A stretch of DNA of 64,000 bases. Origin: Gammaproteobacteria bacterium. Its GTDB lineage: Bacteria; Pseudomonadota; Gammaproteobacteria; Steroidobacterales; JABDKV01. The notes beneath the pieces were generated by a model, which was not told the DNA's origin, did not search any database, and saw only the letters and a program-made list of their open reading frames with translations. The DNA lies in NCBI GenBank assembly GCA_029862165.1, contig JAOTXU010000009.1, positions 65,497-129,496 on the forward strand, in the 5' to 3' direction. The translations under genes were made by a program, and so were the position numbers. Of the stretch, positions 1 to 64,000 are shown one piece after another. The first letter of the stretch is position 1, and every line of letters starts with the position of its first letter.

Positions 1-301
1 CGATTATCGTTTGGAAATTTTCATGCCGGCTGCTAAACGTAAATGGGGCTATTACGTCATGCCTTTTTTGATGGATGAAAAACTTGTTGCACGGGTGGAT
101 TTGAAGGCGGACCGTAAAAATAGCCGGTTGCAGATAATCGCTGCCTATAGCGAACCGGGTGCGCTGGAAAGCAAGACCACGGCGGCGCTTGCGGTCGAAC
201 TCGATCAAATGGCCGAGTGGCTCGAACTGGAGTCAGTCAGTGTTGGCCGACGGGGCAACCTGGCGCGTGGTCTATCGCGCGCGGTCGCCAACCGGCGCTG
301 A
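1..301 (+). CDS. YcaQ-like winged-helix DNA glycosylase family protein, C-terminal fragment (5' end outside window)
   Basis: Reading frame is open to the window edge (codons from nt 2). The sequence [15 protein letters not shown]...[11 protein letters not shown] resembles the C-terminus of the YcaQ/DUF1006 family. Confidence 0.55.
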
Positions 302-341
302 TCTGCCCCGTTATAATGTATTTTTATTGGACAGATACAGC

Positions 342-722
342 ATGAGTTTTTCAGTAGTTGCCTTGTCGGTATTGGCTGCGTTGATCGCATTGCTGGGTTT
401 TGCAGCGATGGTCAGAACACAGGTCTTTACCGGCCTGGCGAAGTATTTCAAACAGCCATGGGGAATCTGGGTTGCCGCGGGTATCCGAGTCTTCGCCGCG
501 ATCATTTTGTGGCTGGCCGCACCCGTTTCGCGCTTTCCGCAGGCATTCAGAGTGCTAGCGGTTTTGGCTTTGGTCGCCGCAGTGCTTGTCCTGCTCATCG
601 GTCATCAGCGTGTAAAAGCCATGATTGACTGGGCCGTTTGTCGACCGGCATGGTTCCTGCGAATGTTTGGCGTGTTTGCCGTCTTAGTTGGCGGGTTTGT
701 CCTGTGGGCTCTACATGGCTGA
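342..722 (+). CDS. Hypothetical integral membrane protein
   Basis: ATG at 342 lies inside ORF 159..722, whose upstream part overlaps the previous gene. The product has four hydrophobic segments. Confidence 0.5.
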   Translation: MSFSVVALSVLAALIALLGFAAMVRTQVFTGLAKYFKQPWGIWVAAGIRVFAAIILWLAAPVSRFPQAFRVLAVLALVAAVLVLLIGHQRVKAMIDWAVCRPAWFLRMFGVFAVLVGGFVLWALHG

Positions 723-1053
723 GCCTGATCTGTATTCGCCGCTGTTGGCATTCGCGCTGATAAACGTGGGGCTTGCTGCGGTCTCGCTGATGGCCGGCGC
801 GTTCAAGGTCGATCTGCTCCCCGGCTGGCCACCTCTTCGCGCCACGACGCTCGCTTTGTTTGGCGCTATGCTAGCGCTATTGAGCCATTTGTTACTCCGA
901 CATAGACCCGATACAAGCGGTAGTCTGTCGGCCTATGGTTTTGTGCTGGCCCACCCCACGCTGTTTGTAACGATAGCGCTGGGACTGATCCTGCTGGTTG
1001 TTTGCGTATACAGGGATGTTGCAAAGCAACACCGGAATTCAGTTGGGAAATAG
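715..1053 (+). CDS. Hypothetical integral membrane protein
   Basis: ATG at 715 overlaps the upstream stop (ATGGCTGA coupling). The product is hydrophobic with helix-like segments. Confidence 0.45.
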   Translation: MAEPDLYSPLLAFALINVGLAAVSLMAGAFKVDLLPGWPPLRATTLALFGAMLALLSHLLLRHRPDTSGSLSAYGFVLAHPTLFVTIALGLILLVVCVYRDVAKQHRNSVGK

Positions 1054-1091
1054 ATCTCTCCGTGGTAGTTTTTTCGGTAGGGGAGGTAGTA

Positions 1092-1487
1092 ATGAGCGCC
1101 GCGTATTATGTCGTGTTGGAGAATCCCAATCCGGGATTCAATACCCTCGTTCAGGGAGCCGCCTTGGCGAAGGCGGCCAGTAACATTGACCGCATCGCGA
1201 GAATGTTGGGAATAAAAATACTCGAGGACTTTGTAAACGCCGATCTAACTGAGTTTTTTGATGACGACGAGGAAGACATTCACAATACCGTCGCGGACGT
1301 GCATAAAGTCTGGTTCGATGCGAGCGAAGGCCTCGAATGGGCAACACAACTGGCCGAGTACATCGAGAACAATCCTTCTGATGTGCATGACGCGGAGGCG
1401 GTGCAGGATGATCTCGCCGAGTATCAGGAGTTGTTCCGTAACGCTTCCAAATCGGGCATACGCTGGCATTTGGAAGTAGACTACTAG
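1092..1487 (+). CDS. Hypothetical acidic cytoplasmic protein
   Basis: ATG at 1092 is preceded by GGGAGG. The product is a 131-aa acidic protein; I recognise no family. Confidence 0.5.
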   Translation: MSAAYYVVLENPNPGFNTLVQGAALAKAASNIDRIARMLGIKILEDFVNADLTEFFDDDEEDIHNTVADVHKVWFDASEGLEWATQLAEYIENNPSDVHDAEAVQDDLAEYQELFRNASKSGIRWHLEVDY

Positions 1488-1510
1488 GTCCATAGAGGTG
1501 TGACGTAGCC

Positions 1511-1966
1511 ATGGCAAAGGTTTCTCTTTCGCGGCGCATTGAATGTCCACGGCATGAAGTGTTCCGTTTGTTTTGCGACGTTGATCGATTGCCAAGCCAC
1601 ATCGGTGCGATCAAAGGAGTCGAAAAGCTTACCGAGGGCCCGGTGGGTGTTGGCACGCGGTTTCGCGAGACACGGGAGATGTTCGGCAAACAGGCTACCG
1701 AAGAAATGGTCTTTACGGATTTTCTGGCCGATGAGACCTACACGGTCGAGTGTGATTCGCACGGAACGCGCTATCGAAGTATTTTTCAGTTTGAACCCGT
1801 CGGCGACAAGACTGATGTTAACGTGAGGTTCGAGGTAAAGCCTTTATCATTGGCGGCAAAATTATTGTCGCCACTGGGTTGGTTGATGATTGGCGCAACA
1901 AAAAAACTCCTGGCCGGTGACGTTGAAGATCTCAAGAAAATTGCCGAGTCCGGTCACGCAGCGTAG
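1511..1966 (+). CDS. SRPBCC (polyketide cyclase/dehydrase-like) family protein
   Basis: 151 aa, with the length and pattern typical of SRPBCC ligand-binding proteins (RRIECPRHEVFRLFCDVDRLPSHI...). Confidence 0.6.
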   Translation: MAKVSLSRRIECPRHEVFRLFCDVDRLPSHIGAIKGVEKLTEGPVGVGTRFRETREMFGKQATEEMVFTDFLADETYTVECDSHGTRYRSIFQFEPVGDKTDVNVRFEVKPLSLAAKLLSPLGWLMIGATKKLLAGDVEDLKKIAESGHAA

Positions 1967-2039
1967 CCAAGAAATATTACGTCCATAAACTTTATCGGAA
2001 ATGATGACCGGTCACCATTTGGGGCGCTAAAGATACATT

Positions 2040-2414
2040 ATGTTCAATGATTCCAATATCCGTCTGTATCGGGTGATTTTTGTCTGCATGCTCGCCCTGG
2101 GTAACGTTGCCTGTGACGCCGCTGGCAAGCAAAAGACACTAGGCATCAATGTGCGTGGCTCCGTGTCGGTGCAACCTACTGAATTTTCGGGTCATTACAT
2201 CTATGTAGATATCGATGGTACGGAAGTGAGACGACAACTCAATGGCAGCGGAAACCTCAACGAGGTCGTGCAGGGAACACACGTGCGTCTGGCGACATTG
2301 CGGCGCACTTCCCCACAGGGTGTCATCGGGCTGGTGATTACCTCCAATGGGAACATTATCTACGATTCCGGCATGCTGCAGACCAACGACCTGATCGTAT
2401 ACGAAGCCCCTTGA
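2040..2414 (+). CDS. Hypothetical lipoprotein
   Basis: Signal peptide with a lipobox-like LGNVAC motif; the rest is beta-rich. Confidence 0.5.
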   Translation: MFNDSNIRLYRVIFVCMLALGNVACDAAGKQKTLGINVRGSVSVQPTEFSGHYIYVDIDGTEVRRQLNGSGNLNEVVQGTHVRLATLRRTSPQGVIGLVITSNGNIIYDSGMLQTNDLIVYEAP

Positions 2415-2421
2415 TTCACTG

Positions 2422-3042
2422 ATGTTTACGCCACGAGTGTTTCGGGTCGACGATACCGATCAACTGGTCGCATTCATGCGACGTTACAGTTTTTGCACAT
2501 TGATTACGCCAGCCGGTGACGATGTTTCAATCAGTCATGTGCCCATCCTGGTCGAGAAAAACGACGAAAAAATTGTGTTGGTTGGGCATCTGGCCCGCGC
2601 CAATCCACATGGCGCAGTCTTGAATGCAAATCGCAGCACAGCAATCTTTCATGGCCCGCACAGTTATGTGTCGCCGGCCTGGTATGCTGACAGTCACGAA
2701 GTGCCTACCTGGAATTACGCCGCCGTACATGCAGCGGGTGTTGCGCGCACGTTCAGCGACGCGCAGAGGCTGTCCTCTTTGGTCGATCGAATGATAGAGA
2801 CATACGAGGCGCTGCACGGCGCGCCCTGGGACAGACAATTGACAGATGAATATCGAAATAGCCAGTTGAGCCACATCACCGGATTCGAGATCGTCGTGGA
2901 AAAACTAAACGGCAAGTTTAAATTGGGTCAAAATCGTTCGCAGTCCGATCAGGACAGTATGCTGATTCGCCTTACAGAGTCGTCCGATGACGATAGCCGG
3001 GAATTGGCTGAATTTATTCGACAATATCGACGTCAGGACTGA
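2422..3042 (+). CDS. paiB: FMN-binding negative transcriptional regulator, PaiB family
   Basis: 206 aa. ISHVPIL, GHLARANPH, GPHSYVSPAWY and VPTWNYAAVHA are typical of PaiB. Confidence 0.8.
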   Translation: MFTPRVFRVDDTDQLVAFMRRYSFCTLITPAGDDVSISHVPILVEKNDEKIVLVGHLARANPHGAVLNANRSTAIFHGPHSYVSPAWYADSHEVPTWNYAAVHAAGVARTFSDAQRLSSLVDRMIETYEALHGAPWDRQLTDEYRNSQLSHITGFEIVVEKLNGKFKLGQNRSQSDQDSMLIRLTESSDDDSRELAEFIRQYRRQD

Positions 3043-5059
3043 GCGCCAGGCTAATGGTGAATTTTGCGCCCGTCCCCTCAGGCAGATTACTACAACTGAT
3101 CGTGCCGTTATGCGACTCGGCGATGAGTCTTGCGATGTGCAGGCCGAATCCGAGGTGAGGAACGACGCCTTTTCGCTCACGTAGCGATACCATCGAATCG
3201 AATATCTGGGATTGCATTTGTTCCGGTAGCGGCGGTCCTTCGTTTGCAACATTGAGCAGACAGCGATCGGCGGCAATATCGAGACTGACGTCGATGCGGC
3301 CATTTTCAGGACTGAAGTCCGCAGCGTTGTCGACTAGTTTGTCCAGCATTTGCGCGATCAATTCCGGCACGGCGCCGACATGACAGGGCCGGTCGGGTAG
3401 CGACAATTCGATACGGCGAGTCGGGTGCACGTCCCGGTATCCGCTGACACAGCCTTCGACTAGCTCACGCAGATCAAAATGCTCCACTTCGGCATGTGCG
3501 ATAGCCTGTTCGACGCGGCTCGCTTCGCTCATCGCCGTGAGTATGCTGCGCAAACGTTGCGACCCTTCACGGGCGCGCACCGCATAGACCTTGGCATCGT
3601 CGGGCAGATTGGCGGCGTCGAGGTTATCCAGCGAAGACTGAACAACGGCCAACGGCGTGCGCAATTCGTGTGACAGCTTTCCGGCCAGGCTGCGTAAATA
3701 ATCCGTGTGTTCGCGCAACCGGCCCAGTAGGTCTGCAAAATTACGTGAAAGATCACCGAGTTCGTCGGCGGCCTGTGTGCCCGGAAAAACATCGCTGATC
3801 GCACCATCCGGACTCACAGCCAGTTTTGCAGCTCGACTGAGACGTTGTATGCGTATCGACAAATAGGTCGCGAAACCGAGTAGTCCCAGGGCTGCTACCA
3901 GTGTGGCAAACAACGTCAACATTACCAGGCGGGCTAGTGCGCGATCAGTGAGCGTCAGAATTGCTTCGCTGGTTTGCTCCAGGATCACGGCGCCACGTAT
4001 TTTGTTTCCGGTGTCAACCGGATGGGCCGCAACGACGATGGCACTGCGTTCGTCCGCGGCGCGATACCAGCGTGCACCGGGCTGTCCGTTAAGAGCATTG
4101 GTGACTTCAGCCGAATGGAGCTGACCTTGTCGAGCTACACGCAGGGGATCGGGTTTACGTGCCGGTTGAATTATTCGTCTCAGCAGACGCTCGGCGAGCG
4201 GATAGGTTTTTTCGCCGTCACCGGACAAGCTGCGCGTGTCGCCTACTGAGCCGATTACCCAACCCGCAGGGTCAGTGACCACAATACGCCGATTGCCAAA
4301 TCGAAAATCGGCAATGGCAAGTTCCAATGCCGGCAGGCGGTGTATGAGCATACCCGGCCGGCTCGCAGAATAGGTCGATACCTGCTTGAGCGTATCGTTA
4401 TTCGCATCGGCGTCGATGATGCTTAGCCCCATGCGCGCGCCTATCAGGATATTTCGTAACCGAATCTCGATCTGATAGCCATCAGAGTTTTCTTCCCATA
4501 CGGTTTGCGCGCGAGGCTCATTGATCCAGCGCAATCCGTCACGACGTCGCACACCGCTGCGTCCTCGGGCTGAGGTTGCAATCAGAAGCTGCTGTGCAAC
4601 GCCCGCGGCATCCTCATAGTCGATCAATACGCGGTCGCTATGGTCGCTGCCGGGTGTCTCATAGCGTAGGTCGTCGTCATTGACCTGCAGGTATAGCCAG
4701 ATATCAGAATCGTCCAAGCCGGCGATATAGCTGACTGCGATCTCGCCAACTAATTCGTGGAAGTCTTCGGGCAGTACGCCCCAATCACCAACGAATCCGT
4801 CCAATGTGACGAAGGATGGTAGCTTCGTAGCATAGATATCGCTTTCTGGTGCTGCAGTTGAAACCAGTTGTGCAGGGTCACGCACCAGCAGCGTGGGGCG
4901 TTCGGCAAGTACTGCCGCGATTGCGCCGGCCCCGTCGGCGAGCGAATCCTGTTGACTCTGCCGTAACGCGGTTTCGAACTCACGTACGTATTGGCAACCG
5001 GCCCAGGGCAAGGCGAGGGTGAGCAAGCTGACCAATAGTAGTTGAGTGCGCAGCCGCAC
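3014..5059 (-). CDS. Sensor histidine kinase of the proteobacterial dedicated sortase system
   Basis: GTG start, N-terminal signal/TM segment and a large periplasmic domain. H-box LSHELRTPLAVV, N-box LVDNAADF, G-box GFGLHIARL. Sits immediately downstream of the response regulator and next to the sortase and its target. Confidence 0.85.
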   Translation of the reverse strand: MRLRTQLLLVSLLTLALPWAGCQYVREFETALRQSQQDSLADGAGAIAAVLAERPTLLVRDPAQLVSTAAPESDIYATKLPSFVTLDGFVGDWGVLPEDFHELVGEIAVSYIAGLDDSDIWLYLQVNDDDLRYETPGSDHSDRVLIDYEDAAGVAQQLLIATSARGRSGVRRRDGLRWINEPRAQTVWEENSDGYQIEIRLRNILIGARMGLSIIDADANNDTLKQVSTYSASRPGMLIHRLPALELAIADFRFGNRRIVVTDPAGWVIGSVGDTRSLSGDGEKTYPLAERLLRRIIQPARKPDPLRVARQGQLHSAEVTNALNGQPGARWYRAADERSAIVVAAHPVDTGNKIRGAVILEQTSEAILTLTDRALARLVMLTLFATLVAALGLLGFATYLSIRIQRLSRAAKLAVSPDGAISDVFPGTQAADELGDLSRNFADLLGRLREHTDYLRSLAGKLSHELRTPLAVVQSSLDNLDAANLPDDAKVYAVRAREGSQRLRSILTAMSEASRVEQAIAHAEVEHFDLRELVEGCVSGYRDVHPTRRIELSLPDRPCHVGAVPELIAQMLDKLVDNAADFSPENGRIDVSLDIAADRCLLNVANEGPPLPEQMQSQIFDSMVSLRERKGVVPHLGFGLHIARLIAESHNGTISCSNLPEGTGAKFTISLALSPDVDIVE

Positions 5060-5077
5060 GCGTTACTCCAGAAGCAC

Positions 5078-5776
5078 CTAAGCTTCTACGCCTTGCCAGC
5101 GATAACCCATGCCGTAAACCGTCTCTATTGCGTCGAAATCGTTATCGAGCGCTTTGAACTTTCGGCGTAGACGCTTTACGTGTGAAGTCACGGTGTTGTC
5201 GTCGAGTACTACGTTTGCTGCGTCCATGAGTTGTTGGCGGCTTTTCACGTGTCCTGGATATCGTGCCATCGCGTGTACCAACCAGAATTCTGTGACGGTC
5301 AGCGGTACGGGTTGATCGTCCCAGGCTGCTGTCATGCGTTCGCTGTCCAGAGTCAGTCGTCCGCGCCGCAGGACTTCCTCTGCAACGACGGCTTTGCGTA
5401 AAGCCTCCGAGCGACGGAATAACGCGGCAATACGCGCCATCAGGTGCGGGATACTAATGTCTTTTGTCAGATAGTCGTCGGCCCCCAGACGCAGACCGGA
5501 TATGGCATCGAGTTCACTGTCTCGTGCGGTCAGGAAAATGATGGGCAAGTCTGCCGCCGCTGCGCGCAGTTCCCGGCACAACTCGAAGCCACCCTCGATT
5601 TCGTCACCCAGGTTGATATCAATCACCACACAATCCGGTAGCGATTGTTCAAAGGCTGCCATCGCCGAAGCCCTGTCGGAATAGGCTTTTACGTCATAAC
5701 CATTGCGCCGAAAGGCATCTTCATAGTTGTGACGGATCGCTGCCTCGTCTTCGACGATCGCTATCTGTCGGGACAT
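5078..5776 (-). CDS. OmpR-family response regulator of the dedicated sortase system
   Basis: ATG at 5776 with GGAGAA upstream. Receiver domain (IAIVEDE...VIDINLGD) plus winged-helix output (YGMGYRW). Confidence 0.85.
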   Translation of the reverse strand: MSRQIAIVEDEAAIRHNYEDAFRRNGYDVKAYSDRASAMAAFEQSLPDCVVIDINLGDEIEGGFELCRELRAAAADLPIIFLTARDSELDAISGLRLGADDYLTKDISIPHLMARIAALFRRSEALRKAVVAEEVLRRGRLTLDSERMTAAWDDQPVPLTVTEFWLVHAMARYPGHVKSRQQLMDAANVVLDDNTVTSHVKRLRRKFKALDNDFDAIETVYGMGYRWQGVEA

Positions 5777-5905
5777 GCTCGGAATTCTCCTGGTTAGCTG
5801 GGCACAAGGCCCGGCGCCACAATCTGCCATATTCGATCGCCAAATTGCCACCTAAACCGCAATCGACGGCCCCAATCCAGGCGTGAAATCTACCCCATCA
5901 ATCAT

Positions 5906-8044
5906 ATGGGGAGCAGGGCAATGAACGCAGACGCCACCAAAACAAAGCGGCCACGGATGAGTGAGATGTTCGAGACCCAGCTCGATTTTCTCGCGCCAGC
6001 GGTAAAAACTGCACGACCTACACGCGGCCGCGCACTGACACGGCTGGCTACATTGCTGATGCTGCTGGGTCTGGTAGTTGTCGTTGCCGGCCAGACCGTT
6101 GTCGCGGCACCAATGGATGAGATAGGCGCTGGCACCCTTTTGTTCCGTTCAGATAACGGCGATGTCCAGGCCCCACGCCTGGAAACCCGTGTCGATATAG
6201 CCGTTAGCGGCATGATCGCGCGGGTCGATGTGCGACAACGTTTTAACAATCCGGGCACAGAACACGTTGAAGGCATTTATGTTTTCCCGTTGCCTGACGA
6301 TGCGGCTGTCGATTCTCTGAAACTGCATATTGGCGATCGTGTCGTCATCGGAGAAATAAAGGAGAAAGCCGAAGCCAGAAAAACCTACGCCAAAGCACGG
6401 GAGAGTGGTCAGCGCGCCAGTCTGGTCGAACAGCAAAGACCCAACATGTTCACGACGGCAGTTGCCAACATCGCGCCGGGCGAAGCGGTCGAAGTCGAAA
6501 TCGCTTACTTGCAGACACTCAAGTATTTGCAAGGGACCTTCAGTATTCGTTTTCCGATGACCGTCGCGCCACGCTACGAGCCGGAAACTACATCGGTATA
6601 CGCCGCTACAGACGTGTCGCTCGTGTGCTGCGAGTCCGGTTTTGCGGCGGATCAAATACCGTTGGCTTTCCATCCCATGGAGGAAAGTGCTAACGAGGCA
6701 GAAATCAACGTAAGAATCGACGCCGGTTTTCCGTTGGCGCGCATAGAGAGTCTCTATCACTCAATGGATATGTTGCAGGCGGGAAAAGTTCACTTGCTGA
6801 CCACCGCCACCGGCAAAGTGCCTATGAATCGCGACTTCGAACTGGTATGGCAACCGGCGTTGGGAAGCGCACCACAGGCGGCGGTGTTTAGCGAGACCTG
6901 GGACGGTGAGGACTACGCGCTGATTATGTTCATGCCTTCCGATACCGGCGCACTTGCGTTAAACATGCCGCGTGAAATTGTCTATGTCATCGATACTTCC
7001 GGCTCGATGGCTGGTACGTCCATTGAACAGGCCACGGATGCACTGCGTTTTGCTGTTGACCGGCTGAGTCCGCAGGATCGATTCAATATTATTCGTTTTT
7101 CCACTCACGCACGCAAATTGTTTTCTTCTGCTCTTGCAGCGGATGATGCACATAAGCAAAAGGCGCAGCGTTTTATCGATGGTCTTAATGTAGACGGCGG
7201 AACCAATATTGCCGAGGCGCTGGACCTGGCGCTCGACGAACAAGCAGACATGCGTGCCACCGCCGATGGTTTCTTGCGACAGGTCGTGTTTGTGACCGAT
7301 GGCAGCGTCGGAAATGAGCAGCAGCTGTTCACGCAGATCAGTGAACAACTCGGCAATTCCCGTTTGTTCACGGTCGGTATAGGCTCGGCACCAAACGCAT
7401 GGTTCATGCGCAAAGGCGCTGAGTTCGGTCGTGGTACCTATACCCATATCGGTGGCGATCATATGATCGAAGAACGCATGGATTCTCTGTTGGCCCGTCT
7501 GGAACAGCCGGTACTACGAGATATTGAAATCGAAGGGCCGGCCGGGGCGAGTCTGTCACCCGAGCGAATTGGCGATCTTTATGCCGATGAACCTATCGTC
7601 GTGCGGGCGAAACTTCAATCGAACACGGGACAGTTCAAGCTGCGTGGCCGCCGGGCATCGCTGCCCTGGCAAAAGAATCTCTCGCTGACCACAGAGAACG
7701 ACAATCCGGGTGTAGCCGCGTTGTGGGGCCGCAGCCGTATTGAAGCATTAATCGACAGCCTCACAGCCGGCGCAGATCCGCTACAAGTACGCGGCGAAGT
7801 CGTGCAACTGGCACTAAAACATCATTTGGTCAGCCGCTACACCAGTCTGGTCGCGGTCGACTACACACCTAATCGTGCGCCCGGCACCCAGCTCAATTCG
7901 AAATTGGTGGCGGCCAATGCTCCACATGGTTCCACGATGACCGGTTACCCTGCCGGCGCTACGCCGTCGGCATTACTTTTACTGTTTGGTCTGTTAACGC
8001 TACTGCTGTCCGCAGCAGGTGCTGCGACAGGTCGGCAGCCGTGA
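5906..8044 (+). CDS. Marine-proteobacterial sortase target protein (VIT + von Willebrand factor A domains, C-terminal sorting signal)
   Basis: N-terminal TM/signal segment, VIT-like region and VWA MIDAS motif VYVIDTSGSM. C-terminus is YPAGAT + hydrophobic helix + GRQP. The stop overlaps the sortase start (GTGA). Confidence 0.85.
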   Translation: MGSRAMNADATKTKRPRMSEMFETQLDFLAPAVKTARPTRGRALTRLATLLMLLGLVVVVAGQTVVAAPMDEIGAGTLLFRSDNGDVQAPRLETRVDIAVSGMIARVDVRQRFNNPGTEHVEGIYVFPLPDDAAVDSLKLHIGDRVVIGEIKEKAEARKTYAKARESGQRASLVEQQRPNMFTTAVANIAPGEAVEVEIAYLQTLKYLQGTFSIRFPMTVAPRYEPETTSVYAATDVSLVCCESGFAADQIPLAFHPMEESANEAEINVRIDAGFPLARIESLYHSMDMLQAGKVHLLTTATGKVPMNRDFELVWQPALGSAPQAAVFSETWDGEDYALIMFMPSDTGALALNMPREIVYVIDTSGSMAGTSIEQATDALRFAVDRLSPQDRFNIIRFSTHARKLFSSALAADDAHKQKAQRFIDGLNVDGGTNIAEALDLALDEQADMRATADGFLRQVVFVTDGSVGNEQQLFTQISEQLGNSRLFTVGIGSAPNAWFMRKGAEFGRGTYTHIGGDHMIEERMDSLLARLEQPVLRDIEIEGPAGASLSPERIGDLYADEPIVVRAKLQSNTGQFKLRGRRASLPWQKNLSLTTENDNPGVAALWGRSRIEALIDSLTAGADPLQVRGEVVQLALKHHLVSRYTSLVAVDYTPNRAPGTQLNSKLVAANAPHGSTMTGYPAGATPSALLLLFGLLTLLLSAAGAATGRQP

Positions 8045-8631
8045 AAAAGCTGCTGCTGATGACACTCGCAATCGCAGGTCTGGCACAACTGGCAGGAGCC
8101 GCCTACATTCCGGCCAAAGCAGAACTGGCCCAGGTATTGCTGGAACGTGCCTGGACCACAACCGCCATGACCCGGGACAAGATCCGTCCCTGGCCGTGGG
8201 CCGATACCTGGCCTATCGCGCGTCTGCAATCGTTTAAACATGATGTGGATCTGATCGTGCTGGAAGGGATGACCGGCAGCACGATGGCTTTCGGGCCTGC
8301 TCATATGAGCGCGAGCGCACTACCCGGCAACGCCGGCAACAGCATCATCGGCGCGCACCGCGACACGCATTTCAAGTTTTTGGAAAAACTAAGTATCGGT
8401 GATCGTATCCTGGTCGAGCGTAGCGACGGAAAGGAATTCTGGTTCAGGGTGAACTCGGTACAGGTCGCCGACAGCCGTAATAGCCGCTTATCGCTTGAAG
8501 CCGACGACAGCCGGCTAACGCTGGTAACGTGCTATCCCTTTGATGCTATCAATCCGGGTGGGCCGTTGCGTTACGTGGTCAGCGCCCAGAAAGTCCCGGT
8601 CACGCAAACCGCCGCAACGCACAACCCGTGA
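8041..8631 (+). CDS. Class GN (Gram-negative) sortase
   Basis: Signal anchor followed by the catalytic triad context: IIGAHRDTHF (His), LTLVTCYPF (Cys), GPLRYVV (Arg). Confidence 0.85.
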   Translation: MKKLLLMTLAIAGLAQLAGAAYIPAKAELAQVLLERAWTTTAMTRDKIRPWPWADTWPIARLQSFKHDVDLIVLEGMTGSTMAFGPAHMSASALPGNAGNSIIGAHRDTHFKFLEKLSIGDRILVERSDGKEFWFRVNSVQVADSRNSRLSLEADDSRLTLVTCYPFDAINPGGPLRYVVSAQKVPVTQTAATHNP

Positions 8632-8923
8632 ATATTTTTTCCTCTACGCTGTTATTTGTATCCCAAACGTTTTGACCATATTTGCCGAGCGGTTATCTCA
8701 CAAGGAGCCGGCGTCCAACGGCAGATTTTATGAATGACTGCTTCCGATCTGTGCAAACATAAAGAACCCTTGAAACTTAGTGACCGTAACGACTCCGCAC
8801 AACCATTCGTGTTTAGATAACACCAGGCATCGGTCTAAGGCCTGCTAACGAAAACCGGACGCTGTACGAGCTGCTACAATCCCGGTGACACACCAACAGT
8901 TCAACGACAAGGGAGAGTGAACA

Positions 8924-9358
8924 ATGAGATACAAGTTTCAGACGCCAAGTCTTATGCTGGCCGCAGCGCTTCTACTGATTCTGGCACCGGTAATCCACGC
9001 CGGCGGCGGTACCGCGGCGATTACCATGAACAGTATGACTGTCGACACGACGACTGCCGGTGAGGCAACGATAACCGTTAACATAACCAATGATGGAAGC
9101 GGCCGGATCAAGGTTGACCTCAACGTCATCGCACTGGGCGACTGCGCAGGCGATGTCTTTACCTGCGATATCTACGATTGCAGCCGCTCCGGCGTTGGCA
9201 GCATTGATGGCGTGAACCTTGACGCCGGGATGTCCGAGGACTACTCGATAACACTACCCCTCGATGCCGGCGACTACGTATTCCGTTCGCGGATCTCTGG
9301 CACCAAGGGTGGGTCCGAGGATCAGAAGTGGGGCGTCCAGTCGGCGACTGTGCTGTAG
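8924..9358 (+). CDS. Hypothetical secreted beta-rich protein
   Basis: Signal peptide ...LAPVIHA|GGG and an RBS GGGAGAG. 144 aa, Thr/Asp/Gly-rich, four Cys. Confidence 0.5.
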   Translation: MRYKFQTPSLMLAAALLLILAPVIHAGGGTAAITMNSMTVDTTTAGEATITVNITNDGSGRIKVDLNVIALGDCAGDVFTCDIYDCSRSGVGSIDGVNLDAGMSEDYSITLPLDAGDYVFRSRISGTKGGSEDQKWGVQSATVL

Positions 9359-9386
9359 CTCGCACGGAGATCAAAGCAACAGAAGA

Positions 9387-9417
9387 GGCGCTGACGGACA
9401 GTTAGCGCCTTTTTTTC
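9387..9417 (+). terminator. Rho-independent terminator
   Basis: GGCGCT...AGCGCC stem followed by a T7 run, 29 nt after the stop at 9358. Confidence 0.55.
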
Positions 9418-9426
9418 TTCCGCTTG

Positions 9427-9520
9427 GGCGATTTGGGTGTATCGAGACACGCAGATCCATAAGTCGCGTAGCGACGCTTTCGTGAGGCCAAAGGCCGAGC
9501 TTTCGGTTAGGTGGGGAGCG
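9427..9520 (+). repeat. Dispersed ~95-nt intergenic repeat, copy 1
   Basis: About 80-85% identical by eye to the reverse complement of 61198..61292. Shared cores are TAAGTCGCGTAGCGAC (GTCGC/GCGAC hairpin) and TCGTGAGGCCAAAGGCCGAGCT. Confidence 0.7.
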
Positions 9521-9530
9521 GCCTTCGTGG

Positions 9531-10850
9531 TTAGTTCAGTTGCAGCGTGGGCAGTTTTCTGGGCAGCAGCCACCACATTGTCAGTCCCCGTGCCGCCATG
9601 AACAACAGAAACGACAGCCACAATCCGTGATTACCAAGTGGTTGTAATAGCCAGTAGGCGGGCAGGAAGATCAGGAAAGTGGAAAACACCATCGTGTTAC
9701 GCATCTCGCGTGCAAGTGTGGCCCCGACGTAGACACCGTCATAAAGAAAACTCCAGGTCGAAATAATCGGCGAAAGAATTATCCAGGGCAGAAACAGGAT
9801 CGCCGCAGCTCGAATCGGTTCAAGATCAGTCAGTAATTTTATGATCCAGGCACCGCCTATTGCATAAGCGACTACAAACATGAGGGCGATAACCACCGAC
9901 CAGAACATAGAAAGGCGTATTGCGCGCTTGATGCTGTCACGGTGTTTCGCACCGATAGCACGGCCGACGAGCGCTTCGGCCGCATTGGCAAAACCGTCCA
10001 GTGCACTGGCCATGAAATACTGCATGTTCAGCAAAATGGCATTGGCTGCCAGGATAATGTCGCCCTGTCGGGCACTCATCGCCGTCAAGAAACCAAAGGC
10101 AAACATCAGCGACATTGTTCGTATCAGAAGATTCGCATTTACCGCGAACAGACGCTTGAACCGGTGCTTATCGGTGAGGCGGCTGCGAATCCAGTGACCA
10201 GGCCGGAGTCTTAATTCTCGTGCGACCAGAAACAATCCGACAGCGAAACCGGAATACTCGGCCAGGACCGAAGCCAGTGCGACACCATCGGCGCGCATGC
10301 CCAGGTATACGACAAAGAGTATGTCCAGACCGATATTCACAATATTGACCAGGATCATCATGAATAACGGCGCGCGCGCATTGTGCAGCCCAATAAACCA
10401 GCCGACGAGAGCAAAGTTTGCGAGCGCTGCGGGCGCACTCCAGATTCGAATGCTGTAATAGATTTCGGTTTGTGCCGCAACGTCGGCACTGGGGTTGATC
10501 AGCCATAAGGCCAGGACGCCGATGGGTACCTGCAACAACAACAGGATCGCGGCCATCCCGAAGGCGACACTCAACACCTGTCCCAGGACCGTGCGTAATT
10601 CGTCGTTATCGCGGGTACCCAATGTCTGCGCCGTGATACCGGTAGTACCCATGCGCAGGAAGTTGAGGCCGGTGTAAATAAAACTGAAAATGATCGCGCC
10701 AACCGCGACTGCACCGATATAGTGCGGGCTATCCAGATGACCGACGACGGCGGTATCGACCATGCCCAGAAGGGGCACGGTAATATTGGAGAGAATCAGG
10801 GGTGTGGCGATGTGCAACACCGCCCGGTGGTCATAACGATCGTGTGCCAA
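9531..10850 (-). CDS. dinF: MATE family efflux transporter (DinF-like)
   Basis: 439 aa with about 12 TM segments. N-terminus HIATPLILSNITVPLLGMVDTAVVGHL is typical of MATE/DinF. Confidence 0.8.
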   Translation of the reverse strand: MAHDRYDHRAVLHIATPLILSNITVPLLGMVDTAVVGHLDSPHYIGAVAVGAIIFSFIYTGLNFLRMGTTGITAQTLGTRDNDELRTVLGQVLSVAFGMAAILLLLQVPIGVLALWLINPSADVAAQTEIYYSIRIWSAPAALANFALVGWFIGLHNARAPLFMMILVNIVNIGLDILFVVYLGMRADGVALASVLAEYSGFAVGLFLVARELRLRPGHWIRSRLTDKHRFKRLFAVNANLLIRTMSLMFAFGFLTAMSARQGDIILAANAILLNMQYFMASALDGFANAAEALVGRAIGAKHRDSIKRAIRLSMFWSVVIALMFVVAYAIGGAWIIKLLTDLEPIRAAAILFLPWIILSPIISTWSFLYDGVYVGATLAREMRNTMVFSTFLIFLPAYWLLQPLGNHGLWLSFLLFMAARGLTMWWLLPRKLPTLQLN

Positions 10851-10884
10851 AGAAATTTATTTCCGGTATCTGACGGCGCGCGGC

Positions 10885-13134
10885 CTAGCGCAATAGCCGC
10901 CTTGCCGCATCCAGTATGCCGTCTTCGGATACCAGCACCAGGTTGGCCGCTGCGCCCAGCGGGATGTAGGAGTCTTCACCACAAACACGGCGTTTTATTA
11001 TGCCGCTGCCATGATGCTCATCGATCGCGGTGAAAATTTCCTCGGCGATACCGCCAGTGCGCCGGCCCTCGTCGACGACCAGCACTTTCTTGATCTGACC
11101 GGCGTGATGGGCAATCAGATCGTGATTCAGCGGCTTGAGCCAACGCAGATCCAATATTCGTGTTGAGATGCCGAATTCTTGTTGCAGTTTTTCGGCAACT
11201 CTCAGCGACATCGGCACGCCGTTGCCATAAGTAATAATCAATAAGTCCTTTGCCGCAGGGAAATAGACCCGGCCCTCGCCAAATGGGATAAAGCGATCCG
11301 GTGCCGGATAATCAAAGATCCATTTGGCGTCCTTCTCCGTATAAAGATCCTTGGTCATGTACAACGCGATGGGTTCCATAAATGCCACCACCCGGCCACT
11401 GACTTTCGCCAGCGCCGCACAGGTGCGCAGCATCATTGCAGCGTCATCTCCACGTGACGGACAGGCGATAATCAGTGAAGGGATGTCACGCAGCGCGGCA
11501 AAGGAGTTGTCGTTGTGAAAATGTCCGCCGAAGCCTTTTTGATACGCCAGAGATGCGATACGAATCACCATCGGATTGCGGAACTGGTTCCGCGAAAAGT
11601 ACTGCAGTGAACAGGCCTCGCCGCGTATTTGATCGCATGCATTGTGGTAATACGCGAGATACTGAATTTCCGGGAATGGCAACAGACCCATATAGCCCGC
11701 CCCCTGAGCCATCCCGAGTATGGTGCTTTCATCGAGCAGGGTGTTATGCACGCGTGTGCCGGAAAAAGTTTTATGCAGCCCAGTAGTTATCGTATAGACA
11801 CCGCCTTTTTGGGCAACGTCTTCGCCAAATAGTGTCATTTCCGAATATTTGGCCATCAGATCGTGCAACGCGCGGTTGATATTGATCGCAAGGTGTCTAG
11901 GTCCGGCATTCTCAGGTAGCGTGCGTTGCCCAAATGCGACCTTGCGATCATAATCGTTGCGACCGGCTTCCCGTTCCACCTCCGTCGACTGATACGGTGC
12001 CAGCGGTCGCATGACTTCGTCGCTGGTCGTCAAACGCGGGCGGGCAACAGCGCGATCAGCGGCGCGTCGCACACTGGCACGCAGTCCTTCATAGCGTTTT
12101 AGTATTGTTTCTGCGTCCATCAGCCCGTTTTCAATCACGGTTTCCGCGGTCAACAGCAATGGGTCACTGGCTTCGTTACGTTCGATATCGGTCAGCGTGC
12201 GGTATTCGGTTTCCACATCGGTTCCGGCGTGACCCAATAACCGCGTAACTCGCAAATGCAAAAAGACCGGACGCCGTTTGCTGCGACATTCATCGATGGC
12301 GGCCCGTGTAACATCCCAGGCCTGGGTTACATCCAGCCCGTCGGCATATCGATAATCTAAGCCGGGTCTGCTCGAAAATGCGGCCCGGACCCAACCTTCC
12401 GGTGTCCGCACCGAAATACCAAAATCGTTGTCTTCACAAATAAACAGGATCGGCACCGGCAGATTTTGATACGCAGTCCACTGCGCGGCGTTAAACGCAC
12501 CCTGGGCTGCGCTGTGGTTGACGCTTGCATCGCCAAAGCTACAGATGACTATACTGTCGTCCGGAATCGGTGGCTCAATGCCCAGTCGTTTGGTTTGTGC
12601 CAATGCGATGGCGGTACCAACTGCTTTGGGCAAATGACTGGCGATCGTAGAGGTTTGCGGCAACACCCAGCCGGGTGCGCTACCCCAGACTTTGTGACGC
12701 CCGCCCGACACCGGATCTTCGCGTGAAGCTACCAGCGATAAACAGGTATCGTAGACGGGGTCGCATTCGGGCAGCTTACTGGTGCGGGCGAGCATAAAAC
12801 CACCGCTGCGATAATGCAGAAACGCCGGATCGGTTGTACGACTCTGCATGCCAACGATGGCGTTCGCCTCATGACCCGAGCTGCCGATCGTGTAAAAGCC
12901 TTCATTGCGTCCACGCAGTTCCCGTGCGGTGAGGTCGAGTAGACGCGATGTCATCATGACATCGAACAGTGACAACAGTTTTTTCCCCGTCAAGCCGCCG
13001 GAGACAGGTGCATCCACGCTGCGAGCCGTAAAGGGCTCGCCCCAATGCTGGAGAAAATCCTGAAAATTCCGGTCGACAATCTCTGCACGGTTGATGCCGC
13101 GTGTTCCGGATTTGACCAAACTGTGTTTGCTCAC
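10885..13134 (-). CDS. Thiamine-diphosphate-dependent 2-oxoacid dehydrogenase E1 component, fused alpha/beta
   Basis: 749 aa. The N-terminal half resembles E1-alpha (GSSGHEA, GDASVNHS) and the C-terminal half resembles the E1-beta/transketolase pyrimidine-binding and C-terminal domains. Confidence 0.7.
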   Translation of the reverse strand: MSKHSLVKSGTRGINRAEIVDRNFQDFLQHWGEPFTARSVDAPVSGGLTGKKLLSLFDVMMTSRLLDLTARELRGRNEGFYTIGSSGHEANAIVGMQSRTTDPAFLHYRSGGFMLARTSKLPECDPVYDTCLSLVASREDPVSGGRHKVWGSAPGWVLPQTSTIASHLPKAVGTAIALAQTKRLGIEPPIPDDSIVICSFGDASVNHSAAQGAFNAAQWTAYQNLPVPILFICEDNDFGISVRTPEGWVRAAFSSRPGLDYRYADGLDVTQAWDVTRAAIDECRSKRRPVFLHLRVTRLLGHAGTDVETEYRTLTDIERNEASDPLLLTAETVIENGLMDAETILKRYEGLRASVRRAADRAVARPRLTTSDEVMRPLAPYQSTEVEREAGRNDYDRKVAFGQRTLPENAGPRHLAININRALHDLMAKYSEMTLFGEDVAQKGGVYTITTGLHKTFSGTRVHNTLLDESTILGMAQGAGYMGLLPFPEIQYLAYYHNACDQIRGEACSLQYFSRNQFRNPMVIRIASLAYQKGFGGHFHNDNSFAALRDIPSLIIACPSRGDDAAMMLRTCAALAKVSGRVVAFMEPIALYMTKDLYTEKDAKWIFDYPAPDRFIPFGEGRVYFPAAKDLLIITYGNGVPMSLRVAEKLQQEFGISTRILDLRWLKPLNHDLIAHHAGQIKKVLVVDEGRRTGGIAEEIFTAIDEHHGSGIIKRRVCGEDSYIPLGAAANLVLVSEDGILDAARRLLR

Positions 13135-13149
13135 GTCTATATCGTCCCG

Positions 13150-14346
13150 TCAGAACGCGTTAACACCCGTCAACTCACGACCTATAACCAGTTCGTGAAT
13201 AGTTTCGGTGCCTTCGTAAGTAATCACGCTTTCCAGGTTCAACATGTGGCGTATCGGGCAGAACTCGACACTGATTCCACTGCCTCCTAAGAGATCGCGG
13301 GAATCGCGGGCAATATCCAACGCCATGCGTACGTTGTTCCATTTCGCCAGCGAGACCTGTGTTGGCGACATGCGTCCGGCGTCTTTTAGCCGGCCCAGTC
13401 GTAGCGACAGTAACTGTGCCAGCGTGATCTGGCGCGCCATCTCGGCCAGCCGCCGTTGCACAGTTTGGGTGTGCGAAAGCGGGCGGTCGAACAGGATCCG
13501 CGTGCTGGTGTAATCGATCAGCTCGCGTAGACAGGCTTGTGCTGCACCGATGGCACCCCAGGTAATACCGAAACGCGCTTGCGTGAGACAACCCAATGGA
13601 CCCTTTAAGCCCCGCACCTTCGGCAAGCGGTTGGCTTCTGGTACCCGGACGTTGTCGAAAAACAATGACGACGTAACCGATGCGCGCAACGAAAACTTGT
13701 GTTCGATTTCCGGTGCGTCAAATCCCTTCATGCCCTTTTCCACGAGGAAACCCTGCACACCGTCATCGGTTTTTGCCCAGACTACGGCGACATCGGCAAT
13801 CGTGCCGTTGGTAATCCACATCTTGGAACCGTTGATGATCCAGTCATCGCCGTCACGTTGAGCACGCGTTTGCATGTTGCCGGGGTCGGAGCCCCCCTGC
13901 GGTTCGGTCAGTCCGAAGCAACCTATTGCCTCACCCTTGGCCAGCGCGGGCAGCCAACGTTCTTTTTGTTCGTCGGTTCCATAGGCGTAGATTGGATACA
14001 TGACCAGGCTGGACTGCACGGAAACAAAACTGCGTAAACCGCTGTCACCGCGTTCCAGCTCCTGGCAGATCAGTCCGTAGCAAACACTGTTCAGTCCCGC
14101 GCAGTCGTAACCTTCGATAGAACTGCCGAGCAAACCCAGCGAGGCAATCTCCGGCACCAGCTCAGCGGGGAAACGACCTTTCTCAAAAGCTTCGGGTATG
14201 ACCGGCAACGCACGTTCATCAACAAAACGTGCGACGGTACCCTGGACGAGCTGTTCTTCTTCATTCAGCTCGCTACGCACGTCATAGAGATCCATAGGGT
14301 CGAGTGCCGGCGAGGCTGTTTTAAGGCTTTCTGCAGCGGTGGCCAT
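13150..14346 (-). CDS. gcdH: Acyl-CoA dehydrogenase, glutaryl-CoA dehydrogenase-like
   Basis: ATG at 14346 gives 398 aa. Shows the acyl-CoA dehydrogenase fold pattern (GLTEPQGGSDP, WITNG, C-terminal YEGT..IH). Confidence 0.8.
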   Translation of the reverse strand: MATAAESLKTASPALDPMDLYDVRSELNEEEQLVQGTVARFVDERALPVIPEAFEKGRFPAELVPEIASLGLLGSSIEGYDCAGLNSVCYGLICQELERGDSGLRSFVSVQSSLVMYPIYAYGTDEQKERWLPALAKGEAIGCFGLTEPQGGSDPGNMQTRAQRDGDDWIINGSKMWITNGTIADVAVVWAKTDDGVQGFLVEKGMKGFDAPEIEHKFSLRASVTSSLFFDNVRVPEANRLPKVRGLKGPLGCLTQARFGITWGAIGAAQACLRELIDYTSTRILFDRPLSHTQTVQRRLAEMARQITLAQLLSLRLGRLKDAGRMSPTQVSLAKWNNVRMALDIARDSRDLLGGSGISVEFCPIRHMLNLESVITYEGTETIHELVIGRELTGVNAF

Positions 14347-14504
14347 GTGGCGCTCCTGGTAGTGGGTCGAGCAATGATACGCGAGTGCCGGGTTGCCCGG
14401 CACCCCTGGGCGTCGTCGATTTCGTACATCAGCGGCCCGAAAATTTGCCGATAAATACTGGATAGGATGGCGTTACACTACGCCCGGCGAATCAGGAGTG
14501 TCGT

Positions 14505-15797
14505 ATGAAAATACCCGAAATCCTGCTGATCGAATCCGATCACAAACCCGGCAATCTGTCGAAGATTCTGGGCGTGATAGGCGACGACGGACTCACGATT
14601 GAGCACTTGACGATGGTGCACCGGGAAGGCGGCAAGTCTGTTTGGGAACTCACACTGGAGATGGATGCCGAGGCGGATCGCGAGGTTTTCGAGCACATCG
14701 ATGCACTGCCGGGCGCCAAGGTCCTGGGTCGCTCGGACCGGGTATTCAACCGCCATGCCGGCGGCAAGATTCAAACGGTCTCGCGGGTCAATATCGAGAG
14801 TCAGCAGGTGTTGCGCGATATCTACACACCCGGTGTGGCACGCGTATGCCTGGCAATTCAGGACGACCCCTCACGTGCCTACGACTGGACCAATGTTGGC
14901 CACACAGTTGCCATCGTAACCAACGGAACGGCCATACTGGGTCTGGGAAATATTGGTGCATTGCCCGGATTGCCCGTGATGGAAGGCAAAGCGGCATTGT
15001 TTGCTGCGTTCGCCGATCTTACGGGTGTTCCCATTTTGCTCGACTGCACAGATCCCGCAGAAGTGATTCGTGTAGTTGCCGCTATTGCTCCGAGTTTTGG
15101 TGGTATCCAACTCGAGGACATCGCCGCGCCGGAGTGTTTTGAAATCGAACAGGCATTAGTCGACAAACTGGACATACCTGTATTGCATGACGATCAACAC
15201 GGTACCGCTGTCGTCACGCTTGCCGCTTTGATTAACGCTTGCGAGCGGGCAGACCGGCGCCCGGAAGACAGCGTAATTGGGCAAGTTGGTCTCGGTGCGG
15301 CGGGTATCGGTATTGTGCGTTTGTTGCAACATGCCGGGATGAAACAGGTGATGGGTGCCGACCTGAACGAAGGTGCGCAGGCACGGCTAAGATCCATGGG
15401 TGGCGAGGTAGCAACGCTCGATGAGATCATGGGCAAAGCGGATATCGTTATCTCAACGACCGGCGTAAAGGGATTGATAAAACCGGAAATGGTGCGTGAG
15501 GGGCAGGTTATTCTTGCATTGTCCAACCCGGATCCGGAAATCGATCCTGGCGATGCATTACTTGCCGGGGCCTCGTTTGCCGCCGACGGCAAAGGCATCA
15601 ACAACGTATTAGGATTTCCCGGGTTGTTTCGCGGTGTGCTGGACGCACGGGCGAATTCATTTACCGATGCAATGCTGATCGCCGCGGCCCGAACCCTGGC
15701 CAGTCTCGCCGGTGAACATGATCTTGTGCCCGACCCACTAGACCGTAAAGTCCACGACGCGGTTGCCGCCGCCGTTACAGCCGCCGCTCACCAATAG
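14505..15797 (+). CDS. NAD(P)-dependent malic enzyme (short form) with N-terminal ACT-like domain
   Basis: DIYTPGVARVC, VAIVTNGTAILGLGNIG, PVMEGKAALF, IQLEDIAAPECF and HDDQHGTAVV, preceded by a ~70-aa regulatory-looking segment. Confidence 0.8.
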   Translation: MKIPEILLIESDHKPGNLSKILGVIGDDGLTIEHLTMVHREGGKSVWELTLEMDAEADREVFEHIDALPGAKVLGRSDRVFNRHAGGKIQTVSRVNIESQQVLRDIYTPGVARVCLAIQDDPSRAYDWTNVGHTVAIVTNGTAILGLGNIGALPGLPVMEGKAALFAAFADLTGVPILLDCTDPAEVIRVVAAIAPSFGGIQLEDIAAPECFEIEQALVDKLDIPVLHDDQHGTAVVTLAALINACERADRRPEDSVIGQVGLGAAGIGIVRLLQHAGMKQVMGADLNEGAQARLRSMGGEVATLDEIMGKADIVISTTGVKGLIKPEMVREGQVILALSNPDPEIDPGDALLAGASFAADGKGINNVLGFPGLFRGVLDARANSFTDAMLIAAARTLASLAGEHDLVPDPLDRKVHDAVAAAVTAAAHQ

Positions 15798-15815
15798 GGG
15801 TAGGGCCGCAACAGA

Positions 15816-16283
15816 CTAGATTGGGATGCCGAGCTTTTTGTAGACGGCCGACAACAACCATATAGGGCCGATCATCAGGAATTGCATGTCTTTAAAAAAC
15901 GACGGTCTCTTACCTTCGATAATGTGCCCGATGAACTGACCAATCCAGGCGGCAACAAAAACACTCAATGAGATTGCCCACAGCGGCGTGGATAACCCGT
16001 CCAACCAGTTGATGAGCAATACAGTCCCGACAGTAAAGAAAATCATGCCGATTGCGAGACTAAGTGACATGATGAAGTAATAGATCAGCGAGGCGAGCAA
16101 AAAAATCATGCCCCAGTTCAGTAGTGGCGACGTTCTCTCAAAAGCCACCGGTACCGGTATGGACCAAAGCATACCAATCAGGCTAAGCACGATCAGGGGA
16201 ACGCAGATCCAGTGCAAAAACTTATTAGTCGGATTCTGATGACTCTCGCCATACTCATTGAGCCAGGCATCCACAGTCGGCAT
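15816..16283 (-). CDS. DUF962 / Mpo1-like membrane protein
   Basis: ATG at 16283. N-terminus WLNEYGESHQNPTNKFLHWICVP is characteristic of the family; the protein has TM helices. Confidence 0.7.
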   Translation of the reverse strand: MPTVDAWLNEYGESHQNPTNKFLHWICVPLIVLSLIGMLWSIPVPVAFERTSPLLNWGMIFLLASLIYYFIMSLSLAIGMIFFTVGTVLLINWLDGLSTPLWAISLSVFVAAWIGQFIGHIIEGKRPSFFKDMQFLMIGPIWLLSAVYKKLGIPI

Positions 16284-16597
16284 GTCTCTCCCCCGCAACG
16301 ACGTAGTTTAACCATAACGCTCAGTGCGGTTTTCGCGCAAGACTATTGTGTATTCCAAGGCACCCGGTCTCGTGGGCATGGCTTGGCTGCCTTAAGCAGG
16401 GCCATTCCGGCCGGGGACGACCGTGTTGTTTCGCGCTGTTTGGCGCGTTATTACCCGGTCATTACAGAAACAACTTATGTCTTAAGTGGCTGCCAAACGT
16501 AAACGAGATTGAACGCTATGGCCTTGGCCGGTCGGTGTCTATATTCTTGGGCACCGAGTGGATCCCTACCCCACAATCTTTCGTTACGGAGTGAGAA

Positions 16598-17278
16598 ATG
16601 AACAGATTGACTAGACAGCGGCGAACGGCATTTTTCGTTATTGCGGCAATGACCGTAACCGCATGTACAACGATTAATCCTTACACGCGTGAAGAGCAAA
16701 CCTCCAAAGCCGCCAAAGGCGCGATTATCGGCGCCGCAATCGGTGCGGTCGCTGGAATTATCTCTGGCGACGATAGTCGCGAACGACGCCAGCGTGCATT
16801 AATCGGCGCAGGTATCGGCGGCATCGCCGGCGCAGGCGTCGGTTACTACATGGATGTGCAGGAAGCTCGACTCCGTGCCGAGTTGGAAGCATCAGGCGTA
16901 AGCGTCGTCCGTATGGGTGACAATATTGTTCTGAATATGCCGGGCAATGTCACCTTCGATACAAATGAATCAGACATCAAGGGTGGGTTTTATCCTGTAC
17001 TCGACTCGGTCGCAGTAGTTTTGAATGAGTACGAGAAGACACTGGTGGAAATCGCCGGGCATACCGATAGCACCGGTTCGGACGCAATCAACCAACCGTT
17101 GTCGGAAAGGCGTGCGGGAAGCGTGTCCGGTTATCTGGAAAGCCGTGAAGTTTTGGCGCTGCGAATGGCGTCATTTGGTCTCAGTTCACGCCATCCGATC
17201 GCCGACAATTCAACGTCCGATGGGCGGCAGCTCAACCGGCGTGTTGAGATAACGCTCGTACCTATCGTCGAAGGCTAG
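16598..17278 (+). CDS. OmpA-family lipoprotein with glycine-zipper segment
   Basis: Lipobox MTVTAC, a glycine zipper (GAIIGAAIGAVAGI...) and a C-terminal OmpA peptidoglycan-binding motif (GHTDSTGS...NQPLSERRA...NRRVEI). Confidence 0.85.
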   Translation: MNRLTRQRRTAFFVIAAMTVTACTTINPYTREEQTSKAAKGAIIGAAIGAVAGIISGDDSRERRQRALIGAGIGGIAGAGVGYYMDVQEARLRAELEASGVSVVRMGDNIVLNMPGNVTFDTNESDIKGGFYPVLDSVAVVLNEYEKTLVEIAGHTDSTGSDAINQPLSERRAGSVSGYLESREVLALRMASFGLSSRHPIADNSTSDGRQLNRRVEITLVPIVEG

Positions 17279-17279
17279 T

Positions 17280-17759
17280 TTGACAAAGCAAATCCGCACA
17301 CTGGCGGGTATCGTCGCGGCCATCGCGGTCGCGTTCTTTGGGTACAACAGTGTTCAGGACGGTGGCCAGGCAAGCGTGGCACCCGCATCGGTGCCGGCGG
17401 CTGCAGTCAATGCGACTAACTACGCCGATGCTGCAGACCAGATACTGTCCGCGTTTGAGTCTGAACGCTCGGATATGTGGATCGAGGGCGGCGGAAGAGT
17501 GCAACGCACTTTGGCCGACGACTCGGAGGGCTCGCGGCACCAACGTTTTATAGTGAGACTACCCAACGATCACACGGTACTGATTGCGCACAATATCGAT
17601 CTGGCCCAGAGGGTTCCGATAAAAGCGGGTGACCCGGTTTCCTTCTACGGTGAGTACGAGTGGAACGATCGCGGTGGCGTGATTCATTGGACTCACCATG
17701 ACCCGCGTAATAAAAAAGAGGGCGGCTGGATTCAGCACAAAGGTACGACCTATAGATAG
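17280..17759 (+). CDS. DUF3465 domain protein
   Basis: TTG start abuts the ompA-like stop. HQRFIVRL...TVLIAHNIDLA...GEYEWNDRGGVIHWTHHDP is typical of DUF3465. Confidence 0.65.
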   Translation: MTKQIRTLAGIVAAIAVAFFGYNSVQDGGQASVAPASVPAAAVNATNYADAADQILSAFESERSDMWIEGGGRVQRTLADDSEGSRHQRFIVRLPNDHTVLIAHNIDLAQRVPIKAGDPVSFYGEYEWNDRGGVIHWTHHDPRNKKEGGWIQHKGTTYR

Positions 17760-17770
17760 CAGTTTAGGAC

Positions 17771-17801
17771 AAAAAACGGCGGCCATTGGCCGCCGTTTTT
17801 G
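17771..17801. terminator. Bidirectional rho-independent terminator
   Basis: A6-CGGCGGCC-ATT-GGCCGCCG-T5, lying between convergent genes ending at 17759 (+) and 17820 (-). Confidence 0.75.
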
Positions 17802-17819
17802 TTTAACTTGTAGAGCAAG

Positions 17820-18023
17820 TTAATCTTCGAGGACGAAGGTCACTTTCAGGTTGACCCGCCATTCGCTGACACGACCATTCTCAACAGTCACTTTCTGATT
17901 CTCAACCCAGGCGCCCGCGACGTTATTAAGCGTCTTGCTGGCGCGAGCGATGCCGGTTTCCACGGCGTCGTCAAAACTCTTTGTGGATGAAGCGGTGATT
18001 TCGGTAACACGTGCTACGGCCAT
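17820..18023 (-). CDS. Dodecin family flavin-binding protein
   Basis: 67 aa. The sequence MAVARVTEITASSTKSFDDAV...W.V matches the dodecin (DUF1458) pattern. Confidence 0.8.
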   Translation of the reverse strand: MAVARVTEITASSTKSFDDAVETGIARASKTLNNVAGAWVENQKVTVENGRVSEWRVNLKVTFVLED

Positions 18024-18177
18024 TTGTTAGCTCCCTTATTTCTGTGCAGAAAGGGCGCTGATACTAGAAGTGCCGGCATGGCCGGTCAAGTAAAATAAGG
18101 TCAAGAACTGTTTTCCACCTCCGCGCCGGGAAGGGATCCAGGGGTGAGGGGTCAAACCCGCGAGATTCTTGGCCGAA

Positions 18178-19044
18178 TCAGGTAGTAATATCCTGCCGCA
18201 GTTTCCGCAGTGCGTTGGCTTCGATCTGTCGTATGCGTTCGGCTGACACCCCATATTCACCTGCAAGTTCGCGCAGTGTTGTCTTTTTCTCGGCGATCCA
18301 CCGGGCCTCAAGTATGTGGCGGCTACGCTCGTCGAGCGTGTCCAGCGCCGCGAAGAGTTTTCCGTGCAGATCCTGACGCGATTCATCGTCTGCAACGAGC
18401 TCAAGTGGGTCAGGTTCGGGCGCAGGCAGGTATGCCACCGGCGCAAAGTTGTTTTCATCATCGTCGCTGTTGGCACCGTCGAATCCCAGATCGTGTGCGG
18501 CCAGACGTTGTTCCATCTCGTTAACATCGGCAGCCGACACGCCCAGATCGGCTGCGACGGCTTTGCGCTCTTCGGTACTTAGCCAACCGAGATGCTTCTT
18601 GGCTCTCCGTAAATTAAAAAACAGTTTGCGTTGTGCCTTCGTTGTAGCAACTTTGACGATGCGCCAGTTACGCAAAACAAATTCGTGAATCTCAGCCCGA
18701 ATCCAATGCACGGCAAAACTGATCAGACGCACGCCGTAATCCGGATCGAAACGTTTGACGGCCTTCATCAGCCCGACGTTGCCCTCTTGTACGAGGTCGC
18801 CGAGTTGCAAACCGTAGCCGCTATAGCCACGTGCGATATGGACAACGAAACGCAGGTTCGAGATAACCAATTGCCGGGCAGATTCCAGATCGCCTTCCCG
18901 GCTGAACCGTTCTGCCAGGTCGAATTCTTCTTCCCGGCTCAAGACCGGTATCGACGAGATGGTGCTCATGTATGCCTCAAGGCTGCCAATAGGCGCGCCA
19001 GGCAACAGAGTCTGGTTCCGAAGAGTCAGCGCGGTCGCTGCCAT
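18178..19044 (-). CDS. rpoH: RNA polymerase sigma-32 (heat-shock sigma factor RpoH)
   Basis: 288 aa with the RpoH box QRKLFFNLRRAKK and sigma-70 regions 2 and 4. Sits downstream of ftsYEX as in other gammaproteobacteria. Confidence 0.9.
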   Translation of the reverse strand: MAATALTLRNQTLLPGAPIGSLEAYMSTISSIPVLSREEEFDLAERFSREGDLESARQLVISNLRFVVHIARGYSGYGLQLGDLVQEGNVGLMKAVKRFDPDYGVRLISFAVHWIRAEIHEFVLRNWRIVKVATTKAQRKLFFNLRRAKKHLGWLSTEERKAVAADLGVSAADVNEMEQRLAAHDLGFDGANSDDDENNFAPVAYLPAPEPDPLELVADDESRQDLHGKLFAALDTLDERSRHILEARWIAEKKTTLRELAGEYGVSAERIRQIEANALRKLRQDITT

Positions 19045-19214
19045 GGTCGTTTGTCCTCCAAAAAGCCCGAAATTGATTTTAGCACTCTGCGTATTGGAGT
19101 GCTAATTTTGCAAGGAGTTCAGCAAAAAGACAGTTTTAAAACATATGGTTAGGAAACCCCAATTCTTTGAAGTGTTCTGATTCCCTAAAGGCGGGCGACA
19201 CTTGTTGTGAGGCT

Positions 19215-20180
19215 TTAAGTCGGTTCGATATCGCGCAGATGGCGGCTGGTGGCGACCCACGAGCCGGCCCATCCCAGCAGGCCGCTGCCGACGATCAGTA
19301 CGGCAATGCCGCCCGGACCCAAGCCCCTGAGCTCGAAGCCACTGCCATATAGCCCGGCCAGACGCGCCACTGGTCCACGCAACAGCAACAGGGAAAGCTC
19401 CGTCAGGACCAGAGCCACAATACCGCCGCCCAATCCGTACCAGAGTCCGCCGTAGAGAAACGGTCGACGCACGAAGGCATCGCTGCCACCGACCAGTTTT
19501 GTCACTTCAATTTCTCCCCGCCGGTTTTCAATATCCAGGCGGATCGTGTTGCCGACGATCAGTGTCACGGCAAGCGCCAGCAAAAAAGCCGTCAGACCAA
19601 CCGTGCGGCGGATGAGTTGCAGAATCGCGTTAAAACGTTTCACCCAATCGGTGTCTACCTGGACCATTTCTGCTTCGGGAATAGCGGCGAGCGCCTCGCC
19701 CAGACCGGCCAGTGTTTCTGCATCAGTGAAATTGTCGGCCGGTGTGACGACGAGGGTGTCCGGTAGTGGATTATTTTCCAATGCGTCGAGTGCCTGACCG
19801 AATCCCGATAGCTCCGCAAACTCGCCCAGGGCTTCCTCGGCATAGATGATTCTTACGGCACTGACTTCAGGCCAGTCCAGTAGCTCACCGGCAATCGTCT
19901 CAATGCGTGCAGCATCTGCCACTTCGTGCAAGTACACCGATACATCGACGACGCTTTCCCAGTTACCGCTCAGCTCGCGGCCGTTTTCCACCAGCAGGTG
20001 TAAGCCAATCGGCAATGCCAGCGCAATGCCAATGACCGCGACCGTCATCACGTTTGCCACGGGTTGCCCGCTTAGTCTGCCTAGCGCACCGACCATGGTC
20101 TGTGCATGACGCAGAAAGTAAGCACGTGCTTGCTGCGTCAACGGAATGCGCTTCTTGGCACTACCTGGCGTTGCTGCCAT
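19215..20180 (-). CDS. ftsX: Cell division permease-like protein FtsX
   Basis: Four-TM FtsX topology directly downstream of ftsE. The start is uncertain (ATG at 20180 or 20213). Confidence 0.85.
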   Translation of the reverse strand: MAATPGSAKKRIPLTQQARAYFLRHAQTMVGALGRLSGQPVANVMTVAVIGIALALPIGLHLLVENGRELSGNWESVVDVSVYLHEVADAARIETIAGELLDWPEVSAVRIIYAEEALGEFAELSGFGQALDALENNPLPDTLVVTPADNFTDAETLAGLGEALAAIPEAEMVQVDTDWVKRFNAILQLIRRTVGLTAFLLALAVTLIVGNTIRLDIENRRGEIEVTKLVGGSDAFVRRPFLYGGLWYGLGGGIVALVLTELSLLLLRGPVARLAGLYGSGFELRGLGPGGIAVLIVGSGLLGWAGSWVATSRHLRDIEPT

Positions 20181-20844
20181 CTGGCCTCTCCGCACCGGCA
20201 AGCTGTCCACCACTCAAGCGAATTACCCGATGACCCATTTGCTCTACCAGACCCAGATCGTGTGAAGCGATAACGACCGTTACACCTACTGCGTTAAATC
20301 GCTTGAACAGACGCATGATTTCCAGCGACAACTCCGGATCCAGGTTTCCGGTCGGTTCATCAGCGATCAACACCGGTGGCTTGCTGACCACGGCCCGGGC
20401 AATACCGATGCGCTGTTGCTCGCCCGACGACAATTCAATTGGTGAGCGTTTTTCACGACCGAGCAGTGCGACCTGATCCAATGCCGCGCGAACGCGCTTG
20501 CCGATCTCGCGATCCGGCAAGCCTGCAATGACCAGTGGCAGGGCAACGTTGTCGTAAATACTGCGGTCAAAAAGCAGTTTGTGATCCTGAAATACCATCC
20601 CGATCGAACGGCGATAGTGTGGGACCTTCTTGCGCCTAATACGCGTTACGTTTTGTCCGCGGATTATCATCTGACCGCGCGTTGGCCGTTCTATCATTGC
20701 AATCAGTTTTAGCAGCGTGCTTTTGCCTGCGCCGGAATGTCCCGTGAGGAAAACCATCTCACCGGGTGTGATGTGCAGAGATAGATTGCTCAGCGCGTCG
20801 CGACCGCTGGCATAACGTTTATAGACGTTTTGAAACCGAATCAT
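20161..20844 (-). CDS. ftsE: Cell division ATP-binding protein FtsE
   Basis: Walker A GHSGAGKST, ABC signature LSSGEQQR, Walker B LIADEP. Confidence 0.9.
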   Translation of the reverse strand: MIRFQNVYKRYASGRDALSNLSLHITPGEMVFLTGHSGAGKSTLLKLIAMIERPTRGQMIIRGQNVTRIRRKKVPHYRRSIGMVFQDHKLLFDRSIYDNVALPLVIAGLPDREIGKRVRAALDQVALLGREKRSPIELSSGEQQRIGIARAVVSKPPVLIADEPTGNLDPELSLEIMRLFKRFNAVGVTVVIASHDLGLVEQMGHRVIRLSGGQLAGAERPDGSNAR

Positions 20845-21815
20845 GTAACGGGTAGCTCGAGCAAAGCATCGACATATTGCTCGGCGTTAAACACGGCCAG
20901 GTCGTCGGCTTGTTCGCCGATACCGATAAAGCGGATCGGCACACCCAGTTCGCGTGCAATAGCCAGTAATATCCCTCCTTTCGCGCTGCCATCGAGTTTT
21001 GTTATGCAAACGCCGGTGAGCCCAACGTCTTCGTGAAACTGGCGTGCCTGTGCCAGCGCGTTCTGACCGTTTCCGGCATCGATGACCAGTAGTGTTTCCT
21101 GTGGTGCGTTTTCATCCAGCTTACCCAGGACGCGTTTGATCTTTTTCAGTTCTTCCATGAGGTTGCTTTGCGTATGCAGGCGGCCGGCAGTGTCGGCAAT
21201 CAATATATCGATGTCGCGTGCGCGTGTTGCGACGAGCGCATCATAAACGACCGCCGACGGGTCAGCACCGGCATGTTGTGCAATGACGGGAACACCATTG
21301 CGTTCGCCCCAGACCTGAAGCTGCTCCACGGCCGCCGCCCTGAACGTATCCGCCGCCGCCAACATTACGCTGCGGCCTTCATCCAGAAAACGGTTCGCCA
21401 GTTTTCCAATGGTCGTGGTCTTGCCCGCGCCATTGACGCCGACCATCAAGATTACAAACGGCTGTTGTGTCGTGTCGATCTCCAGCGGTATGGCAGTTGG
21501 CGAGATCAGCTCGATCATCCCTTGCCGCAGGGCATTCATGAGCGCAGCCAGATCGTTAAGCTCGGAGCGTTTAAGACGCTCGCGCAGTCCGTCGATGATA
21601 TGCTCAGTCGCATCGACACCGACATCGCCGAGCAGCAGCCGGGTTTCGAGTTCTTCAAGAGTGGTGTCGTCGATCTTGCCACCCGGGATGAGATCGGCAA
21701 CATCGGTCGTTAACCAGGAGTCACCTTTATTGAGTCGGGTTCGCAGACGACGAAGGAACCCCGGTTTCTTTTCGGCCGGCTCAGTAGTTTCAGTGGATTT
21801 TTTCTTTCTTAACAT
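20841..21815 (-). CDS. ftsY: Signal recognition particle receptor FtsY
   Basis: NG domain with GVNGAGKTTTIGKLA, DTAGR and TKLDG. The stop overlaps the ftsE start. Confidence 0.9.
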   Translation of the reverse strand: MLRKKKSTETTEPAEKKPGFLRRLRTRLNKGDSWLTTDVADLIPGGKIDDTTLEELETRLLLGDVGVDATEHIIDGLRERLKRSELNDLAALMNALRQGMIELISPTAIPLEIDTTQQPFVILMVGVNGAGKTTTIGKLANRFLDEGRSVMLAAADTFRAAAVEQLQVWGERNGVPVIAQHAGADPSAVVYDALVATRARDIDILIADTAGRLHTQSNLMEELKKIKRVLGKLDENAPQETLLVIDAGNGQNALAQARQFHEDVGLTGVCITKLDGSAKGGILLAIARELGVPIRFIGIGEQADDLAVFNAEQYVDALLELPVT

Positions 21816-21881
21816 GGTCGTATCTGGTCTTCAGGCAGCGAGTTTGCCTTACCGTCAGGACAAAAGACAACGGAGCCGAGC

Positions 21882-22478
21882 GTGAGCAGACAGCGCGGCA
21901 AAAGCAGCCCATCCGGTACAGGCCGGTTCCGGATAATCGGCGGACAGTGGCGTGGGCGGCGGATACAGTTTCCCGGTACCGGACAGTTGCGACCTACACC
22001 GGACCGGGTGCGCGAAACATTGTTTAACTGGGTCAGTCCGCTGATCGAGGGCGCGCGCTGCCTGGACCTGTATGCCGGTAGCGGTGCGCTGGGTCTGGAG
22101 GCCCTGTCCCGCCACGCGGCAGAGTGCGTTTTTGTCGAGCGTGATGCCAAGGCTCTGGACGCTATTCGGGAGCACATGGTCGAACTGAACAGTGGCAATG
22201 CCGTATGTGTAAGCAGCGATGCGCTAGCTTATCTGCGCCGCTGCGCACTCGATTTCGATTTGATCTTTCTCGATCCCCCGTTCGACGAAGACCCCTGGGC
22301 GCGCCTGTTGCATCAAATAGTAGCCGGCAAGCTCCTGCGAACAGGCGGCCGAATCTATATGGAGATGCTGGCCGACAAGGGCTCGCCGGAACTGCCGAAA
22401 GGACTGGAATTGCTGCGCAGCAAGCGAGCGGGCCGTGTGGGGTATCATTTGGTTTCAGTCAGGCAGGAGATTCCATGA
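21882..22478 (+). CDS. rsmD: 16S rRNA (guanine966-N2)-methyltransferase RsmD
   Basis: GTG start. [42 protein letters not shown] and DPPF motifs. Confidence 0.85.
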
Positions 22479-22960
22479 CCCGCGCCGCGCTCTATCCGGG
22501 CACTTTCGATCCCGTCACCAATGGACACAACGACTTGATCCGTCGTGCGGCCACCATGTTTGATCGCGTGGTTGTCGGCATTGCGGCGAGTCCGCGCAAG
22601 ACACCAGTGTTCGATTTGAAGAGCCGGGTTGACATGGCACAAATAGTCGTGGGTGATGTGGAAAACGTAGAGGTGCGCGGGTACGAAGGCATGACGGTCG
22701 ATTTTGCCCGCGAAAATAATCTCCCCGTAATGATTCGTGGTTTGCGGGCAGTATCTGATTTCGAATACGAATTCCAGCTTGCGACGATGAGCCGTCAGAT
22801 CGCGCCTGACATTGAAACCGTATTCCTGACACCGGCAGAGCAATATACTTATATTTCGTCGACACTGGTTCGCGAGGTTGCGTCATTCGGCGGCGACGTA
22901 TCAAAATTTGTACATCCGCGTGTGCGTGATGCCTTGGTCAGGTTCTACGCCAAGAAGTAG
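22475..22960 (+). CDS. coaD: Phosphopantetheine adenylyltransferase
   Basis: ATG at 22475 (ATGA overlap with rsmD). [12 protein letters not shown] motif; 161 aa. Confidence 0.9.
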
Positions 22961-23242
<282 letters not shown>

Positions 23243-23274
23243 TTCGATCTGACACGCTAAGCGATAACGACGTC

Positions 23275-24108
23275 GTGGTGTACCGTTTTGTGTGGATTCT
23301 GATTCTGGGGCTCAGCCTTTCCACCGGTCATGCAAACGAGGCCGGGTCTGAGTATCTGGGTAACGAAGGCGTCATGGTTAGCCATGGCAAGTGGAAAGTA
23401 CTCTTCGATACTTTCTATCTTGACGGAATGAACTTATATGCGCTCGTCGCGCCACAGACGCGGGCGCAGTTAATGGCAGGTGAGAGGCCATACGATGGCG
23501 TAGACGCGATATTCGTTTCGCACATCCATGACGATCACTTCAATGCATCGGAAACACTGGCCTACCTGAGAAGCCAACCCGACGTCAGTCTTTTTGCACC
23601 AAAACAGGTTGTCGATGCGTTGAGCCAGTCAATAAATTCCGACGACCCGCTGACCGAACGGATGGTCGGATTCGAACTGCGACCGGGCGATGCAGCGCAA
23701 TCGATTTCCCGCGGCGGAATACTAGTAGAAGCCGTCAACATTCCGCATGCTGGCGGTGAACGAATGGCACAAATCAGCAACCTGGCCTTTCGCGTTACGC
23801 TGGGTAAGTGGCCTACGGTATTGCACCTTGGCGACGCCGGTGTGGATGGTGCATATTTTGAATCGTTACAGCCGCATTGGGACGCACGGTTGACCGATAT
23901 CGCTTTTCCGCCGTACTGGTTTTTTCTGCAGGAAGAAGGTCACAAGGTCTTGAGTCAGAAAATTCAAGCGCTTCAGACCATCGGCATACACGTGCCGGCA
24001 TCCGCTGCCGGTAATGGCGCCTCATGGCGCCAAAAGGCCCGTGGCGATCTGTACACCGATCCCGGTGAACGTCGCAACATACCCTATAGAAACAAAAAAA
24101 CGCCCTAA
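23275..24108 (+). CDS. MBL-fold metallo-hydrolase (secreted)
   Basis: GTG start, signal peptide and an HxHxDH-like motif, VSHIHDDHF. Confidence 0.6.
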   Translation: MVYRFVWILILGLSLSTGHANEAGSEYLGNEGVMVSHGKWKVLFDTFYLDGMNLYALVAPQTRAQLMAGERPYDGVDAIFVSHIHDDHFNASETLAYLRSQPDVSLFAPKQVVDALSQSINSDDPLTERMVGFELRPGDAAQSISRGGILVEAVNIPHAGGERMAQISNLAFRVTLGKWPTVLHLGDAGVDGAYFESLQPHWDARLTDIAFPPYWFFLQEEGHKVLSQKIQALQTIGIHVPASAAGNGASWRQKARGDLYTDPGERRNIPYRNKKTP

Positions 24109-24172
24109 CTGCAGATTGAATTCACGTCTGCGGGCGTCTACGCTTGAAAGAATCGCGTCTGGGACGACTCGC

Positions 24173-25120
24173 ATGTACAACAGAGCACGAACAACGGTAG
24201 TTATCGCAATTCTGGCAGCACAGTATGGCTGTACACCTGATAAGGGCTCTGTTGTCAGTGTGGGGGAACCCAACGATGTGGAAATCGTTGCAAGGGGACT
24301 AAAGTTCGATGCCCCCACAGAGATCCCAGCGGGCTGGACGACGTTTCATTTCAAGAACGAATCTCAAATGACTCATTTCGCGTTGATTCAGAAACTGCCG
24401 CAAGGAATCGGACTTGCGGATCAGCAGGAACAGGTTGCACCGGTCTTCCAGAACGGCATGAACCTGCTCAATGAAGCCAAAGCCGATGAGGCGATGCAGG
24501 TGTTTGGAACGCTGCCTGCCTGGTTCGGTGAGATCGTATTCATGGGTGGGCCGGGATTTGTGTCCGCCGGTGGTGTTGCGACGACCACACTTAATCTGCA
24601 GCCTGGGAATTATCTTTTGGAATGCTACGTAAAAACCGGTGGGATCTTCCATAGCTTCAACCCGTCTCCGGACAGCATTGGTATGGTGGCGGAGTTTGAA
24701 GTGACGGGAGACAGCACGGCGGCAAATCCGCCTGAAGCGACTTTCACAGTCACCATCTCCAAGGCAGGCGGTATTGAATTCGACGGCGCACCAACGCCGG
24801 GGAAACACATAGTTGAAGTTCAATTTGGCGAACAGCAGACACATGAGAACTTTGTGAAGCATGACCTGCACCTGGTGAGACTGGCGCCGGACACCGATTT
24901 GGAGGTGCTGCAGACCTGGATGGACTGGCGCGAGATGACGGGTCTTGAAACACCGGCGCCCGCGACTTTTGTTGGGGGCACCAATGAAATGCCTGCTGGA
25001 AGCACCGCCTATCTGCATCTAGATTTTGAACCTGGTGAATATGCCTGGATTGCCGAGGTTCCTGAGTCTGCCAGCAAGGGGATGATGAAGAAATTTCTTG
25101 TCGGCGCATCCGCTCATTGA
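24173..25120 (+). CDS. Hypothetical lipoprotein
   Basis: ATG at 24173 inside ORF 24014..25120. Lipobox LAAQYGC. 315 aa; I recognise no family. Confidence 0.5.
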   Translation: MYNRARTTVVIAILAAQYGCTPDKGSVVSVGEPNDVEIVARGLKFDAPTEIPAGWTTFHFKNESQMTHFALIQKLPQGIGLADQQEQVAPVFQNGMNLLNEAKADEAMQVFGTLPAWFGEIVFMGGPGFVSAGGVATTTLNLQPGNYLLECYVKTGGIFHSFNPSPDSIGMVAEFEVTGDSTAANPPEATFTVTISKAGGIEFDGAPTPGKHIVEVQFGEQQTHENFVKHDLHLVRLAPDTDLEVLQTWMDWREMTGLETPAPATFVGGTNEMPAGSTAYLHLDFEPGEYAWIAEVPESASKGMMKKFLVGASAH

Positions 25121-25133
25121 TTACCGTTGATGC

Positions 25134-25949
25134 TCAGGTTTGGCAGTGTGGGCAGTAGAAGGTGGAACGCTGGCCGATGACGATCCGGCGGATCGCCGAT
25201 CCGCAACCGGGGCAGGGTTGTCCGTCACGATCGTAGGCATTCAACTCAAGCTGAAAGTAACCGGGTTGACCGTCACCGCCGGTGAAGTCGCGCAACGTTG
25301 TGCCACCGACTTTTATTGCGTTTTCCAATACTAACTTGATTGTGTCGCTGAGCAACTGCATGCGTGGTAATGAAATTCTACCCGCTGCTCGGCGAGGATT
25401 GATTCCGGCCGCATATAGCGCCTCGCTGGCATAAATATTGCCGACGCCGACGACGGTCGCGGCATTCATGATGTGCAGCTTTATAGCGCCGCGGCGTCCA
25501 CGGGCGCTCTTGTACAAATACTCTCCGTCGAATTCGGGATGCAATGGCTCAGGACCGAGTCTTGCAAGCAATCGATGCCGCAAGGGATCACGCCGCGTCC
25601 ACAACATCGACCCAAAACGACGCGGATCCGTAAAACGCAAACAAGTCCCGTTGGCAAACACGATGTCGACATGGTCGTGTTTTTGCGCGGGACCAGGATT
25701 CGACAAAGCGCGCAGACTGCCAGACATACCCAGATGGGTAATCAGCGTGCCAGCCGTGGTGCCTAGCAGCAGGTATTTTGCCCGCCGATCAACCGAATCG
25801 ACCGTCTCACCGGGCAGCTCCCGGGCCAGACCGGCGGAAATCGGCCAGCGCAGCCGCCGCTGCCGAATAACCACCTTTTTGACAGCTATGCCCTTGATTG
25901 CAGGGGCAATTCCGCGGCGGGTGATTTCGACTTCCGGCAATTCAGGCAT
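25134..25949 (-). CDS. mutM: Formamidopyrimidine-DNA glycosylase
   Basis: MPELPEVE N-terminus (ATG at 25949) and C-terminal zinc finger CPGCG...CPHCQ. Confidence 0.9.
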
Positions 25950-26108
25950 AGCAGTGGGCCAATAATGTGATCTGGGGCACAAACCCTACAATTCATGGCG
26001 TTTATAAGGGTATTGCTGTCAGCGTCGGTCTAATTACAGTCTGGTCTGTCAGGGAACGATACGCTATATTCCGGGGCTCTCGCGCCCCCACCACCGACAG
26101 GATACTTC

Positions 26109-27275
26109 ATGGAATACCTTTCCGGATTACTACAGCTGGGCCCGCTCGCTCTGACCTTGATCACCGTGCTTTTGTGCCAGGCTACGGTCGCCTGCGTCAC
26201 GCTTTACCTGCATCGCGATCAGGCCCACCGCGGTCTGGAACTGCACCCTGCAGTTCGTCACCTATGCCGGTTCTGGATGTGGCTGACGACCGGAATCAAG
26301 ACTAACGAATGGGTTGCGATTCACCGCAAGCACCACGCACGTTGCGAGACCGAAGAGGATCCGCATAGCCCGCAAATTCACGGCTTACGCAAGGTGCTGT
26401 TCGAAGGGGCCGAACTGTACCGCGAGGAAGCGAAGAACGAAGAGACCCTGGAGCATTTTAGCCACGGGACACCCGACGACTGGATTGAGCGCAACATTTA
26501 TCAGCGCCATGCCTACCTGGGTATAGGCATCATGTTTACGGTCAACATCGTGTTGTTTGGTCCTATCGGCATCACTATCGGCGCCATACAGATGGCGACA
26601 ATTCCCTTTCTGGCGGCCGGCATCATCAATGGTGTCGGACATCACACGGGTTATCGTAATTTTGAATGCGATGACGCGGCCACGAATATTGTTCCCTGGG
26701 GCGTAATGCTCGGTGGCGAGGAACTGCATAATAATCACCACGCCTTTCCTACCTCATCGAAGTTCTCGGTGCGTCAATGGGAGTTTGATATTGGTTGGCT
26801 GTATATCATTGTCCTGCGCTTTTTCGGGCTGGCCAAAGTTCGTAAAGTGGCGCCGAAACCGGTTTTGCAACCGGAGCGTCGTAACATCGATATCGAGACA
26901 TTGAAGGCTGTGCTGGTCAATCGCATGCATGTATTGCGCGACTATAGCCGCAGCGTCACGATACCGACTTTGCGTCTGGAACTGGCAGATTTGCCGAAGC
27001 GTATGGCACGTGGAGCGCGTCGCCTGATGGTCAGGCAACCCAAGCTGTTGGACGATGACGCGCGTCAGAGACTCAGCGAATTGCTGGATCGAAATCAGTC
27101 GCTGCGTACGGTTCACGAATTCCGAGAGCGACTGAGGGCTTTGTGGAGTGGTCGTACCATCAGCAATGAAAAGTTGGTGGTACAGCTGCGTGAGTGGGTT
27201 GCTCAGGCTGAGGCCAGTGGAATTCGCGCTTTGCAGGATTTCTCGGGTCGTATCAGCACCTACCAAATCGCGTAG
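26109..27275 (+). CDS. Membrane acyl-CoA/acyl-lipid fatty acid desaturase
   Basis: Histidine boxes HRDQAH, HRKHH and HNNHH, with TM segments between them. Confidence 0.8.
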   Translation: MEYLSGLLQLGPLALTLITVLLCQATVACVTLYLHRDQAHRGLELHPAVRHLCRFWMWLTTGIKTNEWVAIHRKHHARCETEEDPHSPQIHGLRKVLFEGAELYREEAKNEETLEHFSHGTPDDWIERNIYQRHAYLGIGIMFTVNIVLFGPIGITIGAIQMATIPFLAAGIINGVGHHTGYRNFECDDAATNIVPWGVMLGGEELHNNHHAFPTSSKFSVRQWEFDIGWLYIIVLRFFGLAKVRKVAPKPVLQPERRNIDIETLKAVLVNRMHVLRDYSRSVTIPTLRLELADLPKRMARGARRLMVRQPKLLDDDARQRLSELLDRNQSLRTVHEFRERLRALWSGRTISNEKLVVQLREWVAQAEASGIRALQDFSGRISTYQIA

Positions 27276-27398
27276 ATCTGGTTTACTGCGGCTACAAACG
27301 AAGAGTCGCCGCAGAGAAATGACCGTCTTCTTTCTCGCCCCTTATCAGCCGTCTTGCGGAGGATACGGTGTCGCTGGGGAGACGTGTCCTTTTGGCCC

Positions 27399-27563
27399 TT
27401 ACTTGATCTTGGTTTCTTTGTAAGGCACGTGTTTGCGCACGCGCGGGTCGTATTTCATGACTTCCATCTTTTCCGGATGTAGCCGTTTGTTCTTTGTTGT
27501 CGTATAGAAGTGACCGGTTCCTGCCGACGATCTAAGTCGTATCTTCTCGCGATTACTGGCCAT
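27399..27563 (-). CDS. rpmG: 50S ribosomal protein L33
   Basis: Not in the ORF track because it is under 60 aa. My reverse-strand translation is [54 protein letters not shown]. It lies 10 nt downstream of rpmB. Confidence 0.9.
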
Positions 27564-27573
27564 CGTTTTCTCC

Positions 27574-27810
27574 CTAGACCTTCTGCCCGCGTGCGCGCAG
27601 TTTGGCCAGAACCTTGTCGATACCGTGCTTGTCGATCAAGCGCAGACCCTTGGTCGATATCCGCAATTTAACATAACGGTTTTCGCTCTCCACCCAGATG
27701 CGATGCGAGTGCAAATTGGGCAAAAACCGCCGTCTGCTCCGGTTTTTGGCGTGCGATACGTTGTTACCGCTGGTCGGTTGCTTGCCGGTTACCTGGCAGA
27801 CTCTGGACAT
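27574..27810 (-). CDS. rpmB: 50S ribosomal protein L28
   Basis: [10 protein letters not shown]...GNNVSHA.N...RRF.PNL is a canonical L28 sequence. Confidence 0.92.
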
Positions 27811-27943
27811 AACTGAATCCTCGGGGCTTTTTCTTGCGCGGCGGTGCCGGCAAAGAGCGGGACTTTATACCAGCACCCGGCGCGGCTCGCAACAATGCCC
27901 GGGCTACTTCTTCCCACCCCGACCACGAGATGTATCAGATACA

Positions 27944-28145
27944 TTCCCTCCCCCTAACCGGAGGGGGAGGAACACATAGATTCCCTCCCCCCTTTGGGGG
28001 GAGGGTTAGGGTGGGGGGTTGCACGCGCAAGAGACTCGACGGGCTTGCGGGATTTGCCCCTCCCCCTAACCCCCTCCCCGGAGGGGAGGGGGAACAGCTA
28101 CTTTCCCTCCCCCTAACCCCCTCCCCGGAGGGGAGGGGGAACACA
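27944..28145. repeat. Cluster of four G/C-only REP-like hairpin repeats
   Basis: Copies at 27944-27976, 27981-28018, 28057-28096 and 28103-28145 share TTCCCTCCCCC(T)...GGGGAGGG...AACA. Each can form a 9-10 bp stem made only of G:C pairs. Confidence 0.8.
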
Positions 28146-28165
28146 TGCAGCCGGGCTATTGTTCG

Positions 28166-28840
28166 TCAGATAAGACCGCGTTCTGCAAAGGACACGCAAT
28201 CTCCTTCGCCGACAACAAAGTGATCGAGCACGCGTATGTCAACCAGACTCAGCGCATCACACAGTCTGCGTGTGATCATTTCATCAGCCTGACTGGGTTC
28301 GGCGATTCCACTGGGATGATTATGTGCCAGGATCACTGCGGCAGCATTGCGCTCGAGCGCGAGTTTCACGACTTCGCGTGGGTGCACACTGGCGCCGTCT
28401 ATGGTGCCGCGAAACAGCTCTTCGAAAGTAATAACGCGATTGCGGTTATCCAGCAGCAACAAGCAGAACAGCTCATGCGGCAAATCGCGTAACCTTGCGC
28501 GTAGAAATTCACGTGTGACGGCAGGGCTGGTCAAAGCATCAGGACGATCGAGTGCTTCGCGCAGATTCCGGCGGACAATTTCAACTGCCGCCTGTAGCTG
28601 ACTCCAACGCGCCGGGCCCAATCCCCGGACCTGACAGGCCTGCGTTTGTGTCGCAGTCAACAGAGCACGCAAGCTGCGAAACCGTTGCAGAAGTTCATGG
28701 GCGAGGTCCAGTGCGGTGCCGCCAGCCACGCCGGTGCCCAGTAATACCGCAAGTAGTTCTGCGTCCGACAGAGCGGCTGAGCCAAGTTCCTGCAGCCTTT
28801 CGCGGGGCCTTTCGCCGCGCGGCCAGTTACTGATAGTCAT
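28166..28840 (-). CDS. radC: RadC-family JAB-domain protein
   Basis: ATG at 28840. N-terminus RPRERL...[14 protein letters not shown] and the JAB motif HNHPSG. Confidence 0.85.
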
Positions 28841-28948
28841 GCCACATTCCTTGTGAAAGACCCGGTTTCCACTGTCCCACAGGCGCCGGAGAGGAACAAC
28901 CGTGTACAAGGCCGTAAACTATGCCGATATTCTTCGCCGGAGTGATCC

Positions 28949-30196
28949 ATGGCCGATTCGGGGTTAGAAAACCGAAAAATACTGCTCGGCGTTACCGGGG
29001 GCATCGCCGCCTATAAGGGCATCGAGCTGGTGCGACGTCTGCGCGAGCGAGGCGCTTCGGTACAAGTCGTCATGACACCCGGTGCCCGACGTTTCGTGAC
29101 GGCACAGTCGTTTCAGGCGGTGTCCGGTGAGTCCGTGCGTGACGATCTGTGGGACTCCGAGGCGGAAGCCGCTATGGGTCACATCGAACTGGCCCGCTGG
29201 GCAGATATCGTCGTGATTGCTCCGGCGAGCGCAGATTTCATGGCGCGCGTGGTCGCGGGCATGGCCGACGATCTGCTCAGTACGCTTTGTCTGGCGACGG
29301 ATGCACCGGTCTGGTTGGCACCATCAATGAATCGCATGATGTGGGCCAATGCGGCCACACAGGAAAACGTCCGTGTTTTGGAACAACGCGGTATAAGACT
29401 TATCGGACCAGCAACTGGCGATCAGGCCTGTGGCGAGGTTGGGCCCGGTCGTATGTCTGAACCCGAAGAGATCGTCGAGACTATTGTTGCCAGCGGTTTG
29501 CTTTCCAGCGACAGACTCGCCGGACGTCATGTGATGATTACTGCGGGACCGACACGCGAGCGGGTCGACCCCGTGCGATATCTCAGCAATCACAGTTCCG
29601 GCAAGATGGGTTTTGCTATCGCCCGTGCGGCGCGCGCCGCCGGTGCGAGAGTGACACTGATCAGTGGTCCGGTAGCATTGCCGACGCCGTATGGTGTAAC
29701 GCGCATTGATGTCGAAAGCGCCGCGCAAATGCATCGCGCCGTCCACGAGACTGTCGCTGATGTGGATATTTTCATCGGGACCGCTGCGATATCTGACTAT
29801 CGGCCAGTAGCAACGTCCGCGCATAAAATGAAGAAGACCGGAGAGAGTCTGACGCTCAAGCTGGAACAGACGACCGATGTGCTGGCCAGTGTTGCAGCAC
29901 TAAAGCCTGCTCCGTTTACAGTGGGATTTGCCGCCGAGACCCGCGATATAGAACGTTATGCAAGTGAGAAACTCGAGCGGAAAAAACTGGACATGATCGC
30001 GGCAAACAAAGTCGGCGAGGACTCCGGCGGGACGATCGGTTTTGGCACTGATGAGAATCAGTTGACAGTTATATGGGCTGGCGGCAAGCATGAACTACCG
30101 ACCGCGAGCAAGGTCAGTTTGGCGCGGGATCTGGTCGCGCTAATCGCGGAAAGAATGGCAGCAACCGAAAACCAACGGAATAATCGCAGTGCGTGA
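28949..30196 (+). CDS. coaBC: Bifunctional phosphopantothenoylcysteine decarboxylase / phosphopantothenate-cysteine ligase
   Basis: 415 aa with an N-terminal flavoprotein domain ([10 protein letters not shown]) and a C-terminal CoaB domain. Divergent from radC and upstream of dut, as in E. coli. Confidence 0.9.
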
Positions 30197-30644
30197 GATC
30201 AAGGTACGAGTACTGGACCCGCGCATCGGTCGCGACTTTGAGTTGCCCGCACACGCAACCGACGGTTCTGCAGGGATCGATCTGCGCGCCTGTATCGACA
30301 CGGAGATCACGCTCGAACCAGGCGAGACCGAACTTATTCCAACCGGAATAGCGATTCACATCGGCGATAATGGTTTGGCCGCGCTGTTGCTACCGCGTTC
30401 TGGTCTGGGCCACAAGCACGGTATCGTACTCGGCAACCTGGTCGGTCTGATCGACTCGGACTACCAGGGTCAGGTTTATGTGTCTTGCTGGAATCGGGGT
30501 AAAGCGGATTTCGTCATTGATCCGGGTGAGCGCATTGCACAGATGGTCTTTGTTCCGGTGGTACAGGCGAAGCTGGAAGTGGTGAACGAATTTGAAGAAA
30601 CCGCTCGTGGCGCCGGCGGCTTCGGGCATTCAGGGCGTAACTGA
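30189..30644 (+). CDS. dut: dUTP diphosphatase
   Basis: [18 protein letters not shown] and [10 protein letters not shown] motifs. Confidence 0.9.
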
Positions 30645-31277
30645 GGCGAGTTCTTGCTCTTTCAGTAACTTGAAGCGGCTTATGTCTCGCTCAAAGCGGG
30701 ATCGAATTTTCGATTGCTGAGTGCGTAGCTCACGTAGAGAACTCATGTGCTCAGCCATGGCGTTCTCAGTGAATACGATGCGCTCTGCCAGTTCTTCAGG
30801 CAGGGCCGGCAGTTCGGAGTTGGCGTCGTAAGGAAAGTTGTACTCTGCGACTTCTACCTCAAGCTCATCCCACTCAGCGCGCAGATTCTCAAGATAGTGC
30901 CGTGTGACACCGAGGCGTGCTTCGATAGCGAGTACTCGCCGGTCACGCAGCATTTCGATTTCACGGGCCGACAAGTACGTATCGAGCAGCACTCGGTCCC
31001 TCTCAGCTTGCATTTGCTCAGCACTCTTTTCTTGCTCCATCCGAGCGGCGGCTGCAGCCATTGCGTTGAGTTCTGCGATCGTCTTTTGACGGTCCAGCAC
31101 TTTAACCGTGACGCCGTGACGGTTCAGTACATGGCGTTCCTGTGTGCTGGCTTCCGCCGGGATAGCATCGCCATAATGCGTAACACCGTTTTTGTCGACC
31201 CACTTGTATAGGTCATCGGCCGCGGCCGGAAGGCTCAGGCAAAGCAGGCAGATAAAGATGGCGATTTGGCTTTTCAT
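30630..31277 (-). CDS. DUF4124 domain protein (secreted, coiled-coil)
   Basis: ATG at 31277, signal peptide, and [14 protein letters not shown], which is the DUF4124 signature. Confidence 0.7.
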
Positions 31278-31355
31278 AGTTCGGATATTAATAGCATATT
31301 CATTAGACGGCACGGCGTGATGAAGTTCTCACCTCGTCTGGTCGTGCACACATTT

Positions 31356-32006
31356 TTACACACCATAATGTCGGCGATAGGCCCTCATTGCCTGTAAATG
31401 CTGGCCCAGTGCTGCGTCACTGGCCACCAGGGCGACCAGGTCGCCAAGCGACGCAATGCTCGCCACCGGTACGCCCAGTTCGGAACCCAGTTCCTGCACC
31501 GCCGACCGAGAGCCTGTGCCACGCTCTTCACGGTCCAAGGCCAGTACGACTCCGGCAACACCTGCGCCAGCCTCGCGTATCAGGGCTACGGCCTGCCGCA
31601 CCGCAGTACCTGCCGTAATAACATCGTCAACGATCAGCACGCGGCCGGCGAGCGGCCCGCCGACGATCGACCCACCTTCGCCATGTTGTTTGACCTCTTT
31701 GCGGTTATAAGCCAGCCGGATGTCCATATCGTGGTGATCGGCCAGCGCGGCGGCGGTTACTGCTGCCAGCGGGATGCCCTTGTAGGCCGGGCCAAAGAGC
31801 ATATCGAACTTGAGATCCGTGGCGGCGATCACTTCCGCATAGAAGCGCCCGAGTCTTGCGATTGCACTGCCAGTGTTGAATACGCCCGCATTGAAAAAAT
31901 AAGGACTTTCACGACCCGATTTGAGCGTGAAGTTGCCAAACTTCAGCGCACCCAGATCTATGGCGAGTTCGAGGAAGGCGCGCTGGTATCCTTGGTCCTG
32001 GTTCAT
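31356..32006 (-). CDS. pyrE: Orotate phosphoribosyltransferase
   Basis: ATG at 32006. [17 protein letters not shown] and the PRPP motif [13 protein letters not shown]. Confidence 0.9.
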
Positions 32007-32022
32007 GTCGGTATCATAGCGA

Positions 32023-32820
32023 ATGCGAGTCATCTCTCTAAACGTGAATGGAATTCGTGCAGCCGCGCGCAAGGGTTTTTTCGGCTGGATGTCACGGCAG
32101 AAGGCGGATGTGATCTGTCTGCAAGAGACACGCGCGAATCCGGAACAAATCGAGGACCGCGTCTATCATCCGCGCCAGTTCTATAATATCTATCATCCCG
32201 CCGAGCGGCGCGGCTACAGTGGCGTGGCCATCTATACCCGGCGCGAACCGGATCAGCTCATCGAGGGGTTTACGCGCGCCGGCGGCGGCGGTAAGGGTTG
32301 GCGGGAATTCGATACGGAAGGCCGTTACGTCGAGGCGCGTTTCGGCAAGCTGAGTGTGGTTTCTTTGTATGCGCCCTCAGGCTCATCGCACGATGATCGC
32401 CAGGCCGCAAAATTTCGATTCCTGGATTTGTTTATGCCGCTATTGCGCAAGTTCAGGCGCAAACGACGTGAATACATTCTGTGTGGCGACTGGAATATTG
32501 CCCACAAGAAAATTGATTTGAAAAATTGGCGTTCAAATCAAAAAAAATCTGGTTTCCTGCCCGAGGAACGCGCCTGGATGGACAAACTCCTGGGGCCGGC
32601 CGGTTATGTGGATGCCTTCCGTCGTGTCAATCAGAAAGAGGATCAGTACACCTGGTGGTCGAATCGTGGTCGCGCCTATGACAACAACGTAGGATGGCGC
32701 ATTGACTACCAGATCGTCACACCGGGAATAGGCGAAACTGTGACCAAGGCAAAAGTCTATCGGCGCAAACGTTTTTCCGATCACGCCCCGCTTACCATTG
32801 ACTACGACTACGATGGCTGA
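32023..32820 (+). CDS. xthA: Exodeoxyribonuclease III
   Basis: [19 protein letters not shown] and C-terminal SDHAPL. Confidence 0.9.
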
Positions 32821-34195
32821 GACGGAAATTCGTCGCAGTTGGGTCGAATCGCTACGGCTTTACAGTCAGCCGCGGGTCATCGGTATTTCGTTTCTGGGTT
32901 TTTCCGCCGGATTGCCCTACTTGTTGGTGTTTTCAACTTTGTCGGCGTATCTGCGCGACGTAGATGTGAGCCGTTCCACTATCGGTTACTTCGGACTAGT
33001 AGGCACGACCTACTCGATAAAGGTTTTTTGGGCCCCGCTAATCGACCGGCTCCGAATACCACTGCTGACCAAACTATTGGGTAAGCGCCGCTCGTGGATG
33101 TTGCTGGCGCAGGCCGCCTTGATAGCCGGTTTGGCTGCCATGGCGCTTACCGATCCGACGGATAGTCTTGCCGTCTTTGCGCTACTCGCGGTGTTCGTTG
33201 CGTTTGCTTCGGCGACACAGGATGTCGCCATCGATGCCTGGCGCATTGAAGCTGTTCCGCGGGACTGGCAAGGCATCATGGCGGCGGGCTACGTATTTGG
33301 TTACCGCTTTGCATTGCTGGTCAGTGGTGCCGGCGCCTTATACATCGCGGATTTTATTTCCTGGAGTGCGGCCTATCTGGTGATGGCAGTATTGTTAGTC
33401 GTCGGCGTGGCCACGACGTTGTTGATTAGCGAGCCTGAGATCACGCAGGACCGTGAATCGGTAATGCTTGAGCAACGGGTTATCGATTTTATGGGCCGCC
33501 GTGCTCATTGGCCTGAGATCCCACGTCGTCTTGCGGGTTGGTTTGTTGGTGCGGTGGTCGGGCCCTTTCTGGATTTTTTCAAACGTTACGGTCATATGGC
33601 GCTGGCGATCCTGGTCTTTATCGGCATTTATCGAATCAGCGATATCACTATGGGCATCATGGCCAACCCGTTCTATCTGGACCTGGGTTTCAGCAAGAGC
33701 GAGATCGCCAGTATCGCCAAGGTATTTGGCTTTGTGATGACCATTACCGGCGCCGCATTGGGCGGGTTGCTGGTGGCACGCTTTGGGTTTTTTCGACCGT
33801 TGCTGTTGGGTGCGGTTCTGGTGGCTGTGACCAATCTATTGTTTGCGTATATGGCGAGTGTCGATAAGAGTCTGCAGTTGCTGGCATTGGTGATCAGTGC
33901 GGATAATCTTAGCGGTGGCATCGCGATCGCCGCGTTTATTGCTTATTTATCGAGTCTGACCAATGTTGCGTATACGGCCACGCAGTATGCGTTGTTCAGT
34001 TCATTGATGACGCTGCCGGCGAAACTTGTTTCCGGAATATCCGGGGTGATCGTTGATTCCTACGGTTATATTTGGTTTTTTGTCTACGCCTCCGCAATCG
34101 GTGTGCCGGCCATCCTGTTGGTGCTTTACCTGATGCATCTCGCCAATTCTGACGCCAGTGGCGGAGATAGATCGGACCCCGTATCGGACCGATAG
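32813..34195 (+). CDS. ampG: AmpG-family muropeptide MFS transporter
   Basis: ATG at 32813 (ATGGCTGA overlap with xthA). Multi-TM MFS protein with an AmpG-like N-terminus (GFSAGLPYLLVFSTLSAYL). Confidence 0.75.
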   Translation: MAETEIRRSWVESLRLYSQPRVIGISFLGFSAGLPYLLVFSTLSAYLRDVDVSRSTIGYFGLVGTTYSIKVFWAPLIDRLRIPLLTKLLGKRRSWMLLAQAALIAGLAAMALTDPTDSLAVFALLAVFVAFASATQDVAIDAWRIEAVPRDWQGIMAAGYVFGYRFALLVSGAGALYIADFISWSAAYLVMAVLLVVGVATTLLISEPEITQDRESVMLEQRVIDFMGRRAHWPEIPRRLAGWFVGAVVGPFLDFFKRYGHMALAILVFIGIYRISDITMGIMANPFYLDLGFSKSEIASIAKVFGFVMTITGAALGGLLVARFGFFRPLLLGAVLVAVTNLLFAYMASVDKSLQLLALVISADNLSGGIAIAAFIAYLSSLTNVAYTATQYALFSSLMTLPAKLVSGISGVIVDSYGYIWFFVYASAIGVPAILLVLYLMHLANSDASGGDRSDPVSDR

Positions 34196-34357
34196 GGCTC
34201 TTGGGCACATTGTGTGACATAAAGTGTCGGTTCTTTTTACACTTCTACCAAACACGTTTTCGAGAACATTAATTATTTCAATAGGTTGCGAAGTTGGCCC
34301 GTATTTTGCAGTGTATTATGGGCAAATGGAACAATCACGAGGCTAGGAGTCAGTCTA

Positions 34358-34960
34358 ATGAAAACAAGGCTATTGTTGATTTTAGGAATTTTCGCGCTTG
34401 CGGGTACGGCGAATGCAGTTCCGCTGCTTCTGAACGATACCAACACGTGCGGTTCTCTCACGTCATCTCTTGGTGTGTCAGCTGTTGGTGACGTTACCGG
34501 AAACTTGGGCGGCGCTACGGGCTGCTGGGGCGAATTTGACGGCAATGATCCTGGCCCGTCTGGCGATGGATTTATTATCGACGGCACGACCTACGACTTC
34601 CTTGCGAAGGACGACGGGGATTTGTCGGGCACCGATATCGGTCTGAACATCATTTCGCTGGGCGATACCTCCGGCACGTGGGCGTTTGATGCGGATTTTA
34701 GCGGAGATGCCTTCCTCATCGTGCTGAAGGCGGCCTCGCAGCCTGGGTATGGAGTCTGGCTGTTTGACGGCGCTGCTGCCTCGTCGACCAGTGGAACTTG
34801 GACTGTGGCCTGGGGCGCTGGCCTGTCACACTTTGCGGTCTACGCGGGCGACCCCGGCGATCCACCCGATCCACCCACCATTTCAGAGCCAGGCATTCTG
34901 AGCTTGATGGCCTTTGGCCTGTTGCTGCTGGGACTGGGGCGGCGTCGCACGAGGTCATAA
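34358..34960 (+). CDS. PEP-CTERM sorting-domain secreted protein
   Basis: AGGAG RBS, signal peptide ...AGTANA, and C-terminus ISEPGILSLMAFGLLLLGLGRRRTRS (PEP motif variant + TM + Arg cluster). Confidence 0.8.
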   Translation: MKTRLLLILGIFALAGTANAVPLLLNDTNTCGSLTSSLGVSAVGDVTGNLGGATGCWGEFDGNDPGPSGDGFIIDGTTYDFLAKDDGDLSGTDIGLNIISLGDTSGTWAFDADFSGDAFLIVLKAASQPGYGVWLFDGAAASSTSGTWTVAWGAGLSHFAVYAGDPGDPPDPPTISEPGILSLMAFGLLLLGLGRRRTRS

Positions 34961-34992
34961 GAGCTTCTCAACTCCTAGTTAGATCCAAGCAA

Positions 34993-35022
34993 AACCCCGC
35001 CTTGTGCGGGGTTTTTCTTTTT
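34993..35022 (+). terminator. Rho-independent terminator
   Basis: CCCCGC-CTTGT-GCGGGG hairpin followed by TTTTTCTTTTT. Confidence 0.7.
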
Positions 35023-35219
35023 GACCGCCGGGCGAAACCGGTTGCCAGAACTTTTCGCAAGACGGAACCCTGCCGCAGGTCACCCGGAAGGGACGCTCAA
35101 ATAGTCGAGCAATGCTATCCGCTGTTTGAGACACTGAGAGCGTGAACTAGGCCGTACATTACGACCTTTGTGCAGCGGCGTGTCGGTATTAGCGACCGAG
35201 TACTTCGTCACTTTGTAAG

Positions 35220-35807
35220 ATGTCATCAATAACACTGTATGCCGACCTGCTTTTTGATGATCTGCATCAGGCGCAGCGGCTTGAGCAATTGTTTCTGGCG
35301 CAGAACAAAGATCTCCAGGACGAGAGCGAGTCAAAAGTATCGCCGACGCAAGAACCAAAAGACGAAAATCTTAGCCACTTCCTGACCGAAGAAGACTGTG
35401 ATGTTGAAGAAGTTGAGCGGTCGGAATCCTGCCTGAGTATTGTGCTCACTGGTGGCACCCTACAATTTCCAGCCGCCGCGTTGGTCAACGCATTGGATGG
35501 TCTTGGTGCGGTCGCGGCGACGATTGAGATCATTGACGATCAGGTCGGGGACGAAAAACGCCTTGGACGCCACTTGGGCAAGAAATGTGGTTTCACCAAA
35601 GCGCTGAAAGTCATCGACAAGGCAAATCCTGTTTGCGGTGCTGTTCGTGCCCTCGAGGATGAGTCAGATCGACGTCTTCTGAGTCTACTGAACGCGGGTG
35701 GTCTTGATCCCAATGCGCGATGGCGGCGGCAATCGCCCTCGCAGCGGCGTAACCGCTGCACCGGCTGGAAGCACCACGAATTGATTCCGTTTAACAGCCA
35801 CTGGTAA
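35220..35807 (+). CDS. Hypothetical acidic protein (uncertain gene model)
   Basis: 195-aa ORF with no recognised family. It overlaps antisense ORF 35540..35869, and its C-terminal ~35 aa look like out-of-frame read-through. Confidence 0.3.
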   Translation: MSSITLYADLLFDDLHQAQRLEQLFLAQNKDLQDESESKVSPTQEPKDENLSHFLTEEDCDVEEVERSESCLSIVLTGGTLQFPAAALVNALDGLGAVAATIEIIDDQVGDEKRLGRHLGKKCGFTKALKVIDKANPVCGAVRALEDESDRRLLSLLNAGGLDPNARWRRQSPSQRRNRCTGWKHHELIPFNSHW

Positions 35808-35949
35808 TGGCGGCGTTTCAGGAAACGTGCGCTAACTTTCATGTAGCCACGATAACTGACCCGATGCAATTCGTGATTACCGCAATTTCGTTAGCAGTTG
35901 TGGCCTGAAAACAAGCACTTGCACAATAGGGTCTGACCTATTTACCGGG

Positions 35950-36348
35950 TCAGTGCACAGGGGCTGGGTCGGAGCCTTCATGCAGACGCAGGCCGGCTGC
36001 CTGGTGCAATAACATGCGCCAGCCTTCTGCGGTGATCTGTAAGACGTTAGTGGTTGCCAGAACGGCAGTCTGGTCGACGCCGGTCGTTAGCCATTCCCGA
36101 CCGACGTGCACTGCGAGTAATGGGCCCTGGCTGCGCCATTGGAGTTCATAACGCAGCGCAGGCGGGTTTTGCAGAATCTCCTCCCAGCTCGCGTGGACTG
36201 CTGCACGTCCCTCGAGGATATCGGAGCCGGGGTGCAAACAGATGATGCTGTCCTCGTCCAGCCATACTGCACGCATCGTTTCGATATCGCCACGGGCAAA
36301 GGCATCGTAAAAGGCGAGTTCTGCATCTTTGGGAGTCGCGTACATCAT
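35950..36348 (-). CDS. SnoaL-like / NTF2-fold (DUF4440-like) protein
   Basis: ATG at 36348. AELAFYDAFARGDIETMRAVW...ICLHPG is the typical NTF2-like N-terminus. Confidence 0.6.
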   Translation of the reverse strand: MMYATPKDAELAFYDAFARGDIETMRAVWLDEDSIICLHPGSDILEGRAAVHASWEEILQNPPALRYELQWRSQGPLLAVHVGREWLTTGVDQTAVLATTNVLQITAEGWRMLLHQAAGLRLHEGSDPAPVH

Positions 36349-36364
36349 CGACCCCGATTCGTAG

Positions 36365-36655
36365 CTAGGAATCGAGCAACTCGTCGAGTGGGTTGCCGTA
36401 GGGATCTGCGGCGCGTTCATCGCGGTCCACACCATAGTCTTCGCGATCCATGTCGAAAGAGCCTGACCAGTCTTCGGGAGGTTCTACTGTGGAAATGAGC
36501 ATCTCACGCCAGCCTTCGATTTCGTATTCTTCTACTGTGCCATCGTAATGCTGTACTTCGATAGTTCCGTCATCGTCATCTATCGCCACGACCTCAAACA
36601 AGCTTCCGCCTGTTTTCTTGTACCAGTCACCCACAACAGGATTGATGACAGTCAT
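36365..36655 (-). CDS. Hypothetical small acidic protein
   Basis: ATG at 36655 gives 96 aa. It lies immediately upstream of, and on the same strand as, the NTF2-like gene. Confidence 0.5.
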   Translation of the reverse strand: MTVINPVVGDWYKKTGGSLFEVVAIDDDDGTIEVQHYDGTVEEYEIEGWREMLISTVEPPEDWSGSFDMDREDYGVDRDERAADPYGNPLDELLDS

Positions 36656-36810
36656 CGTGGCTACCCCGGTAATTGATCGGCTGTTATCATGAAGCCGCTC
36701 CAGTCCCAAGTGTGCTTTTACCTACATTGTTACTTTAACCCAAACGCCCGGTTGTGCAAATGTGGCCCGGACCGAACCTGAACTGTGTTTAATGTTTGTT
36801 GCGTAGCACT

Positions 36811-37437
36811 ATGATCGAACAGCTCATAAAGCAGTTTGTTGTGTTCTTTGTAGTAATAGAACCACTCTCACTGGTGCCCATTTTTGGCGCTCTGACGCGC
36901 GGCGGGAGTGTCCGTTATCGGCGCAAGATGGCATTCAAGGCGGTCACACTCTCGACCGCGATTCTGATCGTATTCGCCGTTGTCGGCGGCTATCTATTAA
37001 GCGCGCTCGGTATTGCAGTTGACGCGTTCAAGATCGGCGGCGGTCTGTTACTGTTTATGATCGCGGTGGATATGGTTTTTGCTCGTCAGTCCGGCTTACG
37101 TTCGACCACAGTGCGGGAACAGGAAGAAGCGCAATACCGCGAGGACATTTCTGTTTTCCCACTGGCGTTTCCGCTGATCGCCGGACCAGGTGCGTTGGCC
37201 ACCGTACTACTGATGGTCGGTGAAGTACGCGGTGATTTCACCGCTTTCATGGGCATGCTCGCAGTGCTGATGTCGGTGATTCTGATTGCCCTGGTTCTTC
37301 TGCTCACCACGCCGTATGTAATGCGAGTGGTCGGACGCTCCGGTGCCGATGTCATCAGCCGCCTGCTCGGGGTGGTGTTGGCCGCGCTAGCCGTTCAATA
37401 CGTAACTGACGGAATTCGGGGCACTTTCGGAATCTAG
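36811..37437 (+). CDS. MarC-family (UPF0056) membrane protein
   Basis: Six-TM pattern with FVVIEPLSLVPIF near the N-terminus, typical of MarC. Confidence 0.75.
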   Translation: MIEQLIKQFVVFFVVIEPLSLVPIFGALTRGGSVRYRRKMAFKAVTLSTAILIVFAVVGGYLLSALGIAVDAFKIGGGLLLFMIAVDMVFARQSGLRSTTVREQEEAQYREDISVFPLAFPLIAGPGALATVLLMVGEVRGDFTAFMGMLAVLMSVILIALVLLLTTPYVMRVVGRSGADVISRLLGVVLAALAVQYVTDGIRGTFGI

Positions 37438-38135
37438 CCCTTCTGGTAGATAAAATCCCAGACCTCGTGGCCCAGTTTCCGGCCGCGCCGCTCGAATTTG
37501 GTTTCACTGCGCAATACTTCACCGGTGTGCCGCGCATCGTCCAGGGTTTGGCCGTGTTTCGCATTGTTGAAATCAGGCGAGTCGTTCAGGCACGCGTGTA
37601 TGTGCTCGGCGTAGGGCAGCCAGTCTGTTGCAATGTGCAGACGGGCCTGTGTTTTTATAGCCCGTGCCAGCAAGCCCAAGAAAGCCGGCTGAATCAGACG
37701 TCTTTTGTGGTGACGCTTTTTCGGCCACGGGTCCGGAAAGTAGATATTCACCGTGTCCAGGGACGCCGGCGGGATCTGCGCGCCGAGAACCTCAACCGCG
37801 TCGTGACAGATCACCCGAACATTACTGAGATTGCGTCGTTCGATGTGCATCAGCAGGCGACCGACACCCGGTTGATGGACCTCGATCCCCAAGAAGTTCT
37901 GTTCAGGTTTAGACGCGGCGTCTTCGGCCAGCGTATCGCCATTACCGAAACCAATCTCCAGCACGTTTTTCGCAGCGCGTCCGAACAGGGCTTTAAGATC
38001 CAGTGCTGATTCCCCGTAGTCTATGCCCCAGACGGGCCACAGTTCCGTGAGCGCCCGTTCCTGCGCCGTCGTGAGACGACCGGCACGGCGCACGAAACTG
38101 CGCACAGTACGCGGCAGCTTCGGTTGGTCAACCAA
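37434..38135 (-). CDS. trmB: tRNA (guanine46-N7)-methyltransferase
   Basis: LEIGFGNG SAM motif and FPDPWPKKRHHKRR. Confidence 0.9.
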   Translation of the reverse strand: MVDQPKLPRTVRSFVRRAGRLTTAQERALTELWPVWGIDYGESALDLKALFGRAAKNVLEIGFGNGDTLAEDAASKPEQNFLGIEVHQPGVGRLLMHIERRNLSNVRVICHDAVEVLGAQIPPASLDTVNIYFPDPWPKKRHHKRRLIQPAFLGLLARAIKTQARLHIATDWLPYAEHIHACLNDSPDFNNAKHGQTLDDARHTGEVLRSETKFERRGRKLGHEVWDFIYQKG

Positions 38136-38138
38136 GGA

Positions 38139-38957
38139 TCAGAAAAATGTGCCGTCCACAGGTGACGACGCTGATGCAAATCGTTTGCGTGGAATACGTC
38201 CGGCAAGAAAAGCTTCCCGACCTGCTTCGACACCTTTACGCATCGCGCTTGCCATCAACACCGGTTCCCTGGCACCGGCAATAGCGGTATTCATCAAGAC
38301 GCCGTCACAACCCAATTCCATTGCAACAGCGGCGTCTGAAGAAGTGCCCACACCGGCATCAACAAGAATCGGTACTGAGGCATTCTCGACGATGGTGAGT
38401 ATGTTGTAAGGGTTTCGAATTCCCAAACCCGAGCCGATGGGCGCAGCCAGTGGCATGACGGCAACGCAACCCATCTCTTCCAGTCGTTTTGCGATGATCG
38501 GATCGTCAGTGGTGTAGACCATAACGTCGAAGCCGTCGTCGATCAGCGTACGCGCTGCGTCAAGCGTTGCCGGGATATCGGGAAAAAGTGTTTTCTCGTC
38601 GCCCAGCACTTCCAGCTTCACAAGTGTATGACCATCCAGCAGCTCGCGAGCCAGTTGGCAGGTACGCACCGCATCTTTCGCGGTGTAGCATCCGGCGGTA
38701 TTGGGCAGCAGCGTGTAGTTATCCGGCGATATCACATCGAGCAGATTCGGCTCGCCCGGTGTCTGGCCGATATTGGTGCGCCGCAGAGCGACTGTAACGA
38801 TTTCAGCAGCGCTGGCCTCAATCGCAGCGCGTGTCTCATTCATGTCACGGTATTTTCCGGTGCCAACCAGCAAGCGCGACCGATAACGCTTTCCGGCGAT
38901 AATCAGGGAGTCGTCTTTATTGGCGGCTGTGTCCAGCCTGGCAGCAGTAGTGCTCAT
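38139..38957 (-). CDS. thiG: Thiazole synthase
   Basis: [34 protein letters not shown]. Confidence 0.9.
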
Positions 38958-38978
38958 TAATGATCCTCTTGTTTTCCG

Positions 38979-39191
38979 TTAGCCGCCGCCAACGGCACGC
39001 ACAATTTCGATACGATCACCGGCTGCAATCCGCCGTTCGGCAAAAGTGCTGCGGGGGACGATCTCACCGTTTATCTCTATGGCGATTCGTTGTTCCGACA
39101 ACGTCAGCAAATCAACGAGACGTTGGGCGGTGTAGCCGTCATCCAGCGATTGTCGCTCGCCGTTGAGGGTGATATCGATAGACGCTGTCAT
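38979..39191 (-). CDS. thiS: Sulfur carrier protein ThiS
   Basis: ATG at 39191 gives 70 aa with a C-terminal GGG/GG, directly upstream of thiG. Confidence 0.85.
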   Translation of the reverse strand: MTASIDITLNGERQSLDDGYTAQRLVDLLTLSEQRIAIEINGEIVPRSTFAERRIAAGDRIEIVRAVGGG

Positions 39192-39249
39192 CGGTAGATT
39201 GTACCGCCGATGGGCGCCCCGGTGGGCCTCGGCCGGCCTTGAGTCAGGG

Positions 39250-40542
39250 CTATCCTGCGCGGCGCTGGCCACGAGACGAACGGTGATGCTGTTTTCCACC
39301 ACGATTGTTGGGCGCGCCCGATCTCTTGTTACGTGGTCCCGCTCGATGACCACCCGGTCGTTTCGGACCCTGCTGGCGTCCTTTTTGGATTGGTTCCGGT
39401 TTTATTCTGGGATCGGGGGCATAGCCCGGAATAATCTTTTTCTCAACCTCAGTCTTTAGCAGGCGCTCTATATCACGCAACAGCCCGAGTTCATCGACAC
39501 AAACCAGCGAAATAGCCTCGCCTTGCTGACCGGCACGGGCTGTGCGACCGATACGATGCACATAGTCCTCCGGGACATTGGGCAGTTCGAAATTAATTAC
39601 ATGCGGTAGCCGTTCGATATCCAGTCCGCGAGATGCGACGTCAGTCGCAACCAGGACCCGAACTTTGCCAGCCTTGAAGTCCGCCAGGGCTCTGGTGCGC
39701 GCCGTCTGCGATTTATTACCGTGTATGGCAGTGGACTTGATGCCATCGTCAGTCAATTGGCCGGCAAGACGATTGGCGCCGTGCTTGGTCCGGGTAAAGA
39801 CCAATACCTGGCGCCAATTCTCTACACCGATACGGTGTGACAATAGTTCGCGTTTTCGACGCTTGTCGACAGGGTAAACAACCTGCTTCACGTTGTCTGC
39901 CGTCGTGTTTTGTGGCGCCACTTGAATCTCAATGGGCGAGTTCAGCAGACCGGCGGCAAGGCTTCTGATTTCTTTCGAAAACGTTGCAGAGAACAGCAGA
40001 TTCTGCCGCTGTTTTGGCAGCACTTTCAAAACCCGGCGTATATCACGGATGAAGCCCATGTCCAACATGCGATCCGCTTCGTCCAGCACAAGTGTGTCGA
40101 CCCGGGACAGATCGATGGTTCTCTGTTGGATGTGGTCGAGCAATCGCCCCGGTGTTGCGACCACGATGTCAACGCCCTTGCGTAGTTTTGAGATTTGCGG
40201 GTTGATGCTGACACCGCCAAAGATCACGGTCGTCTTGAATCGCAGGTAACAGCCATAGGTATTCACGCTTTCGCTGACTTGAGCAGCCAGTTCGCGAGTC
40301 GGTACCAGGATAAGGACCCTTACCCGCCCACGCTCGTCGGAGGCTGACTGCTGCAGCCGTTGTAACAGAGGTAGCGTGAAGCCGGCTGTCTTGCCGGTGC
40401 CTGTCTGGGCAGCGGCCAGAATATCCTGACCAGCCACAATCAGCGGGATTGCCTGTTGCTGGATCGGGGTCGCCTCGCGATAACCCTGCTTTTCGACCGC
40501 ACGCAACAATTCGGCCGAAAGGCCGAGTTCTGTAAATAACAT
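39250..40542 (-). CDS. rhlE: ATP-dependent DEAD-box RNA helicase (RhlE-like)
   Basis: ATG at 40542. [15 protein letters not shown] and [10 protein letters not shown] motifs, with a basic Arg/Gly-rich tail. Confidence 0.9.
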
Positions 40543-40780
40543 TGGATTTGGACTCCATGACGCCTGACCCATACCGCGCTATTTGCACGTAGGTTCGGTC
40601 CAGGCTGGAATGTGATCGACTCTGGCATCCGCAGTATTACAGGGCCGGAGCAATGGCGCAGACCGAGGTGCGCCAGGACGCAGGACTATAACAGAAGCCT
40701 GCCCAAAGAAAAGCGCTATTTACCAATGCAGCAAGGGCCACCCGGTTTGGGTGGCCCTTGTCCAGGTCAACGTTGGAGGA

Positions 40781-42475
40781 TCAGGGGCACGGGGGTAACA
40801 CGCCGATTATCGAGAACGCAGTATTGAAAATGTTATCCGCGTAGCAGTTGCTCGACTCTGTCGAGAGTAACGCCAGATCTGACGCCGCGAAACCGAACGG
40901 GTTTGCGGGATCGACGTTTGTGCCGTTATTGATCACGGTATTCTCAATGACAACATTGCCGGTTGCCGAATGATCGGCCAAAAATTCAAGCGTGATCGAG
41001 GGATCGGCACCACAATCGAATGGCGTGCCCGTCACTGTCACGCAATAATCGGCAATCGCGATACCAACAAAGTCATTGTTCTCAACCAAATTGTTCGTGA
41101 TCATTGACTGGTCCACGCCGAGGTACAACACACCCGTGCCAGACGGTACGAACGACAGGATCGAACCCGGCCGGGCGGTGTTCGGTTTGTTGTTGTCATG
41201 GATATTGTTGTCGCGCAGGTCGATCCGTTTGGCGCCCGGCCGATCGTCGAAGATGTCAGGCAGCAACAGGATCGCAGCGCCGACGGTGTTGTTGAATGAC
41301 ACGTTGTGCGCGAGCAGTATGTCGTCGCTGTTGGAGACCTCGAAGCCGTTAACGTTGCCTGAAGCCACGCTGTGCTGGACTGTTACATTTTCGGAGGTTT
41401 CGACCCAGATGCCGCTGTCGAGATCCGAGCCGGTCGCCTTGCTGTGGCTGATCAGACCGTTCTTCGACAAAGTCGGGAATATGCCGTAGTTACGGTTGTC
41501 TATGGACTCGACGCCGATGATCTTGAAACCATCGACGTTTTCGGTGAATAGGCCGTTGTTGCGAAAGCCCTGGATCGCGATGTCGCGTATTTCGATGCCG
41601 TGCATCATCGGTTCACGCATCTTCAGACCCATCGGCACGCCCTCGTGCACCGGGAATGGTGGCGCCAGATCGGTATGACAACTCATGCAATCGGCGCGAT
41701 CTTCGGGTACGACCACAATGCCATTGCGTTGATTACCGGCATTCTCGAAAACGACGCGTTTGTCCTTTGTTCTTTGACCGATGAGACTGATACCGTTTTT
41801 TGTGATCGTCAGCCCGTTTGTCGGGTTCTGCAACTCACTGTAAGTGCCGGCCAGAATATAGATTCGTGTGCCGGGTCTGGCACGGTCGATCGCAGTCTGG
41901 ATCGAGTCACCGGGACGCACAACGATAGTGGGGCGGCGTAGTTGCCCCGGCGGCACATCGGCATCGTCATCAGGTGGCATAGGTGGAGGAGGCGGCGGTG
42001 GTTCGGTGCCGTCCGGATCGAGCGGGCCGATGCCATCGGGCGGTAGATTGTTCTCGCTAGTGCCGGCTCGTGAGTAGTATGTATTGAAGGCGCCTTCGGT
42101 CCAGCCGGGCTGTGTGCCTAGGCCGATCTCCGTGATGTTGTCGTGGCCACTGCCATCACCATCGGAGTTATCCAGCTCGACACAAAAAAACGCTTCCTCG
42201 TTGGAGACAACGCCGTTCGTGTTCAGATCGCAACCGAGATCCCCCAGCGCGCTACGAATATCCCATCCATAACCGTTCCACGGGCTGCCACCGGTTGCAT
42301 CGACGTGGCAAAGCTGGCAAACGGCATTGGTGCCGGAATCGGATGCATCGTAGCGGTCTTGCCAGGCATTCAGTGTCTGCGGAAAGGCGCCGGCGGCGCC
42401 GGCCGCCAGTAGTGCGCTGGCGCCTGTTGCGGCGACGAGCAACGCGCGCTGTAAACGTGAAATTGGAATAGTCAT
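40781..42475 (-). CDS. Secreted protein: N-terminal CXXCH module + Asp-rich Ca-binding-like loop + poly-Pro linker + right-handed parallel beta-helix carrying a second CXXCH
   Basis: Signal peptide ...GAAGA|FPQ. CQLCH at nt 42305-42319, DNSDGDGSGHDN, PPPPPPPMPP, and CMSCH at nt 41675-41689. The repetitive N/G/I/V-rich beta-helix repeats look NosD/pectate-lyase-like. Confidence 0.7.
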   Translation of the reverse strand: MTIPISRLQRALLVAATGASALLAAGAAGAFPQTLNAWQDRYDASDSGTNAVCQLCHVDATGGSPWNGYGWDIRSALGDLGCDLNTNGVVSNEEAFFCVELDNSDGDGSGHDNITEIGLGTQPGWTEGAFNTYYSRAGTSENNLPPDGIGPLDPDGTEPPPPPPPMPPDDDADVPPGQLRRPTIVVRPGDSIQTAIDRARPGTRIYILAGTYSELQNPTNGLTITKNGISLIGQRTKDKRVVFENAGNQRNGIVVVPEDRADCMSCHTDLAPPFPVHEGVPMGLKMREPMMHGIEIRDIAIQGFRNNGLFTENVDGFKIIGVESIDNRNYGIFPTLSKNGLISHSKATGSDLDSGIWVETSENVTVQHSVASGNVNGFEVSNSDDILLAHNVSFNNTVGAAILLLPDIFDDRPGAKRIDLRDNNIHDNNKPNTARPGSILSFVPSGTGVLYLGVDQSMITNNLVENNDFVGIAIADYCVTVTGTPFDCGADPSITLEFLADHSATGNVVIENTVINNGTNVDPANPFGFAASDLALLSTESSNCYADNIFNTAFSIIGVLPPCP

Positions 42476-42665
42476 CTATCTGTCCCCCCGGATAGTCATT
42501 GTTTCTGCTTGTTCTTGAAAGAGTAGGTGCAGATGGCGAGTTTTGCAAAGTCGAGTTGCTCGACAAAGAAGGTCTTTCCTAAGGTCCTCAAAAACCTGCA
42601 AATGGCAGGTTTAGCCGGAGATCTGTCGCCCCGTGGAAACAACTGAGCCTAAGGGACACCGCTCG

Positions 42666-45371
42666 CTATTCGAGATCCAGGACGCCGTCCAGATCGCGAT
42701 CTATGCCCATGCGCCGGCCCGAATTGTGTGGCGCGCACGTAAAAGTCAGGTGATTACCGGATTGTCTGCCGAGGTCTTTGAGTTGTTGCAGACTTAGCGA
42801 TTCCGCAGGCCGGTCCGTTTGAAAACTGTCGTCGTCAAGCCGCAGCGCACTGCGTTGCTCGAGATCCCACACGCCTTTTACGATCAGATCGCATTCGGGC
42901 AAGAATCCTGTCACCTGCGCGCGCGCAAACAGTAAATCAATACGCGCTTCAACGGTCGCAGGGCTGTCAGCCGAGAGCGTAATCTGTTGCCCGACGATTG
43001 GAGCCAACAAAGTATCGAAGGCAAAAATGAATGCCGCCAGTTGCGCCGGCTGCGCGGTGGTCTCGAACTGAAACTCGCCGGCATTGATCAACGAAAGCAG
43101 TCCGGTGCTGGACGCAGGTTCGCTCAAGCCAAAGCCCCGGATCTGCGGCTGATTCGATCCACCACGAAAAAAGCCGACCTTTTGATAGATATTGCGAAAG
43201 TGTGGAACCTTGAAGTCCTGTTCGTTGAAGCCGAGTACCGCAATAAGATTGCCGGCGTTGCCGAACTGGCCGTTGGTGGGGTCCAGCACATGACAGGTGT
43301 TGCAACCGACTGTGCCACCGGGCGAGGTAAACACACTTCTGTATACACGCCGGCCTTCTAGTTGGTCCGGTGTCAGGAAATTGTCTAGCGGACGATGCGG
43401 GTTCGGTGGATAACTCAGTTGCATCGCAAAATCGGTGAATGCCTGCATGTCGGCATCTTCCAACTGAAACTCACGGCCCATCAGTTTCTGAAAAGCCTGG
43501 TTGAATTCTTTGAAGGCCGCGGCCTCGCGTGGTTCGCCATTGACCGGATTTTCACCGGTGCGGTCGCCACGCCAGTGTAACGGGCCGTGATTGGGCATGC
43601 CGCGCAGACTTTGCGTGCCCTTAGGGCCTTTCATTGGGTGAAAGTTGCGTTGTCGGTCGAGGAAGTTGCCGGTAATGGGTCGTGTGAACGGTACTTCGCT
43701 CAGCGGATTGAACGCCTCCACCTCATCCGGGTTTCCCAGGTCCCAGGCCAGGTGATCGGTATCGCCAAACAGGTGGCAGGACGCACACGACGAATCACCC
43801 GCGCTCGACGTCAGGCTGGCGTCGTAGAGAAACGGTCTGCCGGCAATCAACGACGTCGGTTCGGGGTTGAACATCTGCACATGCGCCGATTCTTGGCCGT
43901 TCGCAAGATCAATTGTCGAAATACCGTTGTCGTAGCGCGTCAGCACGTAAGCTTGTTGCCGCGATTCGTCCAGCACAATTCCAGTAGGTCCGCCGCCGCT
44001 TACCGCAATGTGAATCTGGCCTGCCGGATCGAAGCTATTGTTTTCCAGATCATCGACGGCTATGGCCGCAATTTTGTTTGACCCCATCGCGACGACGTAA
44101 AGCGTCGTGCCGGTGCTGTTAACTGCCATCTCCATGGGTTGTGCGAGACTAAGCTGGCGCTCCGTCTGGGTACCAATTGTCCGGCTGCGATCTATGTGGC
44201 TGTTGAGATGTACCGGTAATACCGTTCCGTCGTTGCGCAATACGCTTATCCGGTTCTCAGCCAGGTGGCCTCGTACCGTTGAAGCGTTATCGCCAAAACC
44301 CTCGAAACGGATGTGATTGCGAGCCTCGGTATTACTGACGAAGACCGTGCCGCTTTGCGGACTCACGGCAATATTGAACAACGTGGTCCCGACGCCGCTC
44401 CACGCTCTCGTTTCGACCGGTGTGGCGGCCACGGCATCGATTTCGAACACGTCGAGATCCGGCAGGTTCAGACTTGCACGATTATCAAAAGGCCGGCCGG
44501 TTTCATCCACCCAGTTGTTGCCATCGAATTTGAGTATCAAAGCCGATAATGGCGCATTTATGCCCTCGACATTGCTGAACGGCGGCGCCTTGGTGAGAGT
44601 GGGAATATCGCGAACGACGGTGGTGCGGTTACCGGAGTTCAGGATGGCAGCATAAACACGTGAGCCGTCCGCGTTGCGTGCCAGCGCCCGGGGTGTGTCA
44701 CCAAACAGGGTCACAATCTGAGTTGGGGTGCCGCCGAGTTGGTTACCGAGGTTATCGCGTTCGAACACCCAGACATCTGCACGGCCTATGTTGGGCGTGT
44801 TTAACTGTGGGTCTACGGGACTGTTCTGACCGCGGTGAGCGGTTGTCACAAAAGCCCGGTCGAAATTGGCTCCGGCGAACACAATATCGCGTGGCTCATC
44901 GCCCACGAGCAGCGTTCGGATCACACGTGGTGGCGACTCGGAAAAACTGACGACGCTGATACTGTCGGACAGATGATTGACGACCCATGCCTGATCGCCG
45001 CTGATCGCAACGGCAATCGGTTCCATTCCGACAGGTATTGATTGGCTGTGCGTTAGCTGATCGCCTGTGATCGAAAAAACTTCCAGTCGATTGTCTGGTG
45101 TATTGACCGCGAACAACCGCGCGCCGTCGTGACTCAGCGCCAGTGGCCGGACCTGACCGGATTCGAAGGCGATAAAGGGATCCAGGTTGGCAGGCGTTGC
45201 GCTCAGCGTAGCCGGGGGTGGCAGACTGGTTCTCGTCAGTACTCCCGTTAGCGGTCCGGGTAAGCCAGCGACGGGGCCCGGGTCAGGCGCGACGCCACCA
45301 CCACCACCACCGCCACCGCCACAGCCGGCAAGGGCCAAGACGAGCAACGGGAACAAATGGAGCTTCTGCAT
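42666..45371 (-). CDS. Secreted lipoprotein: beta-propeller (YVTN/lactonase-like) repeats + C-terminal di-haem cytochrome c peroxidase-like domain
   Basis: Lipobox LALAGC followed by Gly9. The repeats have propeller character. CASCH at nt 43773-43787 and CNTCH at nt 43290-43304. The C-terminus is Asp-rich (DRDLDGVLDLE). Confidence 0.7.
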   Translation of the reverse strand: MQKLHLFPLLVLALAGCGGGGGGGGGVAPDPGPVAGLPGPLTGVLTRTSLPPPATLSATPANLDPFIAFESGQVRPLALSHDGARLFAVNTPDNRLEVFSITGDQLTHSQSIPVGMEPIAVAISGDQAWVVNHLSDSISVVSFSESPPRVIRTLLVGDEPRDIVFAGANFDRAFVTTAHRGQNSPVDPQLNTPNIGRADVWVFERDNLGNQLGGTPTQIVTLFGDTPRALARNADGSRVYAAILNSGNRTTVVRDIPTLTKAPPFSNVEGINAPLSALILKFDGNNWVDETGRPFDNRASLNLPDLDVFEIDAVAATPVETRAWSGVGTTLFNIAVSPQSGTVFVSNTEARNHIRFEGFGDNASTVRGHLAENRISVLRNDGTVLPVHLNSHIDRSRTIGTQTERQLSLAQPMEMAVNSTGTTLYVVAMGSNKIAAIAVDDLENNSFDPAGQIHIAVSGGGPTGIVLDESRQQAYVLTRYDNGISTIDLANGQESAHVQMFNPEPTSLIAGRPFLYDASLTSSAGDSSCASCHLFGDTDHLAWDLGNPDEVEAFNPLSEVPFTRPITGNFLDRQRNFHPMKGPKGTQSLRGMPNHGPLHWRGDRTGENPVNGEPREAAAFKEFNQAFQKLMGREFQLEDADMQAFTDFAMQLSYPPNPHRPLDNFLTPDQLEGRRVYRSVFTSPGGTVGCNTCHVLDPTNGQFGNAGNLIAVLGFNEQDFKVPHFRNIYQKVGFFRGGSNQPQIRGFGLSEPASSTGLLSLINAGEFQFETTAQPAQLAAFIFAFDTLLAPIVGQQITLSADSPATVEARIDLLFARAQVTGFLPECDLIVKGVWDLEQRSALRLDDDSFQTDRPAESLSLQQLKDLGRQSGNHLTFTCAPHNSGRRMGIDRDLDGVLDLE

Positions 45372-45698
45372 GTTCTTCTATCCTGCCCCTCGGACCCGGC
45401 ACTGCAACCACAACACATGATGAACATTAGCGGCAATTTTTTCAATCGGTTCCCTGACAAGCTATGTCGTCGTTTCTCGTGAAAAGTTGCCGCCATTTGC
45501 CATTAGTGCGTGGTGAGTGGCCCAAGTTCCCGGCTCGCGGTGCCTACAGCTCTGACCTCCGCTCAGAGGGCTGACCGCCGGTTACGATTGATGGTAGTCA
45601 GACTGACAGCTTTTATTCTCGAAGCGGCCGTTAAGAGGAAGAATTTTCACTAGCAGGAAACGACCCAAAACAGACATGCACTTATCTAATTTCCCTAG

Positions 45699-45830
45699 TT
45701 TGCATTATGTCAGCAACACAATAAGAACCATGTCATTGGAGTTGCCACCGTTCCAGAACCCGCCACCATTACCCTGTTAGGACTTGGTCTCGCCGGAATT
45801 GGCTTTGCAGGGCGCAGAAAGAACGCCTGA
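45699..45830 (+). pseudogene. Start-less PEP-CTERM sorting-signal fragment
   Basis: A 43-codon open frame after TAG at 45696 has no ATG/GTG/TTG start. It ends ...GVATVPEPATITLLGLGLAGIGFAGRRKNA*, a textbook PEP-CTERM anchor, and is followed by a terminator. Confidence 0.5.
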
Positions 45831-45854
45831 GAAAATACCGACAAGACGCGCTAC

Positions 45855-45881
45855 GCCCCGGCTCAGTCCGGGGTTTTTTTG
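45855..45881 (+). terminator. Rho-independent terminator
   Basis: CCCCGG-CTCAGT-CCGGGG hairpin followed by T7. Confidence 0.6.
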
Positions 45882-45889
45882 TCAAAGGG

Positions 45890-45963
45890 TGGAGCGGGTG
45901 ATGGGAATCGAACCCACGTTATCTGCTTGGGAAGCAGAAGTTCTACCATTGAACTACACCCGC
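45890..45963 (-). tRNA. glyU: tRNA-Gly (anticodon CCC), CCA encoded
   Basis: Reverse complement is GCGGGTGTAGTTCAATGGTAGAACTTCTGCTTCCCAAGCAGATAACGTGGGTTCGATTCCCATCACCCGCTCCA. It folds by hand into a cloverleaf with a 7-bp acceptor stem, anticodon loop TTCCCAA and T-loop TTCGATT. Confidence 0.9.
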
Positions 45964-46203
45964 GCTTTGTAAGTAAGATTGTAGCTGGCATCCTTGCCTT
46001 CGCGCCGCGTATTTTTGACCGCCGGCCCGGCCCTTCATGGCCGGGCGTTCGCCGCTATTCGCGGCTCACCCATTGAACTACACCCGCGCTTTGTAAGTAA
46101 GATTGTAGCCGGCATCCTTGCCTTCGCGCCGCGTATTTTTGACCGCCGGCCCGGCCCTTCATGGCCAGGCGTTCGCCGCTATTCGCGGCTCACCCATTGA
46201 ACT
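45946..46203. repeat. Tandem direct repeat, 124-nt period, 2 full copies + 10-nt third start; each unit begins with tRNA-Gly nt 1-18
   Basis: 45946-46069 versus 46070-46193 differ at 2 positions (45986 T/C and 46043 G/A). 46194-46203 repeats the first 10 nt again. Confidence 0.9.
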
Positions 46204-46279
46204 TAGCCGGATAGTAATACTGATGATACCAATTGGCGGGCAGGAATCGGGGCCATAACCGCCGCCACAAGGCGCGAAT

Positions 46280-47305
46280 CTACCGCTTTATTGACGATAC
46301 GTATTCGCGGAGACTGGCCAGTCGGCCGCCGAGTGTTCGGCGGTTGCAGGCCATGAGGCCGCTTAGTTGACGGCAGTCACTCATCCAGTCGCGTTTGTAT
46401 GCCTCGTCGCCGACGCCGTAGTCAATCTCAGCAACACTTTCTACATCGATAGCGTGTTGGAACATGGTCTTCGATAGCAACGAGCCGATCGACAGGTCGG
46501 CAAATTTCTCGTCGTAGGCCAGCTTGTAGATCACCGCTCTATCGTGATCCTTAATCCAAAATTGGGTTGCCGCAGGTTGACCATCCACCCAGGCCAGACC
46601 TATGCGTGCCATATCGTGTTCATGACAGGTTCTGATCAAGGCTGACATGAATCCGGGAAACGGTTCGTCTTCTTTCCAGCTTGCCGCGTAGACTGTCTCG
46701 AAGTGTCTTATTGCTTCATCGAGTGTCAGACTTGCATCGGGATAAACAACAAGACGTAATTCGTGTTCTCTGGCCGCTTTGCGACTCTTGCGTTCAATGG
46801 TGTTGCGTAGTTGCGAGGCGAGTGCAGCGTAATATTGTTCAAACGATTGATCCGCAACGTCGAGATACCAGTTCTTGTATTGCTGCCATTCGTGAGCCGT
46901 AAAACGGACTGAATCCAGTGCCCGGCTGAGACTTTGCAGATCATCTTCACGCAGGTTTCGCAAATCTATAGTCGTAAGGCGTGGTCGCTCGGCCGCAATG
47001 AACGACAGGATTGAGCGCATGCCCGCATCGGTATCCAAACCACTCATGACAGGCCCGTACTCGGTCGTATAGAAATTGACCAGCCCTTTCAGTTTTTTAC
47101 GATCGTCCAGGCAATACAGTGCACATAGCGAGTCTCCGTGGGCTTGTTCGATATAGACACGGAGCCTTGCCGGTTCGAGCCCGTGTTGTACCAGACAGCG
47201 AAACCATTCGATGCTTTTAAAAAACGGTACGCCGGATCGAATCGAGAGCAGGCGTGCAGTGTCAGCGGGTATCGCGTTCAGATCCGAATAGAGTTCAACC
47301 GCCAT
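46280..47305 (-). CDS. FemAB-like / CelD-like GNAT acyltransferase (Acetyltransf_6-type)
   Basis: ATG at 47305 is separated by 1 nt from the upstream stop. About 341 aa, with the C-terminal pattern W..G.P.A..F.I.....VIYKLAYDE.F...S.G typical of the BioF2-like/FemAB-like GNAT family. Confidence 0.65.
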   Translation of the reverse strand: MAVELYSDLNAIPADTARLLSIRSGVPFFKSIEWFRCLVQHGLEPARLRVYIEQAHGDSLCALYCLDDRKKLKGLVNFYTTEYGPVMSGLDTDAGMRSILSFIAAERPRLTTIDLRNLREDDLQSLSRALDSVRFTAHEWQQYKNWYLDVADQSFEQYYAALASQLRNTIERKSRKAAREHELRLVVYPDASLTLDEAIRHFETVYAASWKEDEPFPGFMSALIRTCHEHDMARIGLAWVDGQPAATQFWIKDHDRAVIYKLAYDEKFADLSIGSLLSKTMFQHAIDVESVAEIDYGVGDEAYKRDWMSDCRQLSGLMACNRRTLGGRLASLREYVSSIKR

Positions 47306-47306
47306 G

Positions 47307-48524
47307 TCAGGCGGCCTGCGGGAACAATTCGCGTAAGGCGCCGGCAAGCCGTTCATAATGCGTTATACCGTTATAAAGCTGTGCCGAGATTCGAATCAGG
47401 CGTTTCGGGTGCGCCGGCCATGGGATCAGGGGGACCTCGATATTCCATCGTTGTAATAATTCCGCCTGTAGCGGGTCGCCATAAAGAGCCGAAGTCGAGG
47501 CCGGGCCGTCGCTGTCAGGCAACGGTAACGATGCCAGTGAGCCCAGCATCTCATCAGGGCAGGGCGCGTCGATTTCCAGCGCCGTACAAAGCAATCTGCG
47601 TCCTGCAATAACCGTCTGGTTGTTGTGTTTGCGAATGGCCGGCCAACCGCCTGGCAAGTATGACTCCAGTGTTTTCAATGCCACTGGCACACTGAGTACT
47701 GCAGTGGGATCCCAGGTGCCGGGCCAGTCAAATTCAACCAGATAGCGCGAGCGGTCGGTGCGCCGGCTATTGGCGCCATGACTAATGACTGGCGGGCGCA
47801 CGTTTTCCTGATGCTCCGGCTTCACGTGCAGAAAACCCGCGCCCTTCGGCGCACAGATCCATTTGTGACAGTTGGCGCTGTAGTAATCGGCGCCCAGCCC
47901 CGTGATATCGACATCAATCATGCCGGGTGCATGAGCGCCATCGACCAGCGTTTGCACACCGCGCTCACGCATCGCGGGAATCAGCGTTTCCAGTGGCATG
48001 ATTAGACCGGTTTGACTGGTGACGTGGTCAAGCAAGGCAATCCGTGTTTGATCGGTGACGCGGGACATGATGACGTCATGTATTTCGCTTAAACCGGTTG
48101 TTGGAAAGGGCACATTCACGGCCAACACTTTCGCTTTATCGCGCTGGGCAACAAATTCCAATACATTACGACATGCGTTGTATTCATGATTGGTAACCAG
48201 CAACTCGTCACCGGGCGAAAATTTCAGAGACTGGACGACAGCATTGACGCCGGTTGTAATGTTGGGCAACCATGCCAAATCCTTTGCTTCGCAATTGACA
48301 AAGGCAGCCAGTTCGGTGCGTGCGTCATCGAGCATCTGCTCCAGATCACGTACGTAGAAAGTAACGGGTTGGCGTTCGAGGCGATCGCGCAGCGATTGCT
48401 GGTATTGCAGTACCTCACGCGGGCAGCTGCCAAAAGAGCCATGGTTGAGAAAAACGACGTCCGGATCGAGCATCCAGTGGTTTGCAAGATTTTCTGTTGC
48501 GGAACTCACGCGCGCATTATCCAC
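47307..48524 (-). CDS. Class V aminotransferase-fold PLP-dependent enzyme (isopenicillin-N-epimerase / cysteine-desulfurase-like)
   Basis: 405 aa. FLNHGSFGSCP N-terminus, and SANCHKW containing the PLP-binding Lys. Confidence 0.8.
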   Translation of the reverse strand: MDNARVSSATENLANHWMLDPDVVFLNHGSFGSCPREVLQYQQSLRDRLERQPVTFYVRDLEQMLDDARTELAAFVNCEAKDLAWLPNITTGVNAVVQSLKFSPGDELLVTNHEYNACRNVLEFVAQRDKAKVLAVNVPFPTTGLSEIHDVIMSRVTDQTRIALLDHVTSQTGLIMPLETLIPAMRERGVQTLVDGAHAPGMIDVDITGLGADYYSANCHKWICAPKGAGFLHVKPEHQENVRPPVISHGANSRRTDRSRYLVEFDWPGTWDPTAVLSVPVALKTLESYLPGGWPAIRKHNNQTVIAGRRLLCTALEIDAPCPDEMLGSLASLPLPDSDGPASTSALYGDPLQAELLQRWNIEVPLIPWPAHPKRLIRISAQLYNGITHYERLAGALRELFPQAA

Positions 48525-48547
48525 TGCCGGCGCGTGTAATGGCAGTG

Positions 48548-49768
48548 TCAGCCGCCAAAGAGTGAGCGTACTTTGGCCGGTTTCAGGCCAAATTCTTCCA
48601 GCGTATATCGATGACGACCATGTTTGTCCTGCGGGTTGGCCGACAGAAACAGCCGCATGTTTTGCTCGGCCTCATCTGTCAGGCGCATCATGAGACCCGA
48701 ATAAAGTGTGCGAACCGCTTGAATCGGATCGGCAACCAGCGTCTCGTAGTCCAGATCCACCACGGCGTGACCTGTCCTGAATTGATTTGCGCGTTGCCAG
48801 CCCTCGGCCCACCATTTCACCCAGTAATCTGCGACCGCTGCGATGTCGACTACATCGCTGAATGCTGAACGCAGTATTACGCCATGACTCGCTATCGATG
48901 CCGCGACTTTCAGCGGGTCTCGTTGGGTAAAAACAAACCGTGCATCGGGATAGACCTTTGCCAATGCAGCTAATGTGTACAGATGTGCTGGTGCCTTGAG
49001 ACACCAGCGGCCAGCTTCGCCATGGATCTGCAGGTGCTGTAAAAACACTTTGTGATAATGCATTGCAGCGAGCCCATCCTGCTTGTCCAGCCACTTCTGG
49101 TAGGACGGAACATTAAACGTCGTGTGAAATTCGACACTGGCAAATTCATGTGCGGTTATCGCGATGCATTCCTGTGGCAACTCCGCACCGTTCGGGTGCA
49201 CCGTACGAAAACGTGGTGCTAACCGGTCTACCCATTTCAACATACTGTCGGTGCGCTCTATGCGACGCCGGTCATGGGCTCGTTTTTGGCCGGGCAGCGG
49301 ACACGGCAGCATGACTTCCCAGGTCCACGGCACCCGTATCGCCGGGTCTTGTGCCAACAGGCCGTGCAATAAGGTGCTGCCGGAGCGGGGCAGCCCACTG
49401 ATAATCACCGGTGCCGGGATAGTTTGTTGAGCTATGCGTACATCGCTTGAACGAGCGGCCTGTACCTGCAGCCGGTTAACCAACAGCTGGGTCAGGTGAG
49501 AACGCGCCGACATGCGTCCAACAAAATTTAGTTCTGCCTCATCTTCCAGCGATTCACATAGCCTGAAAAAACCATCACGCCAACTGTCCAGCCCGAAGTC
49601 CGACAGATTCGTTTTTTGTACCGCTTTCTTGGTAAGTCCATCCGGATTCAGCGATCCGCCAAGCCCGGGCAAGTGCCCTGCGAGGTTCGCCATACGCAGA
49701 TAAAACGGACGGTGCTGATATTTGTTGCGGGTCATGCTCGCGTTGGTTAGGGTTGCCAGCGGTCTCAT
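48548..49768 (-). CDS. Sulfotransferase family protein with ~190-aa N-terminal extension
   Basis: PAPS 5'-phosphosulfate-binding loop GLPRSGSTLLHGLL. The start is uncertain (ATG at 49768 or 49735; the longer ORF would overlap the hpnG start). Confidence 0.7.
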   Translation of the reverse strand: MRPLATLTNASMTRNKYQHRPFYLRMANLAGHLPGLGGSLNPDGLTKKAVQKTNLSDFGLDSWRDGFFRLCESLEDEAELNFVGRMSARSHLTQLLVNRLQVQAARSSDVRIAQQTIPAPVIISGLPRSGSTLLHGLLAQDPAIRVPWTWEVMLPCPLPGQKRAHDRRRIERTDSMLKWVDRLAPRFRTVHPNGAELPQECIAITAHEFASVEFHTTFNVPSYQKWLDKQDGLAAMHYHKVFLQHLQIHGEAGRWCLKAPAHLYTLAALAKVYPDARFVFTQRDPLKVAASIASHGVILRSAFSDVVDIAAVADYWVKWWAEGWQRANQFRTGHAVVDLDYETLVADPIQAVRTLYSGLMMRLTDEAEQNMRLFLSANPQDKHGRHRYTLEEFGLKPAKVRSLFGG

Positions 49769-49789
49769 GAGTTTAGCCCGGATACGCCG

Positions 49790-50524
49790 ATGACTCTCGA
49801 TAAACTGCGGAATAAGGCGTCCGAACGTGTAGGTGTAATTGCAGCGATGCCGGTCGAGGCCCGAGCGCTGGGTGCGAGCGAACCATTCAATCAAATCCTC
49901 GAACTCACAAGCAACACTTATGCGTACGTGTGCGGCGCCGGGCCGGATAACGCACGTCGTGCTATGCAAGAACTGCTCACTATGAATGTCGCCGGTGTCG
50001 TGAGCTGGGGTACAGCCGGTGGTTTGACACCGAACCTGGTACCCGGTACCGCGTTATTGAGCAAGAAGGTTATATGTGCCGATTCGGCCTATGAGACTGA
50101 TGGCTATTGGGCAGGACGTCTGCGGGATCACTTTAACTCGATTTTGACAATCAATGATGAGGCGATCTACTCGAGCGGCCAGCTTGTTTCCGGTATGGCC
50201 GAGAAAAAAAGATTGGCTAACGAGACCGGCGCGGTCGCCGTTGATATGGAGTCTGGTGCAATTGCAAAGACCGCCGTTGCAGCGGGTGTGCCTTTTGTTT
50301 GCGTGCGCGCAGTCGCCGATCCTTTTGACTTTAGCTTACCCGGCGCACTGAGCAGTGCGCTTGACGAAAAGGGTTTCCCGACAATCAACGGGGCACTGCA
50401 GGGCTTGCTCCGCCGGCCCGCCGATATTGTCCCGATGTTGCGGCTGGCAGTGTATTTCCGCAAGGCGACCAGGACACTGACCGTCATGTCCCGTGTTGCC
50501 GGTCCAGGTCTGCTCGGGCCTTGA
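49790..50524 (+). CDS. hpnG: Hopanoid-associated nucleoside phosphorylase/nucleosidase (HpnG-like)
   Basis: PNP/MTAN family pattern (GVIAAMPVEA..., DMESGAIA). It is the first gene of the hpn operon. Confidence 0.7.
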   Translation: MTLDKLRNKASERVGVIAAMPVEARALGASEPFNQILELTSNTYAYVCGAGPDNARRAMQELLTMNVAGVVSWGTAGGLTPNLVPGTALLSKKVICADSAYETDGYWAGRLRDHFNSILTINDEAIYSSGQLVSGMAEKKRLANETGAVAVDMESGAIAKTAVAAGVPFVCVRAVADPFDFSLPGALSSALDEKGFPTINGALQGLLRRPADIVPMLRLAVYFRKATRTLTVMSRVAGPGLLGP

Positions 50525-53064
50525 ATCACACGGCATATATCGACACGCCGGGGCGGTTGGTCCGTCGTTGGGTCGCGTTAGTCATTCGTTTTGCGCCAAT
50601 AATCGTGGTGCTGGCAGTTTTGTCGATTGCGCCGATGGCGTGGTTTGTTGCGACCCACTTAGGCATCAATACGAGCACGGCTGACATGATTGCCAAACGC
50701 CTGCCATGGCGACAAGCGTTTAGTGATTACCGTGCGGCGTTTCCACAACTAGATCACAACCTCGTTGCGGTGATCGATGCGCCGGACGCAGATCACGCTG
50801 ATGATGCCCGCGATGCGCTCTACATGGCGATGGCAGCGCGTGACGACTTATTCCATGAAGTGTTTGCACCCGGTAGCGACGTGTTTTTTCGTCAAAATGC
50901 ATTCTTATACTTGAGTTCCGAGCAGTTGGCGGACCTGGCTGACCGATTAGCCCAGGTTCAGCCCTTTCTTGCACAATTGGCTGACGACCCGACCACGGCC
51001 GGTTTGTTCAATGCCATTGCTCGCGGATTGGCTGCGGACGGCACCGACATTGATGTCTCGTTGCTGTTGACCAGAATTGCCGACGTCGTCGAAGCGCTCA
51101 ACAACGATAAAGAACACTCGCTTTCATGGCAGGCATTGATGAGCGACGAAGCACCATTACCCGCCCGCCGTGTCGTCGTTTTCCGTCCGAGGATGGATTT
51201 CGCAAGACTGCATCCGGCACAGGATGCTGTGGCAGCAATCCGTGAGCAGCAACAGATTATTTCCGCAGCGCTGCCATTAGACGCAAAGATTCGGCTTACC
51301 GGGCCGGTTGCGTTGGAGTACGAAGAATTGAGCAGTGTTTCGCGTGGCGCCCGGACGGCAGGCTTACTCGCACTGGTCATGGTGCTGGTGATTTTGTACT
51401 TCGCGATGCGTTCTGTATGGCTCGTATGTGCCACATTGTTGACACTCATCACTGGTTTGCTGGCCACAGCTGTTTTTGCAGCGCTCGCGATTGGTTCACT
51501 CAATCTCATCTCCATTGCGTTTACTGTCTTGTACATCGGCTTAGGCGTTGATTTTGCGATTCACTATAGTCTGCGTTTCCGGGAAGCACTGGCCGCAGGG
51601 GCCAGCACAGACGATGCGTTAATAGACAGCGCAGGTGATGTCGGAGCCTCGTTGGTGCTGTGTGCCGTCACGACATCAATCGGATTTTTTGCGTTTTTCC
51701 CGACGACTTTTCGTGGCGTGTCGGAGCTGGGAATTATTTCCGGCACGGGCATGTACATCAGTCTCATCGTGACCCTGACTTTGTTGCCTGCATTGCTCAA
51801 GGTGCTTCCCAAATCACAGAGTTTTGCATCGGCCGTCTCGCTAACGGGCCATATGCAACGCATTAGCCGCAGCCGTTTGCTTTTGCCGGCGGCTGCCGTA
51901 CTTAGCATTGCAGCGCTGGCAGCACTGCCGTACGCAGGCTTTGACAGCGATCCGATCAACCTGCGTGACGCTACCAGTGAATCGGTCGCCACCTATTACG
52001 ATTTGCTGGACGATCCACAATACTCACCGCGCTCATTATCAGTTATCGCTAACGACGCCAGTGATGTGACGCGCATACGTGCCGAGTTAAGCAATCTAGA
52101 CACCGTCAAATCCCTGTCCTCAATCGGCGATTTTGTGCCGACCGAGCAACCCGACAAGTTGGCGTTGATCGAAGAGATTGCATTAATAATGGGGCCGGAT
52201 TTATCGGTTACAGATACTTCTGTCGATACCGGCCGCGATCGTGCAGCGATTTCCAAGCTGTCGGATGTCCTGCAAAACGAGAAGTCGCAGCAAGCCGCTC
52301 GCCTGGCACGGGCGCTGGACGGTTTTCTGCCAAATGCTGCTACCGGGACCGACCCACGGTTAACGCTACTGAACCGAATGCTCGTCGGCACCTTGCCGGG
52401 GCGTTTGTCTGCGCTCAATGATGCATTGAGCGCCGACCGGGTTGCCCTCGAGGATTTGCCGACTGCCTTGCGTGACCGCTGGATTAGCGCGGATGGTCGC
52501 CGCCGTGTCGAGATACAGACCGATGTCGCAAAGACGGAGTTTGTCGATTCAGTACGTGCTGTGATACCTGCTGCGACGGGTCTGCCGGTTTTACAACGTG
52601 AGGGCGGCCGTGCCGTAGTGGGCGCGTTTCGGCAGGCATTCATCACCGCCTTCGTATTGATCTCGCTAATATTGCTTGTGTTGCTGCGCAATGCCCGCCA
52701 GGTTGTCGTCGTTCTGGTGCCATTGATCGCAGCGGGTCTGGGTACGGTCGCAGTCATGGTGTTAGTGGATCAGCCGTTCAATTTCGCCAACGTTATAGCT
52801 TTACCGTTGTTGCTCGGGGTTGGTGTGGACAATGGAATTCACATGGTGCATCGCTGGCGCAGTGGTGCTGTTGACCTGCTGGCCAGCAGTACCTCGCGTG
52901 CGATTTTTTTTAGTGCGCTGACTACCATTGCGAGTTTCGGTAATCTGGCGTTTTCCAGTCACCCGGGCAGCGCGAGTATGGGCAGGGTGCTCACTATCGG
53001 CATGATTCTGACAACGGCATTCAGCGTTTTGCTCATTCCTGCATTGCTGGATCGGCAACGATGA
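50521..53064 (+). CDS. hpnN: Hopanoid-associated RND/MMPL transporter (HpnN-like)
   Basis: 847 aa with two 6-TM bundles and two periplasmic loops (MMPL architecture). TTGA overlap with hpnG. Confidence 0.8.
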   Translation: MNHTAYIDTPGRLVRRWVALVIRFAPIIVVLAVLSIAPMAWFVATHLGINTSTADMIAKRLPWRQAFSDYRAAFPQLDHNLVAVIDAPDADHADDARDALYMAMAARDDLFHEVFAPGSDVFFRQNAFLYLSSEQLADLADRLAQVQPFLAQLADDPTTAGLFNAIARGLAADGTDIDVSLLLTRIADVVEALNNDKEHSLSWQALMSDEAPLPARRVVVFRPRMDFARLHPAQDAVAAIREQQQIISAALPLDAKIRLTGPVALEYEELSSVSRGARTAGLLALVMVLVILYFAMRSVWLVCATLLTLITGLLATAVFAALAIGSLNLISIAFTVLYIGLGVDFAIHYSLRFREALAAGASTDDALIDSAGDVGASLVLCAVTTSIGFFAFFPTTFRGVSELGIISGTGMYISLIVTLTLLPALLKVLPKSQSFASAVSLTGHMQRISRSRLLLPAAAVLSIAALAALPYAGFDSDPINLRDATSESVATYYDLLDDPQYSPRSLSVIANDASDVTRIRAELSNLDTVKSLSSIGDFVPTEQPDKLALIEEIALIMGPDLSVTDTSVDTGRDRAAISKLSDVLQNEKSQQAARLARALDGFLPNAATGTDPRLTLLNRMLVGTLPGRLSALNDALSADRVALEDLPTALRDRWISADGRRRVEIQTDVAKTEFVDSVRAVIPAATGLPVLQREGGRAVVGAFRQAFITAFVLISLILLVLLRNARQVVVVLVPLIAAGLGTVAVMVLVDQPFNFANVIALPLLLGVGVDNGIHMVHRWRSGAVDLLASSTSRAIFFSALTTIASFGNLAFSSHPGSASMGRVLTIGMILTTAFSVLLIPALLDRQR

Positions 53065-54047
53065 GAGCGCTGGTTACCGGCGCGACAGGTTTTATCGGTT
53101 CTGCGGTGGCGCGTGCCCTGATAAATGCCGGCCACCAGGTTCGCGTCTTGGCACGCCCGTCCAGCGATCACGCGAATCTTGCCGGAATAGACGTGGAAAT
53201 CGTTCAGGGCGACCTAATCGATGCCGGCTCGATGTTGCACGCGGTCGTCGGGATGGACATCGTGTTTCATGTCGCAGCCGATTACCGACTTTGGGTGCCC
53301 GACCCGGATGTGCTTTATCAGATCAACGTACATGGCACGCGCTCTTTGCTCGAAGCTGCACAACTTGCTGATGTAAAACGCGTCGTGTACACCAGTAGTG
53401 TTGCGACACTTGGAATCAATGACGATGGCACGTCATCAGACGAAACAACAGCGGTGTCAGTGGCCGACATGATCGGTCACTACAAACGCTCCAAATTTCT
53501 GGCGGAGGAACTTGCGTTTGAGGCTGCGGCCGGTGGACAGGACGTTGTAGTCGTCAATCCCTCTGCGCCGGTCGGGCCAAGGGACATCAAGCCCACACCG
53601 ACAGGGAAAATGATCGTCGATGCCGCCGCGGGTCGAATGCCGGCCTATGTCGATAGTGGATTGAACATCGTACATGTCGATGATGTGGCACAGGGCCATC
53701 TGTTGGCTGCAATGAGTGGTCGTTCCGGCCGCCACTACGTGCTCGGGTGTGAGAACATGACTTTGGCAGAGATTTTCTCCACGGTGGCAGCAATGACCGG
53801 CGTTCGTGCACCAAAAATCAAGTTACCGGTATCTTTGCTATTGCCGGTTGCTCACGTCGCCGAAGCTGTGGCAGGCATAACCCACAAAGCGCCGATGGTG
53901 ACGGTAGATGGCGTAAAGCTCGCCCGCAAGCACATGTATTTTTCCAGTCAACGCGCAATCGATGAATTGGGTTACCAGCCCAGACCAGCTATGGAGGCGT
54001 TAAGAGACGCAGTGGACTGGTTTTCGGAAAACGGATACTTGCAGTGA
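53061..54047 (+). CDS. hpnA: Hopanoid-associated NAD-dependent sugar epimerase (HpnA-like)
   Basis: MRALVTGATGFIGSAVARAL..GH.VRVL.RP.SD..NL.G.DVEIV.GDL and FHVAADYRLW, which is the HpnA-type SDR pattern. ATGA overlap with hpnN. Confidence 0.8.
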   Translation: MRALVTGATGFIGSAVARALINAGHQVRVLARPSSDHANLAGIDVEIVQGDLIDAGSMLHAVVGMDIVFHVAADYRLWVPDPDVLYQINVHGTRSLLEAAQLADVKRVVYTSSVATLGINDDGTSSDETTAVSVADMIGHYKRSKFLAEELAFEAAAGGQDVVVVNPSAPVGPRDIKPTPTGKMIVDAAAGRMPAYVDSGLNIVHVDDVAQGHLLAAMSGRSGRHYVLGCENMTLAEIFSTVAAMTGVRAPKIKLPVSLLLPVAHVAEAVAGITHKAPMVTVDGVKLARKHMYFSSQRAIDELGYQPRPAMEALRDAVDWFSENGYLQ

Positions 54048-55021
54048 AACAAGCGACAGCACTCGCGCATCCCAATATTGCTCTGGTGAAATACTGGGGC
54101 AAACGTGACACTGCATTGAATCTACCCGCGGTGGGTTCGATCTCTATCACGCTCGACACTTTGCATACCAAAACGAAAGTGCGTTTTGATGAAACCCTGG
54201 ACAGTGATGTTTTTTTGCTCGACGGCGCAAGCAACGCCGGTGAGACACGCCGCGTGGTCGATTGTCTGAGCCTGTTGCGCGAGATCGCGGGCGTACAAAC
54301 GCATGCCGAAGTGCGCAGCGAAAACAGTTTTCCTACAGGTTCCGGTCTGGCATCTTCGGCATCGGGCTTTGCTGCCCTGGTTGTGGCTGCCGACGCGGCC
54401 CTGGATCTCGGGCTGGATCAAAGCCGGTTGTCAGAACTGGCACGTCGTGGTTCCGGTTCAGCGGCACGTTCCGTACTCGGTGGTTTTGTCGAGTTGCATC
54501 ATGGCGAGTGGGAAGACGGTGCTGATTGCATCGCTACATCTTTGTTGGATGCTGCTGAGTGGCCACTGGCGGTCACCGTTGGTGTGATATCGCGCAAGGC
54601 AAAAAAAGTCGGCTCGACAGCAGGTATGGAACTGACGCGCGAAACGTCATCCTATTATTCGGCATGGGTGGATGGTGCCGAAGCTGATCTGTTGGCAGCA
54701 AGAGTTGCGATTGTTGAACGCGACTTTCAGAAACTGGCTGACGTAAGTGAGCTGAGTTGCTTGAAGATGCATGCGCTGGCGATGTCGTCACAACCGGGGT
54801 TGATGTACTGGCATGGCGCCACGGTGGAGGGCATCCACCGCATTCGACAGTTGCGTCGTGGCGGACATGCGGTGTTTTTCACCATCGACGCCGGTCCGCA
54901 ACTCAAAGTGATTTCAACGCCAGAGGCCGTGGCAACAGTGACCGACGCCTTAAGCGATATTTCGGGCGTGCAGGACGTTTTGCTTACCGGTTTGGGCGAG
55001 GGAGCACGAGTCGTTGACTAG
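54044..55021 (+). CDS. mvaD: Diphosphomevalonate decarboxylase
   Basis: NIALVKYWGKRD, SFPTGSGLASSASGFAAL and ARRGSGSAARS motifs. GTGA overlap with hpnA. Confidence 0.9.
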   Translation: MKQATALAHPNIALVKYWGKRDTALNLPAVGSISITLDTLHTKTKVRFDETLDSDVFLLDGASNAGETRRVVDCLSLLREIAGVQTHAEVRSENSFPTGSGLASSASGFAALVVAADAALDLGLDQSRLSELARRGSGSAARSVLGGFVELHHGEWEDGADCIATSLLDAAEWPLAVTVGVISRKAKKVGSTAGMELTRETSSYYSAWVDGAEADLLAARVAIVERDFQKLADVSELSCLKMHALAMSSQPGLMYWHGATVEGIHRIRQLRRGGHAVFFTIDAGPQLKVISTPEAVATVTDALSDISGVQDVLLTGLGEGARVVD

Positions 55022-55979
55022 CACGGCAACAGCACCCGGGAAGCTAATCCTGATTGGCGAGTTTGCCGTCTTAGAAGGCGCGCCCGCCATCGTGATGGCA
55101 ATCGACAGGCGGGCACAGGTGCGCGTTACATCGGCGCAAACAAACCTGGTGACGGCGCCAGAGATATGTGAGCGGGAAGTAAGCTTTAGTGTTGACGCGG
55201 ATCGCCGCGTTAGCTGGCTCGGCGTTGATCCTTCCCAGAGCGTTCGACTGGAAATACTGGCGCAGGTAATTGCGAGATATTGGTCCGGCACACCTGTGCA
55301 CATTGAAACCGATACCGCGGCATTTTTTGAAGACGGTATCAAAATGGGTTTTGGCTCCAGCGCGGCGCTGACAGTCGCGGCGTCCGCTGCACTGCGTCGC
55401 AAAGTTCCGGATTTGGCAGAGCTGATCGAAACACACAAGGTCGCGCAGGGCGGGCGTGGTAGCGGATTCGATATCGCGGCGAGTTTGAACGGTGGTGTCA
55501 TTAACTTCAGGTCACAACCGCCCGAGGCAACTCCGCTGAGTTTGCCGGATGGTTTGCATATGCGCTGTGTCTGGACTGGCCATGCCGCATCGACGTCGGC
55601 GTTTCTCCGTGGGCTGGATGCACTCGGCGAGCGACGCAACGCGATTGACGAGCTGGCCGGTAGCGCAAGATCCGCCGTTAGCGGCCTCGACAACAGTCCT
55701 GCGTCCTGGGTGCAGGCTGTACAGAATTATTCGAAGGCTTTGAAACGATTCGCGGCACAGACATCACTGCCGATTTTTTCCGGTGGCCACACCGAGATTG
55801 CGGAGGTCGCAAATGCTAACAATGTGGCTTATAAGCCCAGCGGTGCCGGGGGCGGAGATCTGGGTATTGCAGTCAGCATGGATGCCGCACCTCTGGAGTC
55901 GTTTAGCCGAGCGCTGAGCGCGACCGGCGTGCGGATCGTGCGACTGGTTGTGGACAAAAAGGGCCTAATCTTGAGTTAG
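55014..55979 (+). CDS. Phosphomevalonate kinase (GHMP family)
   Basis: TTG start overlapping the mvaD stop by 8 nt. APGKLILIGEFAVLEG, GFGSSAALTVA, GSGFDIAAS and KPSGAGGGDLGIA motifs. Confidence 0.8.
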   Translation: MTSTATAPGKLILIGEFAVLEGAPAIVMAIDRRAQVRVTSAQTNLVTAPEICEREVSFSVDADRRVSWLGVDPSQSVRLEILAQVIARYWSGTPVHIETDTAAFFEDGIKMGFGSSAALTVAASAALRRKVPDLAELIETHKVAQGGRGSGFDIAASLNGGVINFRSQPPEATPLSLPDGLHMRCVWTGHAASTSAFLRGLDALGERRNAIDELAGSARSAVSGLDNSPASWVQAVQNYSKALKRFAAQTSLPIFSGGHTEIAEVANANNVAYKPSGAGGGDLGIAVSMDAAPLESFSRALSATGVRIVRLVVDKKGLILS

Positions 55980-56012
55980 TTGAGGCCCAGGACTTTAAGC
56001 TATTATTGGCCG

Positions 56013-57134
56013 ATGTACGACGCTCAGACAGCCCGGCAAGACACCCCCGATACCACCCCGGTTGCCGTTGCCGCCGGTCCGCCGTCGCCCGAAGATATCG
56101 CTTTGCAAGATGAGCTGCTGCCCGGCGTTTCCAGAACTTTTGCATTGACCATCCCGCAGTTGCCGGAACCGTTGCGCGTGCCGGTGACCAATGCATATCT
56201 GTTATGCCGCATTGCCGACACTATCGAAGATGAACCAACTCTAACTCCGGCCGAGAAACGACAATTTCACAAGCAGTTTGTCGCCGCTGTACAGGGCAAG
56301 ACTTCGGCGACAGAATTTGCCAAATCACTGCACCCGCGTCTGTCTAAGACTACGCTTGCAGCGGAACGCGAACTCATATTGCATTCGCAGCAGGTGTTGC
56401 ACACGACGCGCGCATTACCGGCACGACAACGCGATTCGCTGGAACGTTGTATTTCGATCATGTGTGACGGCATGTCGCAGTTTCAGAATACGGAAGGACT
56501 CAGTGGTCTGGAAGACCTGCATGAGATGGAACGCTATTGTTATTTTGTTGCCGGTGTCGTGGGCGAAATGCTTACTGAATTGTTTTGTGATTATTCACCG
56601 GATATTGAGGCAACCCGCCCCGAGTTAATGAATCTCTCGGTTGCGTTTGGTCAGGGTCTGCAAATGACCAACATCCTCAAGGATATATGGGAGGACCGGA
56701 CTCGCGATGCGTGCTGGTTACCTCGCGATGTGTTTGAAGAGGTAGGTTGCGATCTCGGCAGCCTGGACCCAGAGTCGCGCAAGGGGTTTGGTGAAGCCCT
56801 CAATCAACTCATCGGAGTGGCGCATTTGCGATTGCGTAGCGCGCTTTCCTATACGCAGTTGATTCCCTCTGCCGAGACCGGGATACGCCGTTTTTGTTTG
56901 TGGGCTATAGGCATGGCCGTACTTACATTGCGCAAGATTCACCAGAACCCGGATTTTGTCGCCGGTGGCGAGGTCAAAATCTCCCGTCGCGCGGTTAAGT
57001 CAACTATCCTGGCTGCCAACCTCACAGCGCCCAGTAACGCAGCACTAAAAATGGCTTTCGATCTGGTCGCCCGCGGTCTACCGTTGGCCGACGGGGAGCA
57101 GTATCAGGCGATGAGCAACAGCCCCAACGGCTAG
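56013..57134 (+). CDS. sqs: Squalene synthase (farnesyl-diphosphate farnesyltransferase), single-enzyme Sqs type
   Basis: SRTFALTI, CRIADTIEDE (DTxED motif), YCYFVAGVVGEML and LQMTNILKDIWED. The start is ATG at 56013, or TTG at 55980 abutting the upstream stop. Confidence 0.8.
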   Translation: MYDAQTARQDTPDTTPVAVAAGPPSPEDIALQDELLPGVSRTFALTIPQLPEPLRVPVTNAYLLCRIADTIEDEPTLTPAEKRQFHKQFVAAVQGKTSATEFAKSLHPRLSKTTLAAERELILHSQQVLHTTRALPARQRDSLERCISIMCDGMSQFQNTEGLSGLEDLHEMERYCYFVAGVVGEMLTELFCDYSPDIEATRPELMNLSVAFGQGLQMTNILKDIWEDRTRDACWLPRDVFEEVGCDLGSLDPESRKGFGEALNQLIGVAHLRLRSALSYTQLIPSAETGIRRFCLWAIGMAVLTLRKIHQNPDFVAGGEVKISRRAVKSTILAANLTAPSNAALKMAFDLVARGLPLADGEQYQAMSNSPNG

Positions 57135-57225
57135 AAAGCAATATTGCCGGGATGCATCACAGGATCGGAATCGTCATAATAGCCAGCCGCCCGGCCGGCT
57201 AGTCCCCAAACTCAGGTACAGCGTA

Positions 57226-59478
57226 ATGCACACATCACGCATCCCACGGTTCTACAAAATGTCAGTCGCTGAACGCGTTCGTGCCGCACGCGATTTGGGT
57301 GTCCTCAATCGCGAGGACTATCGCGCGTTGACCAGTGGCGATCACATGCTAACCGTCAACCGCGCCGACAAGATGATCGAAAACGTCATCGGTGTGATGG
57401 GATTGCCGGTGGGTTTGGGTCTCAATTTTGTTATTAATGAAAACGAGTACGTAATACCGCTGGTAGTGGAAGAACCCTCAATCGTTGCCGCGCTGAGTTC
57501 TGCTGCCAAGCTCATCAGAAAATCGGGCGGCTTTGGTGTCGAAAGCACCGATTCGGTGCTCATCGGGCAGATTCAGGTGGTCGATTTGCGGCACACGACG
57601 CGTGCACGACAGGCCTTATTGGATAACAAACAAGAAATAATCAATCTGGCAAACAGCCTGCACCCGAACATGGTGGCGCGTGGCGGCGGCGCCAAAGACA
57701 TGGAAGTGTTAATACATGCCGGCGCCAGTGAACAAGTCGGTGATATGTTGGTCGCGCACCTGTTGGTGGACACACGCGATGCAATGGGTGCGAATCTTGT
57801 CAACACAATGTGCGAGGGCGTAGCGCCATTGGTTGAAAAAATCACCGGCGGAAAGGTTTTTTTGCGCATATTGTCGAATCTGGCCGACCGATCGCTCGTA
57901 CGCGCTCACTGCAGCATTCCGGTCGATAACCTCGGTGGCAAAGGCTACGACGGCGAAGAAGTGCGTGACGGAATTGTACTGGCCAGCGAATTTGCTGCGG
58001 CTGACCCTTACCGGGCGGCGACACATAACAAAGGCGTTATGAATGGTATCGATGCCGTCGCCCTGGCGACCGGCAACGATTGGCGTGCTATTGAGGCCGG
58101 TGCGCATGCTTATGCAGCTCGTGGTACGCATTACACGTCGCTGAGCCGTTGGACACGTGGCCCGGATGGCGCGTTGATCGGTGATCTCGAAATGCCGCTC
58201 AAGGTTGGAACAGTCGGTGGCCCCCTGGAGTCCAATCCGACTGTGGCGATGAATATGCGTATGCTGGACGTAAAAAGCTCACGCGAGCTGGGTGAGGTCA
58301 TGGGTGCTGTTGGGCTGGCACAGAATTTCTCTGCACTACGTGCACTGGCGACTGAGGGCATACAAACGGGCCACATGACACTGCACGCCCGTAGTGTTGT
58401 GACGGCGGCCGAAGCGCCACCGGAAGTATTCGATACCGTGGTCGAGCGATTGATCGAAAGTGGAACGATCAAGATCTGGAAAGCACGGGAGTTGGTAACC
58501 GAAGTCGTTGAACAAAGCTCGCCGGGAGGCACATCGGGTCTGAAGCCGTTAGACGCAGAAGGCGCGAAGGCCGGCAACGGAAAGATTATTCTGTTGGGCG
58601 AACACTCCGTTGTTTATGGTCGTCATGCCATCGCCGCACCAGTAGAACTGGCGGTACAGGCGCGTGTGCATGATTGCGAAACGGGTGTCCATCTGGTCGT
58701 GCCGCGCTGGGGCGTGGAATACCGGATGCATGAGCAAGCCGCCAAACGCCGTTCGTTTGAAATTTCTGCGGGTTTGATACTGGAGAAACTGGGATTGACC
58801 GGGCGGGCCATGCGTATCGAGGTCTATCCAAACGTCCCGCGCGCAATGGGTCTGGGTGGCTCCGCAGCGACCGCCGTGGCGATAATCCGGGCGTTGGATG
58901 ATCACTTCGAACTGGGGCTGGACGAAAATGAAATCAACCAGCTGGCTTACGAGAGTGAAAAGGTAGCTCACGGTAACCCGTCCGGTATTGATAACACGGT
59001 GGCGACCTTTGGCAAGACATTGTTGTTCAAGCGCGGCGATCCACCGCTGATGCATGAGCTGCGCTTTCCACAAAAGATACCTGTCGTCATCGCCATGAGC
59101 GGCGTCGAGAGTCTCACAGCCAAGATGGTCGCGCGTGTGCGTGCCGCATGGGAGAAAAACAAAACCTTGTACGAGCGCATCTTCGATGAGATCGATGCGC
59201 TAGCGTTACATGCGGTTGAAGCGCTGAAGGAAAACAATATCGGCCAGCTGGGCGAGTTGATGAATATCAATCAGGGTCTGCTAAATGCCCTACAGGTCTC
59301 CTGTTGGGAAGTGGAGGAACTAATTCAAATCGCCCGTGAGAACGGCGCATCGGGTGCGAAGCTGACCGGTGGCGGTGGCGGCGGTTCCATCATCGCGATT
59401 TGCCCGGAAGATCCGCAACGCGTGGTCAAAGCTATCCGCGATGCCGGTTACCAGGCCATGGAGGTCGAGATTGGCTGA
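57226..59478 (+). CDS. Bifunctional fusion: class II HMG-CoA reductase (N-terminal ~430 aa) :: mevalonate kinase (C-terminal ~310 aa)
   Basis: N-terminal part has ENVIG..LP.G, PLVVEEPSIVAA and DAMGANLVNT. A Ser/Gly/Pro linker ...EQSSPGGTSGLKPLDAEGAKA follows. The C-terminal part has GKIILLGEHSVVYG, GLGGSAATAVA and KLTGGGGGGSIIA. It is one uninterrupted 750-codon frame. Confidence 0.85.
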   Translation: MHTSRIPRFYKMSVAERVRAARDLGVLNREDYRALTSGDHMLTVNRADKMIENVIGVMGLPVGLGLNFVINENEYVIPLVVEEPSIVAALSSAAKLIRKSGGFGVESTDSVLIGQIQVVDLRHTTRARQALLDNKQEIINLANSLHPNMVARGGGAKDMEVLIHAGASEQVGDMLVAHLLVDTRDAMGANLVNTMCEGVAPLVEKITGGKVFLRILSNLADRSLVRAHCSIPVDNLGGKGYDGEEVRDGIVLASEFAAADPYRAATHNKGVMNGIDAVALATGNDWRAIEAGAHAYAARGTHYTSLSRWTRGPDGALIGDLEMPLKVGTVGGPLESNPTVAMNMRMLDVKSSRELGEVMGAVGLAQNFSALRALATEGIQTGHMTLHARSVVTAAEAPPEVFDTVVERLIESGTIKIWKARELVTEVVEQSSPGGTSGLKPLDAEGAKAGNGKIILLGEHSVVYGRHAIAAPVELAVQARVHDCETGVHLVVPRWGVEYRMHEQAAKRRSFEISAGLILEKLGLTGRAMRIEVYPNVPRAMGLGGSAATAVAIIRALDDHFELGLDENEINQLAYESEKVAHGNPSGIDNTVATFGKTLLFKRGDPPLMHELRFPQKIPVVIAMSGVESLTAKMVARVRAAWEKNKTLYERIFDEIDALALHAVEALKENNIGQLGELMNINQGLLNALQVSCWEVEELIQIARENGASGAKLTGGGGGGSIIAICPEDPQRVVKAIRDAGYQAMEVEIG

Positions 59479-59500
59479 TCACGGTGGACTGCGTTCTGCT

Positions 59501-60058
59501 GTGGTGTCCAGTGAGAGTGAGCGGCTGGTACTGGTCGACGGGCAGGATCAGGAAATAGGCTTCGAATCCAAAGGAACTGTGCATGACGGCACAGGCCTTT
59601 TGCATCGCGCCTTTTCGCTTTTCATTTTCAATAAACAAGGCGAATTGCTAATGCAGCAACGCAGCGCCGCCAAGCGCCTATGGCCGATGTTTTGGTCCAA
59701 CAGTTGCTGCAGCCATCCACGCGAAGGCGAGGACATCGATGATGCAACCCATCGCAGACTGCGCGAAGAACTGGGCATGCGAAGCGACTTGCAGTTTTTG
59801 TACCGCTTTCGTTATCACGCGCAGTTTGGTGAGCTCGGTGCCGAACACGAGTTTTGCTGGGTCTACATTGGTCGTAGTGACGACATGATTCGGGTCAATC
59901 GCAACGAAATTGCCGCCTGGCGCTGGATCGCCATTGAAGATCTGGAGCGTGAGATGGGCGAACAGCCGCACGGTTTTACGCCATGGTTTAGAATGGAGTG
60001 GGAACGTATCCGCGGTGAATTCGCCGCTGAACTGGCAACATTAGCGGGCAATATATGA
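59501..60058 (+). CDS. idi: Isopentenyl-diphosphate delta-isomerase, type 1 (Nudix)
   Basis: LHRAFSLFIFN..GELLMQQRS..K..WP..WSNSCCSHP..GE. There is no in-frame ATG after the upstream stop, so the start is GTG at 59501 or TTG at 59471. Confidence 0.85.
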   Translation: MVSSESERLVLVDGQDQEIGFESKGTVHDGTGLLHRAFSLFIFNKQGELLMQQRSAAKRLWPMFWSNSCCSHPREGEDIDDATHRRLREELGMRSDLQFLYRFRYHAQFGELGAEHEFCWVYIGRSDDMIRVNRNEIAAWRWIAIEDLEREMGEQPHGFTPWFRMEWERIRGEFAAELATLAGNI

Positions 60059-61179
60059 GCATACCTCTCAAACAACAATACACGGTAGGCAGCTACATCC
60101 TGCGTCAGAAATTGAAGAGGCGTGAGCGTTATCCATTGGTATTGATGCTCGAACCCTTATTCCAATGCAATCTGGCCTGCGCCGGTTGCGGCAAGATCGA
60201 TTACGAAAAAGATATCCTGGCACAACGCGTGTCGGTACATGATGCATTGCGTGCGGTGGACGACTGCGGGGCACCGATAGTCTCGATCGCCGGTGGCGAA
60301 CCATTAATCCACAAAGAGTTACCGCAGATCGTCGCAGGCATAATTGAGCGCAAGAAGTATGTTTATCTTTGCACCAACGCTATTCTGTTGCGTAAACGCA
60401 TGGATGACTATCAGCCGTCACCCTATCTGACTTTCTCGATACATCTCGATGGCAACCGCAAACGTCATGACGAGTCGGTTTGCCAGGTCGGCGTCTTCGA
60501 CAAAGCGGTGCTGGCTATCGAGCAGGCCAAAGAGCGCGGTTTCCGTGTCACAGTGAACTGCACGTTGTTTAACAGCGAGGATCCACAGGACGTAGCCGAG
60601 TTTTTTGACCACGCCATGGGAATGGGTGTTGAGGGTGTGACGGTTTCGCCCGGTTACAGTTATCAGCATGCACCACGCCAGGATGTCTTCCTGCAACGCA
60701 AGCAGAGCAAAGAACTGTTTCGCGAAATTTTCCGGCGTGGCAAGGAAGGTAAACGAGACTGGCGTATCAACCAGTCCAGCCTGTTCCTCGATTTTCTTGC
60801 AGGCAACCAGACATATCATTGCACGCCGTGGAGTAATCCCACCTACAACGTATTTGGCTGGCAGAAACCGTGTTATTTGCTAGTCGATGAGGGTTACGTC
60901 GACAGTTATGCGGGGCTGATGGAAAATACACCATGGGATGAGTACGGCACCGGTAACAATCCGAAGTGCGATAACTGCATGGCGCACTGTGGTTATGAGG
61001 GAACGGCCGTTAACGACACGTTTGCGAATCCACTGAAGGCGCTGAAAGTTGCGCTACGCGGACCACGCACCGACGGACCGATGGCACCGGAAGTGCCGAT
61101 TACCTACACTTCGCGGCCAGTACCTGCAGTCGGCATCCCGGTCGATCAAATCGGTCGCAGCAACGGCGCCTCCCAGTAA
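60055..61179 (+). CDS. hpnH: Hopanoid biosynthesis radical SAM protein HpnH (adenosylhopane synthase)
   Basis: YPLVLMLEPLFQCNLACAGCGKIDY radical-SAM cluster motif with an HpnH-type N-terminus. ATGA overlap with idi. Confidence 0.9.
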   Translation: MSIPLKQQYTVGSYILRQKLKRRERYPLVLMLEPLFQCNLACAGCGKIDYEKDILAQRVSVHDALRAVDDCGAPIVSIAGGEPLIHKELPQIVAGIIERKKYVYLCTNAILLRKRMDDYQPSPYLTFSIHLDGNRKRHDESVCQVGVFDKAVLAIEQAKERGFRVTVNCTLFNSEDPQDVAEFFDHAMGMGVEGVTVSPGYSYQHAPRQDVFLQRKQSKELFREIFRRGKEGKRDWRINQSSLFLDFLAGNQTYHCTPWSNPTYNVFGWQKPCYLLVDEGYVDSYAGLMENTPWDEYGTGNNPKCDNCMAHCGYEGTAVNDTFANPLKALKVALRGPRTDGPMAPEVPITYTSRPVPAVGIPVDQIGRSNGASQ

Positions 61180-61197
61180 GCGGCTCCCTGCCGCGAT

Positions 61198-61292
61198 CGC
61201 TTCCCCACCCTAGCCAATAGCTCGGCCTTTGGCCTCACGACAGTGTCGCTACGCGACTTACTGTCTGTGTGTCTCAACACACGCAAATCGCC
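61198..61292 (-). repeat. Dispersed ~95-nt intergenic repeat, copy 2 (inverted relative to copy 1)
   Basis: Its reverse complement aligns with 9427..9520. It is flanked at 61291-61311 by CCAAAAAAAGGGGGGAGGGAA, the same C/G-rich motif as the 27.9-28.1 kb hairpin family. Confidence 0.7.
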
Positions 61293-61340
61293 AAAAAAAG
61301 GGGGGAGGGAATAAATTATCGAAATGGGCTTTAATAGTCC

Positions 61341-63788
61341 GTGGGTTGGGGGCCTGTACCGGTGTGGCGACACGGCGGCATCAAAGGGAAAAACATTAGC
61401 GGCGTCACGGCGCCAGCGAGGCATCTTTTGCTATCGATTCGAGACTTGTTTCTGACGGCGATCATGGTCTTTTTGGCTTGTGATACTGCCTTGGCTGTCG
61501 CGGTCGGGGTGGTTATCGACGGGCCGACCGCCAGACAAGGCACAACTCTGGATCTGGTCAAACAAGAGGTGGCGAGTCTGCTCGGCGACGAGTTCGATGT
61601 CAGCTTTCCGCAAGAAAAACTGCGGCACGGCGACTGGACACCTGACGGGGTGCGCACAGCCTTGGCCGAAACGTTGCGGGACCCACAAGTCGACGTAATC
61701 ATCACATTGGGATTGCTCGCGTCGAGTGAGGTGGCCCGCATCGAACGGCTGGCCAAACCGGTCATAGCGGCAGTGGTTCCCGATGCTGAACTCCAGGGGT
61801 TCCCGTTTCGCAATGGTGTTAGTGGACGCAGAAACTTTGTCTACATTTCAAGCTTCAAGGGCATCGATGAAGAGCTCAGTACTTTTCACAGGACCGTCGG
61901 CTTTAGTCATCTCACAATCATCGCCGACGAAACGTCGATGGGCGCGGTCCCGGAATTTCGGACGAAGTCGGCACAGCTGGCGAGGGATCTGGGTTTCGCG
62001 ATAGATATCGTCGCCGTCAAAGATTCTGTCGACAACATACTCTCTGTCTTGCCGGCCGAGACCGATGCGGTCTATGTCACGCCGTTGTGGCGATTACCTG
62101 CCGATGGAATCGAGCGACTCGCGGCGGGTCTGGTCAAACGTGGTCTACCCAGTTTGTCACTACTGGGCCGCAGCGAAGTCGAGGCCGGTTTATTAATGAC
62201 GATTGGCGGTTTGCCATCAGACGACACTCGTTTTGCTCGCCGTATCGGTCTGAACCTGCAACGAATACTATTGGGCGAGGATGCTGGAGAGATCGAAGTC
62301 GGGTTCCGTCTCGGTCGTCGGCTTGTTATCAACATGCGCACCGCACGCGCGATCGGTTTTCTACCACGGTGGGCGGTGCTGATCGATGCCGAGAAAATCA
62401 ACGACGAACAGCCCGCAGACGCCCGGAAACTGGGTCTGTATGACGCGATGATCGAATCGATAAAAACCAATCTGTTGCTGCAGGCATCGGAGTTCGACAT
62501 CAGAATCGCCGAAGATGACGTGCAGACAGCGCGGTCGACTCTATTACCGCAACTCGATGTTTCAGCGACACGCAGCCAGATTGATTCCGACAGAGCGAAC
62601 CCACTGGTGCAGGCAGAAAAGAGTCTGGATGCCGGCGTCGGTGGCAGCCAGATCATTTATTCCGAACAGGCTCGCGCCTCGCTGGCTATCGCGCGGCGTC
62701 TCGCGGATGCTGCCGGCGAAGGGTACCAGTCGACAATACTGGATACTTTGCAAGGGACTGCGACTGCCTATCTCTCATTGCTCCGTGCACAGGCTCTTGA
62801 AGCCGTACGCAGGTCCAACCTGGAAGTAACACGCACAAACCTGGAACTCGCACGTGTGCGAGAGTCTGTCGGTGCTTCCGGACGGGCAGACGTATTGCGT
62901 TGGGAGAGCCAGATTGCACGCGATCGCCAGGACGTGCTGTCGGCGCAGGCGACACGCTTCCGTGCTCTGACGGAGCTTAACCGCGTGATGAACCGGCCCC
63001 AGGCTGAACCAGTGACAACCGTGCGAGACGGTCTGGACGAAACACTCGCGGTGCTGAATGACCCGCGTTTCGACAGCTTCATAGGTAACCCGGTTGTCTG
63101 GGAAACGTTCATAGATTTCTCTGTAGCCGAAGCGATGTCTCTGTCACCAGAGCTGCGTCAGTTTGAATCCAACGTACAGGCACAACAACGCGACGTACTG
63201 GCAGCTCGCAGGGCGTGGTATGTGCCCGACATCGCATTGTCTGCCGATGCGGGCAACAACATCGATCGAAGTGGCGCAGGATCGGACCGAACCGGTTTGA
63301 TGCTAGATGACGAAAGTTGGACTATAGGCGTGAGCGCCTCGTTACCGCTATTCAGTGGCGGCGCACTCAAGTCCCGACTTTCGCGATCGCGACATACCCT
63401 TTCCCAGCTCGAGCGCCAATACGCTGCCTTGTCTGAAAATATCGAAGCCCGTATGCGCGCGGCGTTGCACCAGGTTGGCGGCTCGTTCCCCGCGATAGAA
63501 CTCTCGCAGGATGCGGCGCGAGCAGCAGCAGCCAACCTCGATCTGGTAATCGATGCTTATTCCAAAGGCGCTGTGTCGGTTACCGATCTGATCGATGCAC
63601 AAGACGCCGCACTGTCGGCCAAGCTTGCAGCGGCAGAGGCAGAATATGCCTTTCTGATCGATTATATGGAGATTTTGCGGGCACGGGGCAATTTCGACCT
63701 GGTACTGGATCCACCAAGTAGCCAGGCCTGGTATGAAAGCGTCGAAGCCTATTTCAGCGAACACGGCGTCTCGCCACTGAGACGATAG
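61341..63788 (+). CDS. TolC-family outer membrane efflux protein with N-terminal periplasmic-binding-protein-like (ABC_sub_bind-like) extension
   Basis: The C-terminal ~440 aa show the OEP/TolC repeat pattern (LLPQLDVSATRS..., LFSGGALKSRL..., AEAEYAFLIDYMEILRA). The N-terminal ~370 aa resemble type-I PBP / ABC substrate-binding proteins. The start is uncertain (61341 or 61464). Confidence 0.65.
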   Translation: MGWGPVPVWRHGGIKGKNISGVTAPARHLLLSIRDLFLTAIMVFLACDTALAVAVGVVIDGPTARQGTTLDLVKQEVASLLGDEFDVSFPQEKLRHGDWTPDGVRTALAETLRDPQVDVIITLGLLASSEVARIERLAKPVIAAVVPDAELQGFPFRNGVSGRRNFVYISSFKGIDEELSTFHRTVGFSHLTIIADETSMGAVPEFRTKSAQLARDLGFAIDIVAVKDSVDNILSVLPAETDAVYVTPLWRLPADGIERLAAGLVKRGLPSLSLLGRSEVEAGLLMTIGGLPSDDTRFARRIGLNLQRILLGEDAGEIEVGFRLGRRLVINMRTARAIGFLPRWAVLIDAEKINDEQPADARKLGLYDAMIESIKTNLLLQASEFDIRIAEDDVQTARSTLLPQLDVSATRSQIDSDRANPLVQAEKSLDAGVGGSQIIYSEQARASLAIARRLADAAGEGYQSTILDTLQGTATAYLSLLRAQALEAVRRSNLEVTRTNLELARVRESVGASGRADVLRWESQIARDRQDVLSAQATRFRALTELNRVMNRPQAEPVTTVRDGLDETLAVLNDPRFDSFIGNPVVWETFIDFSVAEAMSLSPELRQFESNVQAQQRDVLAARRAWYVPDIALSADAGNNIDRSGAGSDRTGLMLDDESWTIGVSASLPLFSGGALKSRLSRSRHTLSQLERQYAALSENIEARMRAALHQVGGSFPAIELSQDAARAAAANLDLVIDAYSKGAVSVTDLIDAQDAALSAKLAAAEAEYAFLIDYMEILRARGNFDLVLDPPSSQAWYESVEAYFSEHGVSPLRR

Positions 63789-63801
63789 GGGTACGAGTCT
63801 C

Positions 63802-64000
63802 ATGCACAAACTGAATGCCGTAATACTCGTGGCTGTAGCAATACTCGCAACCGCTTGTAGTGAGCCACCTCCACCGGGCGAACCGATCGTCAGACCGGTG
63901 CGTTATCAAAGAGTCGACCGGCAGGGCTCCGAGGAACTACGTGTCTTCTCGGGTACCGCACATGCTGCGCTGGAGACCGACCTGAGTTTCAAAGTGCAGG
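63802..64000 (+). CDS. Efflux periplasmic adaptor (membrane fusion) lipoprotein, N-terminal fragment (3' end outside window)
   Basis: ATG lies 14 nt after the TolC-like stop. Lipobox LATAC. The call rests mainly on position next to the outer membrane factor. Confidence 0.5.
   Translation, partial: MHKLNAVILVAVAILATACSEPPPPGEPIVRPVRYQRVDRQGSEELRVFSGTAHAALETDLSFKVQ

Follow-up and report, generated by a model that had tools for sequence, protein, structure and literature searches.

Gene arrangement and flanking signals

Two genes lie on the same strand with a spacer of 190 bp between them in the window, the whole 64,000-nucleotide stretch of gammaproteobacterial DNA that was analysed; the product of the upstream gene (901 aa) is referred to as pA and that of the downstream gene (564 aa) as pB (Table 1). 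Both open reading frames agreed with a preliminary description of this DNA, and the positions of the four CXXCH motifs, calculated from the ORF starts, coincided exactly with those it had given. The window has 49 ORFs that reach 200 aa or more, and CXXCH occurs in none of them but pA and pB, while the number expected by chance from their own Cys and His content is 0.0013 and 0.0031, respectively. The conservation check proposed with that description showed C529/C532/H533 and C690/C693/H694 of pA to be invariant across 38 homologues (49-76% identity) and C53/C56/H57 of pB across 22, with C263/C266/H267 of pB kept in 36/36 genome homologues, the most distant at 47% identity. The tiny chance expectation, combined with this invariance, indicates that the four motifs are non-random, and covalent haem is predicted at all four sites from their sequence.

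The spacer contains a weak hairpin followed by a U-run, which could represent a leaky terminator; it did not fold significantly better than shuffled sequences (z = -1.1) and was not called in a consensus terminator scan. Downstream of pB, 20 nt 3' of its stop codon, sits a strong GC-rich hairpin (z = -3.41; 0/200 shuffles folded equally well) that is likely a transcript end or stabiliser, and that the scan did not call because no U-tract follows it. A promoter-like site 46 nt upstream of the pA start codon is weak evidence, since shuffled sequences would be expected to yield as many sites of this kind as the region contains. Given that the two genes are co-oriented and closely spaced, and that consensus scanning and folding found neither a clear terminator nor a clear promoter in the spacer, pA and pB may be co-expressed here, as a co-transcribed unit in this lineage. 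The locus had also been assigned an accessory-region context. A tRNA and a start-less PEP-CTERM tail are indeed present, but that assignment is weakly supported: GC content is flat across the region, and the flanks hold housekeeping genes (ThiS/ThiG, TrmB and DEAD helicase).

Table 1. Features of the pA-pB locus in window coordinates, with residue numbers of the respective protein
Feature	Position	Strand	Basis
pA, 901-aa outer-membrane-type lipoprotein: beta-propeller, CCP/MauG-like di-haem domain, C-terminal domain	42666..45371	-	ORF, homologues, AF2
pA lipoprotein signal peptide, lipobox LAGC (Cys17) and Gly9 tether, 1-26	45294..45371	-	read from sequence
pA beta-propeller, 7 or 8 blades, about 65-505	43857..45179	-	Pfam, AF2, fold match
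pA first CXXCH, C529-A-S-C-H533	43773..43787	-	invariant in 38 sequences
pA HWRGDR, 599-604, with W600	43560..43577	-	all six residues invariant in 38-homologue alignment
pA second CXXCH, C690-N-T-C-H694	43290..43304	-	invariant; hhalign
pA FKVPHFRNIY, 720-729	43185..43214	-	hhalign; K721, P723, R726, Y729 invariant
pA C-terminal domain, about 790-901, ending in EF-hand-like loop DRDLDGVLDLE	42666..43004	-	AF2
pB, 564-aa exported protein: N-terminal CQLCH module, Pro-rich linker, beta-helix with CxxCH loop	40781..42475	-	ORF, AF2
pB Sec signal peptide, 1-30, cleavage after AGA (...AAGAAGA/FPQ)	42386..42475	-	read from sequence
pB N-terminal haem module (predicted), 31-140	42056..42385	-	motif residues invariant
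pB first CXXCH, C53-Q-L-C-H57	42305..42319	-	invariant in 22-homologue alignment
pB EF-hand/dockerin-like Asp-rich loop NSDGDGSGHDNITE, 103-116	42128..42169	-	conservation
pB Pro-rich linker, about 144-178	41942..42046	-	read from sequence
pB right-handed parallel beta-helix, 181-564	40784..41935	-	Pfam, AF2, Foldseek
pB insertion loop between helix coils, 258-295, with APPF motif	41591..41704	-	conservation, AF2
pB second CXXCH, C263-M-S-C-H267	41675..41689	-	kept in 36/36 genome homologues
Weak hairpin (8 bp) and U-run, pA-pB spacer	42586..42612	-	folding, -17.6 kcal/mol over 61 nt
Strong GC-rich hairpin after pB	40730..40761	-	folding, -29.9 kcal/mol
Promoter-like site TTGAAA-17-CATCAT	45417..45445	-	consensus scan, 9/12
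tRNA-Gly(CCC)	45890-45963	-	
Start-less PEP-CTERM frame, ending VPEPATITLLGLGLAGIGFAGRRKNA*	45699-45830	+	

Domain structure and relatives of pA

pA has more than 7800 homologues, several of them named 'YncE family protein' at source. Its N-terminus reads MQKLHLFPLLVLALAGC followed by nine glycines, in agreement with the earlier reading of a tethered lipoprotein, and the lipobox is kept in the family consensus LxACGGGG (38-homologue alignment). Residue +2 is Gly; by the standard Lol sorting rule, pA would be targeted to, and located in, the outer membrane. The AF2 model (pLDDT 77.8, pTM 0.86) is mostly above pLDDT 90 in the propeller, 80-98 in the C-terminal domain and weak in the loops of the haem domain. 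pA matched Pfam Lactonase (PF10282) above threshold (42.3 bits, 7.2e-11), and the family profile matched the YVTN S-layer propeller 1l0q at 2.2e-16. The Pfam/NCBIfam scores stayed below the curated thresholds of CCP_MauG (20.5 bits against 25.6), YncE and hydrazine synthase. Combined with the profile, fold and hhalign matches, the Lactonase match upholds the description of pA as a propeller with a CCP/MauG-like di-haem C-terminal part.

The context of the first CXXCH, GRPFLYDASLTSSAGDSSCASCH, is typical of the first haem in the CCP/MauG/HZS-gamma group, and the first haem site of HZS-gamma, CASCH, aligns with it. By hhalign, the second CXXCH aligns with the second haem motif in a genuine CCP domain, that of another protein, P0369 (E 4.4e-5), in which FKVPTLRNV is the counterpart of FKVPHFRNIY. 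In the same comparison Q730 of pA stands opposite the Met of PYMHNG, which we take to be the CCP Met ligand, so that pA may not work by a classical peroxidase mechanism. At the C-terminus the family consensus is GIDRDLDGxLDGDE, where D891 does not vary and D895 and D901 hardly do; Asp-rich, Ca-loop-like motifs were thus found in both pA and pB, as had been proposed.

The family profile also matched hydrazine synthase beta (3.9e-8) and gamma (1.4e-7) in colinear fashion, and the best PDB fold match was HZS-beta 5c2v_B (E 2.5e-16, TMt 0.72). The closest solved relatives of pA are hydrazine synthase's beta and gamma subunits, and pA is of the same broad kind as a fused beta-gamma subunit. Distant fused homologues of this type have been described as 'highly prevalent in environmental bacteria' and as carrying the CCP/MauG Trp (PMC12758564). 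HWRGDR of pA is, by motif reading and not by tool alignment, a candidate counterpart of FWDGR, which holds the Trp between the haems of CCP/MauG, and a Trp is reported to be kept at this position in non-anammox HZS-beta-gamma homologues (PMC12758564).

The pB beta-helix and its N-terminal module

The signal peptide, N-terminal CXXCH and poly-Pro hinge attributed to pB were all present; P0121, a protein of identical sequence, bears the annotation 'right-handed parallel beta-helix repeat-containing protein'. Across 22 homologues, residues A28, A30 and F31 do not vary. The first CXXCH occurs in all full-length genome homologues, in a module with the motifs CQLCH...GGSPWNGYGWD...NSDGDGSGxDNxTE...QPGW. 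In the Asp-rich loop S104 and E116 are invariant and N103, D105, D107, G108, D112 and N113 nearly invariant; the loop recurs in GSDH-fused copies of the module, e.g. DSDGNGISNLDE, and its sequence suggests Ca binding. The module, which weakly matches NF041762 (GEGP di-haem protein family), also precedes PQQ-type GSDH propellers (PF07995, 1e-29 to 6e-40) at L044, L046 and L047, and is found at L045 in a PKD + cytochrome c protein and at L043 in a short protein (292 aa) that has no Pfam match. AF2 modelled it poorly (pLDDT <50), and the hinge EPPPPPPPMPP, whose PPPPPPP run is conserved, also had pLDDT <50.

The remainder of pB scored above the Pfam thresholds for Beta_helix (48.9 bits) and NosD (38.6 bits) and reached 120.5 bits against TIGR03805, below the cutoff of 141.5; it is a sister clade of that beta-helix family. 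The helix was modelled at pLDDT 80-97, with residues 261-274 (pLDDT <50) as the only low-confidence segment inside it, and its best PDB matches in Foldseek were the AlgE4/AlgE6 mannuronan epimerases (E 8e-10, at most 16% identity). The CxxCH of the insertion loop is also kept in short forms lacking the N-terminal module (Sorangium, Marinobacteraceae and Trueperaceae), and was absent from 33 more distant TIGR03805-type relatives inspected. Family-wide polar motifs of the helix are YGIFP, DSGIW, NGFEVSNS and DNNKPNT. These results bear out a NosD/pectate-lyase-type beta-helix with a conserved embedded CXXCH. Judged from sequence, the wider family has repeatedly recruited c-haem modules: P0369 fuses a CCP/MauG domain (PF03150, 3e-48) to a TIGR03805 beta-helix (226.8 bits), and P0267 fuses a c7-like multihaem domain to a beta-helix. 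We found no precedent for a c-type haem site within a right-handed beta-helix.

Alternative explanations and the favoured reading

The preliminary description had combined both proteins into a paired extracytoplasmic redox machine, an operon-encoded two-component device in which the propeller-peroxidase works with the haem beta-helix. Co-orientation, with the spacer hairpin weak and that downstream of pB strong, export of both proteins with conserved CXXCH motifs, the P0369 fusion, and the exported cytochrome (an unrelated octahaem-TPR protein) that follows the nearest syntenic pA orthologue, at L050, are all consistent with such a device. By contrast, tblastn and a profile HMM, covering up to 10 kb around pB relatives at 45 genome loci, found no ORF resembling pA or CCP (0/45); pB had no conserved neighbour at all, and a beta-helix gene was found at 0/6 loci of pA homologues. 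L050 retains MarC-TrmB-DEAD helicase-pA, with pA inverted and an M28 peptidase in the place of pB, while pB orthologues of 79-82% identity lie in unrelated gene neighbourhoods. The pair was seen only where every protein of the contig matched the window at 100% identity, indicating the same organism, and pA did not match TIGR03806, presumably the partner family of TIGR03805. Because the two genes are not co-conserved, the outcome that the description itself had set against its proposal, the paired-machine inference fails and the dedicated pair, already largely refuted, is improbable; pA and pB represent two separate families. Taken together, the 190-bp co-orientation, the octahaem-TPR neighbour and the P0369 fusion leave room for a looser functional link, in which CCP-like enzymes may work with cytochrome or beta-helix partners.

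For pA alone, the kinship to HZS beta and gamma by profile and fold, together with weak NCBIfam matches to hydrazine_BC, hydrazine_beta and hydrazine_gamma, could suggest a hydrazine-synthase-like or other nitrogen-oxide-transforming enzyme instead of a peroxidase/MauG-type user of oxidants. This is very improbable: the hydrazine synthase scores are far under the cutoffs (26 bits against 1250), no HZS-alpha-like gene lies near pA, the motif reading puts a Trp (HWRGDR) at the position that His144 occupies in HZS-gamma, aerobic heterotrophs such as Cellvibrio carry members of the family, and published analysis finds the residues needed for hydrazine synthesis absent from such homologues (PMC12758564). 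For pB, an ordinary carbohydrate-active or adhesin-type beta-helix with at most an N-terminal haem, whose loop CxxCH forms a structural disulfide or binds Cu, Zn or Fe, is unlikely but carries more weight. Its top structural matches are alginate epimerases and lyases, polygalacturonases and tailspikes, no PDB match being a haem-bearing beta-helix; no conserved His or Met is available among homologues as a sixth ligand; EHPPCG, found at this loop in a related clade, resembles a metal/thiol site and not a haem site; and six further invariant Cys probably form disulfides. However, the exact C-x-x-C-H is kept in every genome homologue while the x pair varies (MS, MG, MD, MA, MQ, LS, LE, LG, TS, SE), the pattern expected for haem attachment and not for a CxxC disulfide. 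pB is Sec-exported, the Ccm system is not known to require much beyond an accessible CXXCH, and the loop is the sole segment that AF2 cannot place without a cofactor. The repeated association with c-haem modules also argues for haem, as does the reported case of a Cache sensor domain, a non-cytochrome fold that acquired a c-haem motif (PMC12889525).

We therefore consider it probable that pA and pB are exported c-type haem proteins, each conserved in its own right and independent of the other, which came to lie side by side solely in this gammaproteobacterial lineage and do not form a dedicated two-component system. This reading builds on the established architectures, motif conservation, homologies and missing co-conservation; haem attachment, outer-membrane location, electron flow and substrate class are inferred. 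In pA the first haem (C529/H533) would, like that of CCP/MauG/HZS-gamma, be the reactive centre that activates the oxidant, the second (C690/H694) would pass electrons via the conserved Trp600, and the propeller face would hold a substrate or partner. In pB the N-terminal haem module, employed by PQQ sugar dehydrogenases as well, would be mobile on its Pro-rich tether and shuttle electrons to or from a second haem bound covalently on the insertion loop, beside the polar helix motifs. Since a conserved His or Met ligand is lacking, this loop haem would probably be open or unusually coordinated and the working site, the scaffold being of a type that binds glycans and other extended polymers. pA and pB would thus represent two uncharacterised families, and the main remaining interest is the predicted c-type haem site built into the right-handed beta-helix of pB.

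The pA and pB locus

The preliminary description had placed two co-oriented genes for secreted CXXCH proteins in 40781-45371. Two such ORFs were found there, one encoding pA (a 901-aa lipoprotein) and the other pB (a 564-aa exported protein), with all four CXXCH motifs lying at exactly the nucleotides that it had named. At its start pA has a lipobox (LALAGC) and then nine glycines; pB carries a signal peptide of the Sec type, a run of prolines and NSDGDGSGHDNITE. Because the tRNA-Gly(CCC) gene and the start-less frame with a PEP-CTERM-like tail are present as well, the initial observation was confirmed. The chance expectation for CXXCH, calculated from the Cys and His content of each protein, is 0.0013 for pA and 0.0031 for pB, and among the window's ORFs of at least 200 aa (n = 49) the motif occurs in none outside these two. 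Each protein combines an export signal (signal peptide or lipobox) with CXXCH motifs, all four of which are conserved in homologues, as expected of c-type cytochromes.

Coordinates of the features in the window and of related genes in other genomes (L-numbers denote loci with pA or pB relatives)
Feature	Residues	Position (nt)	Strand
pA		42666-45371	-
pA, first CXXCH	C529-H533	43773-43787	-
pA, second CXXCH	C690-H694	43290-43304	-
pB		40781-42475	-
pB, first CXXCH	C53-H57	42305-42319	-
pB, second CXXCH	C263-H267	41675-41689	-
Start-less frame with PEP-CTERM-type tail		45699-45830	+
GC hairpin		45855-45874	
tRNA-Gly(CCC)		45890-45963	-
Tandem repeat		45946-46203	
Octahaem TPR protein		L050:10909-13248	
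622-aa protein		L048:10807-12675	
CadC-like regulator		L053:8788-10821	
CadC-like regulator		L054:8767-10863	
GSDH-fused CQLCH module		L044:9971-11716	
GSDH-fused CQLCH module		L046:9998-11830	
GSDH-fused CQLCH module		L047:4047-5789	
1223-aa GSDH protein		L007:5156-8827	

The intergenic spacer between pA and pB holds only a weak hairpin and a U-run (z = -1.1), a strong hairpin lies downstream of pB (z = -3.4), and the sole promoter-like site is upstream of pA; local co-transcription of the two genes could occur. Across 40-47 kb, the tRNA was the sole Rfam match. A horizontal-transfer island was considered and rejected, since GC content and skew are flat over 36-50 kb and leave an island without compositional support. 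The tandem repeat adjoining tRNA-Gly comprises 2.1 copies, 98% identical, of a 124-bp unit that includes the first ~18 nt of the tRNA gene with its upstream leader. Because the unit includes the tRNA 5' end, two truncated 5' tRNA fragments lie directly upstream of the intact gene, and the repeat could represent a promoter-leader duplication or a recombination scar. The start-less frame runs from stop to stop and ends in VATVPEPATITLLGLGLAGIGFAGRRKNA, a sorting tail of the PEP-CTERM type, and it has the look of a decayed gene for a PEP-CTERM protein; a GC hairpin with T and A runs on its flanks sits between this frame and the tRNA.

Independence of pA and pB

It had further been proposed that the two proteins act as a paired extracytoplasmic redox machine, a proposal that failed on comparison with other genomes, where pA and pB are not co-conserved. 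One genome per species was scanned, giving 45 loci with pB relatives and up to 10 kb of flank per side. These loci contained no pA homologue by tblastn, no pA-like or CCP-like (di-haem cytochrome c peroxidase) ORF by profile HMM, and no conserved neighbour of pB of any kind by all-against-all ORF clustering. A beta-helix gene was likewise found near none of the pA homologues of 50-76% identity (0/6 loci). In the closest informative relative (L050), MarC, TrmB, a DEAD helicase and pA (77%) are kept, with an M28 peptidase at the place of pB and pA inverted, and pB orthologues at 79-82% identity sit in unrelated contexts. The pair was met only on contigs from the same organism, as shown by the 100% identity of all their proteins to those of the window. 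Both the 45-locus scan and the six pA-homologue contexts speak against a conserved pair. The two genes are independent, the two-gene redox machine does not exist as a system, and the adjacency is lineage-specific. A looser functional link would be in keeping with the gene after the pA orthologue of L050, which encodes an unrelated exported octahaem-TPR protein, and with the existence of a CCP-helix fusion (the database protein P0369); set beside the separate distribution of the two genes, such a link appears quite improbable.

The closest pA orthologues are followed by differing exported proteins. The one in L050 carries 8 CXXCH motifs, and the 622-aa protein in L048, with no Pfam matches and an aromatic terminus (...ATYRW), looks like an outer-membrane barrel. 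Downstream of pA homologues of about 60% identity in L053 and L054 (two of seven pA contexts) lies a convergent gene for a CadC-like regulator, in which a Trans_reg_C DNA-binding domain is joined to a Tricorn/PD40-type propeller and which in this subclade may have a sensor function tied to pA.

Propeller and di-haem region of pA

HMM searches and structure prediction largely bore out the folds first assigned by eye, recovering a propeller with a CCP-like region in pA and a NosD-type beta-helix in pB. In Pfam, pA matches a lactonase-type propeller above threshold and CCP_MauG (PF03150) below it (20.5 bits against a gathering threshold of 25.6; residues 511-548 only, at the first haem site), and its NCBIfam matches are all weak, including those to hydrazine synthase (HZS) beta, gamma and the beta-gamma fusion. 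The database search returned more than 7800 homologues (a lower bound); the best 120 of them are all at least 50% identical to pA and most are full-length, and among these several bear the source names 'YncE family protein' or 'YVTN beta-propeller'. The former name reflects the propeller repeats only, and an assignment of pA to the YncE 7-bladed propeller (NF052280) was rejected at 18 bits against a cutoff of 400. The top identity in this search was 76%. Copies on L051 and L052, where a 901-aa gene is called and tblastn gave 100% identity over pA residues ~62-901, were absent from the results; the self-match seems to have been missed or excluded by the word-index search.

In an alignment of 38 sequences, the family consensus starts with a lipobox and glycines, both CXXCH motifs are invariant, as the preliminary description would have them, and HWRGDR (W600), FHPMKGP and FKVPHFRNxY show little or no variation. 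The family profile matched a YVTN S-layer propeller (2.2e-16), HZS beta through its N-terminal part (3.9e-8; 5c2v_B at residues 72-170) and, colinear with the latter, HZS gamma through the regions of the first and second haem sites (1.4e-7; 5c2v_C at residues 490-542 and 621-688). The AF2 model (pLDDT 77.8, pTM 0.86) comprises a 7-8-bladed propeller (65-505) and a helical haem region whose loops are of low confidence; the C-terminal domain is modelled confidently. The best PDB fold match of the model is HZS beta 5c2v_B (E 2.5e-16, TMt 0.72).

The likeness of pA to the CCP/MauG/MbnH superfamily includes the spacing of its two CXXCH motifs (161 residues, with about 145-170 being typical of CCP/MauG) and a first site of the GRxFLYDxxLSxxGxxSCASCH type. 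HWRGDR, with its invariant W600, resembles the FWDGR of CCP/MauG, whose Trp lies between the haems, and by this resemblance in motif is a candidate counterpart. The second-haem domain of CCP/MauG typically has a (K)xPxLRN motif and a Met ligand in PY(M/F)HxG. An hhalign comparison with the bona fide CCP/MauG domain of P0369 (E 4.4e-5, probability 69%) aligned the second CXXCH and placed FKVPHFRN on FKVPTLRN, with Q730 opposite the Met of PYMHNG. Besides this Gln and the sub-threshold Pfam score, pA differs from CCP/MauG in carrying its di-haem region behind a roughly 440-residue propeller on a lipid anchor.

HZS beta and gamma (Kuenenia 5c2v; fused as beta-gamma in Scalindua) have the same colinear YVTN-type propeller and CCP-like di-haem region as pA, are its best PDB matches by profile and by fold, and share the first-haem context SCASCH...WDLG. 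pA is about 14% identical to them, and an assignment to hydrazine synthase was rejected because it scores far under the NCBIfam cutoffs (26.4 bits against 1250 for NF052342, 21.8 against 560 for NF052340 and 20.8 against 625 for NF052341). Unlike HZS, it is without an alpha-subunit partner, none being encoded next to pA, whose neighbours are pB, the tRNA and an acetyltransferase, and pB has no NCBIfam match to hydrazine synthase. pA also reads Trp where HZS gamma has His144 (by reading of the motif), possesses an additional lipoprotein anchor and an extra C-terminal domain, and belongs to a family found in aerobes. According to a 2025 study (PMC12758564), environmental bacteria very commonly have distant homologues of the fused HZS beta-gamma subunit, in which both haem motifs are kept and the CCP/MauG tryptophan replaces gamma-His144. 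Judged by its sequence, pA would fit this description of non-anammox homologues. pA is thus a new member of a large, very widespread, known but uncharacterised kind.

The CxxCH loop and the N-terminal module of pB

In Pfam, pB matches Beta_helix and NosD above threshold, and in NCBIfam it falls just below the cutoff of the SO_2930-like family TIGR03805 (120.5 against 141.5 bits). The helix of this family is homologous to that of pB and shares with it the motifs YG(I/L)FP, D(S/A)(G/A)I(W/Y)V, G(F/L)E(V/I)ENS and DNN(R/K)PN. P0244, a short-form relative that is 56% identical to pB and has the CxxCH loop, reaches 130.5 bits, and more distant helix relatives exceed the cutoff (P0261, 143.7; P0272, 172.6; P0369, 226.8). 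NosD itself (TIGR04247) was rejected at 18.5 bits against 300, with no nos genes in the gene list of the locus. A copy identical to pB, from a gammaproteobacterial MAG, is named by NCBI 'right-handed parallel beta-helix repeat-containing protein'. TIGR03805 proteins are exported, an association with CXXCH proteins or domains recurs among them, and the TIGRFAM description refers to a CXXCH-containing partner in a TIGR03806-type pairing or fusion; pA has no TIGR03806 match at E<=1.

The AF2 model of pB shows residues 181-564 as a confident beta-helix whose sole break (261-274) is the loop with CMSCH, the N-terminal 150 residues not being modelled. Its best PDB matches are the mannuronan epimerases AlgE4/AlgE6 (Foldseek E 8e-10, TM 0.59-0.61 normalised to target), alginate lyases including PL6 enzymes, polygalacturonases and tailspikes, at <=16% identity, with no haem protein among the matches listed. 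Haem is absent from AlgE4/AlgE6 and the PL6 enzymes. The catalytic motif of mannuronan epimerases is YG(F/I)DPH(D/E), whereas pB reads NYGIFPTLS at the look-alike position and by inspection appears to lack the epimerase Asp and His.

The loop motif C-[MLTS]-x-C-H...APPF is kept in 36/36 genome-derived pB homologues (L027, L028, L029 and L037, apparently CxxCH-less, were left out as wrong-frame ORFs in high-GC genomes), so that the expected conservation held for pB too, and the loop also occurs in short forms without the N-terminal module (Sorangium, Marinobacteraceae, Trueperaceae). Apart from the histidines of the motifs, the pB clade has no conserved His or Met, which leaves the sixth ligand of either haem probably open or unusual. 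An exhaustive HMMER search of 1.8 billion representatives gave 1842 relatives, of which 37 were inspected. CxxCH is retained by the four closest alone and is missing from the other, more distant 33, which are mostly TIGR03805-type helices and in many cases have a different loop such as EHPPCG. One clade (P0261, P0268, P0279, P0296, P0298) has E-H-P-P-C-(G/A), in some cases PPCG alone, in the inter-coil loop that holds CxxCH in pB; across the family, this loop may act as a variable site for a cofactor or metal.

In P0369 (794 aa) a CCP/MauG/MbnH-like di-haem domain (PF03150, 3e-48) is joined to the TIGR03805 helix, and in P0267 (606 aa) a c7-like multihaem domain with four CXXCH is fused to it, indicating that the beta-helix family recruits c-type haem repeatedly. 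The two fusions suggest a recurrent functional link with c-type haem domains, and pB is the family variant in which the motif is built into the helix itself, in an insertion loop. pB represents a catalogued beta-helix family in a new form, with an embedded, strictly conserved c-haem motif. The right-handed parallel beta-helix is not known to carry c-haem; no precedent for an embedded motif was found among the PDB matches listed or in the literature, and literature searches on function for TIGR03805, TIGR03806, SO_2930 or beta-helix with CXXCH found nothing. A non-cytochrome fold acquiring CXXCH, as described in PMC12889525, offers a conceptual precedent.

The N-terminal module of pB (CQLCH...GGxPWNxYGWD...(EF-hand-like Asp loop)...QPGW) has no conserved distal Met or His and matches no Pfam cytochrome family. 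It also precedes PQQ-type glucose/sorbosone dehydrogenase (GSDH) propellers in L044, L046 and L047 (PF07995, 1e-29 to 6e-40), and occurs in L045 in a protein with PKD repeats and cytochrome c domains at its C terminus, and in L043 in a short 292-aa protein that has no Pfam matches; a search with the isolated module gave 13 short fragments only, uninformative on architecture. By analogy with quinohaemoproteins (PQQ dehydrogenase with a tethered cytochrome c), this distribution has the pattern of a portable haem domain for different catalytic partners, although in pB the module sits on a beta-helix and not on a PQQ propeller. Because the module is common to pB and GSDH propellers, a tethered electron-relay role in pB is suggested, which it would perform on its proline-rich linker. 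In L007, the gene some 1 kb upstream from the pB homologue encodes a 1223-aa protein in which GSDH is joined to PA14, a putative Ig domain and a segment weakly matching cytochrome c.

The analysis establishes the architecture, the conservation and the separate occurrence of the two genes; haem attachment, electron flow and substrate class we infer as follows. pA would be a lipid-anchored oxidoreductase, periplasmic or at the surface, whose first site may hold a reactive haem of the CCP/MauG/HZS-gamma type, wired via Trp600 to an electron-relay haem at the second site, with the propeller face presenting a substrate or partner. pB would be an exported two-haem protein in which the tethered N-terminal module swaps electrons with the loop-bound haem of the beta-helix, the latter being the likely working site because of the lack of a conserved distal His/Met and the polymer-binding scaffold. 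That the pB clade constitutes a new c-type haem class, with haem covalently held on a beta-helix insertion loop, an open or unusual sixth position and a tethered mobile cytochrome-like module feeding that haem, so that pB would be a redox enzyme for an extended polymeric or insoluble substrate bound along the helix, is a tentative reading that we regard as possible but rather unlikely.

The tempting call of a new redox machine for pA and pB was removed as unsupported. Both families are annotated by scaffold alone, under names that describe a YncE-type propeller or a beta-helix repeat, so that nothing in current annotations points to their redox character. The propeller-di-haem family is kin to HZS beta-gamma and thereby bears on the evolution of that enzyme. 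With the CQLCH module, a portable electron-transfer domain common to pB and PQQ dehydrogenases would be newly recognised, and if the CxxCH of the beta-helix does bind haem, c-type chemistry would be extended to a fold associated with glycan binding and cleavage.

Follow-up and report, generated by a model that had tools for sequence, protein, structure and literature searches.

Three co-directional genes on the minus strand, separated by spacers of 23 and 1 nt, lie beside a gene cluster for hopanoids, sterol-like membrane lipids, in the 64,000-nt stretch of gammaproteobacterial DNA analysed here (below, the window). They encode a PAPS sulfotransferase (ST; 48548..49768), a class-V PLP enzyme (AT5; 47307..48524) and a tandem-GNAT protein (46280..47305). 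The public gene calls on the same contig give products of 406, 388 and 341 aa, and the base composition of the trio is native (GC 0.52–0.56 against 0.555 for the window). Downstream, the operon is bounded by a tRNA-Gly(ccc) gene at 45890–45963 (−), found by ARAGORN and Rfam, which is not a functional part of it: the tRNA gene follows the trio in two of the related loci, L001 (where it is inverted) and L004, but is absent in a third, L177, and is not conserved with the operon. The observation made in the original prediction, a tightly packed operon of these three families between the hopanoid genes and the tRNA, is thus confirmed.

On the other side the trio is divergent from hpnG (49790..50524, +; hopanoid-associated phosphorylase, TIGR03468, 192 bits against a cut-off of 187), the first gene of a hopanoid/mevalonate operon. 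It is followed by hpnN (50521..53064, +; RND hopanoid transporter, TIGR03480, 892 bits against 752) and hpnA (53061..54047, +; hopanoid-associated SDR, TIGR03466, 494 bits against 368). Embedded in the same operon (54044..59478, +) are mevalonate-pathway and squalene-synthase genes identified by Pfam hits: MVD (54044–55021), a GHMP kinase (55014–55979), SQS (55980–57134) and an HMG-CoA reductase/GHMP kinase fusion (57226–59478). A NUDIX gene (59369–60058) precedes an hpnH-type radical SAM gene of the adenosylhopane synthase family (60055..61179, +; Radical_SAM plus DUF3463), whose product is 74% identical to its counterparts in the ST loci L008 and L009. No shc, hpnL or hpnM is present in the 64-kb window. 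The divergent intergenic region (49769..49789) measures 21 nt, or 54 nt if the ST starts at its more likely ATG at 49735, and no sigma-70-like site or Rfam element was found in it.

The ST matches Pfam Sulfotransfer_3 (PF13469, 136.1 bits against a cut-off of 27, E=2.8e-39) and aligns over its full length with PDB 2z6v (1.8e-43) and 2zq5 (2.8e-40). The 5'-phosphosulfate loop GLPRSGSTLL and the 3'-phosphate motif RDP...S are conserved in an alignment of 27 homologues, with P127, R128, G130, T132, R283 and S291 invariant and P285 present in at least 90%. The original prediction had assigned to this protein an unexplained N-terminal domain of about 190 aa; this, however, is an artefact and not an added domain. 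The 473-aa ORF starting from TTG 49969 is over-extended and would overlap hpnG, while the real protein is 395–406 aa long: translation from ATG 49768 gives 406 aa, but residues 1–12 of this form are disordered in the AF2 model (pLDDT 92) and the homologues start at the position of M12, making ATG 49735 (395 aa) the more likely start. The remaining N-terminal region, about 115 aa, is helical, conserved in over 500 full-length homologues and covered by the solved fold of mycobacterial Stf1/Stf9. In a Foldseek comparison the model matched 2zq5 with TM 0.78/0.87 and 2z6v with TM 0.79/0.82 over 371–381 columns, whereas the next hits had a TM of about 0.33.

AT5, 405 aa long from GTG 48524 (388–400 aa in public calls), matches Aminotran_5 (PF00266, 101 bits, E=7.8e-29) and belongs to the C-S lyase/isopenicillin-N-epimerase-like subgroup. 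It is not a cysteine desulfurase by curated profiles: the best score, for SufS, was 78 bits against a cut-off of 475, and all the SufS/IscS/NifS/CsdA models remained far below their cut-offs. The best matches of known structure were the C-S lyase Egt2 (4.7e-32), 8dl5/9aza, C-DES and PvdN. The PLP lysine in the SANCHKW motif (the HK) is invariant in 59 sequences. The trio copies are monophyletic but differ from 45 outgroup sequences by only four conservative fixed changes, so that AT5 shows no sign of an active site altered relative to its widespread family or re-tooled for a lipid substrate. The amination of the hopanoid side chain suggested in the original prediction is therefore doubtful.

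The GNAT protein (341 aa) matches Acetyltransf_6 (PF13480, 104 bits, E=1.1e-29), while FemAB_like (PF04339) gave only a weak match, 16.4 bits against a cut-off of 27. Its AF2 model (pLDDT 95), however, is predicted to have a FemX/MprF-like fold: the top 28 Foldseek hits in the PDB (TM 0.49–0.64) are FemABX-type and MprF/aaPGS-type transferases, including FemX, FemA and Sbb17/Sba18, plus one uncharacterised protein. The protein thus looks like an aminoacyl-tRNA-type transferase rather than a plain N-acyltransferase. A subfamily of 13 proteins at 46–66% identity was found, and those members whose surroundings could be read or matched sit next to AT5; at this level of identity or above, the GNAT was seen only in this operon. 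None of the three proteins matches a named Hpn family model (HpnA–HpnR) or any other curated equivalog in NCBIfam.

The main result of our analysis is the synteny of the ST. Its gammaproteobacterial relatives (39–71% identity) lie inside or beside hopanoid/isoprenoid clusters in 16 loci with about seven gene orders, although these counts are not phylogenetically independent. Among the gammaproteobacterial ST loci of 39% identity or more recovered by a species-level genome scan, 8 of 10 carry hpn or isoprenoid genes within 10 kb, and the other two have under 1 kb of upstream sequence; protein-based look-ups add the window and the loci L001, L004, L177, L005, L006, L175 and L008. The arrangements observed are ST-AT5-GNAT divergent from hpnG-N-A; polyprenyl synthase-ST divergent from (SQS)-hpnG-N-A; hpnG-N-A-SQS-NUDIX-hpnH-hpnM-x-ST-shc-dxs; hpnM-hpnN-hpnA-hpnL-ST; hpnM-hpnN-ST-PRTase (apt); hpnN-hpnL-ST with hpnM and mlaA on the opposite strand; and MVA-SQS-ST. 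The HpnL (312 and 306 bits against 196) and HpnM (216 against 160) proteins pass the curated cut-offs, a fusion of an ST with an HpnL-type PF03706 domain also exists, and in the NJ tree the window ST groups with the other hpn-linked copies. In contrast, ST relatives at 40–47% identity outside the Gammaproteobacteria (Verrucomicrobiota, Rokubacteria, Desulfobacterota) are not next to hpn genes, and neither is one relative of 50% identity, L176.

Some of these loci leave room for the possibility that the ST acts on another lipid derived from the same isoprenoid supply, such as a hydroxylated quinone tail (as in sulfomenaquinone), a polyprenol or a squalene derivative, rather than on a hopanoid. 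In L029 and L056 only mevalonate genes and squalene synthase lie nearby, in L005, L006, L021, L029 and L175 the immediate upstream gene is a polyprenyl synthase, and in L176 a UbiA prenyltransferase fragment lies next to the ST. Moreover, the one acceptor named for a mycobacterial Stf enzyme in the papers that we read is the menaquinone isoprenoid tail sulfated by Stf3. We consider this reading unlikely, since several loci (hpnM-hpnN-ST, hpnN-hpnL-ST and hpnM-hpnN-hpnA-hpnL-ST) place the ST among hopanoid-specific genes with no SQS or prenyl synthase nearby, in L008 and L009 it lies between hpnH/hpnM and shc, and no P450 or other hydroxylase accompanies it, as Cyp128 does Stf3.

The complete ST-AT5-GNAT order with its tight spacing is found in the window, L001–3, L004 and L177, and is divergent from hpnG in every trio locus with enough flank (4 of 4, all in one sublineage). 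The condition under which the original prediction was to be abandoned, a wide occurrence of the trio in genomes without hopanoid genes, was thus not observed. The link to hopanoids is strong for the ST and extends by operon conservation to AT5 and GNAT. It is nevertheless possible, though in our view unlikely, that only the ST belongs to the hopanoid pathway, and that AT5 and GNAT are a separate two-gene unit, for example amino-acid metabolism plus an unrelated acyl or aminoacyl transfer, captured downstream in one lineage and retained by inertia. The ST occurs without them in most hpn-linked loci, and AT5 is 60–65% identical to thousands of stand-alone genes in varied contexts, from which its active site has not diverged. 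On the other hand, the order and the near-zero spacers persist across lineages whose ST identity falls to 66% (full trio read in L001, L004 and L177), further short contigs with ST identity down to 59%, or GNAT identity down to 46%, carry pairs of the three genes (ST+AT5 or AT5+GNAT), and the genes downstream of GNAT meanwhile vary freely.

The alternative also raised in the original prediction, that the trio is an exopolysaccharide or cell-surface (or LPS) modification cassette merely adjacent to, and perhaps co-regulated with, the hopanoid operon, has a real basis. The next-closest relatives of the GNAT, at 35–44% identity, lie in XrtA/PEP-CTERM exopolysaccharide loci, with ligase_PEP_1, hydr1_PEP, hydr2_PEP and the EpsB_2 glycosyltransferase among their neighbours; an MBOAT (DltB-like) gene set follows the trio in L001–3 and an arylsulfotransferase gene in L004; and sulfated polysaccharides are common in marine bacteria. 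This explanation does not, however, fit the locus and appears the least likely of those considered. No glycosyltransferase, polysaccharide export or exosortase gene lies in or next to the trio in any of the four lineages, the exosortase-system genes seen around the GNAT relatives (ligase_PEP_1, hydr1/2_PEP, EpsB_2) are absent around it in all lineages, none of the 80 exosortase-type GNAT loci has AT5, ST or hpn genes, and the conserved partners of the ST family are HpnN, HpnM, HpnL, SQS and shc, not sugar genes. The PEP-CTERM signals said to lie nearby were not found either, a crude scan of the window ORFs having revealed no PEP-CTERM tails.

Taken together, the data partly support the interpretation originally offered, and the best reading (with a probability of roughly 0.55) is a hopanoid head-group tailoring operon. 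The gene structure, the family assignments and the conserved linkage are shown by the analysis, whereas the sulfotransfer activity and its acceptor, the hopanoid product and the aminoacyl-tRNA donor are inferred from context and predicted fold alone. In this view the enzymes would work on the cytoplasmic side of the inner membrane, before HpnN exports the lipid. The ST would use PAPS to place a sulfate ester on a hydroxyl of an extended hopanoid, a bacteriohopanepolyol made through HpnH/HpnG, yielding an anionic hopanoid sulfate, the bacterial counterpart of a sterol sulfate; this step is well supported by context. The GNAT would transfer an aminoacyl group, most likely from aminoacyl-tRNA, or an acyl group onto the same head group, in parallel with MprF acting on phosphatidylglycerol and with the known N-aminoacyl aminobacteriohopanetriols. 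Aminoacylation is plausible from fold and operon conservation, but because the nearest outgroup of the GNAT lies next to an acyl-CoA ligase and an ACP, the donor could be acyl-ACP or acyl-CoA instead. The weakest point is AT5, which would keep the chemistry of its family and probably supply, remodel or recycle the amino-acid-derived part rather than act on the triterpene itself, its unchanged active site arguing against a lipid substrate and leaving its role unresolved. In related lineages the ST would work without AT5 and GNAT, paired instead with the flippase-like membrane protein HpnL, which suggests modification followed by flipping and export through HpnM/HpnN. Sulfated hopanoids or a hopanoid sulfotransferase did not appear in the papers that we searched.

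Among the known systems, the ST is closest to mycobacterial Stf1 (M. tuberculosis, PDB 2ZQ5) and STF9 (M. avium, PDB 2Z6V), with which it shares Sulfotransfer_3 membership and full-length similarity in sequence and predicted fold, including the helical N-terminal region. It is, however, only 26–29% identical to them, comes from a different phylum and has hopanoid genes rather than cyp128 as genomic partners. Acceptors of Stf1 and STF9 have not, to our knowledge, been described. Stf3 belongs to the same subfamily as Stf1. M. tuberculosis Stf3 sulfates the hydroxylated isoprenoid tail of menaquinone-9 (PMC7404182).

The GNAT model is best matched by the aminoacyl-tRNA-dependent transferases MprF/aminoacyl-phosphatidylglycerol synthases and FemX/FemA (TM 0.53–0.64), although the sequence identity is 9–16% and no fused membrane domain is present. 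MprF modifies a membrane-lipid head group and combines the transferase with a flippase-like domain of the same family as HpnL, the partner of the ST in other lineages. In sequence, the closest relative outside the trio is the exosortase-A locus GNAT found next to ligase_PEP_1, an ACP and dCO2ase_PEP1, which is 35–44% identical over the full length with the same conserved motifs, but comes with its own ligase and carrier protein, lacking in the trio. AT5 has its best structural counterparts in the Egt2, C-DES, PvdN and isopenicillin-N epimerase group, several members of which (PvdN, IPN epimerase, Egt2) act on the free amino-acid end of a larger conjugate; the very large bacterial isopenicillin-N epimerase-like family is not known to have an established substrate.

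Finally, the trio may be compared with the HpnO route to aminobacteriohopanetriol and the N-aminoacyl aminotriols of Rhodomicrobium and Variibacter. HpnO is described as an ArgD (N-acetylornithine aminotransferase) homologue (PMC4263297). ArgD-type enzymes are of a different aminotransferase class from AT5, which matched no HpnO or ArgD-type model; AT5 could still work like HpnO, but the lack of active-site change argues against a new substrate. The known producers are Alphaproteobacteria, and no sulfate is known on these lipids. At the same time, N-tryptophanyl, N-ornithinyl and N-phenylalanyl aminotriols exist whose genes are unknown (PMC12583986, PMC4263297), and amino-BHPs occur in species without hpnO. 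These head-group decorations need an amine-forming enzyme and an aminoacyl transferase, and the trio offers candidates for both.

Three co-directional minus-strand genes occupy this part of the window: a sulfotransferase (ST) at 48548-49768, a class-V PLP enzyme (AT5) at 47307-48524 and a GNAT protein at 46280-47305, with spacers of 23 nt and 1 nt between them. Pfam assigns them to Sulfotransfer_3 (2.8e-39), Aminotran_5 (7.8e-29) and Acetyltransf_6 (1.1e-29, with a sub-threshold FemAB_like match), respectively, and public gene calls for the identical contig agree (406, 388 and 341 aa). On the other strand, starting 21 nt from the ST's ATG at 49768, lie hpnG, hpnN and hpnA, all of which exceed the NCBIfam cut-offs, followed by mevalonate-pathway genes, squalene synthase (SQS), a NUDIX gene and an hpnH-type radical SAM gene. 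A complete mevalonate (MVA) pathway (MVD, a GHMP kinase, an HMG-CoA reductase/kinase fusion and the NUDIX gene; 54044-60058) is embedded between hpnA and hpnH in this gammaproteobacterial hopanoid operon, an arrangement conserved in related loci (L001, L005, L006, L021, L175 and others), while no shc, hpnM or hpnL was found in the 64-kb window. The observation made in the original prediction is confirmed. The base composition of the three genes is native and no match was found in the plasmid collection, so that a plasmid or mobile origin found no support. The search for a riboswitch, promoter or terminator in the operon yielded nothing beyond the tRNA, consensus sites being at chance level.

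The original prediction also ascribed to the ST an unexplained N-terminal domain, and this claim did not hold. The 473-aa ORF on which it was based starts at a TTG inside hpnG and is over-extended, whereas the homologues begin at the position of M12 of the 406-aa form, and residues 1-12 are the only disordered part of a confident structural model (pLDDT 92). The remaining helical region of about 115 aa is conserved in more than 500 full-length homologues and is part of a solved fold. By sequence the ST aligns end to end with PDB 2z6v (1.8e-43) and 2zq5 (2.8e-40), and the model superposes on sulfotransferase STF1 from M. tuberculosis (TM 0.78/0.87) and STF9 from M. avium (TM 0.79/0.82), while all other sulfotransferases fall to a TM of about 0.33. 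The PAPS-binding loop and the RDP...S motif are conserved, nearly all positions invariantly. The protein is therefore an ordinary member of the Stf1/Stf9 family, probably active as far as can be inferred from sequence and predicted structure, and not a two-domain novelty.

The core result concerns the genomic location of the sulfotransferase. The closest ST relatives that could be placed on contigs (loci designated by L numbers) all sit in hopanoid clusters. At 66–71% identity the whole trio is conserved and divergent from hpnG-hpnN-hpnA (L001-3, L004, L177). At 51–55% identity the ST follows a polyprenyl synthase and is divergent from (SQS)-hpnG-hpnN-hpnA-MVA genes, without AT5 or GNAT (L005, L006, L175), and at 46–49% identity it lies between hpnH-hpnM and squalene-hopene cyclase in the order hpnG-N-A-SQS-NUDIX-hpnH-hpnM-x-ST-shc-dxs (L008, L009). 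Small uncharacterised genes without a family match flank the ST in these trio-less loci, namely a 171–180-aa putative lipoprotein downstream of the ST (L005 11274-11789 and L006 11244-11786; 66% identical between the two) and a 126–127-aa protein upstream on the opposite strand (L008 9499-9879, L009 9397-9780). The possibility that AT5 and GNAT are unrelated to the function of the ST has to be considered here, although we regard it as unlikely.

A scan of one genome per species returned 80 loci, which were compared with the Hpn proteins of the window by tblastn, and every locus with hopanoid or isoprenoid neighbours is gammaproteobacterial. The gene orders include hpnM-hpnN-hpnA-hpnL-ST (L019), hpnM-hpnN-ST-PRTase (L047), hpnN-hpnL-ST with hpnM opposite (L043 and L049, with mlaA also opposite in L043), MVA-hpnA-hpnN followed by SQS, a prenyl synthase, a PRTase and ST (L021), and MVA-SQS-ST (L029 and L056). 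In all, 8 of the 10 gammaproteobacterial loci at 39% identity or more are linked in this way, and the other two contigs end within 1 kb upstream of the ST. HpnM (216 bits against a cut-off of 160) and HpnL (312 and 306 bits against 196) pass the curated cut-offs. A single-copy cluster occupies well under 1% of a genome, and sixteen linked loci in about seven arrangements therefore cannot be chance, although the loci are not fully independent. In an NJ tree the window ST groups with the other hpn-linked copies. The phosphoribosyltransferase gene (PF00156; 50–58% identical between loci) sits next to hpnG or the ST in several of the hopanoid clusters (L001 9357-9884, L004 2701-3225, L021 9323-9844, L047 11168-11725) but is absent from the window; it could plausibly salvage the adenine released from adenosylhopane by HpnG. 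An acceptor other than a hopanoid, namely another isoprenoid lipid, remains a rival explanation, but in our view an unlikely one.

This linkage has its limits. ST relatives at 40–47% identity in Verrucomicrobiota, Rokubacteria and others have unrelated neighbours, and hopanoid linkage of the non-gammaproteobacterial ST clades was not found apart from sub-threshold HpnL-like, HpnJ-like and MMPL neighbours in Desulfobacterota. One 50% relative (L176) lies among fragmented transporter genes, the stretch at 8758-11971 containing two Na/H exchanger pieces and a 177-aa UbiA fragment next to the ST; these split genes are probably frameshifts of a long-read assembly, so that the context of this copy is unreliable. 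In Desulfobacterota and Geobacter the ST is followed by an HpnL-like, flippase-like membrane protein (134–138 bits, below cut-off), and an MMPL transporter or a B12 radical-SAM protein with its best but sub-threshold match to HpnJ is sometimes also nearby. The ST is paired with HpnL or an HpnL-like protein in L019 (9033-11197, where hpnL overlaps the ST start), L043 (8858-11164), L049 (1580-3582), L013, L015, L017, L022, L023, L025 and L030, the pairing being above cut-off in two gammaproteobacterial loci, and the two are fused in one protein (P0080, PF13469+PF03706). As the role of HpnL is unexplained, this may be the first functional clue for it. The family as a whole therefore looks lipid-directed, while the hopanoid assignment, which is drawn from context, is secure only for the gammaproteobacterial branch.

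The GNAT has 13 relatives at 46–66% identity, and those whose contigs could be read, or matched by length and source, sit next to AT5. The next tier, 80 metagenome loci at 35–44% identity (L092-L171), never has AT5, ST or hpn genes nearby, and its conserved neighbours are an acyl-CoA ligase, an ACP, a PLP decarboxylase, glycosyltransferases, an amidotransferase and two hydrolases. NCBIfam names these as exosortase-A/PEP-CTERM system genes: ligase_PEP_1 (640 bits against a cut-off of 592), hydr1_PEP, hydr2_PEP and EpsB_2, all above cut-off, and dCO2ase_PEP1, just below cut-off. Although the GNAT family lacks an NCBIfam model, it is a regular member of these loci, lying between a second GNAT and the ACP upstream and ligase_PEP_1 and dCO2ase_PEP1 downstream, which suggests an unrecognised acyl or aminoacyl transfer step in that system. 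The alternative put forward in the original prediction, an exopolysaccharide or cell-surface modification cassette, thus reflects the wider family of the GNAT but not this locus, and a crude tail scan found none of the PEP-CTERM signals said to be nearby; we consider a surface-polysaccharide cassette unlikely.

The structural model of the GNAT is very confident (pLDDT 95), and its 28 best PDB matches are almost all aminoacyl-tRNA-dependent transferases (Sbb17/Sba18, FemX, FemA and MprF/alanyl- and lysyl-PG synthases), plus one uncharacterised protein, at TM 0.49–0.64, while acyl-CoA tandem GNATs score lower. A functional link between this Fem-like protein and the tRNA-Gly(ccc) located 317 nt downstream of it, as with the special tRNA-Gly of staphylococcal Fem enzymes, was considered and rejected, since the tRNA is inverted in L001, separated from the trio by variable genes in L001 and L004, and absent in L177. 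Between the GNAT stop and the tRNA lies a 124-nt tandem repeat (45946-46203; 2.1 copies, 98% identical), each unit of which carries the first ~18 nt of the tRNA plus its upstream promoter-like region, so these are partial 5' tRNA duplications. The stretch between the GNAT and the conserved backbone (DEAD helicase, thiS-thiG-trmB-marC) is a variable slot near tRNA-Gly (window 40781-45371; L001 13549-17307; L004 7115-8908). It holds a 901-aa beta-propeller/CCP-like protein and a 564-aa NosD/beta-helix protein in the window, an unknown 413–416-aa gene, an MBOAT (DltB-like) and an unknown 238-aa gene in L001-3, a PAPS-independent arylsulfotransferase (PF05935) in L004, and a 572-aa Lactamase_B protein on one further contig (P0134). 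Two of these are sulfate-related.

AT5 matches best the Egt2 C-S lyase, an 8dl5-type enzyme, C-DES and PvdN, and it reaches no cysteine-desulfurase equivalog, so that this identity was rejected at the equivalog level. It has thousands of relatives at 60–65% identity annotated as isopenicillin-N epimerase in unrelated contexts. The trio copies are monophyletic, yet they differ from 45 outgroup sequences by only four conservative fixed substitutions, with 104 of 388 positions invariant. We read this as unchanged chemistry on a small, amino-acid-like substrate, which weakens the case for AT5 as a re-tooled hopanoid aminotransferase and argues against the attractive idea that it replaces HpnO.

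On inspection, all three proteins lack signal peptides or membrane segments, and their presumed donors (PAPS, and aminoacyl-tRNA or acyl thioesters) are cytoplasmic. They would therefore act on hopanoids in the inner leaflet, before export by HpnN. In this view the ST would sulfate a side-chain hydroxyl of a bacteriohopanepolyol, a step well supported by context; the Fem/MprF-like GNAT would plausibly add an aminoacyl (or acyl) group to the head group; and AT5 may supply, remodel or recycle the amino-acid part, which is the least certain of the three proposals. The ST-HpnL pairing elsewhere suggests modification followed by flipping. What the analysis itself establishes is the family assignment of the three proteins and their synteny, whereas the rest, including sulfotransfer and its acceptor, the donor and acceptor of the GNAT, the reaction of AT5 and the hopanoid product, is inference. 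The interpretation offered in the original prediction is supported only in part.

Taken further, these data may indicate that marine and estuarine sediment Gammaproteobacteria make an undescribed class of charged hopanoids, namely bacteriohopanepolyol sulfates and, in this lineage, sulfated and aminoacylated forms, a tentative reading to which we would assign a probability of roughly 0.4. Standard hopanoid work-ups (acetylation, periodate cleavage, positive-ion MS) would have missed such lipids, which would be a direct biological route for sulfur-bearing hopanoids into sediments. Hopanoids are the bacterial counterparts of sterols and are major molecular fossils, and the catalogue of their head groups drives both membrane biology and biomarker interpretation. 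Full-text searches found no hopanoid sulfotransferase and no sulfated hopanoid. The 2025 survey of biohopanoids contains no occurrence of "sulfat" or "sulfo", and it states that no obvious new candidate genes were evident near hpn clusters and that the enzymes for several known derivatives are unknown (PMC12583986). The locus described here gives three concrete candidates, of which the sulfotransferase has unusually strong comparative support. If the reading is right, it predicts an anionic hopanoid class that current analytical protocols would overlook, assigns a working partner to HpnL and offers a candidate for the long-unknown aminoacyl transferase of the N-aminoacyl aminotriols.

The enzyme families involved are all known, as is the hpn pathway framework, and what is new is the proposed tailoring branch and the predicted product class. 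There are precedents for the individual steps. Stf3 sulfates the hydroxylated isoprenoid tail of menaquinone-9 (PMC7404182). Stf3 is a paralogue of Stf1. N-tryptophanyl, N-ornithinyl and N-phenylalanyl aminotriols are known, while their genes are unknown (PMC12583986, PMC4263297), and amino-BHPs occur without hpnO (PMC12583986). MprF couples a tandem-GNAT lipid aminoacylase to a flippase-like domain of the HpnL family. By analogy, the ST, with either the flippase-like HpnL or a MprF-like GNAT, would form a hopanoid head-group modification module comparable to MprF for phospholipids and to sterol sulfation in eukaryotes.

Follow-up and report, generated by a model that had tools for sequence, protein, structure and literature searches.

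Mevalonate pathway genes among hopanoid genes in a gammaproteobacterial locus: a probable rearranged copy of a widespread supercluster

Genes of the mevalonate (MVA) pathway that lie among hopanoid (hpn) genes raise the question of whether they supply that cluster alone or the cell at large. We examined such a locus in a 64,000-nucleotide stretch of gammaproteobacterial DNA (the window). Nine open reading frames on the + strand between positions 49790 and 61179 were all present, intact and closely packed, and a motif check found the catalytic motifs unbroken. The same gene order was seen in two independent ENA assemblies and in one NCBI MAG, which excludes an assembly artefact as the source of the order in the window. 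The base composition of the region was not unusual. The genes are given below with their model scores, and cut-offs where these were passed.

49790..50524, + strand: hpnG, hopanoid-associated purine nucleoside phosphorylase family (TIGR03468, 192.3 vs 187.1; PNP_UDP_1)
50521..53064, + strand: hpnN, MMPL/RND-type hopanoid transporter (TIGR03480, 892 vs 752; Pfam MMPL)
53061..54047, + strand: hpnA, hopanoid-associated SDR/epimerase-like protein (TIGR03466, 494 vs 368)
54044..55021, + strand: mvaD, diphosphomevalonate decarboxylase (TIGR01240, 288 vs 171; MVD-like_N, MDD_C; GLASSA motif)
55014..55979, + strand: divergent GHMP kinase, most likely phosphomevalonate kinase (pmk)
56013..57134, + strand: sqs, single-enzyme eukaryote-type squalene synthase (Pfam SQS_PSY, 192 bits)
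57226..59478, + strand: hmgr::mk, class II HMG-CoA reductase fused to mevalonate kinase (TIGR00532, 419 vs 260; TIGR00549, 247 vs 163)
59441..60058, + strand: idi, type 1 (Nudix) isopentenyl-diphosphate isomerase (NF002995, 171 vs 127; TIGR02150, 161 vs 106)
60055..61179, + strand: hpnH, radical SAM adenosylhopane synthase (TIGR03470, 537 vs 225; Radical_SAM and DUF3463)

The nine identities put forward in the original prediction hold, with seven proteins passing curated cut-offs and the phosphomevalonate kinase (PMK) and squalene synthase (SQS) supported by Pfam, PDB, motifs and synteny. HpnG, HpnN, HpnA and HpnH all scored above their TIGR cut-offs, HpnG marginally (by 5 bits); HpnN was below the stricter NF052374 model (676 vs 1100). 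Synteny of hpnG is kept in 42 loci, HpnA is 57-63% identical to that of other nested clusters, and HpnH contains the motif C38-x3-C-x2-C. Among the MVA and squalene proteins, the decarboxylase (MDD), the reductase-kinase fusion (HMGR::MK) and the isomerase (IDI) passed their curated cut-offs, but PMK and SQS fell below their NCBIfam cut-offs (TIGR01220, 91.5 vs 165.7, and TIGR01559, 112 vs 287, being the best matches); these shortfalls and the narrow margin of HpnG count against the reading preferred below. The best PDB match of the putative PMK was 3k17 (Lin0012; E 2.5e-12), and its position between mvaD and hmgr::mk is kept in 77 loci. SQS matched the squalene synthases 7wgh, 3wca and 3asx best and carries the Asp-rich motifs DTIED and DIWED. 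In HMGR::MK, the HMGR domain spans residues 1 to ~425 (1qax, E 1e-117) and the MK domain ~437-750 (2hfs, E 3e-44), and the motifs VEEPS, HNKG, GNDWRA and LHAR were found. Conserved copies of this fusion were found in more than 546 genomic stretches and in at least 8000 protein clusters.

We compared species-level relatives with the HMGR::MK fusion that were informative on both sides (57 loci). The MVA block has hpn genes on both sides in 37 gammaproteobacterial loci and stands alone, without hpn genes, in 20; hpn genes on one side only were seen in none of the 57. The arrangement is thus the majority state, and not peculiar to this genome. The commonest order is FPPS(-), then sqs-shc-hpnG-hpnA-mvaD-pmk-hmgr::mk-idi-hpnH-hpnB, with the squalene-hopene cyclase gene (shc) flanked by sqs and hpnG in 37 loci and FPP synthase (FPPS) upstream and divergent in 35. 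In relatives hpnH is followed by hpnB, by hpnM and by a conserved gene for a hydrolase-like protein of ~346 aa. In a neighbour-joining tree most of the deep branches carried the nested state, and two-sided nesting occurs in Rhodanobacteraceae, Wenzhouxiangellaceae, Arenicellales, Natronospirales, Lysobacteraceae and Litchfieldella at 30-70% protein identity. Close relatives (87-89% identity) retain the order of the window, which represents a less common subtype found in six further lineages as well; this subtype carries hpnN and hpnM together with a divergently transcribed Stf-like sulfotransferase gene, and lacks shc.

Comparison of these loci suggests that the locus is a copy, with rearrangements, of a gammaproteobacterial supercluster that is widespread and has the lower mevalonate pathway inside a hopanoid cluster; to this full reading we give a probability of about 0.62. 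The supercluster is present in public genomes, namely Rhodanobacteraceae, Wenzhouxiangellaceae and Natronospirales MAGs, Litchfieldella qijiaojingensis KCTC 22228, GCA_013003425.1 and GCA_013043785.1. These share with the window the HMGR::MK fusion and mvaD-pmk-hmgr::mk-idi between hpnG/hpnA and hpnH. Most have FPPS(-) and sqs-shc upstream and hpnB downstream, without hpnN and the sulfotransferase, whereas in the window lineage sqs now lies within the MVA block, between pmk and hmgr::mk, shc and FPPS are gone, and a TolC-MFP-RND set is inserted. We found no publication on the nested arrangement, and the database records, among them an identical HMGR::MK protein deposited in an NCBI MAG, bear automatic names only; the supercluster is apparently not yet described.

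Does the locus form a single transcript? The start/stop overlaps reported at 50521, 53061, 54044, 55014 and 60055 were all found. The gap at 57135-57225, initially thought to be the only real one, is accompanied by a second of 33 nt after pmk, the sqs start being ATG 56013 by comparison with close relatives. The idi start lies at 59441 or 59471, overlapping hmgr::mk by 38 or 8 nt; a start at 59369 was rejected. The hpnA/mvaD and idi/hpnH overlaps in the window rest on taking the first in-frame start codon as the gene start. Of two close relatives with gene calls, locus L088 keeps both; in L090 the first persists (1 nt), while hpnH is preceded by a gap of 56 nt. The larger gap of the window contains one further feature.

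57150..57184, + strand: conserved non-coding blocks in the 91-nt sqs-hmgr::mk gap (alignment of relatives)

Here GGATGCATC includes an 8-bp palindrome and AATCGTCATAATAGCC a -10-like CATAAT (57175-57180). The blocks do not vary between the window, L088, L090 and L002, although the mean column identity of the alignment is 67%, and are a candidate internal promoter/operator. The gap showed no stable RNA fold (z = 0) and was not flagged by a consensus promoter scan, and the palindrome was not enriched in the window. Of the single coupled transcript originally proposed, the tight packing stands, but the claim is weakened because of the conserved -10-like motif. Such a promoter would also fit a neighbourhood without function, in which MVA and hpn genes became adjacent by rearrangement or co-transfer, are separately regulated and share only IPP, as would the coming and going of sqs, shc, FPPS, hpnN and the RND set across lineages. 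However, two-sided nesting across six divergent groups, the absence of one-sided cases, and the overlaps joining MVA to hpn genes in the window, of which one close relative keeps both and another keeps one, make this highly improbable.

The absence of HMG-CoA synthase (HMGS), thiolase and shc noted earlier was confirmed: none was found in the window or in the adjoining 7.6 kb on its upstream and 10 kb on its downstream side (~82 kb in all), and FPPS was likewise missing there, which counts against the supercluster reading. An "acetyl-CoA-to-squalene line" was therefore an overstatement, since without thiolase, HMGS and FPPS the route lacks two separate segments, which must be encoded at other sites. 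Of the two explanations first offered for the missing genes, reliance on unlinked ones is favoured, and we assume that shc, FPPS, HMGS and thiolase lie elsewhere in the genome; an unlinked shc is more probable than a product other than a classical hopanoid. FPP is required for quinones and undecaprenyl phosphate, and FPPS is thus expected to be indispensable; that it, too, is gone from the cluster in the window lineage makes a move of cluster genes to other sites plausible.

Judging by the protein families, HMG-CoA would be supplied by unlinked enzymes and reduced to mevalonate by the HMGR domain of the fusion, and its MK domain would phosphorylate the product. PMK and MDD would then yield IPP, and IDI would yield DMAPP; FPP from an unlinked synthase would be converted to squalene by the single-enzyme SQS and, by an unlinked cyclase, to diploptene. 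HpnH would attach an adenosyl side chain. The HpnG family converts adenosylhopane to ribosylhopane and adenine, and HpnG here would strip adenine to give ribosylhopane, toward bacteriohopanepolyols. HpnA may perform a tailoring step of unspecified kind, and HpnN with HpnM, encoded just past the window, would carry the lipid to the outer membrane.

A general supply of IPP to the cell, encoded beside its largest isoprenoid sink and regulated together with it, is a likelier role for the MVA block than that of a private second pathway. The alternative, that the MEP route serves housekeeping and the nested genes feed only squalene and hopanoids from one translationally coupled transcript, draws on the physical nesting of MVA and squalene genes between side-chain, tailoring and export genes, which was borne out, and on the start/stop overlaps. 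Such dedicated supply has a precedent in Streptomyces, where, in a normally MEP-using group, MVA blocks are joined to terpenoid antibiotic clusters; as in the window, the block adjoins genes for one terpenoid end product. A survey that also discusses dual-pathway Streptomyces (PMC13001223, Table S1) scored, among relatives, Rhodanobacter and Marinobacter psychrophilus with both pathways, but Wenzhouxiangella, Woeseia and Dyella caseinilytica as MVA-only, so that the block may be the cell's sole IPP source. A dedicated line would moreover be broken at three points (HMGS/thiolase, FPPS and shc), the 20 of 57 loci in which the block stands alone fit a general role, and the conserved -10-like motif precedes hmgr::mk; we consider it rather unlikely.

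Further genes flank the nine.

46280..47356, - strand: GNAT-type acetyltransferase (Acetyltransf_6, FemAB-like; Pfam PF13480, 103.8 bits)
47307..48524, - strand: class V PLP aminotransferase/desulfurase-like protein, divergent from the cluster (Pfam Aminotran_5, 101 bits)
48548..49768, - strand: Stf-like (Sulfotransfer_3) sulfotransferase, divergent from hpnG (Pfam PF13469, 136 bits)
61464..63788, + strand: TolC-family outer-membrane channel with a long N-terminal extension (Pfam OEP, 148 bits)

The sulfotransferase, which likely starts at ATG 49768 or 49735, gave full-length PDB matches to 2z6v (E 1e-43) and 2zq5 (E 1e-40), and homologues with 43-71% identity adjoin the same cluster type in L088/89, L090, L053, L092, L093 and L094. 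Its aminotransferase-like neighbour scored weakly with cysteine-desulfurase and PvdN models and has homologues (73-74% identity) that adjoin the sulfotransferase gene in L088/L089 and in L090. The acetyltransferase, last of the divergent trio, had no NCBIfam or PDB match; the loci of relatives stop short of it, and its belonging to the system is uncertain. The TolC-family protein was below the TIGR01844 cut-off (149 vs 225), and an MFP gene begins at 63802 and continues past the window end. In L081/L082 the downstream genes are MFP, an AcrB-type RND and then HpnM (TIGR03481, 168 vs 160). This TolC-MFP-RND set between hpnH and hpnM is found in the window lineage only; L088-L090 lack it, with hpnM immediately 3' of hpnH.

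No shc was seen in any of the seven sulfotransferase-type lineages within the visible flank (up to 10 kb each side), although most other nested clusters have it, and this could mean something besides relocation. The shc-less subtype may make another envelope lipid, derived from squalene or a polyprenyl compound and perhaps sulfated, with homologues of HpnH and HpnG that use a non-hopene substrate; the consistent presence of the sulfotransferase in this subtype speaks for such a lipid. Wenzhouxiangella, of a related gammaproteobacterial family, has the same HMGR::MK-containing MVA block with a squalene synthase, read as making squalene itself as a membrane lipid for impermeability (PMC7691419); unlike the window, cultured Wenzhouxiangella loci carry the block without hpn genes. 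Against a non-hopanoid product, HpnH, HpnG, HpnA, HpnN and HpnM all pass hopanoid-specific models. HpnH is 68-75% identical to HpnH of shc-containing clusters, a conservation equal to that of the MVA enzymes, which argues for the same substrate; no HpnH substrate other than diploptene is known to have been reported. The absence of shc was, furthermore, judged from ~20 kb per relative, and the loss of FPPS from the window-lineage cluster makes local absence weak evidence for genomic absence. We regard a non-hopanoid product as quite improbable.

The supercluster can be compared with further known systems. Canonical hpn clusters (Rhodopseudomonas palustris, Zymomonas, Burkholderia) likewise group HpnG, HpnH, HpnA, HpnN and HpnM members on one strand, but use HpnC/D/E for squalene, contain shc and lie in genomes on the MEP route; the window instead has a single eukaryote-type SQS and five embedded MVA-route enzyme activities, and lacks shc. 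Actinomycete MVA cassettes contain HMGS and a type 2 IDI, encode HMGR and MK in two genes, and serve secondary metabolites; the window differs from those of Streptomyces in its lack of HMGS, type 1 IDI, fused class II HMGR and membrane-lipid sink. Gram-positive coccal MVA operons have a class II HMGR and the GHMP trio MK/PMK/MDD, and Enterococcus MvaE is a thiolase::HMGR fusion. The window resembles these in its class II HMGR, its trio and the fusion of HMGR to a pathway neighbour, although the partner is MK (the next step) and not thiolase (two steps before), mvaS is unlinked and IDI is type 1. PDB entry 7m1z, deposited as an acetyl-CoA C-acetyltransferase, matches the HMGR domain of the window. 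Figure colour codes in surveys of hpn clusters in Alphaproteobacteria (PMC12583986) and Acidobacteria (PMC5462960) mark isoprenoid-precursor and FPP-synthesis genes in or beside hpn islands, so that precursor genes in such clusters are not new in principle.

All nine plus-strand open reading frames proposed for the cluster (49790-61179) were recovered, and curated cut-offs supported most of the names given to them; the exceptions were phosphomevalonate kinase (PMK) and squalene synthase (SQS), both of which fell below the NCBIfam equivalog cut-offs.

Genes of the cluster, in order, and of its flanks, with model scores against cut-offs
hpnG, + strand: HpnG, nucleosidase/phosphorylase; TIGR03468, 192.3 against 187.1, a marginal pass by 5 bits, synteny kept
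hpnN, + strand: HpnN, hopanoid transporter; TIGR03480, 892 against 752; stricter model NF052374 failed, 676 against 1100
hpnA, + strand: HpnA; curated model, 494 against 368 bits
mvaD, + strand: diphosphomevalonate decarboxylase; TIGR01240, 288 against 171
pmk, + strand: candidate PMK, a GHMP kinase; PMK models are the best matches, 91.5 against 165.7
sqs, + strand: putative SQS; Pfam SQS_PSY, 192 bits; no NCBIfam equivalog passed
hmgr::mk, + strand: fused HMG-CoA reductase and mevalonate kinase (HMGR::MK), 750 aa; class II HMGR, 419 against 260, and MK, 247 against 163, both domains passing equivalog cut-offs
idi, + strand: IPP isomerase (IDI), type 1; TIGR02150, 161 against 106
hpnH, + strand: HpnH, adenosylhopane synthase; TIGR03470, 537 against 225; DUF3463; C38-x3-C-x2-C intact
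hpnM, about 4.2 kb past the window end: HpnM; TIGR03481, 168 against 160
48548-49768, divergent from the cluster: Stf-like sulfotransferase; full-length PDB matches 2z6v and 2zq5
Upstream and divergent, with the sulfotransferase: class V aminotransferase-like protein, FemAB-like GNAT, tRNA-Gly

The HMGR domain of the fusion aligned over its full length with Pseudomonas mevalonii-type enzymes, and its motifs VEEPS, HNKG, GNDWRA and LHAR are intact. The product of mvaD did not reach the phosphomevalonate-decarboxylase model (187 against 475). Lin0012 (3k17) was the closest solved structure to the candidate PMK, whose position is kept in 77 loci. Both Asp-rich motifs (DTIED and DIWED) are present in the putative SQS, and its best NCBIfam and PDB matches were squalene synthases, the solved ones being of the eukaryote type; this single SQS_PSY protein is found in the cluster instead of HpnC, HpnD and HpnE, none of which is encoded there. 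Among the matches to HMGR::MK in the protein-cluster search, one of 1131 aa on a 220-kb contig (P0010) shared 70% identity with it and may be a triple PMK::HMGR::MK fusion, or else have a mis-called start.

The overlaps of stop and start codons reported for the cluster are present, with six of the eight junctions overlapping by 4-38 nt when starts are taken as the first in-frame start codon, and they are mostly kept in two close relatives (L088 and L090). Contrary to the claim that only one real gap exists, comparison with relatives placed the sqs start at ATG 56013, thereby opening a second gap of 33 nt after pmk, so that gaps of 33 nt and 91 nt flank sqs. The same comparison moved the idi start to 59441 or 59471, with an overlap of 38 or 8 nt. 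A consensus scan found terminator- and promoter-like sites to be no commoner than in shuffled sequences, and none lay within the gaps. However, in the 91-nt gap before hmgr::mk, an alignment of four sequences contained two clade-invariant blocks, GGATGCATC (57150-57158) and AATCGYCATAATRGCC (57169-57184), in surroundings where mean column identity was just 67%. A -10-like CATAAT lies 46 nt ahead of the hmgr::mk ATG, with a palindrome, GATGCATC, at the -35 position; the palindrome was not enriched within the window. On the strength of these four sequences, the blocks could plausibly form an internal promoter or operator. The single, translationally coupled transcript originally proposed is favoured by same-strand packing with overlaps and weakened by these candidate promoter blocks; one long transcript by itself and one supplemented by an internal start are equally likely. 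A structured RNA in the gap was rejected, as the gap folded no better than shuffled sequence, and an Rfam scan of the whole window returned tRNA-Gly alone.

How widespread the arrangement is was apparent from a scan of one genome per species, in which at least 546 stretches encoded the HMGR::MK fusion. We mapped the window proteins onto the best 80 of these loci and then identified the flanking genes. Nearly all 80 were from Gammaproteobacteria, and they included Rhodanobacteraceae, Wenzhouxiangellaceae, Arenicellales, Natronospirales, Lysobacteraceae, Litchfieldella and Marinobacter. The canonical order across relatives is FPP synthase (FPPS) on the minus strand, followed by sqs-shc-hpnG-hpnA-mvaD-pmk-hmgr::mk-idi-hpnH-hpnB, where shc encodes squalene-hopene cyclase. 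Where both sides of the mevalonate (MVA) block were informative (57 loci), hpn genes lay upstream and hpnH downstream in 37, hpn genes were missing from both sides in 20, and no locus had them on one side only. In a rough neighbour-joining tree of the fusion protein, the nested state occupied most deep branches, and the hpn-free state was limited to sub-clades such as cultured Wenzhouxiangella. A cultured carrier of the nested cluster is Litchfieldella qijiaojingensis KCTC 22228 (L012), which possesses shc, hpnN and hpnM; all nested Rhodanobacter loci came from metagenome-assembled genomes. The two-sided counts and the tree therefore indicate that nesting is old, conserved and common, and is no peculiarity of the window genome. 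The window likewise carries the fusion within mvaD-pmk-hmgr::mk-idi with hpn genes on both sides, the sole difference in the MVA block being that pmk and hmgr::mk are separated by an inserted sqs. Two ENA assemblies and the relatives show the same gene order, which rules out an assembly chimera. The cluster was also rejected as a compositional island, its GC content (0.54-0.57) being that of the rest of the window. An HMGR::MK protein identical to that of the window is already in NCBI, from a metagenome-assembled genome labelled Gammaproteobacteria bacterium, named only "hydroxymethylglutaryl-CoA reductase, degradative".

The genes absent from the locus bear directly on what it can make. HMG-CoA synthase (HMGS), thiolase and shc had been reported missing from the window, and their absence held, also across an additional 17.6 kb around it. 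Pfam models were run on the main window ORFs of at least 150 aa, excluding those inside longer assigned ORFs; none of the scanned ORFs matched thiolase or HMGS families, most belonging to other families and a few being without a match. Recurrent flank ORFs of 80 relative loci were clustered, and the families sampled from up to 10 kb per side, a sampling that was not exhaustive, contained ispB, histidine kinases, CMAS and glycosyltransferases but neither HMGS nor thiolase. By tblastn, which for shc used two verified cyclases with Pfam SQHop_cyclase_N and _C domains, shc, FPPS and ispB were found neither in the window nor in its extensions (L081-L087) or close relatives. HMGS/thiolase, the polyprenyl synthase and SHC are not encoded in the window or in the additional 17.6 kb, so that in place of the acetyl-CoA-to-squalene supply line that had been proposed the locus encodes three stretches, HMG-CoA to IPP/DMAPP, FPP to squalene, and diploptene onwards, with three external links.

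The lack of shc may indicate either that the cyclase is encoded elsewhere in the genome or that the product is not a classical hopanoid. Genes marking a hopanoid cluster that are present at the locus are those for HpnH, HpnG, squalene synthesis, and HpnN, HpnA and HpnM; tblastn detected no shc in the window, 7.6 kb upstream and 10 kb downstream. Among relatives, FPPS was present in 35 loci and shc in 37, and neither was present in the window or in close relatives L088-L090. FPPS is expected to be indispensable, because quinones and undecaprenyl phosphate need FPP, and its loss from the locus suggests that genes left the cluster yet stayed in the genome. In view of this departure, and of the 68-75% identity of HpnH to that of shc-linked clusters, the economical reading is that shc would be encoded elsewhere in the genome of the window lineage, which is uncultured and represented by metagenome contigs only. 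Divergence between the shc-less cluster lineages and any relative that bears SHC is about 60% throughout.

At 85-89% identity, the window groups with its close relatives (L001/L090, L002 and L088/L089) in a deep clade of their own, in which the order is a minus-strand aminotransferase and sulfotransferase followed by hpnG-hpnN-hpnA-mvaD-pmk-sqs-hmgr::mk-idi-hpnH-hpnM and a hydrolase-like gene. Unlike the canonical supercluster, clusters of this clade carry sqs inside the MVA block with a gap on either side, lack shc and FPPS, and include hpnN and hpnM; the window lineage alone has, in addition, a TolC-MFP-RND set between hpnH and hpnM. Four lineages further away, L053, L092 (1.38-Mb contig), L093 (2.3-Mb contig) and L094 (562-kb contig), likewise have a sulfotransferase homologue (43-55% identity) next to a cluster of this kind, and FPPS adjoins the sulfotransferase in L092, L093 and L053. 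In none of these sulfotransferase-type clusters did the flanks that could be seen (up to 10 kb per side) contain shc. The structures matched by the window sulfotransferase, 2z6v and 2zq5, are mycobacterial Stf-family lipid or glycolipid sulfotransferases. It is possible, though on present sequence evidence unlikely (a probability of roughly 0.2), that the window represents a distinct subtype, defined by the Stf-like sulfotransferase, hpnN plus hpnM and the lack of shc, and here also by the class V aminotransferase, the FemAB-like GNAT and the TolC-MFP-RND set, which would make and export an undescribed envelope lipid. Such a lipid might be an extended hopanoid bearing sulfate or some other decoration, or else a squalene derivative that is not cyclised, and it would be built wholly from mevalonate carbon where the alternative MEP route has been replaced. 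This shc-less, sulfotransferase-linked subtype is the part of the locus most likely to yield something new, and gives a tangible starting point in the search for what may be new lipid chemistry.

With respect to the MVA block itself, a 2026 survey scored MVA as the only route in Wenzhouxiangella, Woeseia and Dyella caseinilytica, and as occurring alongside MEP in Rhodanobacter and Marinobacter psychrophilus (PMC13001223 Table S1). The MVA-only scoring of relatives, together with the 20 hpn-free MVA loci, better supports a block that would serve as the main, possibly the only, IPP pathway of the cell, co-located with its largest sink, than a private line for hopanoids. The original observation was upheld, and its interpretation only in part. 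Conserved nesting suggests joint inheritance, and perhaps joint regulation, of an isoprenoid pathway and its main lipid sink, and provides a clue to how MVA replaced or joined MEP in these lineages. Hopanes are major geochemical biomarkers. Should mevalonate rather than MEP supply the IPP for hopanoids across a wide range of soil, saline and sediment Gammaproteobacteria, this would bear on hopane source assignment and also on how carbon isotopes in hopanoids are interpreted.

The components come from known families, those of the hpn genes, of SQS and of the classical MVA pathway, and MVA cassettes are known to be attached to terpenoid clusters in Streptomyces. Precursor genes of the MEP/FPP route in or beside hpn islands are drawn in surveys of Alphaproteobacteria (PMC12583986) and Acidobacteria (PMC5462960), and SQS plus MVA was noted in Wenzhouxiangella (PMC7691419). 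A literature search found no description of MVA genes nested in a hopanoid cluster, of a natural HMGR::MK fusion, of a sulfotransferase-linked, shc-less subtype or of hopanoids in Rhodanobacter, Woeseia or Wenzhouxiangella; it yielded just the Wenzhouxiangella note on SQS with MVA and the survey table on MVA and MEP. The arrangement is widespread in public data, automatically annotated and uncharacterised; it is solid and conserved, makes biological sense and has some relevance to geochemistry and engineering. For isoprenoid engineering, the natural fusion and the compact set of genes from HMG-CoA to squalene offer ready-made parts.

Several features of the surroundings were also recorded. After the last complete window gene downstream, which encodes a TolC-like channel, the contigs of the two ENA assemblies encode in turn an MFP, an AcrB-type RND pump, HpnM, a hydrolase-like protein of about 346 aa that has no family assignment, and a metallo-beta-lactamase-fold protein. 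The channel, in the region from 61464-64000 into L081:11410-17909 that also holds the MFP and RND genes, has an N-terminal extension of about 320 aa; in L088-L090, which share 87-89% identity, hpnM lies directly 3' of hpnH without this insertion. The 5' end of hpnM differs by about 135 nt between the assemblies (L081:18297-18881 and L082:18171-19016), so that the called protein has 194 aa in L081 and 281 aa in L082, and identity across the stretch is 94%; strain variation, or else a small indel or repeat, could account for the difference. The 346-aa protein, with weak alpha/beta-hydrolase-like matches (L081:18937-19977, about 5 kb past the window end), recurs with 35-40% identity after hpnH, hpnB or hpnM in shc-containing and shc-less nested clusters alike (L003:16226-17263, L004, L008, L019, L014, L015, L088, L090 and L094), and may be a further member of the hopanoid cluster. 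A protein of the Pribosyltran family (about 175 aa), which looks like a putative adenine phosphoribosyltransferase, lies beside the cluster in L088:2074-2601, where it overlaps the hpnG start, and in L003:2034-2552, L073, L014 and L053:1-246. An adenine-salvage link is conceivable because HpnG releases adenine, and the position may equally well be inherited synteny with obg. A few kb downstream in L088:17945-21402 and L090:17340-20815 are an AsmA-like protein and two SRPBCC (Polyketide_cyc2) proteins, of families associated with lipid transport and lipid binding.

The remaining window is ordinary chromosome (ftsYEX-rpoH, coaBC, dut, mutM, thiG and trmB), and no integrase was found next to tRNA-Gly among the Pfam-scanned ORFs. 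One ORF (26109-27275) joins an N-terminal fatty-acid desaturase domain to a C-terminal ISL3 transposase fragment, suggesting a desaturase gene broken by an IS element. The minus-strand region 10885-14403 encodes a protein of 749 aa in which E1 alpha and beta dehydrogenase domains are fused, next to an acyl-CoA dehydrogenase; should the two act on branched-chain keto acids and isovaleryl-CoA, the cluster could draw the HMG-CoA it needs from leucine catabolism.
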